Source: Paraphysomonas bandaiensis
Lineage: Eukaryota > Protista > Chrysophyceae
Reading direction: 5' to 3'
Length of the DNA: 64,000 nucleotides
NCBI GenBank assembly: GCA_965644295.1
Contig: CBFFRP010000410.1
Span: 288,307-352,306, forward strand
Within the stretch, counting starts at the first letter, position 1. Every line of letters begins with the position of its first letter. The notes under the pieces were generated by a model. It was given only the letters and a program-made list of their open reading frames with translations. It ran no database searches and had not been told where the DNA came from. This document shows, piece by piece, positions 1 to 64,000 of this stretch. The position numbers were made by a program, and so were the translations under genes.

Positions 1-1276
1 CACCTTGGCGCAACTAGGCGCAACCTTGGAAATATCCTCAGCTAACCTCGTCGCTATACCATCACATAGTGAACCACCACCAACAAGAATAATATTATTC
101 AATAGCTCTCTGCGAATATCTACATCACAGTTAGCAACTGCAGTAAACACTAACTCTGGCAGGGGCGCAGCGGCCATAGATATATCACGATTGTAAATGC
201 TAATCCTTTGCTGAAATTTTTCAAATGTGTGCTCATATGTACTTGAAAAGTAATCACGCTCTACACACTTGCATATTTCCTCCGACGGATATATCAACGT
301 GCCATCAGGTAGTTCATAGGGTGGGATATCTGCTACATCACTACTCGACCCAGAAGATTTATCAGAAGAAATAAAAGACATCCAATGCTTCAAGTCTCGA
401 ATTGTGTCTGATGTGTGCATTTGAAGGAACGAATTACTTACGCATGACAGCGTCTGCTTCCCAAAAACAGATGGTGGTTGAAAACTAGACAACTGTATTT
501 TCTTGTGACCTTTGAGAACCTTATCTTTCACCAGGTCGTCGAAATAGTTTCCCCCTTGATTCGAACAAACCATAGAGCGAGTGAGGGCAAATCCGTCCAC
601 AACAGGTACAACACGAAGGTGACTTGCACCAATATCTACAATTAGACTTGTCTGGCGTGCAAAACAAAATGAACTCAATGCAGCATTGTGGCAAAAATAC
701 GCTGCAGGGAGCTGCATACTCTCGAATAATATTTCAAGCATCTGTAGTAGAAGTAAGTTATCTGAAAAAATTAGAAAGAAAGAAAAAACCTTTTCTTTTC
801 GTTCATTTGTTGAGAAGTAGTTTTCAGCGAGTAGAAGTGGATACTTAACATCGGAGTTCCCTCGATTAGTTTCACGAATGCCGTGTTTTAATATACTTTC
901 AGTTGCACACCAATCAATGCCTTCAATAGGGATTAGAGTAAGATTATAAATGCAGTGTGACATACTCTCAGGAGTAACAGCTTTCTTAATTTCCATTCCC
1001 TCTCTACACACTCTCAGAGCAGAGTCTCCAATATAAAAATCATTAGGGCTGGTTTCCTTGTAACCGACATCCTGTATGGACACCTTAACAATACTGTTAA
1101 TATATAGAAAGGTGTGTACCGTTCTCATAACGAGGGAAGGTGTATCGTATCCTGCAGAGCCAAACCTACAGAGACTATTCCCCATATCAACAACATTAGC
1201 GCCGACTTCATCTGAATTAAAACAAAATCAGACAATCAGATAATAATAATAATCTTATCGTACCACCACAAAGCAT
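1..1276 (-). CDS. ARP4: Actin-related protein 4 (ACTL6/Arp4); multi-exon, 3' end outside window
   Basis: Manual splicing from ATG 1276 gives MLCGG/DEVGANVVDMGNSLCRFGSAGYDTP, the typical Arp4 N-terminus. Later exons give VVPVVDGF, YELPDGT and IILVGGGS actin-fold motifs. Confidence 0.8.
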
Positions 1277-1856
1277 GATGACGTCAGAGTGAGGTGTGTA
1301 GAGTCTATCTGGTTGGTAATAAGCAGCACAGTCGACTTTAATGAGTGATAATGCTGAATATACATACATGTACGCTCGTTCAGATGCCACTGTATTCCTG
1401 CTGTATTCAGAGGGGTATACTATTCACCAATCAATTGTACGGAATACACACAGTATACCGTACATATACAGCAGAATACACAACATTTTTGAACTCAAAA
1501 ATCACCATGAAAATTCAGGATTTTCAGCTGACCTAAAAAACTCCGACAAAAAAATAACCGCTTAACCGCCCCCTACAAATACACACACCTCCAACACCTC
1601 GCTCGTACTTATGTATGTATACTGCAGGGCAGTGTAGGTGCAGCAGGCAGCAGTGTGATATAACGCATACGTTAAGAGTGAGGTGAGTGCAGTGCAGTGG
1701 ATCATCTGAGCACATCTGATCTACAGTAAGCTGTACATATTAAACTATCAGGACGCATTAGACTCCTTTAATGGGGTTTAATAGTATCACTCTATACATC
1801 AGTCACAGCACTGATATGACTGTCGTGATATCTGACTACTAAACAGAGTCGTTCGT

Positions 1857-3764
1857 ATGGACTTAGAGACTGCAGAGATCTCATCTAGAGTATATAATAC
1901 TCGACCCAGTAAACAGCTCAGCTATGCTCCTGTCAGGGGCAAGAGGACAGACGCTGGAGACAGCGATGAAGACAAACCCACAGCGAATGAAGCGGTTTCT
2001 GATAACGACATAGCGGCTGATTCTGGAAGTAAGCATTATGTATCTGAGCCGTCCACAGAAGAAGTAAATAACGTGCGGTCAGAGGCACAGTCGAACTCTG
2101 GAGGAGCTAATTGTCCACCAAATGCTCTCGCTATTAAATTAATAACTAAACTAAACCAAAAGTTGTCTGGTCGGATTGAACGGATCGAACAGGCGAAGTA
2201 TATATCCCAAGCTCTACTAAAGTTACGCAAACTTTATTTGATCGATAACAGCATTTTTATGGTTATTATGAAAGAAGATCTTACAGGAAGGCTTCTCGCA
2301 AACACGGAGTACATCTGTCGCTATGAATTTTTAACGGAAGAATGTTTCAATTTTATTGTACCAATATCAAGGTGCCCTGAAATTCGTTTTACAGCTATGG
2401 ATGATTTCTTGAACAACCAATGTCTGGTGTTTTGCTTGACGTCAATTCGTTATTTCAAGCACAATGCGAGTATTAGGACTCAATCGCTTGAATTGATTTC
2501 TAGAATAGTTGACTTTATTGATGGTGCTGTGGCATGTGACGACACTACCCAAAAAGCTGTGGAACGCGCAAGAAGAGTTGACGACACAGCCTTCATTGTT
2601 CACCAATTTTTGCTTCATGGTGCAGCATCATCTCTTCCAAACGTATTGTCTACTTTCCTTGAAGCATCATCGGACATTGGTGTTTCACGTGTTCTGAAAT
2701 GTAGGTGCATTTAAGTTCTATATTACTTGAGTAATGTGTGCCTCTCAGGTATTAAATTTTTGCTTGCTGAAACAACGAATGAAGTTGCCACGACCATTGC
2801 AATGAATAGCAGATGGTCTGCACTAAGAGATTGTTTAACAGTTCTAAAGCGGAGGATGCCTGAATCACAACTTGGGGCTGCTGTTGTCATCACGGGGTAA
2901 ATCACCATATAATCGTATGATATGATCCTAACGTTAATATATTGGTGTAGGCTTACTGCTAGTAGCGTAATGGTTGCTGAAAAGCTCATTGAACTCCGCG
3001 GATGGGACATACTGAGTTCGTTTTTGACTACTCCTGATTTCGACACTACAGGTAGATTTGTAGCCATTATTTCACTGTAGTGTGACCTTTCTGCAGCTAT
3101 ACCAGCTTCATGGCTGCAGAAATCGATGAGCATTATGAAAACAATGCAGATGAGGAATACTGGGTCCGCGCATATTGATATTCCTCCCTCTCTAGAGGCC
3201 TACATAGCTAACCCACTGCAAAGTGATAATCTTCAATCCCTTGATCAGTTGCAATCAGGAATGAGTGATAGAGACTTAGCTACAGACTCAGGTCCTCTTG
3301 GTGGCGGTTTATCTGCCAATCATGCACGACAGATTACCTCACCAAAGTTATCTACAATGCCTAATAGCTATTGGTATAATGCTGATAACAGAAAACCGAA
3401 CAGTGGATCCCACCAGTCTACCCTCAAAGAACGGTTACAGAACAGTCCTTTTGGGGACGGAAAAAAAATCCTTGAAATGCAAGAACGTCGTGCAAAAAAT
3501 GCACGGCGGTACCAACAAAAGCTGTCTGCTAGTTCGACATCGAAACCAAAACGCCGGGGCGATGACATGAGTAGCGCGGTGAAATCGAAAGAAGTACAGG
3601 ATGTCTCCAGTGTGTATACAAAGCAGGCTGCCATAGCTGAAAGGCTTTTTGGACACACTCCGGGTAATCCAGATGATGGAATGGGCAAATCAGCAATAGA
3701 TTCGTTGTCTCATGACGAAAAATTGGAAGTGATGATTATGCAAGTACGGGAAGCTCTCAATTAA
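1857..3764 (+). CDS. Hypothetical multi-exon protein (helical/ARM-like middle, low-complexity ends)
   Basis: 285 aa and 212 aa ORFs on the same strand linked by short GT-AG introns; divergent from ARP4; no recognised family; 3' end uncertain. Confidence 0.55.
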
Positions 3765-4020
3765 CCATGCTTAGTTATATTTGTATCATTACTTTGCTGG
3801 TTCTATGTGATATGCGCTATCTTTGCGTAAAATGACAACGCAGATGGTTACGGTTAACTTGCAGATAGTGATTGTACAGTGATAATGTGTACCTCATATA
3901 CATACGAGTATGCAACATTAATAAACAGAAATAATACAGATTAGTTCATACCGGATTGTCCACCACATAATGAGGAGTTACTATCTAAACAGACTATATA
4001 TCATATATATAATATACCGA

Positions 4021-5349
4021 AGTGAATGTCCTATTATTAGTTATTAGCAATAGTCGTTTAGGATCCAGAACTAATTTAGCATTGTAATTTAACTGTGAGT
4101 AGTGCTTAACTCTGATATCCTATTATTTAATGCTACGAAAGCTGCTTGTGCGTCACCGCAAGCACCAAGGTGCAATCACTTTCGCTCTCCTATCACTCAA
4201 AGCAAACGCAAAGAGCAAGCAGAATGTTGACACCTGTTATCTGCTGACTTCAGGATTTTTGAGTCCTTAGGGTGAACATCCAAGATGCTTGACACTAGCA
4301 GTTTGAGGACTTTGCCTTCAGGGCCTCACTTGTGTATACACCATCACCAAATTTATGCACAATCACCGGTTATTAGACGAGTTTGTATTGCATAATGTAT
4401 TAGTCCTATGGAGGCGTGTGCAAGTCTTTTATGAGCTAAGACTGCAGGTGGTTCAGAGGCAGTTAAGGCGAGGTGGAATTCGTCAATGGGAGCATCAAAT
4501 TTCATATAGACCTCCAACATGCTGGCCTTTCGATAGCAGTATACCATCTTTGATTATCTCCAAGGACTGATTTCTGAATATAATTTCATATCCGAGGTCG
4601 TCTAATTGACTGATGGAAACAAGAGTCCTAGAAGCTTGGTCCACATATTTGCGTTTTTATGATTATACCAAGTCTTCCATGACCTAAGGATATCATTGTT
4701 AACCCTGATTTGGCTGTTTGAATTTCGGTGGGACATTCAACTTATTTATTAAGATATCTGGCTTCACGTGTGGTGGATACTGTGCGCCTAGAGCAGAGAT
4801 CCCATTCCCGCTTCTTGTTCAGAAACAAATTGTGATTCATCGCTTATTATCAGGTAAACAACCCCTCCATATAATCTCTTCCTTTCTGTTGTACTGACCA
4901 AGGACCACTGTCTTAATAGTCTGCTAATTGGTCGGAGTCGTTGTGGTAATTTTCGGTGCTCTGATGAGTCTGAAATTTAACTTTCTTGAATTTCCCACTG
5001 GTAGCTTTATTTCCAGATAAATTCTACATTTGTTGAATCTTTTCCCAGGAGCGCTTGCAAAATCTAGATATGTCCCTTTCCATTGCATCTGAAGCAAGTA
5101 TTGAACATCTCCGTTTTTGTTGCTCTTTTCGTTGTAGTTGGGTTTTTGTTGCTCAGACCTAATATTACCGCACAAGCGATCAAGACCTCATCTCACGAAT
5201 TCGACAAGACATCGTATCGGATGAAAATATGACCAGCTTCCCTTGAGGTGGGTCCATTTTTCCGGATGTCTGTTTATTCGTCAGGACCCAAAGACGTCTA
5301 CAAGTGACGCTTATTAGTGTTAGTGCCAGTGTCGTCCCTTGTACCACAT
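4021..5349 (-). mobile_element. Deleted Ty1/Copia LTR retrotransposon relic with partial LTRs
   Basis: Minus strand, across frameshifts: gag knuckle CFRCNGKGHIxRFC (~5050-5100), Copia-type LVSISQLDDLGYEIIF (~4580-4630) and GAG-pre-integrase HKRLAH (~4420). Flanks 4021-4280 and 5240-5349 match the two halves of the repeat at 47470-47891. Confidence 0.7.
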
Positions 5350-6566
5350 AAGAGTTCGGCTATGAGTGAGCAGTGAGCAGAATGTTGTCTGCTGCCTATT
5401 TCCCGGAGAAATATCTCCGGTACTTATCCCCCAGAACACTATGAAATGGTGCGAGTCTGACTTTTTTTAAGGTATTATATGTTTGTTTCTGTGGATGTTT
5501 GAATGTTCCTAAATATTGATGACATTTATCTAACCTTGGTTAGGAAACAATATATTTCCACAGTAGACTGTATATATATTGCACAGAATTATACAGTAGT
5601 ATGATTAGATATAATCCTAATAATGGTTCAGTCCAGTTGTCAACAACACAGCTACATATATATTCTATGATAATCTTCAAGTTGTGAAGTATTAGAATTT
5701 TACCAGATTTCCAATAAAGTATTGAAATGTTCATAGCATGTACCACATGTAGAATACGATACAGCAATATATGTCGAGATATATCTACCACATACAACAC
5801 AATGTTCCCTACTTTTTCCGTACATATTTGTTGATAAAAATGAAAAAATATCATAGTTTGTAAGTTTTAGTTAGAACTAGACTTACTACACTGAAGTTAT
5901 CCATATTCTAATATACCTGAAACTGGACAATCACTTTCCAAAAAAGACTATAATGCTGTTGCGAAAGCCAAAGCGGATTGGAGAACACACTCACTCGATC
6001 TAAGAAGGCGCAGTTCAAACGTTTTATTTGGACAGGAATGATGAAGAAGAAAAAGAAAATGATGGTGTCGACTCACTGATGTGAGGACACGAAGCGCACC
6101 AAGAACAATAGCAACTACGCACGGCCTAACCAACTTGGTACCGCTGCTTGAAGCATATTTGCTGTAAAAAGGCTTTCTAGTATAGCAAATATCAACATGA
6201 GTGATCTGCACACTGCACATATCCATCATGGATCAATGGCACCTCATCGATTGGAGGCCATAATGTTCTAAGTTACGCTCTGTGGAATGCAAGTACAGTT
6301 AAAGGTGCTATTCGTGCTTGTAATGAATAACTAATTTAATTAGACTATAATTGGCACCTTCGTTAGTGTACACGACTAACTCAAATCCATAGCTCGTATA
6401 TCATATCGTACTCAACACATTATCATTAATTATTACCATATTCTCGATGGATATTACATTCAACACTCACTTCGTCTGGTTTAAACAATCTACTCATGTG
6501 CACAAATATCTTCTCATATCCATTAATCTGAAATTATTTATCGCAATCCACTACTTGAAGCGACAT

Positions 6567-9410
6567 TTACGAATCTTGACGATATCCTTGCCAATCATGA
6601 GGAGCGGTTCCACCATGTTCATCAATCACCTTAATTAAAAATTTTGATGGACCATCTTGAGCATTTGAGCTTCTCATTGTTTCATGAAAAATATCCCGAG
6701 CCTTCTGCCAGTCCCCTTTGATATAAGCAGCCATACCTTCCTTCCACAAAGACCTAAATGCATCATTCACTAGGTGCCGCAACTTCATCAGATCTGCATC
6801 AGTCTCCCATACACTCTCTTTGTATGGTGGTATGACAACATTCGGTTTCTTGTCTTGCTCGCTCTCTTTTTCAGTCGCTTCAGCTTTTTCTTGGGCTTCT
6901 ATATCTCGAGTACTTTTCCTTTTCTTAAGTTTTGGCCTGCCTTTGATATCTGAAGAGCTGGTCTGAGATGGAAGTCCTCCCACCAATGCAGGGGAAACAG
7001 TCAGTGATCCAGAAATAGCAACAGATTTTCTGCGAGCATCATGTAGAACCCTATTAGATGGACCCTCTTTAAGCTTTTGGTCTTCTGCAAACTCGTAATT
7101 TAAATCCGCATCGTAGGTAAATAGTCCAAACGGTTCTTCTGCGTCGTTGCGTTTAATACGGTCAACTTGACGGCAAAATTTATTAGCATGAGGTGACAGG
7201 AGTCGAAAGAATGCCTCAGACATCAACAGGGGAACACCATACGCTTTCGTCGATGACTCCAAGTATTCAGACATATTAACATGAGGAGACAAGTACGATG
7301 CATCAATCTTCATATTGCTACCAATGGCCCCCTCAATAGCCCAACCAACGTGTAGTCCACTTCCAATTCTAACTTTATAACCTGGGAAGCGCTTATATAA
7401 CCTATTCGTGGCTGCAATTGAGAAGTTACATACAAAGTCTTGGTATCGACATAGCTCAATTAGAGCCTTGCAGAAGGCTAACAAAGCTTGGTCAGCTAGA
7501 AACGACACTTCTGATGGGCTGAATGACTCGTCAATTTTCCAGGTTAACAGAAAAGCGTCACCAATATTTTTATTCGCCGAGCCAGAGCACTGGACAACAA
7601 TACCATGTAATATATGTGCGATTCTGTTAACGAAAAGCATTACTTCTTCTTGAAGACACTCAGTTGTATCAGTGAAGTTTCTGACATCACAAAATCCAAA
7701 TATAGAATGTATCAAATTTCCCGACCCCATCAGATTTAACTTGTGATCTTCTGATTCCCCGAGATTTTTGGCAATGACACTCGCACCTGCTTCTCCAAAA
7801 CCTACCCGCATTAGACCACCAATCTTAGTAATGGTTTGTAAGAGGAGAGTTGTCTCCATTCCTTCTAAAAATCCGTCATCCTCACCCAGCATTTTATACT
7901 CTACACCCAAAGGATTCTTTGATATTTGTTGTACGAGAGACACCATCTTCTCAATAGGAATAATAACCAGTCGATTGACGTCGCTAGAAAAGAAGTATGT
8001 ACCAACCTACAAGCACATTAAACAACTACGACTATGATTAAAGAATACGTACCACTAATAGAAACAGAATGAATATTGTCATGTAAATACCAAATTCTGC
8101 TGTGGACCTCGATGTATCCTGTTTATCAAATACACCAACAGTTTTCACTTTCATTACATCCCCAGAAGGAGTAACAGCTTTTCCAGTGAACTCATATTCA
8201 ACGAGCTCAGAGGACCTTAACGAATCAAGTCTCCCTTTCCTATGAATATACACATCGTCGTTGATAGAAAGCTTCACTACGTCGAGGTTCCTTTCCAAAT
8301 TCGATATAGCAATTAAGAGTCCATCCTGTACAGAAGTTACGGATATCGGGACAAAAAATTCCACCAACATTATATTCTCCAGGGCTGGATGTATTTTCTT
8401 TTGCCATGCGCTGAACCATTTGAGTTCCAAAACTTGGTGCAAAGTCAGAAGTTGAGTATGACATCAGGGGAATAGCGATCAACATAACCAGCACTAGTAC
8501 GATGACACTACAATAAACGAGTGATTCATAAGTTCCAAACCTCATGTACTCTACCGTCTTGTCGTCAAATCCGACATCGCAGCACCCACATGACTCTCTG
8601 CTGCTAGATTGGAGAGGTCGACTTCAGTACTTTCTTCTCTCTTTTCAATTTTAGTTTCTCGTCTCGATTGAGCAACAACACCACTTTCAAAAGATGTCGA
8701 GTGCATCAGGGCACTTTCGTCATTCTTCGCTTGCGTCTTAAAATACTTGTATAGTTTCACCATTCGAACAAGTCTCACAATTCGACCAGCGCGGGCACCT
8801 GCTCTAGATGCTCGGCCAGCTCTGGCGGACTTTAAGCTCGATTGATCATCAGTTTCCACAGCATCACCAATTATCCAATGAATCTAGGACAGAAAATAAC
8901 GAATTTACGTGATAACATTGCAAAATATACCTCAAAAATTAATGATGCAGTGGCAATGCAGTCTAACCAGAAGTAAAAGCTTCCGATATTGCACAGTCTA
9001 TAAACGGCATCCATGAAACTTTCGTGTGGTTCTGGTGTAAGTTTCGGCAAATTTAAATATCCATCTTTGTAATAACTGGCGGCTATAATCTCAATAAGAA
9101 ATAAGAAAAATGCACAAGAAATGACTCCTTCAAATCCATCGTCTGCTTCCACATCTGTTGCAGCAAGTCTGATGTCGTCACTGAATAGTGCCCATATAGT
9201 GAATAGCGACATCACAATCGTAACCGGCAAACTCTCAGCAACCATCTCAACAATCTCACGCAGATGCATTTGATGATATGCATCACTCTCACTTGCACTT
9301 AACTGCTTCTGTGTTTGTTGTTGTTGAGTTGGATTAGCTTCAGATATTCTCGGGCTCTCATCCTCATTCTTATGTTTAGGTGGGGTGACCTCAATTCCTT
9401 CTTTGTCCAT
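6567..9410 (-). CDS. Ion-channel/voltage-sensor-like domain fused to class III adenylyl cyclase, with C-terminal TPR-like helix pair
   Basis: TM exons include an Arg-periodic S4-like segment RAGRASRAGARAGRIVRLVRMVK. Cyclase motifs FCDVRNFT, KNIGDAFL and GLHVGWAIEGAIGS..KIDASYLSPHVN. Three short introns. Confidence 0.85.
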
Positions 9411-9480
9411 TAATACTATGATTCGCTCTTATATCAATACATGGATATGACCCTTCACTTATGCAAAGCTGTATCAATGT

Positions 9481-9590
9481 GTATGTATGTGTGAGTGTCT
9501 GTTAGTCTGTGAGTGTGTTAAGTGATCAGATTGATCTGCCTATACATACATATACATACATATACATACATACACATACATACACACATA
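9481..9590. repeat. (TG)/(CATA)/(CA)-rich microsatellite in a divergent promoter region
   Basis: gtatgtatgtgtgagtgt... and tatacatacatatacatacatatacatacatacacatacatacacac read directly. Confidence 0.8.
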
Positions 9591-9794
9591 GGCATGTCTG
9601 TGTAACGCTTCAAATATGCTCGCCAATTCTCACTGTGTGCGCTGCATACTCCCGATATTCATATGAAATTGTTATTTTTCATCATATAAATACAGGAATT
9701 TTATATAAATCACGTATTTTTATAAGTACAGTGCTGAGATAAAAGCAATTAGTGGTACTTCTTTGGCCATGCTGGCCTTCATGTTCTGTACCAC

Positions 9795-9944
9795 TATGGC
9801 AGTACAAGTATGACAGTACAAGTATGACAGTACAAGTACTTTATGACAGGACAAGTATGGCAGTACAAGTATGACAGTACAAGTATGACAGTACAAGTAT
9901 GGCAGTACAAGTACTGCTGTATGACAGTACAGGTATGACAGTAC
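9795..9944. repeat. 14-bp minisatellite TATGRCAGTACAAG, about 10 units
   Basis: Tandem tatggcagtacaag/tatgacagtacaag units with a few interruptions. Confidence 0.9.
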
Positions 9945-10074
9945 GAGGAGAGGTGGAATGAATATGAGTGAGTGTGGTTTATGGCCCATTGGCATGCAGC
10001 TGTACACCTCACCTCACCTCACACGCTTCTAGTTGTCACTCCATCTGTGTTTACATTACAATCAGAAAAGAAAA

Positions 10075-10621
10075 ATGAAATGCATCAGTTCATTAGCCAG
10101 GAGATGCATTCCTCGCCGATATAACCATCTGTCTGTAGGTGGGTCCTATGCGTATGTCTTGTATGTTTAGTCTTAAAGTGCTTTCAGGATCAGTTCGAAA
10201 CATCAATCTCACATTTGTTGAGGGTGGCAGTGGAGACAAGATCCATGTTGAGGCGACGCCTGGACAGACAGTTCTAGATGTTGCTGTTGCACACGACATT
10301 GACATTGAAGGTGTGCGATGCGATGTGTGTTATGACTGTGTTGAATATGTCCACAGGTGCATGCGGGGGTGAGATGGCATGTTCTACCTGCCATGTGATA
10401 TTACAGAAAGAATACTACGACAAACTTCCAGAGAAGTGCCTGGAGGAGGAAGACATGCTGGATCTAGCCTGGGGTGTCACAGATACGTATGTTTACTAGC
10501 ATGTTTAAGATTCGGAATTAACGAAGTGTGCAGGTCAAGACTTGGTTGCCAAATAAAATTGACTGAAGAATTTGAAGGTGCAGAGTTTACTATTCCGGCA
10601 GAAACTAATAGTATGCTGTAA
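10075..10621 (+). CDS. Mitochondrial adrenodoxin-type [2Fe-2S] ferredoxin
   Basis: Arg-rich presequence [15 protein letters not shown]; [22 protein letters not shown] and SRLGCQ motifs; 3 short introns. Confidence 0.9.
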
Positions 10622-11012
10622 ATCGCTATTGAGCATCAATTTAATAGCCATAGTTAATGTTTCTCTACATATGTAGCACCACGCCGACCCTTGCGCTCAC
10701 TATAAGAATGATATAATCCTTGTATTGAATATTGTAGAAGCTATATTTTGTCGGACGGTCTTGGTGTTGGAAGCAGTTGTTGTTGCAGATGTTATCATAT
10801 TCATATACATACGCACCAACGAAATCTAAAATTAAAAACTTTTTCGATTCAATTGTAGTTGTAGTTAATGGTTAACCCTATAGATAATGCCCCTACCATC
10901 CAAACTTCATTTAGTCATTTATTTTCTAAAACCTGCTGTGTGGCATATATGTGTTTCGTGGAATAATAATTGTAAAAGAAGCGAGGTTATGAAGACTGCT
11001 CCTCAGGTAGCT

Positions 11013-11180
11013 AATGGGTCCATTAACCATTAAATCGAATCCCTAAAATCTAAACTATATTAAAATATTTTAAAAGTAATATAATTCATTTGTATATAAC
11101 ATTTTAATATATTATTTGATATATATCTTTTATATATTATATAAAAGGGTTGAGGGCTTATAGTTACATAGTTACTCTTA
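11013..11180 (+). mobile_element. Short relic of a PLV-like terminus
   Basis: AATGGGTCC(ATTAACC)ATTAAATCGAATCCCTAAAATCTA matches 51544-51576 and is followed by a very AT-rich tract. Confidence 0.6.
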
Positions 11181-11314
11181 AGTTTTCAGGAGCAAAAGCC
11201 TCGATTTTTCATCCACTGATGCAGACTATATATTATTACTCAGTATATATTGTTCTTCAGTATCGAATCGCTAGCAATGATCTATGAGACCAGAAAGTAA
11301 TCTTAATGAACTAT

Positions 11315-14167
11315 CTACATTCCTGGTAATCGTTGTGGTAAATTGAGAACATTACGTTCTTCATACATTCCAAACACCCCAGTCGGCTGGATGGACACGA
11401 TATGCTGATCAATAGGGTGATAAAACTTAAGTTGCTGTTCTAAGTAGAACTGAATGCGCCGACTAACCATTATACACGGTATGTTTATCAGAGGCTCTTC
11501 ATCTGGGAGTGCCATGAGTCGCATCGTTTTCTTGTCATCCGTGTTGACTATTATAACAGCTTTTGCACCTAATTTTTGAGCATTAATGACTTTGATACCG
11601 AAAGAGCATCCTCCTCCGCGAAGAATGGCTACAATTGTTCCAGATATGCGAACTTCGTATGCACTCGGATCACAACCTGCGAACATATGAGAAAAACGTT
11701 AACATAAATTACCACGGACCGTGAGGAGGAATCGCCATCTGCAGTCTATGAGGGCCTAAAGGTACTTCTTCTGGCCCAAATAGAGCCAAATGATAATCAA
11801 AAAATGCCCAACCATTCTTCCCTGATATGGCAATTCTTCCACCCTCTTCGGCTCTCCCACGTAAGTTATCCCGTGAAGGCGATGGAAAACTGATGACATC
11901 TTGTGGCTTCACATGAGGAACTAAAAAACAGGTACGTAAAGCACGCACAGGGTAATATTTTCAATTCAAGAATGGCAATATAGAATATACAAGGTCATCA
12001 CCTCCTCCATAGGCATAACTCATCCATTTATGACATCTCAAACAATAACAAAAACGATAGGTAAATCCACTCACCAGAATGTGCCCACTTATCCAGTACA
12101 TCTTCAGCCAGTGTAACAAGTCGAGTACATGACGGAGAAACACCGTATTGAGGATCGGACACTACAGCTAACACTTCGTTTTGCATTCCGGCTATATGCA
12201 ACAAGTCACCATCTTTTTGTTTAATTATACCTAATGGCACAGAACAGGTTGTTGTGTTTTCTTTTCCCGCAGGAATATCGATCATTGTGTCGTCGGTATT
12301 TATTATGACACCCAGGTCCGCTCCACCCGACACGAGTCCTTTGGCCTTATCAACAAATGTACAACTTCCACGTTTCATTAAAGATAAACTCTTACTCTTT
12401 AAACCTATGTTCCTTTCTGCTGCCTCTCGAGAAAGCAGCACTTGCATCGGATACATTCGTTCAATTTCTTCTGAAACCTGACCCCGCGAATTTAGTATTT
12501 CTATTGACTCAGAGGGTACATTGTGTTGTCCGCTCGTAACTGAACAACCGAATACATCGTTGGGTGGGGTTCTGAGCTGATAAAAGGTACAGGCGTCTTC
12601 ATGTATTATATCGAGTTTTGGAGTCCACTCTGCCAGGCGCACTTCAATCTCAGCAGTAAATGTCGGTGGGTATATGATAGTCATATTGAAAGTACGTTTC
12701 ATTGCAGATTCTAATTCCAATCGCTTGACATCAACCTTTGGTGGTGCTGTTTCAAAAACTAAAACGATCGGCCATGGCAAACTTTGAAGGATTCTGGTAG
12801 TAACCTTTGGAGGGGCTGTTGTCGTGTTTATTTCATTTATAGCCACCAATCTATCACCCTTCTGGACATCTGACTGCTGTGCTTGCATATTAGGCAATAC
12901 GGATTCCACAATTGATGCAGATGGTTGCTTGTTGTCAAAAGCAACGCCAATAGGACCAGTTCGGAAGCGAACAGAATACATAAACGAGGTGGGGGATGTG
13001 CGCCTTTTCTTCTCGCGCTCATGTGCCATATTCCCAGGTATTTTTCCAGCCAAATAAGGCTCCGGATACACACCATCTGGGCCATAAAGTGATCGCAAAT
13101 CGTTGTCCTTTTCTTTTTCCGCAGTACTCTGCCCTTTGGATGAAGCTGCGGCGTCAGGTGATTCACTATTGCTATCTTTCTTCGCTTTCCCTTCCCCTGG
13201 TTTGGGTTTTCCCGGCTTCTTTTTTCGTATTCCAGGCTTCGGTTTTTTCTCTGCCTTTGTTTCACGGTTTTCATTTGTATCAGCCGCTCTTTCGTTATTT
13301 TCAGCTGTCGTACTACGTCTTAATTGGGCAGAACCACTATCAACATCAATAAATGTATCCTCTTCTGGTGGTGGCTTTGGAACATCTGGATTCACTTCGA
13401 CCTGCACTTTTTTTCCTTTTTTCTGGAAGTTAGTATTTTTATGCTTCTGGGCCTCCGCTATTCCACTTAGTCCTAGTCTCTCACTCTTGTATAACTGGCA
13501 ATACGATCCTGTTTGATTTTGTCCACAAACACATTCACCTTTAAAAGAACAAGTTCCGTTAAAGTTATAGCAATCTCTGGAGGTAATGCATTTCCCACCA
13601 CCATGTGGTGGAGGTACGTACTCGTCAGCATTTGTTTGCATTTCACCGTTTTGTCCAATTACAATATTTCCAACCGTAAGAAGCGGTTCAGGACCACCTT
13701 CTTCCATATCGTACTCGATCTCACCTCTTCTCATAGATAACTTACGAGGAATTACTGATTGAATCATGACAAACCCAAGCAGTCGCTGGCCACCGTACTT
13801 CACATCCTCGTCATCCACAATGGGAACAACGGTTTCACGAATGCCAGACTCTAAAAAATCTTGTAAATTACCTGAATGATATATTACACGTCAATAAAAT
13901 TATCTCGAAACATGTACCAGTTAACAGCTTTATATTATCAGCGTGTGTGATGTAGTCGTCTGGTCTTAAGTCAGCCCCTTTACCCGAATACGTCACACTG
14001 TATTCTCCGAACTGAGTCATTCCAATATACAGATCGCTTTGAATCACTTCATGCATTGGAATCTGAAAGTATTTAGCTCCTCGTGACTCTTCTGCTCGCT
14101 GTGCTGCATACGTATACGAGCAGTGCATACATACGACAGCCATCACAATATTAACAAACAGACTCAT
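11315..14167 (-). CDS. Secreted-type protein with EGF-like, PDZ and two PA (protease-associated) domains
   Basis: Signal-like N-terminus MSLFVNIVMAVV; EGF CITSRDC..C..CVC..GSYC; PDZ GPIGVAF...VQKGDRLVAINE; PA motifs KRGSCTFVDKA and RGGGCSFGIKVINAQKLGA. Confidence 0.7.
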
Positions 14168-14685
14168 TATGACTGATATCACTTCTATTGGATTGTGTGT
14201 ATCATGACATATGCAGGGAATATCAATAAGAGAAGCCGCTGAGGGGTTATGTTGCTCCTGCAGTTATGTATATCTAACTGAACTTTAATATCATCAAGAA
14301 CACTGCGGCTCACAGCATCTCGCTCGATCTGCACTGTGCTGCTGTACATCTCCCGCATCTACTGTGAACTACTGTTGTATACGGCTGCTGTACCTGTGTA
14401 CTGTACGTAGACATACAGTAGCAGCATGGCTGGGGTTTGTCAAAAACCCAGGATTTCTACACTTGTCGATTGAAACGTAATTTTACGTTAAAATACTCCC
14501 ATTTTTCCTATGACTACGTACCTATATACTGCTGTATACACTGTAAGGAGATGTGACTGTGTTGTGATAACAATCATTTTTTAAATGGATCACTGAGCAC
14601 TGAGCAACTGTTCGATATCAATGAACAGAGTCAAGAACTGAACCTGCTTAGGCTACTCGAGTATCTTTCACCCACACTCGTCCCC

Positions 14686-16958
14686 ATGCAGAACGATAAT
14701 GTCAGTGTGGATTTCTGGACCGAGCAACTGCGCCTTCATATTCCCGATATGTTCATCTCATCAGATGAAGCTCGCAGGAATGATATATATCAACTATCAC
14801 TACCAGAGTGCCTTCGGAGTATTGTGTTACCCAAATGGGGACCTCAGTTAAAATATGTGATATGTTATGGTGTTGAAAGGTGTTACGAGGCATGGACTAA
14901 TGACGAGACGCATAGTTTAGATGACCTGAAAATATTAAGAGACTGTGGCCTACAGATTATATATGAGGATGATATTCTGGATCTATTAAGGATAAAAGTC
15001 GAGGAGCATGTATCCCAGACAGTACGTGGAGTATATGATCGTCCAGTGCTACCTGATATTCTAGATTTCATTAAGACCCGAATTTTGAGGTTTGCGGAAA
15101 ACATCTTCACTAGCCAGAAATTAAGTGAAATCCAACTAATGTTTCAGTCTTTCGCGAATGACACTTTGTCATGCCACCGTGCAAACGAACTGTTTGACAT
15201 CGTGACCGATTTCCCGGATAGTTCTGCGGCAGTAGTGGAGTTGCGAAATATATGTGACGGTGAATACTCGTTTAAAAGACTGGGGCGAAGATTTCGAAGC
15301 GACTTAAAACGACGTCTACTTCATACTGGGGCATCCACCCATAATATAATATATTTATACGTCTCAATGATACGATCATTGCGACTATTAGACCCTTCGA
15401 ATATTTTGTTAAACTACGTTGCGAAGCCTGTGAGGAAGTATCTCATGAGTAGAAAAGATACAATTAGATGTATAGTGTCATCACTCACTGGTAGAGAAGA
15501 TTTGCACAACGAACTGCGTGCTGGAGGCTCACTGGAGTATGGCTTAGACTCTGATGATGAGTTTGACGGTGTTAGTTTAACATGGAGTCCGCCGAAGAGG
15601 GCACTGGGATTTCCTGGAGCCGGTAGTCAAGACAAAGATGTGTTGGCTTTGCTCGTGTCGATATATGGCTCAACGGACCTCTTTGTTAATGAATATCGAT
15701 CGGTTTTAGCTGACAGGCTGCTGCAAAATCATGACTACGCCATTGATAATGAAGTTGCGACTTTAGAACTCTTAAAAATTAGGTGAGTAGCCTGCGCAGC
15801 TTTAACGTTGTTTTTTAATATTTGATAGGTTTGGCGAAGACTCTCTTCATAGCTGTGAAGTAATGCTTCATGACGTTGACTCTTCGAAGAGGCTAAATAT
15901 TGCTAAAGTAATGTTATCGCGTTTGAAATTAAGTCCGAATTTTTTGTTGACTTTTTTTCGTAGGATAGCGTTGGTGTGGTGGATTGTACGGTTATTTCGG
16001 ACTCGTATTGGCCGTCTTTGCAATGTGAAGAATTCAATCATCACCCACAGGCGGCCACGTTGCTATCTTCATTTGTAGAAGACTTTGCTGTTAAGAAAAA
16101 ACCTAAGCGCCTGCAGATGGTTCCTCAACTTGGTATTTATGTTTTTCATTATTTGTATTGAATTCTAATGTCAGCGTAGGGCAAGTAACCATTGAACTGG
16201 ATTTTGACGGTTGTATCAAAGAGTTCAACGTTAATCCATTGCAGGTCAAAGACCCGTTGTTTTTTTTTTTGCGGAACATAATCATTTTAATGTTGTGTAG
16301 GCGACATTGATTCTGCACATCGCTGATGAATCCAGTGTTTCATTACCCAAACTTGCAGCATTGTGCGATGTATCTGAAGCCGATGTGCAAAGAAAAATGA
16401 CGTACTGGATATCTCGCGGAGTTGTACGTGAAACCCATATAACATCCCAAAATGGTGAAGGTGGAGTTTCATGTAACTCCCAAACGATAGTCTATGAGGT
16501 CATTGCTGATCAGAATCGTGCAAATGATAGTGATAATGGGGAATCCTTGGCTGGTGTTCACTTTGAAGCTGCAGACAATGATGTGAGTTGATATGTGACA
16601 ATCGTAGTTAATAATAGTTTGTGGTAGGATATATTTATGAACAGTGGTTTATCATCAGAAGCACAAGAGAGTGCCACGTCATCTGTTTACGAAGCATACA
16701 TCAAAGGTGATACATGTATTAAGACTGCGATTTTGTAATAACTGTGTGATAGGTATGCTACTCAGTCAAGAGAGTATGCACCTGGAACGCATTCACGGTA
16801 TGCTGAAATTGATCGTGTCTGGAAATTCTGATGGCAGTAGATTCGACATGACGATAGTTCAACTACGAAAGTTTCTGCAGACTATGGTTACGGCTGGATC
16901 ATTAGAAATGGTTGATGGGTTATATCGAGTACGACAGAGTTCAAGTGGAAAATCTTAG
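14686..16958 (+). CDS. APC2: Anaphase-promoting complex subunit 2
   Basis: ELFDIVTDFPDS, RRLLHTGAST, LLVSIYGSTDLFVNEYRSVLADRLL and LELLKIR/FGE cullin-homology motifs; C-terminal winged helix LERIHGMLK; multi-exon. Confidence 0.92.
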
Positions 16959-17413
16959 CCGTAACTATGTTATGTAGTTGATAATGATCATGGGCAATAC
17001 CTGTTGAGTTGATTTTGCTGTCATTGTGATTAATAATAAAAGTGCTTGATGTATTCCTTCAATTTACTGGTCAACATTCAAATACAAATGGGAAATTACA
17101 ATTTCAAGATTGCGTCTGTTGTGATGCTGCAATTAGTCGCTAGAATGATTACATTGTACATCGCGCTAATAATCTTATTTGTGACAAGTATATGTATGGG
17201 AAAATACACTCAAAGTGGGAAACAATATGCAGTCGCAGCAAATAGTATGATGTAACTAACTAAAGGTATACACATCCAGTAACCCAGAAAATATGTCGCC
17301 ATAATTTGAAGAGTTCGCCATTTATATCATTATATTATTATTATATTCATTACGTGCTTCAGAATTAACTGATAATCTCAGATACTAACTTTAATACATA
17401 TAAGACTACATGT

Positions 17414-17700
17414 TTACAGTTTTTTATTGCATTTCCGAATCCGCCGCACAGTTTTTTGCGATCTCCGCTTTCCTTCATGAGAAAGTGCTTTTATCTCATC
17501 TAAACGCTGTTCATTTTGCTTCTGTTTAACGAATCGCGCAGCCTCTGTAAGATAAGAATTACTCATGATATGCTCACAATGACATACAGAATATCACCTA
17601 GATAACTGCCGCTCTCATCACAAGCCTTCCTCTTCTTCTTCTTAACTTTATGTTCCTGTCTATCTGATTTCTCTGCTTGGGAACTTATAGTGCTCTTCAT
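17414..17700 (-). CDS. Small basic hypothetical protein (5' exons unresolved)
   Basis: Spliced reading MKSTISSQAEKSDRQEHKVKKKKRK...AARFVKQKQNEQRLDE...RRIRKCNKKL* with one GT-AG intron. Confidence 0.35.
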
Positions 17701-18342
17701 GCGGGCAAGATGTTGCTTCAGACAGTCTAAACTCATGGTAGTAATTCAATACTATACCTCAGTCACTAATATGCAGATGTTGTGTTGGTAATGCTGTCAA
17801 AGGGCTGGGGCCACATCAGATGGTCGTCTCTGTTGGCTGCCATTAACAATATTGGAAGGGCCGATTGTAGAGGTCACCAAAACACCAGATTTTTATATTT
17901 TCCCACTAATAATGCCGCTTTTTGAACTCTATGTGATAGAAAGTACAATTATACAGTGCACTCACAGAGAATACGAGAGTACGGACGTATGGGCAGTCAG
18001 CATCTTAGTTTTCGGAAATAAATTGAAGCAATAATACTCCATATTACTGCTATACAACTACGTCTTGAATACAGATAATTATTGTCTCAATATTAGAGGC
18101 ATCTTGGAACTAAAATACACAAAGGATGCCCATACGGAGTACAGACAATACAGCAGCACATAAGTACGAGGACTGGACATCATCTATTACATGGTTCACA
18201 TGTCAGCAAGATGCTCTGCAATTCTTCTTCATACAGTGTTTAAGAGAGTCTTTCAGTGTTCTAATGCTTTCATTCCCTCGACGACAGCTTTTGTCTCTAG
18301 TTGGGTCTAACAGATATCACCACATTGCTGTGTGTCACTGCT

Positions 18343-19431
18343 GCTAGTGAAAGCCGTGGGCTTTTATAACACCCTTTGACACGTTTATGACATCGCTATA
18401 ATGTGATAACTAACGATATATAATATGCAGATATGTAGGATGAGTACCCGGTTTAATGCTAACGAATGTAGTGGGTTTAGATTATTATTAAGAGAAAAGA
18501 CTACAGACCGCTAGATGACTAGGATTTACCCTCAAACACACGATATTCATGGTCCACCCATCTCATTATCGATTTCGCAGGTCGGTGCACAATTTGATAA
18601 GGGGCCTTAGGTCTGAGGTGTAAGGATGGCATGGGTGATATTTTGGACAAGTATGAATGTGTAACATTCGCTGCGAATATTGTGCACAGTTGATATGTAT
18701 TAATGCATTTAACGGTTGGAATGAGATTCACGGCAATGCAATCTCATTCCAACCGTTAAATGCATTAATACATATCAACTGTGCACAGCGAATGTTACAC
18801 ATTCATACTTGTACCAAAATATCACCCATGCCATCCTTACACCTCAGTTTAATATTGAAAGTCTTATTATTAGCAATAGGCATTAAAAACCTGCACCAAA
18901 TTAGTAGCTAGATGAATGCTAGACAAACTAGTTAGACCTCTACCTGTAACTAATCAGGTGCGGAAGCTGCTTATGCGTCGCCGCAAGCACCAAGGTGCGA
19001 CCACTTCCGCTATGAGCTATGAGTGGGAAGAAGAATATCTGCTGACTATGTTTGCGGCTCACGTTAGTTTTCCAGAGAGAATCTCTCCAGTACTTATCCC
19101 CCAGAACACCACGAAAAGGTGTGAGTCTGACTTTGTTGATGGAGCCTCAGTCCTAATGCCCCTTATCAAATTGTGCACCGACCTGAGAAAATCGATGGTG
19201 AGATGGGTGACCATGAATATCGTGTGTTTGAGGGTAAATCCTAGTCATCTAGCGGTCTGTAGTCTTTTCTTTTCTCTTAATAATAATCTAAACCTACTAC
19301 ATTCGTTTGCATTAAACCGGCTACTCATCCTACATATCTACATATTATATATATATATCGTTAGTTATCATATTATAGTGATGTCATAAACGTGTCAAAG
19401 GGTGTTATAAAAGCCCACGGCTTTCACTAGC
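18343..19431. repeat. Long fold-back palindrome (~385 bp arms, 11-nt loop); right arm interrupted by an insertion
   Basis: 18343-18728 is the near reverse complement of 18740-18847 plus 19151-19431. Ends read GCTAGTGAAAGCCGTGGGC...GCCCACGGCTTTCACTAGC. Confidence 0.92.
18848..19144. mobile_element. Solo-LTR-like insertion with (C)CTCAG target-site duplication
   Basis: CCTCAG at 18842-18847 and 19145-19150 flank ~297 bp that is absent from the other palindrome arm. The insert is homologous to 4040-4190, 5360-5462 and 47510-47680. Confidence 0.75.
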
Positions 19432-20316
19432 TTTAACATGAGCTATTGATAGAAACTCATTGGACGACACGTATATTTTCTACCCATCTACATTAGTGTA
19501 TCATTTCCTTCCTTACGATTCATAATATGAATCGACTTTTGTTTTCGTTTGGATTGCATACTGCATACTTATACCCACCGAGAATGAGGAACTCCTGAAT
19601 ACAGAGAGAGAATGTGTGGAGAAAATGTTTTTGCCAACTTTTAGAGCAACCGTTTTCAGAACTTGGTCATGGTACAGACAGCAAGTTTTAAGATCATAAT
19701 GTGAAAGTGGCCCATCCCTACAGTGATGTAGTAGATATTAGGATATCCAGGTGTAGAAAATGAATATTGAATTAGTGAGACTAAATAGTAAATAGCAGTT
19801 GTTGGTATTAAATATAGTCCTCATTTGGAAATTTGACGAGTGCCTGAATAGCTGTATTTATTATTATAGGGCCACTGATAAGAAATCATCCTTCCCATAA
19901 ATAGAATAGGCATTTAGTTTCTCACTATTTTCATGGTCACTACCCAAATGTCTTTCAGGCTCAGACATCAATGACAGTAGCATTGGAGTATGTTGTAACC
20001 TCAATTGAAGTACTACTGTATAAGATGTGCCTAACACATAATTTAAGTCCTGCATTTACTCCAGTTATATATGAATATAATAAAGCTTGCTTATATTGCC
20101 TAGAATATGCAGTGGAAAATAGAGTCAGTTTGCACGATGCGGAGTTAGTTACATCTCAGGGACATATCGCAGTACCACGCATTCTAAATAAAACTGAATA
20201 TACTCAAAACTGCAAAGAAATGAGTCATATAACATTTAAAGCGCTATCATCTTTACTTCAGCAAAGAAACGATCACATAATCGACTTCTCAATCCAATAT
20301 ATCTTACTCCATAAGA

Positions 20317-22001
20317 TCAAGGGTTAGAAGTTTTCGGAGGCGAATTAATCAGAGAAGATATTTTCTTGTTTAATTCCGTGAATGCAGTGTGGAACTCCAT
20401 GATATCGCCCTTGCCCCTTCTCACCTGTGTGTGCACGCAACATTTAAAGATTACAAATGCAAAAGAAAACTATAACCTCTAACAAAGATATGGTCCCTGG
20501 ATCTGCTAAAACGGCATATATCTGAACCGATATTCCAATCATTCCTTTGGCCGTTAAAAGAGTTGCCTTTGCCTTCATATTACTCGATTGTTGTGCCGTA
20601 ACCTCAAATCCCATTTCACGAAGTGCCTCCGTTACACCACTCATCAGCCGATCGGGGCTTGAGTAGCTAGTGAACTGAAACGTTCTCTTGGTTACTTTAT
20701 CAGCCCGTGGTCGAAAAACTCTATCCAATGCGAATCCACCACACTGATTGACCAAGTCAAATGCATTCAAATGTTTCGGAGCCCGTGCTACTTCTTGCTG
20801 GCCATTATCACTGTCGGCACCACTGTCTGCCTCTTCAGCGTCTTCCACCGCGTTTTGTACTCCAGCCTCAATTTCCTTTTCCGTAGGAACTCTGGGAACT
20901 GCACGGCTGCTCTCGTGCCCTCCATCAACAGGAGCACCTGCCCTTCGGCGAGAATCTCTTCCACTTCCCATCACAGGTTTGCTGTCATCAGGTGGTGTAT
21001 CCTGATCTTCTTTTGCCGCAGATCTTGCGGCAGCAACTGTGTTGTTAAGCGAAGGCGTCGGATGATAGCTCTTCGGCCCATCATCAAATGTAACCCACGG
21101 GTGATTTCGCACATCAGTCAGAGTTACTCGTTCCTTTGGGTCAGCAACCAAAATCGAATCCAAAAGCGAACGAACTTCAGCAGAAAACCACGACGGATAG
21201 GTGAAATCTGCCGCTTGAATCTTCGAAAATAAGGCCACAATGGTCGATTCGTCGAAAGGAAGAAACCCGGCAAGAAGAACATACAGTATAACTCCAATAC
21301 TCCATACGTCTGCCTTCTTCCCTTCGTAACCGCGGTCAGCAAGAACCTCTGGGGCCACGTAATTTGGAGTTCCGCAAGTTGTGTGCAATAACTCTGTACG
21401 GGATGCACCATCACCATCAGCATCACCTACATATAACGATGACAGCCCAAAGTCGCTTATCTTAAGGTTTCCTTGCTCATCTAGGAGTAAGTTTTCTGGT
21501 TTCAAATCTCGGTGACATACTCCTAACCCATGACAGTATTCAACTCCTTCAACTAATTGGCGGAAATAAAAGCGAGCCATTTCTTCTGAAAAGCGGCCTT
21601 CGCTGACAATCTTATCGAACAGTTCCCCGCCAGTTACCAACTCCAAGACAATAAATATTTTCGTTCGCGATGCTAAAACTTCTTTCATGCCTACAACATA
21701 CTGATGTCTTACAATCTTCATGATTGATATTTCCTTCTTGATCTGTGGGCCCATATTTTGCTTCTGAATTTTTTCTTTGTCCAGAACCTGCAGAACCCTC
21801 CAGTAAGAAACGACTGAAGCAGAGCGCACAGAATACCTTAATTGCAACAGGCTCTGAAGTTTCAGTGTTGACTGCATACTTAACCCTTAACGAACAGCCA
21901 TATCAATAAATTAAAATAGACGGAATTAGAGTGACGTACTTTCCGAACGTGCCTTCACCAAGAGTGCGAAACAGCTCGTACTTTCCGACTTTTTTAACCA
22001 T
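20317..22001 (-). CDS. CIPK/SnRK3-like Ser/Thr kinase with NAF domain, copy 1
   Basis: True start MVKKVGKYELFRTLGEGTFGK at 22001; HRDLKPEN, DFG and TTCGTPNYVAPE; NAF motif HLNAFDLV..GFALDRVF; last exon VRRGKGDIMEFH...SNP*. Confidence 0.9.
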
Positions 22002-22494
22002 AATATTCAGGTAACTGTGACGACAACACACTGAGGGCCTATGAGCAGGCGAGGTTAATAATAAGTATCCCTGAACCCGTTTGTTAGGTGAAGGTGTTGG
22101 TGTTATGGGAGTGTATGTGCGTATATGTGTGTATACATATATATGCACTGTGGTATGGTGCTGTTGTATATCCATACTGCATACTCTGCATTGTACAACG
22201 AACAACACAGCGGTATGTATCGTACACTGTATTCTCGGTATTCGAGGACATACCATGAACATACGGTGATGAGTCCCTAAGCATGTCTCAGTGTACACAC
22301 CGCCGCACATATAAACAGAGCGACGAAGCAAAGGCACACCATCTAAGACACGGCTGCCCATTTAGGCCATAGAAGTCTTTGAGTATGAGTCAACGAGTGT
22401 TCTTCCCTAACAGACACATATCAGTATAGATAAGAGCCGTACAGATACACACTCACACTTATAGATAGATAGATATAGATACTGTGCTTACGTT

Positions 22495-23645
22495 ATGAGA
22501 TTGTTATCACTGGCGGTCTGTTTCATTTTTGTGTTGCACTCTTTCAACTCCGCATCCGAACCATCACAACAACATGCCGGCCACCTCGGAGTTATTGCTG
22601 TCTGTATCAGGTAAAGTCGTAGGGTTTGTTACTTCTTTATACGCCGATGTGTTAATACGCTCGATTTAGTGGACAAATTGGGCGCATGCAACCAGAGCAT
22701 TTACGACAAAGTCTAGTCTCGGCGAATTTAGATTATTTCTTCAATATATATTTTAATCTGCATAGTGCGAACGCCGTATATACCTATCGTCGGCCTGCTG
22801 CTGAGTCACCTTATGCTGAAATGACCTCTCTCGAAATAGAAATGCACATGAAGTCAATGTTTCTCACTGAGAACTCGAAGTTAGAGAGCTTTACCATACG
22901 TAATAGGAGAACGACGCAAGAGTGGATGGATATTTTACAGCACCCACTGGATCGAATAACGCAGTTCACAAGCAATCAAAATGTCATTTTAAATATGTAC
23001 GAGCATCACCAATCATGTGCATCAGATATATTACAATCGGAGAAACGCTCAGGTATTCGGCATCAATGGGTAATTTGTACAAGAGAGGATGTGTATTTCT
23101 TTTCACCGCTGCGACTTGGTGCTCTGCTTAACCGATATATGCTATCTGGGAGATATTGCGACCTTTTGACAAAGGATTGCTTGGGCTGGGGTGGATTTAA
23201 TATGCGATTGCAGTTGATGCGTCGTGACATAGGCTTAAAAGCGCTTCAGCGTATCACTTTCTACCGCGATATGTATAACTTAAACCTAACTGCAAAAATG
23301 CCGGAAATATTTGAGGTATTACAAGCGAATAGGCTTGGTATCACGTCATGTCTCTTGCCTGTCGAAGAGATGCCAGTCACTGCTGCCCGGCTCTCTTATA
23401 TTAACGGTTCTCTGTGTTTTATTCATCCAGAGCTCAAGGATTACAACATTAGCAGCAGGCCATGTGTCCCGCAAGAGAGTATGGACTTCGCTATTTCTCA
23501 CATATGTCCCCGAGAAAAGACACGATATCAATTTATTCCCTGGCAGTCCTTTGCATTTGTTCCTAACTCTGCTTTTCCTAAAGCATCCAAGAAATTGCTG
23601 TATTCCTCTGTCCGTAAACCTCATGCAAGTCGTAGGGGCTCTTGA
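22495..23645 (+). CDS. Secreted/Golgi-type putative glycosyltransferase-like protein
   Basis: Signal peptide MRLLSLAVCFIFVL; spliced IAVCISGQIGR motif and VICTREDVYF (RxD). Family assignment is tentative. Confidence 0.55.
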
Positions 23646-23939
23646 TATTAGAACCTAACTGTAATCTCTTTAATTTCGTAGTACTTGTAGTGTATAATGT
23701 ATTGATAAAGGTATTAGTAGTTCTCTTGTGTCATTGCATAGTAAATGGTATTACATACCACAAGCTACAAGCCCATTAATACCTTGAAGATCAAAATACG
23801 GAAATTGCCAGTTAACGATTTTTGTTGTTCCGTGGTACATGCTGTGAGTTATTGAATACTTTACTACAAATAATCATGACGGCGGTTGATCATTAGTACT
23901 AACACTTACATGTTGTGCACTCATGAGCATCAAAATTCG

Positions 23940-25155
23940 TACAATGCGATAAGTAGAGCAGTGATTTATATATAAATGCATGTTGTATTTTAGTGAAATT
24001 GAAAGAATTGTATATCGTATAGTGGTTGCACAAGTGATACGTTCTCTACTTATATTCCGAAGGAATATATATAATTGACGAAACGAATGGATTGATTACA
24101 AGTACTTCCTACTTATTTGAAAATGAGATAAATGAAATTACAATGATGCAAACTGTAGAGGAGCAGAATTTCATGTTTGAGGAGGAAGCTATAATATTAC
24201 AGGTCATTGAAAACGTGGATGTTGATGGCAAATACAGAGACACAGGTGGTTATTAAGCAAAGAGATTGATAAGTCATATCATCGGGTAAAGAAGTAAGGA
24301 GTTGAAATCCAAAATCAGATATACAAATTGTGTGCTCTCTACATTCAATGCTTGTACGATTGATCAATCCAGCTAAGCTTATTATATTAGTGTTGCGTTA
24401 ATGAATCTATCCAGAAACTCTTCCTATGATATTATTTCTGAGAACTAATCAAAAATTTAGTTTAAAAGCATACATACTTCAATAATATGGTATTGTACAG
24501 CATGCAGTTATACACCAATACTCAAATAAGTATTGACATTCATGTGTGAAATTACCAGCACAAGGACCACTAGTAACATAATTACGAGAGCTTTGCATAA
24601 TAAATCTCAAGTTATTCTTGAATCAATGACTTCATAGTGAATTATGGGTGCAGCAAGCGATTGCTGTTCGCTCAGTGTCATATCACATCCACTGAATGAT
24701 ATGAAACTCAAGGATATCAATATCATATATATCGTCAATCACAACAATACCAGACATCAGCATCATACCAATTGGAAGGTTGATGGTCATACTCCAAGCA
24801 CATGAGAGTACTTTATGTACATAATCCAATGGCTGTGTATCTTATGCATCTATCTGGAGACGATATCTAAATTCGAATAATATATAGACATGCCAATGAA
24901 TGAGCTCACTGCCCTAATATCTTTCGGATAGGCTAATTCTCTAATTGCCTTGACTGTTTCCGGATTCGCGTACTTGCCAAGAGGTCTAAATCCATCAATA
25001 ATAAACCCGAGGTAAGCTATTCGAGGATAATTTACATCCACCTTAGAGCTCTTGACAAGTACCCGAATCCGGAAACAGTCAAGGCGATTAGAGAATAGAG
25101 AATTATCCTATCCGAAAGATATTAGGGCAGTGAGCTCATTCATTGGCATGACTAT
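23940..25155. mobile_element. Degenerate Ty3/Gypsy fragments with an internal inverted duplication
   Basis: YLGFII...NPETVKAIRELAYPKDIRAVSSFIGMSIYY is the Gypsy RT C-terminal signature; protease-like SGCTSDTF near 24020; 24884-24983 is inverted at 25049-25155. Confidence 0.65.
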
Positions 25156-25415
25156 GCTGTGTACTGCTGTACCCCCTGCACTCGCTCTATCTGCCTGGAT
25201 ATGCACGTATACACAGTACTGCTGTATCCGTTGCCGTGAGGGTGCAGTTTACATATACAGCAGTATACAGTATGTATATAGAGCAGTATACAGTATGAAT
25301 AACTGTCTGTTTCACTGCATGTGAGTCCCAGTCGCTAATCTCTGCAGCGAGCATCCACTCCGCCTCGCACTCTCAACTCCCTCATCAGTGTTCAGAAACG
25401 CAATTAACATCAACA

Positions 25416-26796
25416 ATGGCCATCCGTTGTGGATACTCTGTTGGGAGAACTACAAGTGAGTCATCTTTATCGGATCAACTCAAACGATTCAAACCCCGTA
25501 AGTTACGAGATGACTCGAAAGGCATGGAGATCACATCATCGAACCCCGCGAAGGAGTCACTCAAATCAAAGTGTATTAATGTTATAGTAGAAAACTTTGC
25601 TGTGAATCCCATAACAGAAATAATTCCGCCGGCTGAAATGGCTGAAATCACAAGTAAGCTGCCGATTGATCTCCCTCCTGTAGTGGGGGCAAAGTATGTT
25701 TTCAACGAGGCTTACTGGAAGCGTTGTTGTGTAGCGAAATTTGGTTGGCATAATTGCCAACTATCTGAACACGGATTGTTATGGAAACAAGTATATTTTG
25801 AGAAACTTCTCCAAGAGAGATTAGAAGATTTTGATGCTCAGACGGAAAACTTGGAAGATTTGTATGAACTAGTTGACTCATGCATGGATTATATTTTCAC
25901 TATAACTTTCCGTCAGCTTCCTTGTCATCTTGATATGTGCGATTTGTGTTCACTTCTTCCTAATCTAACCAAACTGGACATATCATATGGTGTTAATAAA
26001 ATAGGTATGAATTATGAGCGTATGCTCTTTGGCATGAAGATATCGGATGCTACAAGTTTGGCCAAACTTTTCGAGCGCACTCAGACGTTGACGACGCTTG
26101 TAATGTCTGGAAATATGATTGATGATGATCTTCTACGGGTTTTGATGACTGGTTTGATTAAAAACAATACTGTTACTCATTTAGATGTCTCTCACAACAA
26201 AATTACTAATCATGGGGCCAGATTACTTTCGAAACTCTTGGGCGAGAACAGTGTACTATCATCTTTGGACGTATCTGATAACCACATTCACACGGAAGGT
26301 GGAAGATATTTTGCCAGGGGGTTAAGAGAAAATGACGCTCTGTTAAGTTTGAACCTTCGTTTAAATCATCTCGGTGATGACGGCTGCCGCTTACTGTTGG
26401 AAGGAATACAGGAGAATATTACCCTCACAAGTCTAAACCTGTCATCCAATTATGCAGGCGCACAGGTTTTTAAATTAAAACTTTAATACTTATAATTAAT
26501 GGCTTGTTAGGCAACACAGACTATCTGCTCTATTATAAGAGATCCTGATCATAAAATGTCAGCAATTGATATGTCCGGAAATTTGCTGAATGAAGAAATG
26601 CTGGAGTTTATTAGGATTGCAATGTCGACAAATAAGTCATTGGTTACAGTTGATTTAAGAAGAAATCCTGGCTATAATTCAGGTATCGAGGAATACGCAT
26701 CTTATTTGACAATATAATTTTGATATTTCAGACTCCCAGGTCATTCGTGACATAGAAAAAATTGTTCATGATAATGATTATTTTCTGCGCAAGTGA
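25416..26796 (+). CDS. DRC5: Dynein regulatory complex subunit 5 (TCTE1-like LRR protein)
   Basis: YWKRCC..W..HGLLWKQVYFE, LDISYGVNKIGMNYE..LFGM and RI-type LRRs; two further short exons ending ...YFLRK*. Confidence 0.85.
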
Positions 26797-28034
26797 TTAT
26801 TTGGGAAGTGCTATATATTAATCTGCATAACACATGTTCCAATAAGAGTTATACAGCAATGATAGCTGTACTCAGCTGTAGGAATTTCGTTGTAACATTT
26901 GATAATATACGACACACTTAATAATCATTAGTAACACTGTCTAAACTTTGAATGCCAGCGTTCGATTGTTACATACACACAAAATTAACAAGATAAAAAA
27001 ATCTATCACTCATATAATGTACACAAGCTGTGAAAATGTATTAATCCTGGAAAATGATACGACAAGTTACGCATCGAGAAATATTTCGAAGCTAAAGTAG
27101 TTCAGCATAATTCAGTTTGTTGGCAACGGAACATTAAATCTGAATCATAACTGACTGATTGGTATGTTAAAAACACGGCCCTTCACAACTTGTTAGATTA
27201 GATTAGGGCCATCTTAGTATCGCAATATATACCGAGATTACTTATTTTTTACATACAGGTTATCCGAAATGTGATTCTGGAAGGATGGTTAACTAAACAA
27301 CTGAACTTTTACATACATGCACTTAAACACACACAGTAAGAGGAGGGAGATTCTTCGAAACTGTAATGGTGTAAAGTGGCAGTAGAAATCGTTAATATAC
27401 ACTGGTTGTGCCCCTGTTACCCCAATTTACTTCAAAGTAAACCTAGTAGTTTTAGTAGACACTAAAATACAACATTAGTCTCTTCCCTATAGTATTTAGA
27501 ATAATATAATAACGTGTATTTTGAGGTAAAAACAAGTATTTTCATAAAATAGAGAAATAGATATTAATTTTTATCCCCAAAGTAAACGCCAAAGTATACC
27601 CTCAGAAGGTCGATTGTTGATCTCTACTGCCAGTTTATACCACTACAGATTCGAAGAATGCCCCTCCTCCCGCTGTATGTGTCTCCATAATCAATTATTA
27701 ACTACATCTCTCATCTTTTATTATCATTCACTACATTTCAGTTGTCTTCACTACCAATCAATTTCATCTTATCTAGATATATATATAGGAAATTGACATT
27801 GTTAGAAGGTTAATTATGTAATGAAACTTAGAGGATCACTTAAATCTGAAAATTATAAAATTATATATAACATCACACATCATTCATCATTGTCGTTCAC
27901 CAACTCTTTTATCTATTCTTCGCCAACTATTTCTAGTATGATCTTATAATACTATACACACAGCGGGATTAGGGATCCGAGTCAGAAACAGAGGAAGAGG
28001 AAGAAATTGAATATATGCACCTATACGTATACCA

Positions 28035-28084
28035 AACAAAGACAAAAAGACAAAAAGACAAAAGGCAAAAGGCAAAAGGCAAAA
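28035..28084. repeat. 7-8 bp tandem repeat (caaaaaga/caaaagg)
   Basis: caaagacaaaaagacaaaaagacaaaaggcaaaaggcaaaaggcaaaa read directly. Confidence 0.8.
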
Positions 28085-30087
28085 CCTGCATTTAATCCTC
28101 TCAGCTCATTTATCTCCTCTTGTGTCGTTGGTATGATTCTCGCTGATGACATCCGCCGATGTTACTGATATTCACCTAGATATACATCTCTTTCACGACT
28201 TATCATAAATTACACCACACAATGGTTTCACATGTATGTCTACAGTCTGATCTTCTATATCCCAACTTCTTGCAACAATATCTGGATCAACAAGTTCACG
28301 TCCCCAGTGGTATTTGATATCATTATGTTTTGAATGCTTGTGAAACACCACATTCAACGCTGAGTGACGAGTACTTTGGCTATATCCAGGCAAAATGGAG
28401 TGGGTTCGTACAGTCGAGTTGGCTATCCAGCCATCAACTTACATGTAGTATAGGTTGGCTTGGCAGTACGTAGAGATAGAAAATCAATGGCATAATTAAT
28501 ATCGGGTCTGGTATTCATCGATAAATATAAGTTGGTGCCCAATAAACGGCGAAATAGGTAGCTTTTCTCCTTTTTCTTATATAATCTCCCTCTTTCTCCT
28601 GAGACGAAATATCCTTATCTGACTGATTGATTCTGTCTATAGCATCGTCAATATGCGACTTATTTTGATTTTGATTTGTTAGAGCCCAAGATTGTCTTCA
28701 TATTTGCCAATGGTAACGAGACTCTCTGCATAAGTAGTCTAGTACAGTTGAATAAAATTCTTGGTCCTGGTATCTAAAAACGTTGAGAAAATGCCCCAGT
28801 TCTACCATATCGGGCAAGTCGAATCTTTCGCAGAATCTTGTCCGAAAGTTAAAATCGTGAGATATAAACGATGACCGTTATCTACGTCATAATAGAGGCA
28901 AGGTTCTTATTTTTACAAGGTTTAAATCCATTATTGAATTTTAATGGATTGTCTTCAACTATGATGGTTGTGGGCTTCGTAAACCACATAGCGATCTATA
29001 CAACATTAGATACACAACATACATCCTGATGGTAACTGAAAATCCGGCGGGGCCCATGTACACGTACTTTACCCTCAATTTCGGCATAACAAAATGCATT
29101 GGAGACATCTAGCTTCTGGTGAATATACATACATTACATCATGTTGAACATGAATGCTAACCAAATTATCAGCGAAAAGTGAATAATTTCTTACTACCGG
29201 AGCGAATGTATTATCGGTATCGATACCTGTCTCCGTTGACCCCAGCAAAGAGCAACCTCGCGTGTCTTGTGCTTCGTAATATATCCATCCTTATTGTAGA
29301 CGCGTTTAAAAATGTATCTTGATTTAAGTGATCGAACCCCCGTGGGGCGTGGGGTCTCCACTACATCAAATACCTTACTTTTAACCAATGCATTCCGTTT
29401 TAGTCGTCGTGCCGCCTTCCATTCAAAGTTACGGCCTCCGAACATTGAAGTGACTCATCGCATAAGTGTCAGGTTCTCTCTCTACATATGTAGACAGATA
29501 AGTCAACAGAGCATATATAGTCACTTTCGTTACACATGGAAACTGCATTCTCCCAATCAACACAGGAAGTTGATCTCGTTCATAAGGTGAACAAATTTGT
29601 AACCAATCAGAGGGATCAGCACCATTTACATTGGTCTCTCTTGGTTTTGTATGCACACTTCTCTTAGAAGTCGAGGTTTTGGTATTACCTCGACTTTAGG
29701 CGAGGTACGGAAGGGCGGCTCAGTCATTGACCTCCTCACAGCTGGTGTCAAAAAAGATCCCCCTGCCCCATCGTCATAGGTAGATTTTCGTAGTGCCTAC
29801 AATCAAACGTTACCTGACCACGACTCTCGTGGTCTTAAATAGGAATCCATCATATATATCGGATCTCTCTTTATAATGGCAACCTCAAGCTCCTCAAAGT
29901 ACTCTGGATCCGCTGGGGGCTTCTGTTGGAACACAGAACAACGTTTGGTTCTTCTACTCTTTCCCTGTCGCCTCAACTTGGCTTTTCGCAGGTTTTTCCA
30001 CTTCTTCCAGCAGTCCTTCTAGGTGTGACCAGCTTTTTTACATCTTTATCCAATGCACCTCCTATAAGTTTTCAATGCACTGCCTGA

Positions 30088-30333
30088 GCACAAGTAAAGA
30101 TGGTTGCACTATGTTGTTTAAAAACTTAACTCGATCAACGGGCACACAACGTTGTCAGTATCACCAGCGGGTGAAACGTACTGCCAAAATAAGACGCAGC
30201 GGCGAATATTCTTTCTAGGTTTGTAAAACTACAAGGTGCAACAGAACATTTGCGGTACTGGACAACGTTGTGTGCCCGCTGGCCGACGTTTTAGTTTTTA
30301 AACAACATAGTGCAACATACTTTACTTTTGAGC
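30088..30333. mobile_element. MITE-like element with ~75 bp imperfect inverted repeats, nested in the Copia relic
   Basis: aagtaaag..gttgcactatgttgtttaaaaact..cgggcacacaacgttgtc pairs with gacaacgttgtgtgcccg..agtttttaaacaacatagtgcaac..ctttactt. Confidence 0.65.
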
Positions 30334-31301
30334 AATTGCTACAGCTGTTCACGGCTTGTGTGTTCAGTCAGTGCAAAGTTATACTCTTGAGTAGATTCCT
30401 TTGGCATACACTTTGCCTGATGGTATCTAGGACAGATAATAACCATTTCAGTGTAAGTAGTAATAAATTTGTATACAAGTACTCTAAATCCGTTCTCGTT
30501 TTCAAGGCCGTTTATATATTCGTTTTTAAGGCATATCCGTGTTGGTCTCCCCCAACTCCGCCATTTATTGGGATATCGCTTTTCACACCATCTCTCCAGG
30601 TAATAATTGCTTGTGTTAATCCGACCAATTCCAGGTTTTCGCCACTAAACTTCTCAACCAACAGGTTGAACTATCTCAAAGACGGAGCCGATACACGTAT
30701 TTTTTATTTCCAACCGTTTTCCATGGTCCTCCTTGAACTTGTTTTGAACAGAGGTTGATGCTTTATGGCTGGTCTTTCTGGCCGATCCTCGAGCCCTAAG
30801 TTATTTCGATTCTTCCTCAAAAGCCATATCATAAGCTTTTTGGTCCAGTTAATTACTTAACCAAATCGAATTTAGGAAGATGTTTCCAGTCCGAACACCA
30901 TCCGCTACCACAACCGAAATAAATATTTTGAAGGATGGTTAAGTAAACAACTGAACTTTTAAATACATACACGCAACAATCAATTATTAAATTTTGATCA
31001 ATATCTCTCATAATTCATTGTCATTCACTACACTTCTGTTGTCTTCGCTAGCAATCAATTTCATCAGATCCTAGATAGTCATCTAATCTCATAGAGTCAG
31101 TATATTTCAGTATGCCAATATAATTCATATCATTTGTTCATGTACATTGTTTACCACTTCTCTGTTCTGTATGTAAGAGCCAAAACTCAAATGCCTTAAT
31201 ATCCAGCTTTTAATTGCTTATAAACAGCAAAACTCAACACAGGACGCTTCTTCACTGGTACATATATATCGAAATTGCACCAACAAAAATCTTAACTAAA
31301 A

Positions 31302-34300
31302 CTACGAGACTACTAAAACATACTTACCCCACGAAAGTGTTGAAGATTTCTCCAAAAAACCCACAGTAAATCCATTGCTGGATGTACAGCTCGACTTTTC
31401 CAACTCGACGGCAAGGTTCAGTTCACAAGCAGATGTCATCACACTAATTTCGACACCTTGATGCTCGAAAAACATTTTCGAATGAGAGCATGCAAATAAA
31501 ACTAAGAATCCATTCGGAAGGATAGAATTAGTTTCAGAGTCGAACAAAGTCGATCCCAAGAGCCAATGCTTACGCCCTTCCTTGATATGCACACGAGATA
31601 GCTGTATTGAACTAGAAGAGTAATTTAAAAGAAGTGTGATAACAATTTTGCATGGACTATTTAACTCGTGGCACATATTCCACTGCGATAGTAACCACCA
31701 CATGGCATTATCAAGCTGTTCAAATAATGCCGAGTTATTGTCTGTGCCAATGTTTTCAAGCATGTGTTTCGCCTGGGCTAATAATTCTTCATCATTGAGA
31801 TTGCAAGTTGTGTATTTGGTACAATTATTCACCGTTCCAAATTTATACACTCCTAACTCAGGTAGGAGTAAATGAGGTGATGATTTATCACTGCTCGGAT
31901 TTAACAGTTGTTGTCTCAACATATCAACTGGAATCATGAAAGCAGGGTTGCCAACGCGGTGCGAATTCTTTTCGAACAAAGTGTAGAGTTTAATTGTTCG
32001 TTCTATAGTTCTACATTGGATCAAAACAGGTATCTCAGCTCCATATACATGCATTGCACAAGCATTCTCAACGACAGAAATATGAGACAGTTCTGTCCAG
32101 CTGAAGCACTTGGAATGATGATTACGCTGCCGGATGTACACGTATCTTTCAGACAATATGACTTGTTGATCTGAGTTCGCTTTCATTTCGGCAATGAACG
32201 CATCATGTATATTCGCATTGGCAGCTTGCTTCGACACAAAAGCTTGCGCACGTGCAGCATAAATGTTCAATTGAGAAAGCACCATAACTTCGGGATCGGC
32301 TTCGGATCGGTGGAAAGTTCTTGGTGGTCGAACGCAAGATACCCTAAGAGAATCCGCAACTTCATTCGAAATTCCGTGCGCAATCGAAGTAAACCCATCT
32401 GCGACACCCAGAACTGGCTTCACTGCCACTCCAACTACTCCCAAACCAACACCCTTCAGAAAACCTAAAGTGCCTTCACGGTGTGCCTCCTCTATTGGCT
32501 TTGTAAACAACCCCCCTATACCTGATGTGAACCCTGCCAATAACTGTTCACTGCCATCCTTAAGACTGGTGAGTGCACCATATCTCGAGGCTTGAACTCG
32601 TTGTCGTTGCATGGAACGAATGCGCACAAAGTCGGCATCTCCACTTAAATATGATAACCCTGATGAAGCAGAATTTATCAGAGCCGCCGTTGATGTCAGT
32701 GTTCCCGAAACAACTCCGGCCATAAGACTAGATGTTCCCTTTCTGAACCCGATGATAAAATCTTCAGGGCTTTGGACAAGACCTAAATATGGCTCGTAGA
32801 AAAAATCTTGCAATCCACTCCCAATATTTCGAGCCAAACCTACAGGGCTACCTAGAATAGTCAACGAGCCTGCGATTTGAGCTAATTGACTTTGAAGATC
32901 TTGCCACATTTTAGCTTGTACACGTGACAAGAGAGTGTGATTTGATTCCAATACATTGCTTGCAATAAACGAATTTAATTTAACTTCCATAAGTTCCACA
33001 GACGCAATCGATGTGAGAAGATTAAGAAGTGAATTGTATACCGACTCTTCTCTCTCCCTTCGAGGACAACTGCTTTGTAGATACGAAACTGCAATTTTAA
33101 TAGGATGGAGAACAATATTTTGAAAAAAAGCTTTCAGCTTCTTCGTTTCAACTACGGCATGATTGACGTCCACGAAATGTGCCATAGACTGCTCTTTCAA
33201 AATATTCTGATTGTACTGTTCAATCCACAAGTGTGGCATGTTTAAGGCAAGAACATCGTCACGTGACACAAAACGAGTAAGACGTAAAAAGTCCGAGATA
33301 AATAACTGTATCGATCCCGAATCAACTTCAATGGCTAATTCTAGAACTCTTAGGGCAACATATCTGTATATAACAGTTGGTACCAGACCTTGCTCCACTT
33401 CTTTCGTGCATGCAAATTGAAGCACCGGGTTGTCATCACACTTCGTCAACGACGTACGTTTGTCTTTGCGCACCCGCCTTAAAAGAACAGGATATACAGC
33501 AGTTTCAAAATAATTATCGACTTGAATATCTGCAATTTTGAAATCTATCGACGTCTGAAGCCCGTGGCGGGAATATTTTCCAGTCATGTTTTCCACATAA
33601 ACACTCAAAACTTCTCGGCGCACAGGAGAATCGGCAATAAAAGATATACCGGTTGATGAAAATGTAAACGAAATACTTACACTTTGCAAAGAACTTGTGT
33701 CAACATTGGGCACACAGTCATCGGCCGCGCCAACATCAGAAAAATTGATTACTCGACTACTACCAATATAGTCGAACGATAGAACTACTTCATTGGATTT
33801 TCCCGCCAAGATCGAGTTATTCGGAATTCTCAACTTATTGTCAAAGCGCGTTAAATCTACAGTCGAAGTTCGCTTGCATTTCGATATTGTATCGCCAACT
33901 CCAACAATAACAGACTTGGGAAGCTCCGGATCAGCCCAACCATAAGGAAGCCACGTGTTCGAAGGGACGGTGTATTCATATTCTTCAACATTTTTGATAA
34001 CACCAGCTTGTCTGATTGATATCGGAAAACTTGAGTCGTTCTTGATAGATAGCGGTGAGCTCCCCCTAGGATGCGCATCCGATATTACAACGACAACAGC
34101 GCAATTGTCAAATGGCTCAGCCAGTCGAACTTCGACACAGAAAAACAACGGAGATATTGTGCTCTCAGTTGCTGTGGGAATACGAGGTAGAAGAATGTCA
34201 GTATTTCCCATTTCATTTATGTCAAATGACCCAAGGCTCCATTTACTGGACCGAGACTTCAGCTGCACCTCTGTGCCCTTAGTATAATCAGACTTATGCC

Positions 34301-37300
34301 ATCCTTCATAGCCAAAAGGCTCTACGAAGGTCGTATCGATAGCGCCTTTCTGGCGAATCTCAATGAATTCCTTTGTGTTATTAATAATACAATAGCGAGG
34401 CACAACAGTTAGTATTTTAGTTTTGCTGAATGCACCAGGCATAGATCGAACGCTATACGCAAGCTGATAGGACTTCTTCGACTTCTTATCAATCACCTCA
34501 AATGGCCCTTTCGCAGTCCCAAGTATATTCAAATCAATGTCTTGTTTGGTCCACACTGTCCCTCTCTTTACGCCAATGGAAACAGACCCAGAAGGTGAAC
34601 TAAATAAAGTCAACCCAAAACGACCATGGCACCAGGAATCTCCAAAATTTTCTTTCTTTCCACTTCCCCAACATAGATGGGCCAAAAATTCTAATTTAGA
34701 GCTACTTAAGGAGTAAGGTAAACATAAAACAAGATACATTTCGCAGATCTCTTGATAATAATTATAGCCCAAAGACACTAGCTCATTTGCCTTCACTAAT
34801 TTACCAAATACTCTGAAACGAGTCGATGAAGTCCCATTATTACTTGACAAAATCACGATTTGATCCGTTAAAGAAAAGCCGAATTCCGCCAACCACGGGG
34901 GATATTGATTCACATTGCTGTCGTAGAGAATAAATATATACGAATCAATATTCGTTTCAAAACTCAAAAGTGTCTTGCCTGATTCAAAGAGACACTTATC
35001 TCGACTTGCCGTAGAAATCATAGCACAGCCACAAAGAAATGATGGCAAAAAGCTAATGCGAGAAGATTTTTCTTCGTATACAGCACTCCCAACATTGGCG
35101 AACGATGTGACATAACAATACTTACTTCGAGTGCACATGTTCAATATATCAACAACTTCAGAACTTCGTTTTATGCAACTAGACGAACTGGCTTTCTGAT
35201 ACGACGTCATATCTGATTTCCGATTATACGTTTCTCGACGAACAATGTGGTTACTTCGAACTTCCGAGGACACTGATAATTCTAATTTCGTGCGGTCAAG
35301 TAATACGTACTCACTATATATTCGCACCCACGTAGATTGATGTGCCGACACATCCAGTGATATATATAGATGAAGCACGACAGAAGCATCCGACTTAGTG
35401 AAGTAAACCGATCTTCTTCTCGAAGTACAATTCATTTCAATGGCAGCAGGTTGACTCCATCCATAAGGCCACATATTTACTGATATTACAACATTGTTGT
35501 TAGAACTGATATTCCGAAGCTTGTAAACAGCTCCTGCAGAGATATTTACCTCTTCAATACACGTGACTGTTTTCGAAACACTCTGCAAATCTAGGCAATT
35601 GCTGCATCTGATTTGCACATCACAGGGCAGTTCGTTCGACAATGTCAAAAACGGGTAGAGTGTGAGAACAATGGAACTGTCAAGTTGCTTAAACAGAGTT
35701 CGGATTGGCAGCGGATGGTGAGAAGAGTCAGTGCTGCAAAGAATGTCGTGTTGACTGGTGCAGCTTTGTAATTGTAATGAGCAGCACACAGATTCACTCC
35801 ATGTGTACTTTCCGAATGACGGTCTAAATTTTACGGATATAGCATTGGCATAAAATATCGGAGCAGAAAATGTCGATCCTGCTGCTATTGGCCCAAACTT
35901 CATATCATCTCCCCAGGAACTGTTATGCAGCAACACATCTATTTCAAATGGTAGACAGTTTTCGAATTGCAAGAAGGATCTGATAACAACAACTTTAGAC
36001 CCATCAGCTAAAGCACGGCACTCCCAAACTAAAGTCAGTGGATACCCAGGTGAATCAGGTGCTGAGAGCTGTCGCCTTCGAACCCTCGTCCAGCGCCTTC
36101 TACGAACACAATATCCCAGTTTCCAGTGCCGCTGAATGTCACTGGAATCAAAGTATGAAAAGTTCAGTGCATAAAACCAGCCAGAACTATCACTACAATC
36201 GAAACTTTCTGTGTCAACTTTCCAAGGACCGCACCATTCCCAAGAGTCACTTGGCAACTTAACATCATCGCGTTTCAATTCCATAAGGCTAGCATTGCAC
36301 CATGCAGGTGGGTCCCCAAGTATGAATGGCGAAACCCAACATCCATTCAAAGGATTGTAGCGTTCGTTTTCAAAAACTTCTTCAATAATTGGATCGCTTT
36401 GTGCAAGCTGTGAAATCTGAGGAAAACATCGCAGCAAGCGTCGCTGAGGTCGAGTTGATTTTAAAGATAATCTCATCAGGGGTAGCCTTTCTTCGCTCAT
36501 TTTCCCAACAAAGTGCAAATCAACCGCATCTGGAAGTGGAACATCGACTATGTGAGTTTCAGATAGCATATCAACGAGAATTTTCTTTGGCGAATGATGA
36601 ACTGCCGAAACAAAACAATTCCTGTCGCTTTCAATTCTACATATTTCAATTTTAGATACACTATCTTGAAGTCGAATGGGTATACCGAGATGGTTTTTAA
36701 GTGTGACAGCAGGCACTGCATCTCTATGATTCTGATCATCATTTACCAATAATATCGAGTGAACTTGGAGGACAGTTTCCACCAGTGTTGTCGTTACAGA
36801 AATCTGAAGCGTATGGTTGGAAAGTGCATTGAAATGGATGCATGACGGCTCGAAGGTAAGAACCACTTGAGGGTGCCAACGGTCAATTATCGGCTCCCAT
36901 TCAGATACACTGGTATTAAACGACTCAGCCTGTAGAATTAACGATCCCGACCCGCGAAGGTCTTGTAGAACTCCATCAACATGAAGCGTAGTGCCGTCGA
37001 TAAGTAATCTACAGATTGGCAAATTTTTGCCGTTGAAATCATTTACAATTACTAACGATGATTCTCCAACACTAATGTTGATATTGTATGCGGTAAGGTA
37101 CATAACCTCACTTTCTTCATCACTATCGCCGCTTCTGGAAACATTCGCCAATGCGTACACAGTTCGCCTCATCATTATAGACTTTGCCAGCAAAATATCA
37201 TTGAGCGAAACTCGAGCTGCAATTGTGTCTCCATCAAACGAAATTGTCAGCATCGTTACAATGCCGTTTTCCATTGACCTGTTCATGTGAAATTCCGAAG

Positions 37301-40300
37301 TCATAGGATACAAGATTTGGTGGGGAACCCATGTTCTCATATTCATAAGAACGAATACTTCGGTATTAGAGGTCGTAATGTGCAGAGTGTCAACTATTTC
37401 TGTAGTTGTTGATTTAGTAAGTTTTCTGCAATATCGCAAATCTATGTCACACTGGCCTACAATTGCTTTTGTAGATAATTTTGACGGGTCCTCCAATAAA
37501 AGTAATTTCGGATTCGGCACACGGAGTCTGACGTTGAGTACACTTCCCCGCTGATTGGAGTCGTCGCAATTATCGTCCCGCATATCATTTGCACTGAATC
37601 CAGGCGACTGAATAGGACGAACTAAGTCCAGAACAGCGAATGTATTCAGCAGTGTTGTATTGACTAAATCCATTACAGTATCGAGTGAGACGAAACCAGT
37701 AACATTACGAACAACAAGATCAACATTAATTATCTCCCCACGTTGATCAAAATTTACAATAAATTGGTCTTCGTCAACACACTCCCGAAACGACGGAAAA
37801 GAATGTAGAGGCGACGGTGTACCATCGACATAACATTTGCTGTCGCTAGGATTTGACATTGGGCATAATACGGTTTTAAAACAGCTATTTTCGCTAGATT
37901 TTCGAGTATCAACTATTGTAAACGATTTAATTTTAACTTCACCATCGACTCCAACATTGACATCCGCACACAAACCTTCCACGTAAGACGAAAAAAAACT
38001 GTACAAGGTTGCGGTTTCATCTCCGCAATCAGGGAAGTTTTGCCGAAGTAATTCCAGTGATATAGACTCTAAATGAACGACACAGTGCATTCCAGTCAAA
38101 GGCAACACACGAGGCTTTCCCTTATCATTTCTCCCCACGTCAATGTGTCTACTATGCTCTGAGTCGGCTATGGAATAATCATTTAGATGAAATGAACCAC
38201 CAGTTCTACATTCAACAGGGTAGTTTTTGAGTCGCTTTCCCAATATAACTTCATAAAACGGGCGCAAGCACAATACACTACTGGGATCTAGTTTAAAATG
38301 CAATTTCGCAAATTCTACCTCGACTTCGGAAGCAACAGAGCGGAAAAGAGGAGATTTCTGTCCGTTAATACGGATGTAAGATATATGGACGAGAGGCGTG
38401 TTTCCCAAAGATGGTGTACTCGCGAGAAATTGGTGTTCCGCTGGTCGCAATGAATCTTCAATCGACAATTCTCCCATATCGTATGTAGCTTGAAAGTCGT
38501 AACAGCGGAAAATAAAACTAGAATGCAAATTCTTTACCCGTAATAATCCTGTATGCCCACTTTCGGCACTATACTGAAGGGTCAGAGATACCGAAGGTAT
38601 TCGTGCATTCACCACCAGTGAGCGATGTAACGGGTCTAGCTTCTGTAGGCTTGCGTTAGCAAGGTGATCACTGGATGACAAAACAGGTGAATCATTACGT
38701 CTAAACGTCAATGATACCACGTCTATCACATGCATTACACGTGATAGCTTGGCAACATCAAGCTCTCCACATAAACTTGGTGCGAGTGATATACATATAA
38801 CCGTACCCGATTGACCAACACTCTCCAACTGAACATCTATTGAAAAAGGGCGAATGAGATATAAGCTCTGTTCGCTGAAACTATACATCTCACTGGTAAA
38901 AATAGGTAAACCTGCATTTACAGAGCTTAAAAGTGCATTCAATTTCACTTCGCCTGAATCAATGTAACCGGTTATGCTAAGATGTCCAGTATCTAATAAT
39001 AAATACCCATTGTCAGTGCTACTATGTTCAGGTACAATTATTTTCGGGGCATCGGCCTCAAATTTAAAATCCAACTTCGAACCATGTATTTTCTCACCAA
39101 CATTACGAAGTACAGGACTCTCGACATCGTCTCCTGATAAATTGCTTGACTTTGTCACAGAACCATTACGTGTGGAAATGTGTAAGTAGCTTTCATCCTG
39201 TTCGGGAACGTGGAGCATTGCCAATAACTGTCGAATGCACAATGCATTTAAGCACACTTCTAAGGGAAGGACAGTTACAACTATTTTCGAACCACTTTCA
39301 GTGCCATCATACCGTAGCGCAAATGGTGCGCTACATCCTGCCAACAGAGGAGACTCACGTATCACGTTGCCGCGTTGAATGCACACCAAGTTTGAAATAA
39401 CAGGGTTGCGGGTAAATTTATCTACCACAAGAATGTCCGTCATTTCGAGGAGAGCAGAAGTAGAACCCGCACGAACAGATACAGAGACAGAGAGTGCAGT
39501 ATGCATGGCCATAACTGGAGTATATTCTGATGAAATATTCAAACTGGCACTGGTAGCTAAGTCGATGTCAAACGTAAACACTTCGGGGTTGGAAAATGAG
39601 TTAACAGATGAAGACATTATTGCATTCTCCAGATCTAGTTGCAGCTGAGCCAACGACGTACTACCCATATCACTTTCTTCCTTTAACTTACTGTTCGGTA
39701 ATTCACCGCTTCCAACTCCAAACCAGTTCCAGAAATATGACGAACCGGTTGTGGCAGACTCTGATTGGGTAGCATCCACTTGACTCCGTTGATACACCAG
39801 CATGTCCATTGTGACCAACTGCCGGAACACAATCAACGCATCGATTGGTAATAATTGTTCGATGTCATATATTTCTTTTTCTTCTTCTGAAGATAGAGTA
39901 CTCCTCTCTATGTTGATAGTTGCCAGCATTTTTATTTTTAATAACTCCATATACCTAGCGCGGTGATAACAGCAAGCGTGCGCTATATCCGCCTAAAGAA
40001 AAAAAGTTAAAAGCAAATATAGGCAATTCAAACATTCTAACCTTTTTGCGTGTAATATACTCGTTGCCAGTGGCAGCAATGGCAGCATAAACCCACCATG
40101 CCTTCGGATTGGACTTTGGAGTGTCAACAGGCCGGTGGTGCCGCAATGACAAAAGGAATTCTAGGGAGCGTAGGTGTGACAATTCAGCACACAGCTGATG
40201 GTATTGCGTTTTATCCACACGTAACTTAATATCGGTACTCTCAATTTTAACTTTCAACTTTGGATTCGCATCTCTTGATTCGTCGTGCAGTAGTTTCACA

Positions 40301-41091
40301 CAGAGAAAATTCGGGGATTCCATGACGTATCGCATCTCTTCCCAAGAGTTGCCCGAGTTTAGCACCACACCACGCATTTCTTTCAACCATTGATCAAAAT
40401 TATGAGTGTGAATGGGGGAATGCTTATTGTTCCAGTATAAGGCAAGATTTCGAACCGTTGCGAGTTTATGAACTACAGTATCAGTGCTATAGCTACTGGA
40501 GCGATCAATGTATGACTCTTCCCAACTGTCATTAGTAGCACATATTGTAAAATCTTGTAAAGTAAGGCCACATGAAAAGGAATTAGCAGGGGTTGATGTG
40601 TTTTCGAGACGGAGATGGACATTTCGTATTCGGACTTCTAAATTGTCGATTACTTTTGCAGCCAAGCGTTGAAAGTACGATAAATTTTTGGAAACTGTGC
40701 GATTTTCTTTACTGTACACTCTCTCAAGCATGTCCTTTTCAACTCTTTGAAGAACTTGTTCCTTCAAAGAGTGATTTCTTCGCATTGCCTCGTCAAAATC
40801 GACAGAATGAAGATCCACAGCCTGCAACGAAACATACACATCATCAATTAATACTCTGACCGGTTGACTCTCTAACGCCGTCCAAGGTATGCTAATTTCC
40901 AGTTTACCAATAAAGCCACTAGATATATTGTAGGGAAGGTTCAGTTTCATCAATGCATTGCGATTAAGGCGAAGTTCATTCAAGCTTATTTTACCGGACC
41001 AGACACCTATCTTGAGGTTCTCTTCAGTGAGCCCGTCAACCACATCTCCCAACACCTGCAGAATAGCGCTCACAAGAACACGTTTCGTCAT
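31302..41091 (-). CDS. VPS13: VPS13-family bridge-like lipid transfer protein (~3250 aa) with an inserted DysF domain
   Basis: Chorein-N MTKRVLVSAILQVLGDVVDGL..LKIGVWSG..IPW; VAB repeats; APT1/ATG2_C LTILGSPVGL...GVAVKPVLG; PH-like end. One intron at ~39993-40041 joins the two ORFs. Confidence 0.92.
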
Positions 41092-41706
41092 CTCGTTCAA
41101 TTCCTTCTACTTCAACTTCCAGATAGCATCAATAACAGTGCAGTGCTGTGCAGTGTATATCATCACATCCTTCTAAGAGACAACCATAACAACATCAGCA
41201 GAAGATCAATCAGAGGCTACTAGCAGTTAACACTTAAAATATACAGAGAGGCTCATATACCCGTCACTACAATTAATACGAGATGTAAATAAGTGACCAT
41301 ATCTGATCTTGGCGATGTCAACCAACTATGGACTCATGGATGATGATGTGACAGTGTTCCAACAAGAGAAGAGGAGAGCAGAGCGAGATGCTATGCTGGC
41401 TGCATATACGTGGAGGGTGTATATATGTGTGCGTATGGAGCTGTCACGCATTCTCTGCATCCCCATATACATTCTTATACAGTGACTACAGCATACGTAT
41501 ACAGTAGTATACACGCATACTGTCCTCTGTAGATATCTGCCTGCCTGGATATACACACTGCTATGATGTGTACGATACTGTAGCTGAGACCATATCCAGA
41601 TATCAGTGTCACCCGCAGAGCATATTATCAGATTTCAGAATAATTATCACGCTCCAACGCACTCGATAACTGCGAGAAGTATTACTTGCCCATCCCACAC
41701 AATAAC

Positions 41707-43052
41707 ATGTCGATTAAATCGCAAGCAGCGAGAAGAAGAAATTCGTATATAGAGATCGCAAGTAATCCGCTGGAGTCTGGTGAGGTTGATGAAAACAAAG
41801 ATCGAAAACTCGAGATAGTGACAAGTTGTTCACTCATTGAAAGAGATGAGTTTTCGGAGCTTATGTTGCTATTTAGTGGTTCTGGGTATGTATAATTCTC
41901 AGTGAAAGATTATTTTTACGTGTTGCTTACAGAGACAATGCTTCCAAGTTGAAATATCTTGAAACGAAAAAAGACAAGTACTTATTTTCTTCCGCGGATA
42001 TGATTCAGTTATTGGACTTAATACCGTCTAAAAAAACTCAAATTGCCATGATTGAAATGCTTGGTCCGCGTCTAACAGATCCCAAGAACAGGGCTAACGA
42101 TATCTTGGGAAGATTTCGATTCTCGGAAGAGAAAAAAATTGTCCAAGAAGTGTTAAAAATGAGAGCACATAGACAAAACTGCGACATGTACAGTACATCT
42201 CGGGTGCCATTTCATTCTATGAAAAGGAATAACCGCGATCGGAGTTCACGCAATCGTAGAAACTTAGATCCATTCGCTTCTCGCAGCCCGTCTTCCGGTG
42301 AGAGCGAAGTACCCGCGGTTGGTGTTGTGGGTATGTATAAATACAAGTGTGAATGTACACTAACAGTTAATGACAGAAAATTGTATTAGTGCGAGCCAGA
42401 ATAAGTTGTCAACGAAAAAGTATGAAGTAGACGAAGGTGTAAGTTCTTGTACACAACGCCAAGATGAAAACAGTGTCATAGATACAGCCAAGCAAGCTTC
42501 TGATACCGCAGAAGACGAAGTGAACTCTCCTTGTAATACTTACTTTGTTGAGGAGGGACAGGAAATAAATAGTCGAAGTGTTTTTACTACAAATAATATG
42601 TCTAGTGTCCATGACTCTGCATCCAACGACGGTGCAGATTGCACGAGTCAGAACATATCCGGCGGAGTTATTGACGACTCTACCACACCTTCAAATGGGC
42701 CAGATACGCCCAGTCAATGTGTTGAAGGTACTATTTGGGCTTGTCTTCCATGTACATTAAGTATTTTATACAGAATTAGAGCGCTCTACCAGGTCACTTT
42801 CTGATTCTCCCTTTAAGGGAAGTGAAACTCGTGATAGTCATTCACTTGAACAAGACGACCGCACTGACGACGTCATATCTGGAGTTGAAGCATTTTCTTT
42901 TGATGAAAAATTTAGACCCAATATTCAAGAGTCAAAACCAATGGACACTAAACGTAAAGCTGGTGGGTTATAACTTACTATTTAAATCTTGTTTGAAATC
43001 TTCTGTAGGAGGATTCATTAGCACAATACTTCAAAATATGCATTTAAGATAG
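41707..43052 (+). CDS. Hypothetical protein with DUF4476-like helical domain and disordered tail
   Basis: FSSADMIQLL..IAMIEMLGPRLTDPKN...FRFSEEKKIVQEVL resembles DUF4476; multi-exon. Confidence 0.5.
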
Positions 43053-44814
43053 ATGTAATACCACTACATCGTCATATTTTGTTAATTTACTTGGAGCCGA
43101 TGTACAGTCAGAGTTTCAATAACATTGATTTCGATATATAATTGAAGCTAGTCAAGGGAAGGTAGCGCCAGAGATATTCATAGGCTATTTAGAATGAGAC
43201 CCTTATATAAAGAATATTGTCTAATATTAAATAACACAACATAATTTCTAGAAATAAAAAATCCAATCTTCAATTTTTTTAAACTTATTTTTTTATTGAC
43301 ATGCGTAGTCAGCTCTATTTCAGTAATTATTATTTCATGAATATGTTATTATATATTATATATTCTGAGGTCTGAGGAATACGACTATTAGCTATTCTTG
43401 GAATTTAAAGTGTTTGGTGTCTATATACAACTGTTCTCTGTGCATTTTCTGTATGATACTAATTTGATATTTTATATATTGATGTAAAATTTAAGAATTT
43501 CAATCTATATAGGAAGGTTGTAGGTTGTAGTATATTTGCAATTCAGCACTTTCACAAATAAGAGTTGCAGGCATGAAGGCAACATTGAGCGATATCAATA
43601 TATTATAAAACACTTCTTATGTACTCAACAATATTTTCGCAAAAACTCTACGGCTTTTACCACGTACACATGTTTGAATGCTTATTTTATGCTAAAATAC
43701 TATTTTTATAGAGTAGCATTTCCTTGACGTTGCAAATACTCATACATACCACACATAAACTCAGCATTCAATTCGAATATAGCAGCACATTGAAGTAAGC
43801 TTTTCTAGTAAAATGAATATTATGTGATGTAACCTAAAGACACAAAAGCTACGCTAAAATTTTGAATGCAACGAAGCGCTCGACTTGTATTCCTGTCAAT
43901 TACTAAATATTACGTCCACAGAGCAATGATAAGTACAACCAAGATTTATAGACATATCAATACATTATGCCAGAAATGCCCTTTCAAGAAGTAGTATCAG
44001 TTACTCAAGAATTTAGTCACATCACTCGAGCACACTGCAGTTATTCTAGAATGTTCTGTCTCCTGAAGCAATCTGCAATTATACAGTGAATTATATGTAG
44101 TAAGTGCATTATTTTGACAAAAAAGGTACTGGGGTTTATGACAGCAGTGTCTGAGCAACAACACATTCAATGCCTCAGAAACGCTCTCATATCAAACTTA
44201 CATATGCATATAATACGGCATATATGGCAAGATATTCTCTTCCAACTGGGTTCATCTACTTGTGCCACAGTACTTCTGGTAAATGAATTTAACGAGTGGC
44301 TATTGATTGTTTCCCTAGTTGTATAATCGAGTAGCTGAGTAGCATATATTCATGAAGTACCTGGTTGCGTGCTACGCCTTGCAGTTAAGGGATAAAACAA
44401 ATAATTGGGGTGTTATGGGGAGTGTAATGGGTGATTGGAAACAGAAAGGCGACATTCGGAACAGAATTATTGGGGAGTGGCGGGCGAAAGGCGACATTCC
44501 CATAGCATATTGTAAAGATATTCACTGCTTTGCTGACACCACTGCGAACACATGTATCTACAGGACATGTCCAGATGACCATGCAGAGCGAGTACACAGC
44601 AGTATACCGGTATATGGTTGGACTGTATATATACAGCAGAGATTGTCATCATACGGGGTATACAGTGCAGTATTACAGTATAAAAAGAAATGTCGAGAAA
44701 TTATGCATAGAAATGGCCGTTGATCTGACAGCAACTCAACTCAACGAAAACAACTGACCAACTTCGAGACAATCTGCCTTTACGTTCACTTAAATACAGG
44801 GCACACTGTCAAGA

Positions 44815-46486
44815 ATGGAGGGACAAAGTACTTCAAATGGGACACTATCGCGGAAAGAGCAGCTGGCACTCTATCGACTCAAGAAGCAGGCTGCCAAAGA
44901 AGAGAGCAGCAAATCCACTGTCAAAAATAAAGTCAAAACATCTGCTCGTACTATCACCTCTAAAGCCGCTCCTGATCGCACACTGCTAGCAGAAAAAGCG
45001 AAGGCAGCCGGGAGAGAAAAAGTTCAGCAAGGAACACGCATTGCTAAAGTGCAGACGAAAATTAAAAATGCCTCTGAAAAGAAGCGAGCAAACAAAACTT
45101 CATCGCAGCCAGCAAATAATGATGACTCGAAGCTGTTATCCAAGATTTCAGAATCTGAAGTGCTTGCAAAATCTTACGGCATTGCTGTGGCACGAGCTTA
45201 TATGCAATCGCTTCCCTCACAACCAGGATGCGGCGATGCAATCCACAAAGCAGCTTATTGGTTGACATGGGCCAAGTTAGAGCAGTCCTTCCAAGAGTGG
45301 GAGCGCGTAGAAGAAATATTCTCTACAGGGGATACACATGTACAAAACATCGCAGATAAGAAGGCAATGGCTGCTGCTTATGAAAAATTTAATAGAGACG
45401 CAGAAGAAACTATGAAAGATAAATTGAAAGCTGTAACCACAAGGTACGCTTCGCGCATATTTAGTAATTTATATTATAACATATACGTAAACAAAGCACA
45501 ACCCCATTGAATAGTGTCATTCCGCCCACCGATCCCGTAACTGAGCATGATGCACCGCGTTCTGTTTTCAAAATACCTCTGAAATCATCAGAATATAGTT
45601 CAGAGCGTAGCACGAATAACGATTGCATCATAGCCAGTAGTGACATTCATGTAGTTTGTCCGACAAATAAGCACTGTGCGGCTAATATATCTCAAGTTGA
45701 AGAATATTTGGCCCTCTCCGAGAGTTCAGCAGAAAGTAATTTAGAAGATGAATGTAAGCGAGAAAGTTCAAACAGTTCAAATGTATTTAAGGTATCTCCC
45801 TTCTAATACATCATACCAGTTGACGACTATTTCAGGATGTACACGTTGCGCAAGTTCGTCGAAATTTTGAGAGTAATTTGGCGGCATCGCTGTCTGAGAA
45901 AGTAGTCGCGCCACGTGTGAAAGTGCTTGCAAGAGTGGCTGAGCTATCATCAGAAGGAGGACACTCTGTGCAAGTACCGATGAATATAGCGACGCGGTTT
46001 GTGGGATCTGTTCCATTACCTGGTCTTGCTATGAAGGTAAATTGCGATGAGAAAAGCGTCGCTGATAGTGAGAATATAAGTACGCCTTCTTTGGACAAGT
46101 TGCTAGATATATGTGACGAAAGTACCTCGGTTTCCGGTATGTGTATTTTTACGTTATCTAGAAGTATATTTACATGTTTATTTTGTCCTAAAGAAGATGG
46201 TATCGAGTGTTGCAATGCAGAAAAGACATGTGCATTTCAAAATCCTGCTCGAGTCTGCTTTCAGGATACAGTGAATGACGAGAACAGTCCTCTCTCTAAC
46301 AAGAGCACTTTTCACAGTAGTTCACCTGAAGATACGAAAAGTTTCAGCGATGTGAAATCATCGAAGAGACACCGAGTACGTTTTTTGCAAAGTAGTACTC
46401 AAAATAATGCACAGTCTAGCAAGCGTCGAAAATGCACTCCTCATAAGGGCGTATTTAAGAGTGTAAAGAGTGTTAAAGAGTTATAG
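44815..46486 (+). CDS. Hypothetical basic protein, possibly with a CKAP2-C-like helical domain
   Basis: Lys-rich N-terminus and AYWLTWAKLEQ...VEEIF motif; consecutive ORFs joined by short introns. Confidence 0.45.
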
Positions 46487-47469
46487 TCGATACTTTAATA
46501 TTTTCTGTGTTGACGTTACTAAATTCAGAGCAAGAACCTTATTATTGTAGTAGTAAACTTGATATCACTTTAGTACTAAATCTGTACTGGTAAATTCATT
46601 TTCACAATTGTCCTATTATAGCTTTCTTCATTCATATAGCTCAGAAATATTGTCTATTAAGCTTTATACATATAAATAATTTTTTAGCTACACTTACAAT
46701 TGCAACATGTATTAAAATTATTGATCCCACCATTCATTTTTATTATTATTGCTTTACAATAAAATCATATAAACGTCTTAGGGGCTATTTTGTTGACTGT
46801 TAACAGAATTGTACCTTGAAAAAAATTGTAACGACTACGGGTGGTTGAGCCTCGCTATCATGACTAACATTGCTGGTCTTATCATCCCTGTCCATGTGCA
46901 CAGGTGATGTGGGGTAGGATAGTCTTCTCACAACACTCTTCACTTAACTTCCTCTTCTTACTCTTTACTTCGCTACTTCTTAACTTTCAACTCAACTACG
47001 ATATCAACTCTCTACTATATCTAAAAATCCATATCCTTCTACCTATATCCCCATAGTTAATTCTAGAAGCGGTTTCCCAGCCATAAATAGCTAGTTTTCA
47101 ACTTCCAGAAATAATAATATAGAAAACCCTTAACATCCTGCTATCTACTCCTATAGCATCCTACAGAATATCTACCTATACCATCATAATACTATACGGG
47201 TTACCATAAACGTCCGTTACGTCCGTATATACGGATAGTTCCGGTACCCTCCAACCCTATATATCTGGCCTTAATACTCGTATCTTCTAATCTAATCATA
47301 ACTACCATCTACATCTCATCTCATACTACAACCTACATCACTTCATCTTGTTCTTAAGCCATCATAACAACCTCCTAAATCACCCATACTTGTCATACCC
47401 AATTTTGCTACACAATATTTTTCATTGGCATCATAATACGAAAACCTATAAACTATAAACTACTAGTAA

Positions 47470-47891
47470 TGAATGTATTATTGTTAATTGTTAGCAATAG
47501 TAGTGAACATCTGATTATTAGCAATAGGCATGTAAAAGTCAGAACTAATGTAGCTCTAAACAATTAACTAACTAGTGCTTAAGTGCTTAACGCTCAACTC
47601 TGATATACTACTATCTAGCGCAACGAAAGCTGCTTGTGGGTCACCGCGTCACCTCAAACACCAAGGTGCAGCCCTTTCGCTCTATCACTCAAAGCAAACG
47701 CAGTGAGCAAGCAGAATTGATATACCTGACATCTGCTGACTTCATGATTTTTGAGTCCTTAAGGTGAACTTCCCAGCAGGCAGCCCAATAGCCCAATACC
47801 CCGGATTCCCTTGAGGTGAGACAAATCCAGTATCCCTGTTTATTCGTCAAGGCCCAATGACATCTACAAAAGTTACAATTATTGTACCACA
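47470..47891. mobile_element. Solo LTR of the Copia family seen at 4021-5349
   Basis: Colinear match to 4021-4280 followed by 5240-5349; ends TGTACCACA, as at 5349. Confidence 0.7.
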
Positions 47892-48430
47892 CAAGCATTT
47901 GGTCTTATAGAAACAATGAAAGGAGAAAGTACCAGTGGGCTCTACACTCTACACTATAGCTACACTCTCGGAACGAGACAATTATATATCATTTTCCAGC
48001 CAGCATTAGTCATTTTTGAAGTCCCAATTTCAATAATATGGATATGTAAGTCACTGACATACACCTCAGCCAGAACGTCACAAAAAGTAAGACCTGAGCA
48101 TTGCTCTTCTATTCTGCCTCACTTAACACAACGCCGGTATGATTATAGGATGTTTGATTAATTTATCCGTATTCACCAGTTATTAAAATCACACCTAATT
48201 GAAATCAAATGTACACATACCAAAAACAAACACTTTGTAGATTTTCAACAATCTCTAACACAGTTATTTCATCTGACTCCTCAGTGCATCACAACTGAGT
48301 TTAAAGCATGAACATCAACGATAAAAAATACCATATCAGTAATATAATAAGTGTCTTGCATCGCTAAAATACAAATACATATGTAACTTGGGAGATTCGC
48401 GCAAGTAATCGACTACTCCATGGATGCTGT

Positions 48431-50112
48431 TCATCTACATGACAACGATGAAGGGTTAGGAGTGGAATTAATCAGAGATGATATTTTCTTGTTTAATTCC
48501 GTGAATGCAGTGTGGAACTCCATGATATCGCCCTTGCCCCTTCTCACCTGTGTGTGCATGCAACATTTAAAGATTACAAATGCAAAAGAAAACTATAACC
48601 TCTAACAAAGATATGGTCCCTGGATCTGCTAAAACGGCATATATCTGAACTGATATTCCAATCATTCCTTTGGCCGTTAAAAGAGTTGCCTTTGCCTTCA
48701 TATTACTTGATTGTTGTGCAGTAACCTCAAATCCCATTTCACGAAGTGCCTCCGTTACGCCACTCATCAGCCGATCGGGGCTTGAGTAGCTAGTGAACTG
48801 AAACGTTCTCTTGGTTACTTTATCCGCCCGTGGTCGAAAAACTCTATCCAATGCGAATCCACCACATTGATTGACCAAGTCAAATGCATTCAGATGTTTC
48901 GGTGCCCGTGTTACTTCTTGCTGGCCATTATCACTGTCTGCCTCTTCAGCGTCTTCCACCGCGTTTTGAACTCCAGCCTCAATTTCCTTTTCCGTAGGAA
49001 CTCTGGGAACTGCACGGCTGCTCTCGTGCCCTCCATCAGCAGGAGCACCTGCCCTTCGGCGAGAATCTCTTCCACTTCCCATCACAGGTTTGCTGTCATC
49101 AGGTGGTTTATCCTGATCTTCATTTGCCGCAGATCTTGCGGCAGCAACTATGTTATTAAGTGAAGGCGTTGGATGATAGCTCTTCGGCCCATCATCAAAT
49201 GTAACCCACGGGTGATTTCGCACATCAGTCAGAGTTACTCGTTCCTTTGGATCAGCAACCAAAATCGAATCCAAAAGCGAACGAACTTCAGCAGAAAACC
49301 ACGACGGATAGGTGAAATCTGCCGCTTGAATCTTCGAAAATAAGGCCACAATGGTCGATTCGTCGAAAGGAAGAAACCCGGCAAGAAGAACATACAGTAT
49401 AACTCCAATACTCCATACGTCTGCCTTCTTCCCTTCGTAACCGCGGTCAGCAAGAACCTCTGGGGCCACGTAATTTGGAGTTCCGCAAGTTGTGTGCAAT
49501 AACTCTGTACGGGATGCACCATCACCATCAGCATCACCTACATATAACGACGACAGCCCAAAGTCGCTTATCTTAAGGTTTCCTTGCTCATCTAGGAGTA
49601 AGTTTTCTGGTTTCAAATCTCGGTGACATACTCCTAACCCATGACAGTATTCAACTCCTTCAACCAATTGGCGGAAATAAAAGCGAGCCATTTCTTCTGA
49701 AAAGCGGCCTTCGCTGACAATCTTATCGAACAGTTCCCCGCCAGTTACCAACTCCAAGACAATAAATATTTTCGTTCGCGATGCTAAAACTTCTTTCATG
49801 CCTACAACATACTGATGTCTTACAATCTTCATGATTGATATTTCCTTCTTGATCTGTGGGCCCATATTTTGCTTCTGAATTTTTTCTTTGTCCAGAACCT
49901 GCAGAACCCTCCAGTAAGAAACGACTGAAGCAGAGCGCACAGAATACCTTAATTGCAACAGGCTCTGAAGTTTCAGTGTTGACTGCATACTTAACCCTTA
50001 ACGAACAGCCATATCAATAAATTAAAATAGACGGAATTAGAGTGACGTACTTTCCGAACGTGCCTTCACCAAGAGTGCGAAACAGCTCGTACTTTCCGAC
50101 TTTTTTAACCAT
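48431..50112 (-). CDS. CIPK/SnRK3-like kinase with NAF domain, copy 2
   Basis: Near-identical to 20317-22001 including introns; 12-bp deletion (SGAD); different C-terminus ...INSTPNPSSLSCR*. Confidence 0.88.
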
Positions 50113-50601
50113 AATATTCAGGTAACTGTGACGACAACACACTGAGGGCCTATGAGCAGGCAAGCACTGTTCTGTGCAGCTAACTCTAACTGGAAACACA
50201 GCCCAATCTTCGCATGTGTGTATTTCATGATGCATGATTTATGATTCATATGATATCCTCAACAAGATGAACAAAAATAGCAGGATTTTAGGAAAAAACA
50301 GTCTAATATTAAGGTAAGGGTGGGAAGAATATACAGTATTTCCCATAATCCTGAAATCAGAATACCGAATACGCAGCAGTATACCCTGTATGTACAGAGT
50401 TGGAGTTGTGGCCTCTCTGGCATTTTTTACCACCATCAGACAGGCACTCTCACTGCACACTTTAATGCACCGCAGAAGTGATACTGTCATCAACACCAGC
50501 GAAGTTGCTCTATCTCTATTGTACTATTTTTACCTGAAAGAATCAACTAAGTTTTAGCTTGTACCTTCTCCACTAGTGCTTCGGTCATAAGAGAATTGAA
50601 G

Positions 50602-51227
50602 ATGGGCGGATGCTGTCCCTGTTGGAATTCTAATGGCAACTAGATTATTTAGCACATATTATTACTAACTTCTTACAAATAGATCACAGCAGTGAATATA
50701 CCCCCATTAACCCCCGTGAACCATCTAATTCTCCCGATGTGCTTCCCGATATGAACAAATCCCAATACTATCAAACAGTTGTTGATTCTGCGCAGAGGTA
50801 TGGCCCATATATTGTATTCGTGAGTACAGCCGTGAAGCTCCCTGTAAATGTAGAAAATTTATCAATTCAAGTAGCCTCAGGGTGGTTCCAATGACTGCTG
50901 ATTCAGAGGATTTAAAGTAAGTAACACCACTGTATTGAGGTCTGTGACCATTCACTTCTTAGGTCGCGCGTTACAGAAGCGAATATTGCCCTCGACGTGC
51001 TCATTTCACCACGTAATGGCAGAAATTGGGTTCAATGGGAAAGTAATTCATCATCACAGCAGGTTGTTGATATTTTAAGTGAGCCAGTCGCTGTGAACAA
51101 CTATGACATTGTTGCTGATGAAATGGCTGAAATGGTAGCCAAGCATACATTTACCCTGAATGTTGACGACAGCATGAATAATTCTACTGTTGCATCCTTT
51201 AAGCCGGTCAGTTCTGCGATGGTATAA
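50602..51227 (+). CDS. N-acylated small protein, LAMTOR1/Ego1-like
   Basis: MGGCCPC myristoyl/palmitoyl start. Three introns (first GC-AG 50636-50682 with TACTAAC branch point) give one open frame including YQTVVDSAQRKFIN. Confidence 0.55.
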
Positions 51228-52070
51228 TGCGTATAGTGTTAGTTGACCCCACTATGTTGAGGTGTGTTGTTATTAGAGAAATAAGCGTTTGATTAACTGA
51301 GTAGTAACGACAATGAAACGTAGTGTTTGGTATTGCTTGAAGTACTAGAATCGATTAAACAAATTTGTTGTCATAAGATATTTACGCCATTTGGCGAACT
51401 TTACCAAGATCAAGCACCCATCCCATATCTCATAGCTATCGGCATATGCTTTCAGGAAAAATAAAAATCTGTGCGACAAATGTATCGATGTGTAGTACCC
51501 TAAAAAAAAAAAGCGGGATGGCTTATACGCTCCGCTTGCAGGCAATGGGTCCGTTAAATCGAATCCCTAAAATCTATACCTTATTATTTTCCCATAAAAT
51601 AAACAAGAATAATTAGAACGCCCGAATTGCGGAGCAATTTGCGACCAGGGGGGAGGATCTTTAGATCCGGAGGGAGCCTGGTATATTATTCTGAATGTTT
51701 TATATTAATGTAATATCAATCTTTTTTATATATCTTTTATGTATATCTATATTAATAATTCTTCTTATATTATTTCGATTACTAATATCCTATTTATAAA
51801 TTGACATTTTGGCATTGGCATTTTATAGTAAAATAATCTGGCTGAAATAATATTTTATAAAATAGAGTTTCAAAAGTATAAATTGCCAGCGCCTAAATGC
51901 CATCGTCGTTATTATAGTTAAGAGTAGAAAACAGCTCGCCACCATACCTACTACACTATCTTATCGTACCCACACAATAGCGTCATCACTGTCTACTTAT
52001 GTACTATGTCTTTAAGTCATATCGATATTTAAAAAAGGTTTAAAGAATTGATTTGTTGATTACATACCTA

Positions 52071-52124
52071 AAGTATTTTTTATATTAAAACTACTTAAAG
52101 AATTACAAATATAGTATTATTATA
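52071..52124 (+). promoter_or_regulatory. Viral promoter-like block (ACTTAAA motif), duplicated at 52495-52550
   Basis: AAGTATTTTTTATATTAAAACTACTTAAAGAAT is identical at 52071 and 52495; ACTTAAA also precedes ATGs at 54340, 54739 and 57123. Confidence 0.7.
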
Positions 52125-52466
52125 ATGAACGAAACTTTAGACAAACCTGTTTTGATGATGACAAAATTAGAGCAAGATGAAATAAGACAATCTGATGAAT
52201 ACAAAAAAGCTATCAAGTACATACCTTATCTATTTAAAACCCGCAAAACCTTTAATAATAGGCAATGGTCTTATGGAATGAAGCACACTGTAGAAAGATA
52301 CATACGGACTTATAATCTTGAGAACAATTATTACGTTTCTAATAATGCTTTAATATTGGGTATGATAGATTCGGGTTTCAAAGCAAAGCATGAATCTAAC
52401 ACTCAAAATTATATATTCAATTTCACAGAAACTATTATCAACAAAAATATGAGAAAACAACGATAG
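52125..52466 (+). CDS. PLV small protein (SYGxKHxxE...YxSN motif; probably DNA-binding)
   Basis: WSYGMKHTVE...YYVSNNALILGMIDSGF motif, recalled from phage/viral replication loci; preceded by the ACTTAAA motif. Confidence 0.6.
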   Translation: MNETLDKPVLMMTKLEQDEIRQSDEYKKAIKYIPYLFKTRKTFNNRQWSYGMKHTVERYIRTYNLENNYYVSNNALILGMIDSGFKAKHESNTQNYIFNFTETIINKNMRKQR

Positions 52467-52554
52467 AGCCTATTTTTATTTATATTGTCAAATTAAGTAT
52501 TTTTTATATTAAAACTACTTAAAGAATATTTATATATAGTATTATTATAAAAGA

Positions 52555-54297
52555 ATGAATTTTGAAAATTCGATTTTACTGACCTCTGAGGAGATTGAAC
52601 AACTTGTCACTTCTATGTTTCCAAATGACAAGGCAAATACTATTGCCAAAGGATTATGTAACTACTGCTTCATTAACAAAGGAATGATATACTTTCTTGA
52701 ATCTAATATTACATATTCACAGCTACCTTTAAGTGTAGGAAAATCTAAGTTAGTTACTATTATTACGAGTTATATACAGAAATCTTTTCAATCTTTAAGC
52801 GAATACAAACAAGAAATATTGAAATTAAAATACGAAAAATTTTACAAAATATTTCTTAATGCATCTGTATTACAGTATTACGATCAAATAATAACAGTAC
52901 TAGAAATAAAGAAAGTAGTATTTGATACAACGCCCTATGAGATACATTTTAATAATGGATATTATGATCTTCAGCATAATAAATTCAAACAAAGAGAATT
53001 ACACAAACATTATGTTACGCAATATATTCAAAGAGATTATGTAAAGTCTAGTGAAGATGAACGCGATAAAATGATGGAACATATTAGAAAAATTTATCCT
53101 GATAACGAAGATATGAATTGTATTCTTTTAACGCTTGGTTCTGCTCTCAGTGGTAAGTCTAACGTTGATCAAGATACGTTATTTCTCTTGGGAGTAGCGT
53201 CCGCTGGGAAATCGTTTATAATGGAATTATCACAAAAAACATTTGAATGTTACTTTAAAGAATTAAAAAATGACACTTTTAGTCACAACAACAGTAAGAT
53301 TGATAAAATTTTAAATAGTTTTGCAAACAACCCTCAAATTAGGATTACATGGGTTAATGAAATCAAAGATGTTAAAATAGACGAAACACTATTCAAAAAG
53401 TTTTGTGAAGGAAAACTACAAACAACTAAATTATATGAAGATGAATCTCATGATATAACTCATAATTCAAAATCTTTTATAACGGCTAATACTATGCCTA
53501 GTATGAAAATAGATTCCGGTGTAGTTAGACGATTTAAAGGATACACGCATGTAAGTAAGTTTGTAGATAATCCTGATGAAGTGGATGAATCTAATCACAT
53601 TTACCTTAAAGATAAGTACCTACTCGATAATATAGTAAAACACAATCTATTGAATGCATGGTTTGACATATTAGCAAAGTATTGTTACAAGTGGTCAAAA
53701 GGAGAAAAGCCCAAATTTAATAAGAATTTTACAGAAACAAAAGATTCAGTTGTCAATACTAATGACATAATGCAAGACTTTATAGATGGTTATTTCATAA
53801 AAACAGATAAATCATCTGACAGGATAAGTAAAGAACTAATGGAAACATATTTCAAGAAACAATATCCTGATAAACATTTATCAATGGTACAACTGATAAC
53901 ATCATTAAAAGATAAAGGTTTACACTACAATGCTAGTATGCGCGTTGACGGTGTTCGTGGTTGTTTTACAAATATTAAACTGCGAATGAAAAAACTTCTT
54001 AAAAGTGGCGAAGAAAAACGAACCGATTTGACAGAGTACACAATTCAATTAGAAAACGAAATAGAAACATATAAAGATGAAATTGAATATCTTAAACAGC
54101 AATTAAGTATGTTCAATAGACAATCTAAATCAATCAAGTCAAAAAATTCTAAGATGGTCAAAGTTAAGAAAGTTACTTTTGAATATGATACTGACAATGA
54201 CGATGAACCCATACCCGAAACATTTAAAACAAATATATTTAAACAACAAAAAATTGAAAAAGAAGAATTAAATGAAATTATTGATTTACTAAATTAA
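52555..54297 (+). CDS. D5-like superfamily 3 helicase (no AEP primase domain seen)
   Basis: D5_N-like IHFNNGYYDL; Walker A GVASAGKS; Walker B TWVNE; motif C TANTMP; DSGVVRR arginine finger. Confidence 0.88.
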   Translation: MNFENSILLTSEEIEQLVTSMFPNDKANTIAKGLCNYCFINKGMIYFLESNITYSQLPLSVGKSKLVTIITSYIQKSFQSLSEYKQEILKLKYEKFYKIFLNASVLQYYDQIITVLEIKKVVFDTTPYEIHFNNGYYDLQHNKFKQRELHKHYVTQYIQRDYVKSSEDERDKMMEHIRKIYPDNEDMNCILLTLGSALSGKSNVDQDTLFLLGVASAGKSFIMELSQKTFECYFKELKNDTFSHNNSKIDKILNSFANNPQIRITWVNEIKDVKIDETLFKKFCEGKLQTTKLYEDESHDITHNSKSFITANTMPSMKIDSGVVRRFKGYTHVSKFVDNPDEVDESNHIYLKDKYLLDNIVKHNLLNAWFDILAKYCYKWSKGEKPKFNKNFTETKDSVVNTNDIMQDFIDGYFIKTDKSSDRISKELMETYFKKQYPDKHLSMVQLITSLKDKGLHYNASMRVDGVRGCFTNIKLRMKKLLKSGEEKRTDLTEYTIQLENEIETYKDEIEYLKQQLSMFNRQSKSIKSKNSKMVKVKKVTFEYDTDNDDEPIPETFKTNIFKQQKIEKEELNEIIDLLN

Positions 54298-54339
54298 AAA
54301 GTACTTAAAAAATTATTATATATAGTTTAGTTATATATA

Positions 54340-54693
54340 ATGGTAAAAAAGTCTGTTTACACTAAAAAGATTATCAAAGAGAAAACTGTGAAGCACGGAA
54401 AAGAACGAACAATACAATTGTACAGAAATGACAAAAAGAATAATATCTCTGCTCAAGATGTACGCGATATTGTACAAGGATTGCAAAATTCAGATCCAAA
54501 TAAACTATTTATGGTGCGCGCTTTAAACGCAGCCAGATGGAGCACACTCAAAGGATTTTATAGTGACCTAAATGTTGATGATGAAGAAGATTATTATGCA
54601 AATAGAGTCAAAGACACAGATAAGTTTTCAAAGTTCTCACAATTGCAAATTACTGCCTTTGTACCCGATGATATTGAGGATAATTTTGTTTAA
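54340..54693 (+). CDS. PLV protein, candidate stand-alone terminal protein
   Basis: Directly upstream of pPolB with the same upstream motif; RWSTLKGF...DDEEDYY acidic Tyr segment. Function is inference. Confidence 0.5.
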   Translation: MVKKSVYTKKIIKEKTVKHGKERTIQLYRNDKKNNISAQDVRDIVQGLQNSDPNKLFMVRALNAARWSTLKGFYSDLNVDDEEDYYANRVKDTDKFSKFSQLQITAFVPDDIEDNFV

Positions 54694-54738
54694 TATAAAA
54701 CTACTTAAAAAATAATTAATATAATAATAATATATAGA

Positions 54739-55989
54739 ATGTATTTTTATTATAAAATGAATAGTGCCATGTACAGAGTTTTAGATGTTAAGAACTACAT
54801 CTTTTCAGACATGTCACATGAGAAATGTATGAAATTAGAATATGCGTATCAATTGTTTAAAGGATACGAAGCATCAGATGAAGGAATAAAACAGTATGGT
54901 AAAGATTTCAGGGCGTGGTGTAGAGAGATGAGATTTACTAAAAACTTGTCAATTGATTACAAAAAATTTCATTCACACTTGGGCGCTGTTAAATGTGTCT
55001 TTATGCAATATTGTAAAGGAAAATATGAACATCATAAAAAGATTAAAAAAATAGAAAATGGATACTTTCAAGATTGTTACAATGCAGGTTTACAGTTTTG
55101 CGAGCCGGGAGTATTTAATTCATATGGATACGATTTTAGTGGATTTTATCCATCTCTATTGATAGATGATAACTTTTTAATACCAACAAAGAAAGGAAAA
55201 GAAAAATACTTAAAGAAGTTAAAAAAACGTTCTAAACTTAAATACGGAATATACAGAGTTAAAATTACATCTGATAATAAAAACTTTAAAAAGATATTTT
55301 CATTTTCTCCAAAACATACATATACTCATATATCTCTAAAACATGCAATGAAATGCAAAAAGAAATTTGATGTAAATATTGAGTTAATTGTTGATGATAA
55401 ACCAAACGCATACATATACAGAACAAAAGATTTAGTAAAAGCAAGTGAAATATTTGCAGAATGGTACAATCGTTTAATTCAGTTAAAAAAGTTGTATCCC
55501 AACAACAAACTTGTAAAGCATTTGATGTCATCGCTATGGGGAACGTTAACGCAGTACAATATGATATATAAATCATATGATGAATTAGAAAATGAAGGTT
55601 ATGACTGGGGATATACAAAGGAATGCGATTATATTGTACAGGATAAGTATATGTCAGCACATAGTAACGATGAAGAGAATTATAAACTTTTAGATTCAAA
55701 TAATCCTTTTAAATACAATATTAGACTACTTCCGTTTTTGCTTTCATATGCAAGAAACAAAATAGCAGAAGTGGCATTGAAGGATATTGACAACGTCATT
55801 CGTATTCACACAGATAACGTTACTTTTAAGAAAGATCCAAAATTAGATATACCCAATCTATTGCGAGAAGATAAAACTTCGGGTATGATTGAATGGAGAC
55901 ATGTAAATGGATACAATCATATATGTCCAAAGTGTGACGAGCGACTTAAATACAAGGACATAAAAACACATATTGAAGAATGTTGTTAA
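54739..55989 (+). CDS. Short protein-primed-type family B DNA polymerase (no exonuclease motifs; C-terminal C2HC zinc finger)
   Basis: YNAG (YxGG), motif A YDFSGFYPS, TPR1-like YGIYRVKI..YTH, motif B KHLMSSLWG, motif C RIHTDN; tail CPKC-x11-H-x3-C. Confidence 0.85.
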   Translation: MYFYYKMNSAMYRVLDVKNYIFSDMSHEKCMKLEYAYQLFKGYEASDEGIKQYGKDFRAWCREMRFTKNLSIDYKKFHSHLGAVKCVFMQYCKGKYEHHKKIKKIENGYFQDCYNAGLQFCEPGVFNSYGYDFSGFYPSLLIDDNFLIPTKKGKEKYLKKLKKRSKLKYGIYRVKITSDNKNFKKIFSFSPKHTYTHISLKHAMKCKKKFDVNIELIVDDKPNAYIYRTKDLVKASEIFAEWYNRLIQLKKLYPNNKLVKHLMSSLWGTLTQYNMIYKSYDELENEGYDWGYTKECDYIVQDKYMSAHSNDEENYKLLDSNNPFKYNIRLLPFLLSYARNKIAEVALKDIDNVIRIHTDNVTFKKDPKLDIPNLLREDKTSGMIEWRHVNGYNHICPKCDERLKYKDIKTHIEECC

Positions 55990-57032
55990 CGTTTTTTCTT
56001 TTTCTTAATGCTTTTATCAAAATCATCTAATAACTTTTTATCAACAGTTTTTAGTAAATCACTTTTAGCATACCATCCCGCGTCTTTTTTTAACTCTCCA
56101 TACATCCAAACTTGATAGTGATTTTCGCCATCAAAAAATCGCTTATCAAGAATCTTTTTAATTTCAACTTGTTCTTCTTCGGCATCAGGTGCAGGCATTA
56201 GTTCATCTTCTGTAAAGGATGCATTTTTAATACCACTTAACATATATCTGTATGTAACTTTTCCAGGATAATACAATATTTGTTTAATTTGTACAGGTAT
56301 AGGGTCAAAGCGGAAGTCACCTTCTCGGAACACATCAGAATTAATAGTTTCATTTAAAGCATTTTTGGGTTTGTCTAATTTTCGATACACAAAGTCACCC
56401 ACATTATATTTAGGTTTTGATTTGGTTGTGTCTGGAACAGGATACTTATGTGTTGCCAAGTCAATATTAGACACATCTTTCTTCCTTAGTTTATTCAAAT
56501 CTATTCTTAGCTTATCAACTATATCAGTCCATTCTCTATAAATTTTTCCAGTTTTTAACTCAATGCTATTCATATAACCATTAAAAAATCTGCCTAATGT
56601 TCTATTTAAACTCTCCACTGCTGACATTTGTTTATGTCGTCCCGCTAATGCAACGCTATGTAAAATACTTTCGTCGTACAAATATTTTGCAAAACCTTTT
56701 TTAAATGATGCACCGCCATCTGTTCGAATAGAAGCGTACGGTTTATTAAGATGATTACGTTGAAATATAGCCTTTATTGCTTTTAAAGTTTCATCAGAGT
56801 TTTCTGTTTTCATTGGTTCCATATCAAACTCATCAGTTGCCAAATCAACAACAACTAATAAATATTGATATCCTTTTTTATCTTTTGGTAAATGCAACAC
56901 ATCCGCCATAAAGTTATAATCTTCTTTAAGTGGTATATTATCTTTTATTCGATTATATCTTTTCTTCTTGGTTTGTTTACTTGGTCTTGTTAATGTTTCA
57001 TCGATATCATATTTTTTAATAAGATCATTCAT
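55986..57032 (-). CDS. Retroviral-type (rve) DDE integrase with C-terminal chromodomain
   Basis: FMADVLHLP, IRTDGGASF and AVESLNRTL form the D-D-E triad; PKYNVGDFV SH3-like segment; EIKKILDKR...YQVW...AGWYAKSDL chromo-like tail. Confidence 0.9.
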   Translation of the reverse strand: MNDLIKKYDIDETLTRPSKQTKKKRYNRIKDNIPLKEDYNFMADVLHLPKDKKGYQYLLVVVDLATDEFDMEPMKTENSDETLKAIKAIFQRNHLNKPYASIRTDGGASFKKGFAKYLYDESILHSVALAGRHKQMSAVESLNRTLGRFFNGYMNSIELKTGKIYREWTDIVDKLRIDLNKLRKKDVSNIDLATHKYPVPDTTKSKPKYNVGDFVYRKLDKPKNALNETINSDVFREGDFRFDPIPVQIKQILYYPGKVTYRYMLSGIKNASFTEDELMPAPDAEEEQVEIKKILDKRFFDGENHYQVWMYGELKKDAGWYAKSDLLKTVDKKLLDDFDKSIKKKKKR

Positions 57033-57122
57033 AATGATATATAATACACATATAAAAAATATAAATAAACTAACTTAGTAAAAAACACTTAAAAAGAAAT
57101 TAATATATAAGAGTATAGTATA

Positions 57123-57467
57123 ATGAACAAAGAATCAAGAAGAGAGTATAATAAAAAATACTACGCTGAAAAGAAAAGCGCAATATGTGCAAAGCTATTT
57201 GAAAAAGAAGAATGTTTAAAATGTGGCAGAATAGTATCACATCAAAATATGAAGAAACATCAAGCATCAAAAGTATGCATGACAACGGCAGAGAGAAAAC
57301 AAGCAAAGTTAAATGTTTCAAGCGAATTAGAAGCAATAAAACAAGAATTAGAAGACATTAAGAAATCTAAACAAGATTCATTGATGTATTGTTGGGGATG
57401 TCAAGAATCATTTACAGAATCTCAAAAAACTAAACATAAATGTTCAAGTAAACATAGAAATCTTTAA
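57123..57467 (+). CDS. PLV zinc-finger protein
   Basis: CLKCG...HQASKVC and CWGC...HKC motifs; ACTTAAA upstream. Confidence 0.7.
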   Translation: MNKESRREYNKKYYAEKKSAICAKLFEKEECLKCGRIVSHQNMKKHQASKVCMTTAERKQAKLNVSSELEAIKQELEDIKKSKQDSLMYCWGCQESFTESQKTKHKCSSKHRNL

Positions 57468-57748
57468 GTAAAATTTATTATAAATGTATCATCATCGATA
57501 ACTTTATATTTTTTCTGTTTTTTCCTTTTGGTATCCTTTTTTGTGTGTACCCATTTCTTATATTCTTTGTTCTCTTTAAGTGTTTTAATTTTAGTATAAT
57601 AATAGTTTCTAGCATACTCATTACATTTAGCTTTATTATTAAAATAGTAAATTCTATTTCGAATCAATAATGTGTCTCTGTTCTTTAAGTAATATTCATG
57701 ATTATACTGTTTAAGTTTCTCTTTATTCATTATTATATCAATAATCAA
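57464..57748 (-). CDS. PLV small Lys/Tyr-rich protein
   Basis: KQYNHEYYLKNR..EYARNYYY repeats of the kind seen in AT-rich dsDNA viruses; stop overlaps the neighbour's stop in TTAA. Confidence 0.55.
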   Translation of the reverse strand: MIIDIIMNKEKLKQYNHEYYLKNRDTLLIRNRIYYFNNKAKCNEYARNYYYTKIKTLKENKEYKKWVHTKKDTKRKKQKKYKVIDDDTFIINFT

Positions 57749-57754
57749 TAAAAT

Positions 57755-58323
57755 TATAAAATGGCAAGTATCATAGGTAATAGTAATATTTTAAAAGCTT
57801 TTGTTATAGCTATATCAACGGCTCGCTCTGTTGCTGACCGCAAAAAAAACGTGCTACTCTCTTCCAATTACGCCTAATAAAATTCATTTTTTAATTCGTG
57901 GAAGTAATATCTCAACCATTTTGACAATTAATTCCCGATGTCATTATTGAAATATTTTTTAACCGCTTCAGCTTCAACCGCTAGTTTTTTCTATCACCAG
58001 ATTTCGGTTTTGCTTGATAAAATTTTCAACTGCTTGACAAGTAAATAATAGAATTTGTTCATTGTATTTATTTGAATCAGGATCAAAGAGATCTAAAACG
58101 AGATTGGATTTTAGTAACTAATTCGTACTGTTGATTTTCAAGTTTAATCTCTTTTAATTTTGTCAGAAAGTCCATTTAATCCCAACATTAAATAGTTTTT
58201 TGTGCTGGAATCGATCGATGTCTGAAACTACATTCACGTTTAACTTCAGCTTTCTATCTCTTTAGTTTCTTCAACTCCTAGAGGTCTGTTGTTGTCGTTG
58301 TCTTTAATAACTACTTTTCTCAT
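57755..58323 (-). pseudogene. PLV hypothetical protein with hydrophobic C-terminus (frameshifted as read)
   Basis: MRKVVIKDNDNNRP... can be joined across several 1-nt shifts to ...RRNWKRVARFF...KILLLPMILAIL. Confidence 0.45.
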
Positions 58324-58363
58324 TTATATAATTGTGACACAAAATATTTTAAACGTTTTATAT

Positions 58364-59424
58364 TCAAGCGAAACCCTCATCTGAGATATCACTGCGCCAT
58401 CCATCTGCCAAATTCGACTTTCTTTTCTTGGGAGTAAAATATTCTGCTGGTACCGGTGTGCTTGGTGGCTTGATTTTATGAGTTCGGACATGATGCTTTG
58501 TTCTTAGTTTATGCATGTTCTCATCCTCTATTTCATCTTTTTGTTTTATATTCATTTCTGTTCGTCTTGTTGAGACTCATTTGTCCGGTAATTGGTTCCA
58601 TATTGACAAACAAGCCTTCTAATCCTTGTCTCATGTGTCTTTTTTCATAGTGATTTTTGGCTCTAATTGCTTTATCGGCATCATAGTCCTCTGCCTCCAT
58701 ACCTTCTCTGTTCAATCTTTCCTTTTCTTGTCTTTACTACGTTGAACTAATTGTTTTGTTGCTTCTTTCTGTTTTTGAGTTCTGCCTTTTGGTTTAGCTA
58801 ATTTAGTTTGTGGCTCTAAAGGCAAATCCTCAACATCATCATCTAATTCTTCAATCTGATCATTTGATTTAAATTCTAATGGCTGTGTATACATCAAATC
58901 ATTGCTTGTAGATATTGGTGGTGCGGGGTTGATGGTATTATCTGCCTTGCTGGATATATCAATGGCTCTTCTACGTTGCGCAGTTTTTTGTTTTTGAGAT
59001 GTTGGACCCATAATTAAATTTCCAGCTGGAGATTTAGAGACTTTAATATTTCCAGATGCGTACCCGTCATTAGCTAATTTTGCAAATTTGAAAGTCTCTT
59101 TAACTCTTCTGGTACATTTTCAAGTCTCAACACTCCTTCATTGGCGGGGTTCTTGGGATTATTTCTAGCTTCATTTAATTGTCCTCGCAATATATCAATC
59201 TCTCTTCTGTCAATGGTTGAGCTATGTACAGCACCCACACCGGAAACACCTCCTATTCCGCCCCCACCAAATTGCTTATTTACACCTGTACCAAAATTAG
59301 TTTTCTTTTTCCCTTTAGCTTTGCGCTTTTTCTTTGTTCTTTTTCTTTTTAAAATCAAATCTGGTGCAATACCATAAAGTTTATGTAAGTCGTCAAGAGA
59401 TAAATAGATTTTCTTCTCCTTCAT
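58364..59424 (-). pseudogene. PLV basic low-complexity protein (one gene split into four ORFs by frameshifts)
   Basis: Abutting or overlapping minus-strand ORFs 59074-59424, 58712-59011, 58533-58715 and 58364-58555; poly-Lys/Arg N-terminus. Confidence 0.5.
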
Positions 59425-59453
59425 TAGTATTTATATAATAGTGAAAGATAATA

Positions 59454-60013
59454 TTATGCGAAATAATCATCTGAATTAAATGTCACATGTCTTTGTGTAG
59501 CGGGTTGTCTTTGTATAGATACTTGTTCATCTTCTGATTCTGATTCAGATTCTGATGATTCAACAACAATTGTTCTCTTTTTTTGGTTTTCTTTTTTGAT
59601 GGTCTTTTAACAACTATAACCTCTTCATCTGATTCTGAATCATCATATATTATTTTTTGTCTAGGAGCTCGTTTAACAACAGGCCTTGGTGCTGGTTTTG
59701 GTTCGGGATCTGTCTTTGTTACTGATTGCTCTTCTTGATGTTTGGCTAATAATTGAGCATAATGTAATTCCTTTTCTTGTTGCCTCTTTAAAGCATTCTC
59801 TGCTCTCTTTTGTCTAGCCTTTTCAAATGCTTGTAGCTGGGCTTGTGTTTTAGGCTTTGTCGGTCACTCTTTTCTTTTTTCACAGGAGGCGGACTGAATA
59901 GGTGCTTGGGGTGTGTTAACAGGCTCCTCTGGTATGGCTGCGAGTTGTTTGACCTGTCTTTTCGGCTTTGTTAGAGGAATTGATTCTTCTATATATTCTT
60001 CGGGTTCTACCAT
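59454..60013 (-). pseudogene. PLV charged protein (KPKTQAQLQAFEKAR type), frameshifted as read
   Basis: Manual translation MVEPEEYIEE...KPKTQAQLQAFEKARQKR...ESSESESESEDE...NSDDYFA*. Confidence 0.55.
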
Positions 60014-60073
60014 TATATAGTTACTGGTATGAAAAAATATTTACAAAATATTAATATATTTACTCATAATATA

Positions 60074-60806
60074 ATGAAAATAACAGAAACACCTTCTGAT
60101 TTGCCTAATACAGCACCTATTAAAGAAGTTATGGACGTCTATATACCAAACATCAATGAACACTTACCACGTCGAAATGGGTTTATATATACTTTAATAG
60201 GATCTGGCGGATCAGGAAAAAACAAGTTTATTATTGTCAATGTTTAAGTCATCTAGATTTTACAGAGCCAAATTTGATAATATATACTTAATCACCCCAC
60301 AGAGTAGCTTTCTCAGTGTCTCGCGATCATCCATTTGGAACGCATGGAAAGGTATATCATGAATTAACACCGGAATTATTGGATATAATATATGATGAAT
60401 TATCAAACTTAAAAGAAAGTAATATAGAGCAGGAGTATTCCTCCAGAATATAATTTAGTTATTATTGATGATTATGCAAATCATTTAAAAGACAATGTTT
60501 TAATTAAACATTTGAACAGAATGCTTATCAAAGCAAGACATTTAAATACAGCTTTTGTTTTTACGTTACAATCATATAATTTATTTCCATTAACATTGAG
60601 AAAAACAAATAACTAACATGACTTTGTTTAAACCTAAAAATCAACAAGAGTGGACAGTTGTAACATCAGAACTTATTAAATCATGACAAAAGATAATGCT
60701 GTTGAGCTCTATGATTATGTTTATGATAAAAACTATAATCATTTAGATGCTGATACAGTTGAAAACAAATTATTTAAAAAACTTTAACACGCTATCAATT
60801 GGATAA
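60074..60806 (+). CDS. A32-like (FtsK-HerA) genome packaging ATPase, frameshifted as read
   Basis: Walker A GSGGSGK; Walker B LVIIDD; KARH arginine finger and TLQSY motif; joined across homopolymer indels. Confidence 0.85.
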
Positions 60807-60832
60807 TAATTAATATCTAATTAATATATATA

Positions 60833-61180
60833 ATGAACAGTGATACAGAAAATGATTCAGCCGAATTGCAATATGATTCTGAAACGCAGTATTATTTATC
60901 ATCCGACTCAGAGGATGAACTACCGGATGAACTTGAAGTTATCAGGTCAGACCAAAACGCTTAGATGAAGTTATAGACCTAAATATGTTACACTACAACG
61001 ATTCTTTTAAAAGACGAGGAATAAGTCACGTATTAAACAATATGCCAAATGGAACAGGTTTTCACATTCCAGGATGGCAACAAGTACTTGAAAACTATTG
61101 CTGAAAATATAAGTGATTCTCCACTAGAGGAGTTAATGAATAGAAAAATATATGATTGTAATAATATAGATGAGCGATAA
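60833..61180 (+). CDS. PLV small acidic protein, frameshifted as read
   Basis: MNSDTENDSAELQYDSE...GTGFHIPGWQQVL; AT-rich TATATA-ATG upstream. Confidence 0.45.
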
Positions 61181-61911
61181 ACTATGTATCTTTTAAATAG
61201 TAAGAGTGCAAATAGATATATATCAGGTAATACATCAGATTGTATATTTCATTTACCTGTTATCAACATACCAAAACATAGGAAGATATTTTGTTCGGTT
61301 CAAACGGCGATGCCACACTTTATTCATTTTTATAACATTAGTTCAATTAATAACACTTTAAAATATACAGTCAATGGTGGTGGAGTACAAACATGTAGCT
61401 ATTACAGAAGGAAATTATAACGTTAATACCTTGATAACAGCAATTACAACTGGCATACCCGCTTTAACAATCACGTATAACAGCAAAACAAACAAATTAA
61501 CCTTTTCACATAGTACATATGATTTTACATTTGAATCAAATAGTACTTGGTTGGAAGGATTCTTGGTTTTACAGATGATACAACATACTCGTCAACGTCA
61601 CAAGTGCTTACAAGTACCATATCAATTAATTTATTCACAATTAGAAATGTTTATGTTACATCTGATAACTTTCAAATCAATAATATTAACAATTCAACAC
61701 CTAATAAAAGTAATATATTATGCAGTATTCCTGTAGATTCTTCCCATCACAGTATGATCAGTTACTCATAATATATACAATGTTCGTAATATGATCTATA
61801 ATGTTCATAATTTAACAAATTTACATGTTAAACTCACGGATCAAAGATGATGATGTGCTTGATCTGAATGGAGTTCATTGGTCTTTAACTCTAGAGCTTG
61901 TTATAGAATAA
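61170..61911 (+). CDS. Minor capsid (penton, single jelly-roll) protein, frameshifted as read
   Basis: LNSK..N, ITEGNYNVNTL, RILGF, ILCSIPV and terminal LTDQ..DLNGVHWSLTLEL motifs typical of PLV pentons. Confidence 0.8.
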
Positions 61912-61932
61912 TTAAATATAGTGTATATATAC

Positions 61933-62300
61933 ATGAAACTAGGTAAGAAGTTTGATCGAGGTGTTCAACTGGTCACAAAATAGATAAGAAGGCTCATCAA
62001 TTAGGGCATAAATCTCACGACGTACTTCAAAAAGCACAAAAGATCAACCGTAAAGTGGTTAATACTGGATCAAAAGTTTTACACAACGTTAGAAAGGGGG
62101 TTGATATAGCCGACGCTGTTTTAGGTACAGCAGTAGATGCTGGCGCTGGAAATGTCCCTGTACTTGGAGATGGTATGGCTTTAGCAAGTAAAGGATTGCA
62201 TGGTGCTAGAAAAGGGCTTGATAAAGGAGATAAGGCCTTACAAATATAAGAACGCAAGTAACAAAGCAACAACCTTCCCAACAACGCGCTTGTTGTTCTG
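61933..62300 (+). CDS. PLV small amphipathic LGxK-repeat protein (candidate virion protein)
   Basis: MKLGKKFDRGVQLG.KIDKKAHQLGHK...VPVLGDGMALASKGL; lies between penton and MCP; 3' end uncertain. Confidence 0.55.
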
Positions 62301-63603
62301 AAAAAGGTTCTGTTTTTAAAAGATTAACATGACATGTTTGCTGATGATGATTCTCTTGCCAACATTCTTCTCTAAATGAACATATGATTGTGTTGGTCGG
62401 CTTTCTTTTATCTTCTTATCTTAATAATGATGCTAAAAATTCCCGTAGCAACGGCGATTAGGTGCCTCCTGTCAGCACTGCTCTTTTTTATTTAATGATG
62501 ACGTGACCTGCCTGATCCAGGCTGGGGCTTATATTATTTATTTCTACATGAAACTCAGATCTCTGTTGGCGGTCTACAATCAACTCCTATAAATTCCTGA
62601 CAGGCTGTGAGCAACTGCAATGGAGCAGACAATGCCGCTGTGCCGTTGGATAAGGGCAGAACTCACGGACTGCTGTTCATGAGGCTGTGAACTTTCTCAG
62701 CGGTTTATCAGACAAGCACTGAAGGCTGTTGAGAGTATTGCAAGCATCCTATGACTTCTTATTTATGCGCCATTTTGCAACAATCCAAATTCTACTTGGG
62801 CCTGAAGTCTTTCTTCTTGACTGCAGTTTAACGAAGTTCTTGTGTGATGCGTTTTAATTCCATGATAGCAGTGCAGTGCCTCTGCTAAAGACTGGAAGCT
62901 TAATGGTAACCTGAAGGACACTGCCTTACTCTTCAGTGAAAAACTGTGTGTTGATTTGACAACACAGTTTTGCAGTGCTCTTCTGGAAATGCTACTGAAC
63001 TGCCAACTATGCCATCTATGTGTGTTCTTTTCTGTTGTTTGACTCTCTCTTGCAAAAATAATTGTTTATCAGAAATAGACTTCAGCCCTAATTTTAACAC
63101 TTGTAACAGTTAACCATTCTGGCTTTTTTTCTGTCTAACATGATGTGCTGTGGTTGTGCTGTCATTTATGGGAGCTATGATGTGCCTAATAGATACAAAT
63201 ATTGTTCTCTTTACCTGATGAAGACTTCTTTGAACATGATTGTTCTATGGAGAACTCTGTTACAATCTGCTCATTCATAAGCAGTATATGATTTTATCTA
63301 TATACCTTTATTAAATTCAATGACACAAATTCTGCTGCAACAGAAGAGTATAAAACATTTCTTCTTTGTTTTCTTATAGGTTATTTCTCTTGTAATTCTC
63401 ATGTTTCTGCTGTAGCTGAGATTGCATTCCCAGGTTCATATCAGCTCTTAAGGCCTTTCTGGTTTTCAGCTGAAGCTACTAGGCTATGGTGGCATTTATG
63501 GATATAGTCACAGACAAATGGATTTAGGAAGATTATGATGTTGATGTCTGCAGTTTAATGCTGGGGCAGGGGTGTGTATGAATTGATTTGCTGCTCAGTT
63601 CAG

Positions 63604-63812
63604 GCTTTCTTTGTTGGTATGGATCTTGAAACATATATTCAAATGCTGATAAAGATTCTATCTACTCAGGATACAATACCTCTAATGATGATGTGTTTTG
63701 GCACTGTACATATAACGCAAATGCAACAACACCATCCGTAAGATTTGATACATACGCTATGTATGACGCTGTTATGGTGTGTGAAGCCGGAGTCTGCTAC
63801 ACTCAATTCTGA
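63604..63812 (+). CDS. C-terminal fragment of PLV major capsid protein (double jelly-roll); not in the ORF track
   Basis: AFFVGMDLETY/SNADKDSIYSGYNTSNDDVF...RFDTYAMYDAVMVCEAGVCYTQF* (one +2 shift) fits the PLV MCP C-terminal pattern F-x-G-x-D-L-E...SG-x-NT...YD-x-V. Confidence 0.75.
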
Positions 63813-63853
63813 GATAAATAAATACATTTAAAGATTTGTTGATACATTAGAGT

Positions 63854-64000
63854 ATGCCTGATTATCAGAAAGGAAAGATTTATAAAATTGAAGGAGGTGG
63901 AAAAACTTATTACGGATCCCACATGTGAGAGCAGTGTCAAATCGGCTTGCACAGCATAGATATGCTCGTGATAGATATAACCGAGGACAAGCAAGCATCA
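63854..64000 (+). CDS. GIY-YIG endonuclease, 5' part
   Basis: MPDYQKGKIYKIEGGGKTYYGS...RLAQH; ATTTAAAGA upstream. Confidence 0.8.

Follow-up and report, generated by a model that had tools for sequence, protein, structure and literature searches.

What kind of element occupies the last part of the window (the whole 64,000-nucleotide stretch of DNA analyzed here), whether it truly lies in the host chromosome, whether it is intact, and what primes its DNA synthesis are the questions raised by this locus. A first-pass annotation had reported an abrupt AT-rich block carrying viral genes, and the composition bears this out, GC content passing from ~0.40 to 0.25-0.36 from about 51.6 kb. The helicase, pPolB, rve-integrase, A32 ATPase, penton and MCP C-terminus that it listed are backed by profiles or folds. 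The segment from 51502 to beyond 64000 is almost certainly an endogenous Polinton-like virus (PLV) in a protist chromosome. Its visible part amounts to 12.5 kb and includes the left end only, the right end lying beyond the window. Near-identical sequence is also present in marine metagenomes. Of 6 window proteins, none has an exact counterpart in the collection searched.

Replication and integration genes

An intact 113-aa ORF with no assigned function (52125..52466, plus strand) has a homolog in the relative L072 (43% over 75 aa, E 1e-10) and an ACTTAAA motif upstream. A stand-alone SF3 (D5-type) helicase of 580 aa lies at 52555..54297 on the plus strand. It matches D5_N at E 3e-4, and the helicase alignment matches poxvirus D5 and ASFV C962R (E 5e-16 to 5e-14), with coverage of D5 confined to its helicase portion (profile 118-416). 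Its motifs are a Walker A at 213, a Walker B-like motif at 266 and a motif C-like element at 309.

The pPolB gene (54739..55989, plus strand) encodes 416 aa. The protein model (pLDDT 94.6) superposes on phi29 polymerase with a Z of 18.9 and an rmsd of 4.7 over 343 aligned positions, and the whole of it maps onto phi29 residues 58-542; because the alignment begins at phi29 residue 57-58 in four of the five phi29 rows, the ExoI region is missing. D132 and D359 are invariant (33/33), and the enzyme corresponds by homology to the C-terminal half of relatives that are 695 aa long (probability 100, E 9e-45). It is without the terminal-protein and vOTU domains carried by the mavirus polymerase, and a profile of the Cys/His region of the long relatives finds nothing in the element (best E 0.22). 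A single branch separates 30 short from 17 long enzymes in a pPolB tree (quick method, 47 rows, midpoint-drawn), a split that does not show one origin because the two sets came from separate queries. A single-protein scan of IMG/VR with this pPolB gave no match.

Tail to tail with pPolB, and overlapping it by 4 nt, is a gene for a rve-type integrase of 348 aa (55986..57032, minus strand) that matches Pfam rve at E 1.9e-7 with 31.7 bits (cut-off 32.6) and retains D44, D105 and E140. Helicase, pPolB and rve-integrase are all open, as initially described, and the identities of this mavirus-like trio are confirmed. Further right, two small basic ORFs of 114 aa (plus) and 94 aa (minus) at 57123..57748 have counterparts in the relative L085, and three frameshifted ORFs with no assigned function (57780..60050, minus strand) match by blastx three ORFs that are intact in L085 (160, 370 and 180 aa).

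The ACTTAAA motif occurs upstream of 9 of 20 helicase, 6 of 10 117-aa and 8 of 12 pPolB genes, and of none of 80 ATPase, 79 penton, 86 MCP and 25 integrase genes. From sequence, we give even chances to the element being dependent on a giant virus; a literature search for ACTTAAA with promoter and giant virus returned one paper, unrelated.

A candidate terminal protein upstream of the polymerase

Just upstream of pPolB lies the gene of a conserved 117-aa protein (54340..54693, plus strand), which is probably the terminal protein (TP) of the element, likely a stand-alone one of the PRD1-like type, as judged from linkage, family size, a conserved tyrosine and profile comparison. The gene precedes the short pPolB in all 10 distinct contigs having upstream DNA, and the family comprises 664 clusters. 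Tyr85, the candidate linking residue, is invariant in 135 of 135 members, with Gly or Pro at +3 in 47% of the family. PRD1-like TPs (D1 domain) have an LF/PAD-like fold of four strands and two helices and are linked to the 5' genome ends through a Ser or Tyr that precedes the last strand and has Gly or Pro close by. Alignment of the family by hhalign with the N-terminal domain of the long (695-aa) pPolBs is weak (E 2.1e-4 over 82 columns), with a score of 35.3 versus 11.7-15.2 for four unrelated alignments; this score was reached by none of 60 column shuffles and none of 60 block shuffles, and the associated probability was 46%, or 16% under another match-state rule. In this alignment Tyr85 falls on a Tyr conserved in 79% of the long enzymes. 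The relative L021 encodes a 695-aa pPolB and has no separate 117-aa gene. Cys198 and His275 are invariant (42/42) in the extra N-terminal region of the long pPolBs, an N-terminus that from its position may be read as TP-vOTU, as in mavirus. In a decoy test, 17 of 135 family members versus 0 of 247 decoys attained at least 8 bits, a difference that relatedness and spurious decoy ORFs exaggerate. An 11-sequence profile of the family reached only E 0.012 against the long pPolBs and nothing against L021 alone. Counting against a TP, Tyr85 seems by sequence pattern to stand at a helix end, and published linking residues are in loops.

That the 117-aa protein is some other replication accessory, such as a DNA-binding or processivity factor, with priming achieved by another route, appears rather unlikely to us. 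The homology to the N-terminus of long pPolBs, at only E 2e-4, would suit such a role, as would the outcome of searches intended to name the family, in which no usable match came from Pfam (135 members), PDB sequences or the Atlas; yet an accessory would leave a phi29-like polymerase without its own priming domain, next to a helicase that matches only the helicase part of D5, and the weak match sits where mavirus-type pPolBs carry their TP, the sole invariant residue being a Tyr. A TP remains our preferred identity for this protein. The split terminal-protein/polymerase arrangement is absent from the first-pass annotation, and we met no description of it in the literature searched.

The capsid arm and its frameshifts

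From about 57.5 kb rightward the element is frameshifted throughout, a point on which the initial annotation was silent. The A32-like packaging ATPase (60074..60810, plus strand) is broken into 7 frame pieces that span profile positions 2-243 of 246; Pox_A32 is matched at E 1.9e-3 by one window piece and at 1e-12 by the intact relative L085. The penton, or minor capsid protein (61184..61910, plus strand), is in 5 frame pieces that span profile positions 10-242 of 249, and its family matches the PBCV-1 penton variant P1v1 at E 7e-8. A frameshifted small basic ORF before the MCP (61933..62330, plus strand; open frame 61956-62246) has no homolog among the loci compared.

At the MCP position (62330..63812, plus strand), for which the closest relatives (478-493 aa) place the start near 62.35 kb, only the C-terminus at 63595-63812 is recognizable, with a score of 114, where the controls (6 shuffles, the reverse strand, 3 host stretches) gave 16-23; this amounts to about 70 of some 460 positions. 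The MCP of the relative L001 adopts a double jelly-roll fold (Z 27.9 with a PBCV-1 chain, rmsd 3.3, 343 aligned). The size of ~1.45 kb given earlier for the MCP slot holds, but it is not unusual, being normal for a family of about 440-500 aa. The rest of the slot, 62330-63590, yielded no MCP signal by frameshift-tolerant profile alignment, nhmmer (80 MCP genes), blastn or tblastx. Contig cover from 4 runs is 0-1 in the bin 62753-63386, with neighbors at 42-823 (three runs) and 3.7-7.7 (fourth), a hole that proves nothing because the filter omits some records.

The probable start of a GIY-YIG nuclease (63854..64000, plus strand) ends at the window edge. This earlier call is weakly backed by 22 residues at E 0.0025 with a custom profile, a Pfam match being absent; in L001, L003, L004 and others, the MCP is followed downstream by a GIY-YIG gene. 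No protease is recognizable in the visible part of the element, in line with the initial reading, and a protease-like profile built from 2 unverified ORFs gave no hit there (best E 0.18).

We consider it quite likely that the breaks in the capsid arm are mostly an assembly artefact. Contigs of all 4 runs are one letter shorter than the window at 60682, 61091, 61768 and 61843, and three of these four differences coincide with profile-detected frame changes. Relative to L085, the 2,860 bases aligned left of 57,000 contain no frame-breaking gap and the 2,412 right of 57,500 contain 39, of which some reflect divergence, L085 being only 74% identical in the right half. The same frameshift artefact is documented in PMC10120064 and PMC8547959.

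True decay would instead mean that the replication and integration arm is intact, that the capsid arm is pseudogenized and its MCP partly replaced by foreign DNA, and that a capsid-less element is mobilized in trans. We find this improbable. The breaks are indeed restricted to the right half while nearby host genes are clean (including a 2,896-codon open frame), the stretch 62330-63590 combines the lack of MCP similarity with an odd composition (CpG ratio 0.27 versus 0.65-0.84 elsewhere), and PMC12721341 reports decayed PLVs with intact integrases; moreover, Logan contigs merge copies and lose rare variants, so that single indels could be real in this copy. However, frame changes alone suffice to give end-to-end profile coverage of ATPase and penton, all four runs contradict the window at the same indels, and the unreadable stretch is as long as the missing part of the MCP. 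The insertion is also so young that another strain lacks it, and X1 contigs show 0-1 differences from the left arm over 0.7-1.7 kb. We retain assembly artefact as the main source of the breaks.

Left end and insertion site

The left end of the element is at 51502, where eleven A are followed by GCGG, and not at 51544, the boundary proposed previously, at which terminal variants merely converge. The target-site duplication GCAGGC (51538-51543) proposed with that boundary fails since the element already starts at 51502, and the predicted TIR fails together with the terminus. The left terminus and non-coding arm (51502..52124, plus strand), a presumed TIR, are delimited by an X1 contig, by X5 and X9, in which different flanks are joined at 51502-51504, and by the A-tract ends of the distant relatives L081 and L086, in both of which GCGG or CGGG comes right after the initial A-tract. 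PLVs are 15-30 kb long and carry TIRs. The relatives L086 (16.8 kb, 286-nt TIR, 99%) and L021 (18.4 kb) both have TIRs. The host bases TACCCT at the insertion point (51496..51501, plus strand) are the predicted target-site duplication.

The first-pass annotation had called for reads spanning the junction. Short-read contigs of X1 and X3 cross the host-virus join (51501/51502), extending 31 and 34 letters beyond 51501 with zero substitutions, and the match of the X5 host contig ends at 51501 and continues into other sequence, i.e. an empty site. That the assembly wrongly joined host DNA to a free virus, a reading for which the near-identical metagenomic sequences and the poor quality of the right half could be invoked, is very improbable given that contigs from two samples span the join with no substitution and that in a third the site is empty at the same base, even though the bridge reaches just 31-34 letters into the virus and one run is possibly the source of the window itself.

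Because the site is empty in another strain (X5), the insertion is very probably recent and polymorphic between strains, which agrees with the recent integration first proposed. An X1 contig over 51505-51850 shows 0 differences, with a depth of 111 versus 37.7 in the flank. Contig depths (X1 flank 38-40, element 57-144; X5 flank 91-113, element 638-3099) suggest several copies of the element, summed contig depth not being equal to copy number and amplification bias being possible in X5. It is plausible that this PLV can be reactivated. PolyA metatranscriptome runs X15 and X16 contain 0.37 of words, a value that was not used as evidence of expression.

A degenerate solo copy of the left terminus lies in host DNA at 10974..11086 on the plus strand (23-nt exact match, E 5e-7; local alignment to 51506-51614). 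With one mismatch allowed, the 9-mer AATGGGTCC occurs 6 times versus 9.4 by chance, which is no enrichment. A small RNA gene at the junction was considered and rejected, no Rfam match falling below E 1.6.

Discussion

Taken as a whole, we think it likely that a PLV inserted at 51501/51502, where a related strain has an empty site, that its capsid breaks are artefactual and that a separately encoded TP primes its replication. Protists commonly harbor endogenous PLVs, as already published, and the element is a further member; elements combining a palm-only pPolB, an SF3 helicase and rve are likewise published as pMVRE group 1 (PMC13215967). What is new here is a 416-aa polymerase without TP and vOTU domains together with, as its sequence suggests, a likely stand-alone 117-aa TP just upstream. 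If true, a 110-aa primer and a 400-aa vOTU-less polymerase would form a minimal pair for protein priming, for which a candidate residue can be named and tested in vitro, and the 664 clusters of a family that has no annotation would gain a function. Filled and empty alleles in related strains make integration, target duplication and reactivation by a giant virus directly testable.

In the mechanism we propose, the rve-integrase would insert the linear genome via its inverted ends. The first nucleotide would be loaded onto Tyr85 of the 117-aa protein at the A-tract end, where repeated terminal bases would permit phi29-type sliding back. The exonuclease-less palm polymerase would then elongate while the SF3 helicase unwinds; vOTU cleavage would be dispensable because the primer is already a separate protein. 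ACTTAAA would turn on the replication genes together, making them a single early class, perhaps via a co-infecting giant virus, and the DNA would be packaged by ATPase, penton and MCP. More broadly, and with only slightly better than even confidence, the SF3 helicase, 110-aa stand-alone TP, 400-aa palm-only vOTU-less polymerase, rve integrase, A-tract ends and own early promoter may constitute a widespread mobile cassette. It would represent a minimal system of protein priming in eukaryotes and one more case in which the TP split off independently, would move between very different capsid types, and would be still inserting here and maybe amplified or replicating in some strains.

By gene content, the element is close to group 1 of the pPolB-carrying mavirus-related elements (pMVRE group 1; PMC13215967), which shares the palm-retaining truncated pPolB, stand-alone SF3 helicase, RVE, MCP and GIY-YIG and is found in protist genomes and aquatic metagenomes; the terms "terminal protein", "vOTU" and "TP domain" never occur in the main text of that paper. 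Mavirus and the EMALEs of Cafeteria (PMC8547959; PMC11071308/PMC11161782) have in common with it an SF3 helicase, an exonuclease-poor pPolB, a rve-INT, replacement of the first Asp of motif C, low GC and strain-specific insertion sites. Mavirus pPolB, however, is a TP-vOTU-PALM fusion, whereas that of the element is PALM alone with a likely separate TP, and the MCP family of the element (about 440-500 aa) is 8% identical to mavirus MCP in a fold alignment; a further difference is that no protease was recognized in the visible part of the element. The L001 MCP fold gives Z scores of 18.9 and 19.2 with the mavirus and Sputnik MCPs, versus 27.9 with the PBCV-1 chain; Sputnik MCP families are found in 29% of members of one Atlas neighbor cluster of the MCP. 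Maverick-Polintons (Polintoviricetes) also carry pPolB and rve-INT, but their polymerase is a full-length TP-vOTU-EXO-PALM enzyme. In eukaryotic systems the TP is fused to the polymerase except in adenoviruses and one coral polinton (PMC11161782). These, like PRD1, encode the TP apart, but the adenovirus and coral polinton polymerases keep vOTU and exonuclease, in contrast to the element's enzyme of about 400 aa, and helical extensions set the stand-alone TPs found in PRD1 and adenovirus apart from a candidate of about 110 aa (PMC11161782). Published PLVs (PMC4642659; PMC7805220; bioRxiv 10.64898/2026.06.19.733378) resemble the element in their MCP, penton and A32 ATPase and, as far as its visible part goes, in having no recognizable protease, and some carry pPolB and RVE; among them we found no description of an A-tract terminus or split polymerase.

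The first-pass suggestion of an undescribed lineage stands only in that the MCP group is possibly unnamed formally. The lineage itself is not rare, with 1,241 MCP relatives, 79 IMG/VR loci and a gene set already published (PMC13215967). Attempts at naming the MCP group found three short motifs absent from 3 supplements of PMC10120064, 6 IMG ids that match no relative locus among 2 rows listed from PMC7805220, and 6 contig names absent from 8 supplements of PMC13215967. Among relatives, DUF5906 is present in 5 of 8 helicases of the element-type cassette, and a lipase is encoded in 56 of 104 loci.

Insertion site and left end of the element

The first-pass annotation had read the right-hand part of the window as a recently integrated Polinton-like virus (PLV), and this reading was borne out: the element is a genuine, young endogenous PLV of a published kind, whose insertion is strain-specific, the site being filled in contigs assembled from public sequencing runs X1 and X3 and empty in those of run X5. 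A survey over positions 49500–59400 listed 24 runs, with part of this interval present in 20 and half or more in 12 (13 studies), marine metagenomes among those containing it; contigs from six runs were compared with the window. Host contigs of X1 and X3 extend 31 and 34 letters beyond 51501 with zero substitutions, one run being possibly the window's own source. The corresponding host contig in X5 diverges after 51501 and runs into other sequence, and is the empty site. Element contigs of X5 and of another run, X9, have different flanks attached at 51502–51504, and the X1 contig covering 51505–51850 has three times the depth of the flank, so that 51502–51543 is part of the element. The junction contigs and this depth thus place the terminus, A11-GCGG, at 51502 rather than at 51544 as originally proposed.

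Two related viral loci, L086 (16.8 kb, with a 286-nt TIR) and L081, likewise start with an A-tract followed by GCGG or CGGG, and a third, L021, has five A at each end; A-tract termini are known from 3 of 102 loci, the majority of which stop short of an end. The element's right end is predicted ~16–19 kb from 51502; it would read CCCGC-T(n) and be succeeded by a second copy of the final 3–6 host bases (TACCCT or less) and then by the sequence of the X5 empty site. A degenerate solo copy of the viral terminus in host DNA (10974–11086) is followed by AT-rich DNA and may have been left behind by an earlier insertion. Per-contig depth is higher for the element than for the flank in X1 (57–144 versus 38–40) and in X5 (638–3099 versus 91–113), which suggests several copies of the element; the X5 values point to either numerous copies or free DNA, and amplification bias may contribute to them. 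Among element genes, the helicase has the lowest contig depth in both runs.

A palm-only polymerase and a candidate terminal protein

As first described, the replication and integration genes are intact: the SF3 helicase, a 416-aa pPolB and the rve integrase are open in the left arm, the integrase, on the minus strand, having D44, D105 and E140. The nearest structure to the polymerase model (pLDDT 94.6) is phi29 polymerase (E 1e-9; Z 18.9, rmsd 4.7, 343 aligned), of which it covers residues 58–542; because the match begins at residue 58, ExoI is missing. Two residues, D132 and D359, never vary among the 33 short pPolBs aligned. Another residue stands in for the first Asp of motif C, a change shared with mavirus pPolB and considered compatible with activity in PMC11071308. 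That paper describes mavirus pPolB as a fusion of terminal protein (TP), vOTU and PALM (TP-vOTU-PALM), and it cites adenoviruses together with a single coral polinton as the cases in which the TP has a gene of its own. The element's pPolB is too short for a TP or a vOTU.

Directly upstream of the short pPolB lies a 117-aa gene (54340–54693, plus strand). Of 11 distinct contigs that carry the short pPolB in full, 10 have a homolog of this gene, next to pPolB in 9 and one ORF off in L098; L095, which has none, offers only 162 nt of DNA upstream of pPolB. The family comprises 664 clusters, the best 150 of which range from 74 to 162 aa, and Tyr85, the candidate linking residue, is conserved in 135 of 135 aligned sequences, with Gly or Pro at +3 in 47%. 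L021, whose MCP family is that of the window, lacks a separate 117-aa gene and encodes a pPolB of 695 aa. The C-terminal half of its pPolB corresponds to the palm of the short pPolB (probability 100), and the middle of the long pPolBs, with Cys198 and His275 invariant in 42 of 42, would by analogy be a vOTU. The 117-aa family aligns with L021 pPolB residues 89–177 (E 2.1e-4), Tyr opposite Tyr, at a probability that is modest (46% and 16%). The score against long pPolB was 35.3, versus 11.7–15.2 for four unrelated alignments and 12.1 for the reversed one, and was attained in 0 of 120 shuffles; in 43 of the 56 long polymerases, the top hit of the family profile ends by residue 200. These sequence comparisons make it rather probable that the 117-aa protein is the terminal protein.

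The suggestion that the element may represent an undescribed lineage is not supported in the sense of a rare one, since its kind is already published; no named group was found for its MCP in the text of bioRxiv 2026.06.19.733378, and a formally unnamed group is possible. The proposed TP/polymerase split was not found described in the mainly open-access literature searched on terminal protein, vOTU and truncated pPolB. What is new is a likely stand-alone TP accompanying a palm-only, vOTU-less polymerase. Two polymerases related to the element's pPolB were found in Epipyxis.

Broken capsid and ATPase genes in the right arm

In the right arm, the A32 ATPase lies in 7 frame pieces, the penton in 5, and the MCP is represented by its last 70 positions. 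These assignments, made initially from sequence, agree with profile searches and with intact relatives, from which the family identities were taken: their ATPase is Pox_A32, their penton resembles PBCV-1 P1v1 and their MCP model is a double jelly roll. Compared with L085, the closest intact relative (74% identical at the far right), the window shows 0 frame-breaking gaps over the 2,860 bases aligned to the left of 57,000 and 39 over the 2,412 to the right of 57,500, with 27 extra and 12 missing on the window side. Among the rows listed (12 of 186), one window letter at each of 60682, 61091, 61768 and 61843 is absent from the contigs of all four runs compared, the one-letter-shorter versions making up most or all of the contig depth; three of these four sites coincide with profile-detected frame changes. 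Positions 62330–63590, with a CpG ratio of 0.27, gave no MCP signal and have the length of the missing portion of a 480-aa MCP. The right arm is probably garbled in the assembly, as a poorly corrected long-read stretch would be, and a like artefact is reported for protist EVEs in PMC10120064 and PMC8547959. Genuine decay of these genes in this one copy is a possible alternative, because the contigs merge copies and could hide indels peculiar to it; the contradicted letters lead us to prefer assembly error.

Relatives and spread of the cassette

The MCP family contains 1,241 proteins with E up to 0.001 (7,994 scored), and 79 loci were found in IMG/VR; most of these have a larger helicase and no pPolB in the DNA examined. 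Relatives of the short pPolB number 180 (3,512 candidates), and the gene order of locus L001 is that of the window, accessory genes aside. The element resembles pMVRE group 1, described in PMC13215967 as frequent in ochrophytes and as combining palm-only pPolB, SF3 helicase, RVE and MCP. PMC7805220 counts 28 viruses with pPolB and RVE over several MCP groups. In L086, L091, L092 and L098, the cassette adjoins MCPs at most ~25% identical to the L001-type MCP. Judged from these sequences, the cassette travels between capsid types, in agreement with bioRxiv 2026.10.13.758929, in which pPolB and DDE integrase move jointly. A recent gene swap is indicated at L085 6572–8170: identity between L085 and the window is 90% over the 117-aa gene, pPolB and integrase, but the helicase is a different one (25% identity). 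In L081 and L082, the latter assigned to a giant-virus MAG bin, the cassette adjoins different ATPases and a protease-like ORF of 183–192 aa that Pfam did not confirm; this setting suggests virophages as putative hosts of the cassette.

In the window, ACTTAAA precedes 5 of 5 plus-strand left-arm genes. Among relatives, it occurs upstream of the helicase (9/20), the 117-aa gene (6/10) and pPolB (8/12), mostly 31–46 nt ahead of the start (shuffles, 0.3–0.7), and was not found upstream of the ATPase (0/80), penton (0/79), MCP (0/86), lipase (0/52) or integrase (0/25). This pattern resembles the early promoter that PgVV shares with its giant virus according to bioRxiv 2022.07.28.501842, although the motif sequence is different. 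The element may depend on a helper.

Host DNA left of the element

Near 51.6 kb, GC content falls from ~0.40 to 0.25–0.36, and to the left lie eukaryotic genes with introns (VPS13, a NAF-domain kinase, adenylate/guanylate cyclase, ANAPC2 and an LRR protein). These genes, the two polymerases in Epipyxis and the marine metagenomes among the runs suggest that the host, a protist, may be a marine stramenopile, perhaps a chrysophyte. A 51-codon open frame on the minus strand (51348–51500) has its start where the element is inserted, and the element may thus have interrupted a host exon; a Pfam search gave no match for this frame. The NAF-domain (CIPK-like) kinase gene is present in two copies (20327–22053 and 48450–50164), 28 kb apart, 97.7% identical and both with open frames. 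A repeat at ~46900–47900, with partial copies at 4041–4284 and 18961–19011, is of very high copy number (its contig depth sums to more than 10,000 in each of three runs) and probably belongs to a MITE- or SINE-like family. Foldback elements made of nested inverted repeats, with arm complementarity of 88–100%, lie at 18343–19431 and 24884–25155, and short tandem arrays with units of 10 and 14 nt occupy 9539–9951.

Follow-up and report, generated by a model that had tools for sequence, protein, structure and literature searches.

The 64,000-nucleotide stretch of DNA analysed here (the window) contains a low-GC block that begins near 51.5 kb within eukaryotic DNA and carries the features listed in Table 1. 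A helicase gene is followed by a 117-aa open reading frame (ORF), a polymerase gene, a convergent integrase gene, small ORFs, an A32 ATPase gene and likely capsid genes, and the host flank includes a VPS13-like gene and a NAF-domain kinase gene. Read-run depth is 37.7 in the host flank and 57-227 in the element – contig depth not being equal to copy number – and one contig crosses the left junction; an integrated, multi-copy element fits these data. No partner terminal repeat was found within the 64-kb window, and the right end of the element lies beyond position 64000 or escaped detection. Two RNA runs contain 0.28 and 0.16 of the words, and the metagenomes that contain the polymerase module are marine. 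The element is likely an endogenous polinton-like virus (PLV), in which the A32 ATPase is supported and the capsid genes are named by position and by similarity to unnamed relatives: the likely minor capsid gene by position and size, with no family hit, and the major capsid gene from relatives that have no Pfam match.

Table 1. Features of the element and their positions in the window
Feature	Position	Strand	Basis and remarks
Left junction of element and host DNA, approximate	51500..51535	.	Depth step, contig ends, GC drop
Superfamily 3 (SF3; D5/P4-type) helicase without primase domain, 580 aa	52555..54297	+	Profile matches
Candidate stand-alone terminal (priming) protein, 117 aa	54340..54693	+	PRD1-type/little-finger topology; model, homologues, tree distances
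Tyr85, candidate priming residue	54592..54594	+	Tyr in 42 of 42 aligned rows
Spacer between small gene and polymerase, 45 nt	54694..54738	+	Contains another in-frame stop and one copy of the AAAACTACTTAAA repeat
Protein-primed family B polymerase (pPolB) ORF	54739..55989	+	416 aa, uninterrupted, complete (ORF reading, fold model, homologue alignment)
Exonuclease-domain remnant without ExoI DxE	54739..55074	+	Likely structural only; fold and homologue alignment
Motif A	55132..55152	+	D132, steric-gate-position Y137; homologue alignment
Motif B variant, K260-xxx-S-S-x-W-G	55516..55542	+	Homologue alignment
Motif C variant, R-I-H-T-D359-N	55801..55818	+	Homologue alignment
RVE-type integrase, 348 aa, convergent with polymerase	55986..57032	-	Pfam rve match (E 1.9e-07) that falls slightly short of the curated threshold
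A32-like packaging ATPase, frameshifted in assembly	60068..60790	+	tblastn with L003/L024 ATPases (which match Pox_A32)
Likely minor capsid (penton), frameshifted in assembly	61184..61917	+	tblastn with L016/L024/L039 positional equivalents
Likely major capsid	62340..63812	+	Only the last ~58 codons align clearly; remainder unreadable in assembly

Several further features of the element were recorded. Between 57800 and 63800, contigs of four runs differ at many indels in the structural genes and none covers 62677-63127; noise in the assembly or a single decayed copy may account for the breaks. A 36-nt segment at the left end region (51551-51586) has an 89% match in host DNA 40 kb upstream (11027-11062). 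A 113-aa ORF (52125-52466) is flanked by two identical 33-nt repeats (52071-52527), and one contig of run X4 lacks precisely the 424 nt that hold it; the ORF is likely an accessory gene gained or lost through recombination between upstream repeats. AAAACTACTTAAA-like repeats are present at 52087, 52511, 54297, 54697 and 57081, 40-45 nt ahead of five start codons of the element, and are a possible promoter motif. In a weak test, with the motif chosen after the window had been viewed, 11 of 42 and 8 of 55 upstream regions were positive, with shuffle maxima of 5 and 7. Elsewhere, the block of helicase, small gene, polymerase and integrase adjoins differing morphogenetic gene sets (L084/L096, L097, L098, L101 and L024), one of which includes a weak match to an adenain-like protease, and one contig (L100) couples an integrase of the same family with a Sputnik-type capsid and ends before any polymerase.

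The helicase matches primase-helicase profiles from its residue 110-148 onward, and the best profile is entered at position 464 of 855, so that no primase domain fits before the helicase; the original prediction of a partner helicase without a primase domain is therefore sound. Each of the 19 loci that extend at least 2500 nt upstream of the polymerase has an SF3 helicase (16 loci, plus three recognized by Pfam), and an RVE integrase adjoins the polymerase in 43 of 45 loci. Locus L003 is ~90% identical in DNA over 54141-58166, yet it has a different (DUF5906-type) helicase; in this swap (52555-54140 in the window versus 154-1755 in L003) only the last ~100 aa are common to both. The two helicase types each co-occur with the polymerase module, in 5 versus 11 of 19 loci.

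The polymerase has the motifs Y114-N-A-G, D132-FSGFYPS, K260-HLMSSLWG and R355-IHTD359-N. In an alignment of 251 homologues the catalytic D132 is retained in 249 (the other two being gaps), K260 of motif B in all 251, and D359 of motif C in 247. The departures from consensus are also family traits: Ser replaces Asn in motif B (S264) in 235/251 and Trp replaces Tyr (W267) in 216/251, while position 357 in motif C is His in 134 and Gln in 67, for a total of 201 with either residue. The 416-aa reading frame with altered motifs B and C and both essential aspartates is thus as first described, and motif C of the homologues, for which a collection of the HTD form had been proposed, is mostly H/Q-T-D.

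Two readings would deprive this ORF of an enzymatic role. One is that it is a truncated pseudogene or an assembly artefact, as the frameshifts in the structural genes to its right in the same assembly might suggest. The homologues argue otherwise, with a constant size among hundreds of sequences. A word-based search found 180 relatives among 3512 candidates (size range 228-728 aa), and a profile search returned 2266, 1773 and 945 clusters at E-values of 1e-3, 1e-10 and 1e-30, with the best 150 relatives spanning 288-566 aa. Among polymerase ORFs in 74 metagenome loci, 47 of the 51 complete ones are 368-473 aa and the remaining four are short or split. No longer relative was seen among candidates of 878-2505 aa, which is weak evidence from a word-based search, the two such searches having covered 228-728 and 878-2505 aa with 729-877 aa outside both. 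The polymerase dN/dS is 0.07-0.23 for six of 11 pairs (the other five being saturated) and 0.13 against a relative with 96% identity, and the gene is under purifying selection. Positions 54148-55158 are moreover identical, with no differences, in contigs from an independent run. The pseudogene or artefact reading, with a probability close to nil, is already refuted.

The second reading is that the fold is catalytically dead and has a structural role beside the helicase. Motifs B and C do depart from consensus, and related palm domains were initially called inactivated (PMC5499653), but the near-invariance of D132, K260 and D359 speaks against such a loss, and the inactivation view was later reversed by its own authors because active PolBs lack the same Asp (PMC11161782). 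We regard a dead enzyme as very improbable.

The family is poorly visible to annotation. Pfam DNA_pol_B_2 matches just one of 68 family members at E<=0.01, and the sequence of the polymerase is without a match in Pfam, NCBIfam, PHROGs, PDB sequences or phage records. In the ESM Atlas its leads were below 0.9, with DNA_pol_B_2 in 11-32% of cluster members. Domain families that are matched on family members include NUMOD4, HNH_3 and DUF5710; N-terminal extensions of 65-165 aa occur on 18 of the 251 homologues (e.g. P0028, P0066, P0081, P0103 and P0105), and many of these resemble NUMOD4/HNH or DUF5710 domains.

Structure is more informative. The AF2 model of the polymerase (pLDDT 96.7) has a palm and fingers fold with the catalytic Asp residues in motifs A and C and the Lys in motif B. 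Its top viral match is the mavirus pPolB (E 2e-25, TMq 0.75, 402 columns of 617 aa), and its top PDB match is the phi29 polymerase (Z 18.2, rmsd 4.9, 349 residues aligned, spanning phi29 residues 8-540), a comparison that the original prediction had proposed. The second-best structural match is BFVD entry A0A3G5A8K3, a 339-aa polymerase labelled Harvfovirus (TMt 0.76), and the label suggests such an element within, or binned with, a giant virus. The model supports a family B polymerase of the protein-primed type that lacks proofreading; fold, motifs and purifying selection all bear out the earlier assignment in this respect.

The proposal that the N-terminus is free of an exonuclease holds in part. 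The N-terminus is intact in 215 of the 251 homologues. Only one of these has DxE in strand 1, which argues against an active 3'-5' exonuclease, and counted from the first strand they reach the YxGG-like motif after 107-135 aa (median 115). A reduced exonuclease fold nevertheless persists: the N-terminus is modelled as a shrunken three-strand meander with helices that aligns from phi29 residue 8, and an ExoIII-like helix with Asp (D56) is present in 150/215. The complete DEDD domain that would have contradicted the proposal is not seen in this remnant of ~110 aa, whose resemblance to T7 polymerase 1-210 (Z 3.2) and to exonuclease X (Z 2.9) is weak. No OTU chain is among the best 50 VIA matches of the whole polymerase model, and the first N-terminal hairpin could still be a vOTU leftover.

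Two further regions bear on how the enzyme would work. The segments of 111-121 aa from motif A to motif B and of 52-66 aa past motif B (5th-95th percentile) have the size of TPR1 and TPR2 and indicate, together with the alignment across phi29 8-540, that both insertions are kept. The C-terminus extends a median of 41 aa past the motif-C Asp (n=244) versus 117 in phi29 (458 to 575), and therefore most of the thumb is missing; the full thumb of phi29-like members is absent. The motif-B Trp, at the position of phi29 Tyr390 within the nascent-pair pocket, may by analogy alter base selection, and it is a plausible prediction that the polymerase is error-prone. Losing the thumb, the exonuclease and the motif-B Asn/Tyr together could leave the enzyme badly impaired in processive synthesis. 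No assayed enzyme of this lineage was found in the literature text available.

The loss of the thumb raises the alternative that the enzyme is an initiator only, which charges a terminal protein (TP) and makes a short primer, with a host or giant-virus polymerase copying the genome behind the SF3 helicase. In phi29 the thumb includes residues 538-575 (PMC1475753) and closes a processivity ring with TPR2 (PMC4974454), and the presence of the helicase in every locus with sufficient upstream sequence would suit such a division of labour. The TPR2-sized insert and the exonuclease remnant are nonetheless found family-wide, fitting strand-displacing elongation, and the steric-gate-position Y137 (229/251) and all dNTP-binding positions checked are also conserved. 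We therefore consider an initiator-only role unlikely.

A candidate protein primer is encoded by the 117-aa ORF upstream. Homologues of this gene are found in 48 of 74 loci and in all 27 where at least 1500 nt of upstream sequence is present; with five viral contigs added, and near-duplicates included, it is found in 34 of 35 loci having at least 1000 nt upstream. The exception, L098, has a 147-aa ORF at the equivalent place with a weak match to the small protein (E 0.0095, probability 4%). The gap between the small gene and the polymerase varies from 35 to 838 nt and other genes intervene in some loci, showing that the split between the two is real. Expression as a fusion through readthrough or frameshifting was ruled out by two in-frame stops at this locus and elsewhere by the gap lengths, intervening ORFs and, in L040, location on the opposite strand. 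The small gene has dN/dS values of 0.05-0.33 (five pairs), indicating purifying selection. A word-based search with the small protein found one near-identical relative only, and the ESM Atlas gave no usable match.

The model of the small protein (pLDDT 83.5) has the element order b0-b1-a1-b2-b3-a2-b4, which we read as the topology of PRD1-type TPs, described as four strands, an optional b0 and two helices (PMC11161782). The mavirus pPolB is the second-ranked BFVD match (E 0.009, TMq 0.51), and this match probably falls in its TP domain, Foldseek giving no matched range in mavirus; the PRD1 and adenovirus TPs are unnamed among the best 50 BFVD matches. Y-family polymerases account for 22 of the best 50 structure matches (five distinct proteins), with Z 3.9-4.8 over 79-98 residues for Y-family little-finger domains and Z 4.0 (rmsd 4.4, 85 aligned) for the isolated little finger of Pol IV. 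Published TPs match the little-finger fold with Z 3.4-8.5 (PMC11161782). These little-finger matches tie with or rank below unrelated folds (best Z 5.6), and no fold match was obtained at E 1e-3 or Z 8.

All 42 rows of the alignment have Tyr at position 85 and Lys at position 71, and in 38 of them D/E precedes the Tyr. The alignment omits seven of the 48 hits: three duplicates, two open-ended sequences, one truncated sequence and L038, whose homologue has a deletion across the Tyr85 site. Published TP linking sites are Ser or Tyr in the loop between a2 and b4 with Gly or Pro nearby (PMC11161782). In the model Tyr85 belongs to the final turn of helix a2 (79-87) and not to the a2-b4 loop, which has no conserved hydroxyl residue, and alignment columns 79-95 contain no conserved Gly or Pro. 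Tree distances of the small gene and the polymerase correlate (rho 0.79, n=39; 0 of 999 permutations), and in 22 loci rho is 0.81 for this pair and 0.17 and 0.29 for either gene paired with the adjacent integrase. The correlation fits a working pair and is not proof of co-evolution, because linked genes share ancestry. A complex prediction for the polymerase and the small protein gave a score of 0.00, which counts neither way, alignments having been unused and the partner fold being uncertain.

These properties also accommodate an accessory protein that binds DNA or aids processivity, its little-finger-like fold taking the place of the thumb, with priming occurring de novo or from hairpin ends. 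Pipolin PolBs prime de novo. Fold scores do not separate a TP from a little finger, Tyr85 lies within a helix in the model, and the position that we read as equivalent to KxY is N-x-Y in the polymerase family (N 189/251, Y 175/251). The little-finger fold binds DNA in Y-family polymerases (PMC11161782). A TPR1-sized insert, which in phi29 binds the TP (PMC4974454), is nevertheless retained, the nearest structural relative bears the same fold as its TP (PMC11161782), and a priming residue would be expected to look like the Tyr seen here, which is invariant and lies in an acidic stretch shortly ahead of b4. An accessory role thus appears rather unlikely, and the 117-aa gene likely encodes, judging from the models, the protein primer that mavirus carries fused to its polymerase.

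We therefore favour, as fairly probable, the reading that this is a mavirus-type PolB that has neither TP nor vOTU, no proofreading site and little of the thumb, and that likely replicates a linear PLV genome with the 117-aa protein as its predicted primer. By analogy to phi29, the polymerase would hold the small protein through TPR1 and TPR2, and at either end of the genome its two aspartates would join the first dNMP to Tyr85; the two remaining aspartates would then drive elongation. The exonuclease remnant and TPR2 would close the template tunnel, and the SF3 helicase would open the duplex, offsetting the lost thumb and exonuclease in processivity and unwinding. Polymerase errors would be left uncorrected. 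Protein priming would make a primase unnecessary. A primer synthesized apart from the polymerase would likewise leave the vOTU protease redundant, which would explain the loss of that domain.

The closest described system is that of mavirus, whose pPolB has a TP-vOTU-PALM organization, an exonuclease remnant, no first motif-C Asp and a separate SF3 helicase (Krupovic et al. 2024, PMC11161782). The element shares with mavirus the ~400-column structural match of the polymerase, the exonuclease remnant, the lost first motif-C Asp, an SF3 helicase on its own gene and an RVE integrase; this closeness rests on structural ranking and not on a sequence tree. The two differ in that the mavirus protein is 617 aa with TP and vOTU fused, whereas the 416-aa polymerase is without either and the candidate TP is a separate gene. 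About 200 aa of mavirus pPolB (TP plus vOTU) thus appear to have no counterpart, a figure taken from the lengths because the matched mavirus range is not given. No extension longer than 50 aa is present in 233 of 251 homologues, and the extensions of the other 18 do not match the small-protein profile. When a mavirus-like fused TP-vOTU-polymerase relative was sought, 17 of 19 loci gave unrelated or weak candidates, as did two of two further loci, and five polymerases on further contigs are all of the short type.

Thousands of 'palm-retaining truncated pPolBs' have been catalogued, and the SF3 helicase is the commonest partner of the mavirus group (PMC13215967). Those with an SF3 helicase and an RVE integrase are treated as a lineage, pMVRE group 1 (Wei et al. 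2026, PMC13215967), which resembles the present family in its SF3 (DUF5906) helicase, its RVE integrase and its occurrence in aquatic metagenomes and protist genomes; the 416-aa polymerase family very likely lies within this set. Stand-alone SF3 helicases are also marked on the pPolB tree of a 2026 preprint (10.64898/2026.10.13.758929). The original prediction had held the polymerase and its replication scheme to be unusual, but the exonuclease loss, the loss of the motif-C Asp and the separate SF3 helicase are in print, since PMC11161782 and PMC13215967 describe them, and a lower fidelity has been suggested for the mavirus pPolB (PMC11161782). The distinctive point, which the prediction did not include, is the separate candidate TP gene together with the absence of vOTU. 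The terms 'terminal protein', 'vOTU' and 'thumb' are absent from the main text of PMC13215967, and the first two from its eight text supplements, and therefore the split architecture is undescribed in that text.

Other protein-primed systems share some of these features. In adenovirus (pTP and pol), a Stylophora polinton and PRD1, a TP of the PRD1/little-finger fold is encoded on its own gene (PMC11161782). The eukaryotic split-TP systems retain an inactive or active vOTU on a polymerase with a full exonuclease, unlike the 416-aa polymerase, and the adenovirus and PRD1 TPs have helical extensions, said to bind the polymerase, that the 117-aa protein lacks (PMC11161782). The Tlr1-like pPolB-S1H fusions of PLVs and transpovirons have, as here, a palm with TPR1 and TPR2, no exonuclease and an altered motif C, but they are large TP-vOTU-PALM-SF1 helicase fusions, whereas the helicase here is SF3 and separate. 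The phi29 polymerase has the same two catalytic Asp residues and TPR1/TPR2 layout, and differs in its active exonuclease, a thumb extending to residue 575, canonical motifs, independence of a helicase and an unrelated helical TP. In the literature text searched, though figures, preprint supplements and subscription reviews may show it, a truncated pPolB lacking TP and vOTU with a separate TP gene is undescribed, and split TPs appear only with vOTU retained (adenovirids and one coral polinton).

Exonuclease loss itself is thus already in print, and what differs is the polymerase without TP and vOTU and its separate candidate TP gene. On balance we think that these genes represent a lineage of viruses, widespread in protists, that replicates by protein priming with only two genes (~530 aa), composed of a bare little-finger TP of 100-120 aa that primes from Tyr and a stripped polymerase of 400 aa; the lineage amounts to about a thousand 50%-identity clusters that are almost invisible to Pfam. 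Because the family escapes annotation, it may be present in some of the elements on record as 'helicase only'. In the published scenario, nearly all eukaryotic polinton-like elements have the TP joined to pPolB by way of a vOTU protease, and adenovirids and bidnavirids never lost vOTU. A large family with a detached TP and no vOTU would support the view that vOTU serves TP release, and would add another independent TP split, here with complete vOTU loss. It would also be smaller than any protein-primed replicase whose description we found, and might serve as an orthogonal, error-prone replication tool. With two small separate proteins and a named residue, Tyr85, protein priming in virophages and PLVs would become directly testable in vitro.
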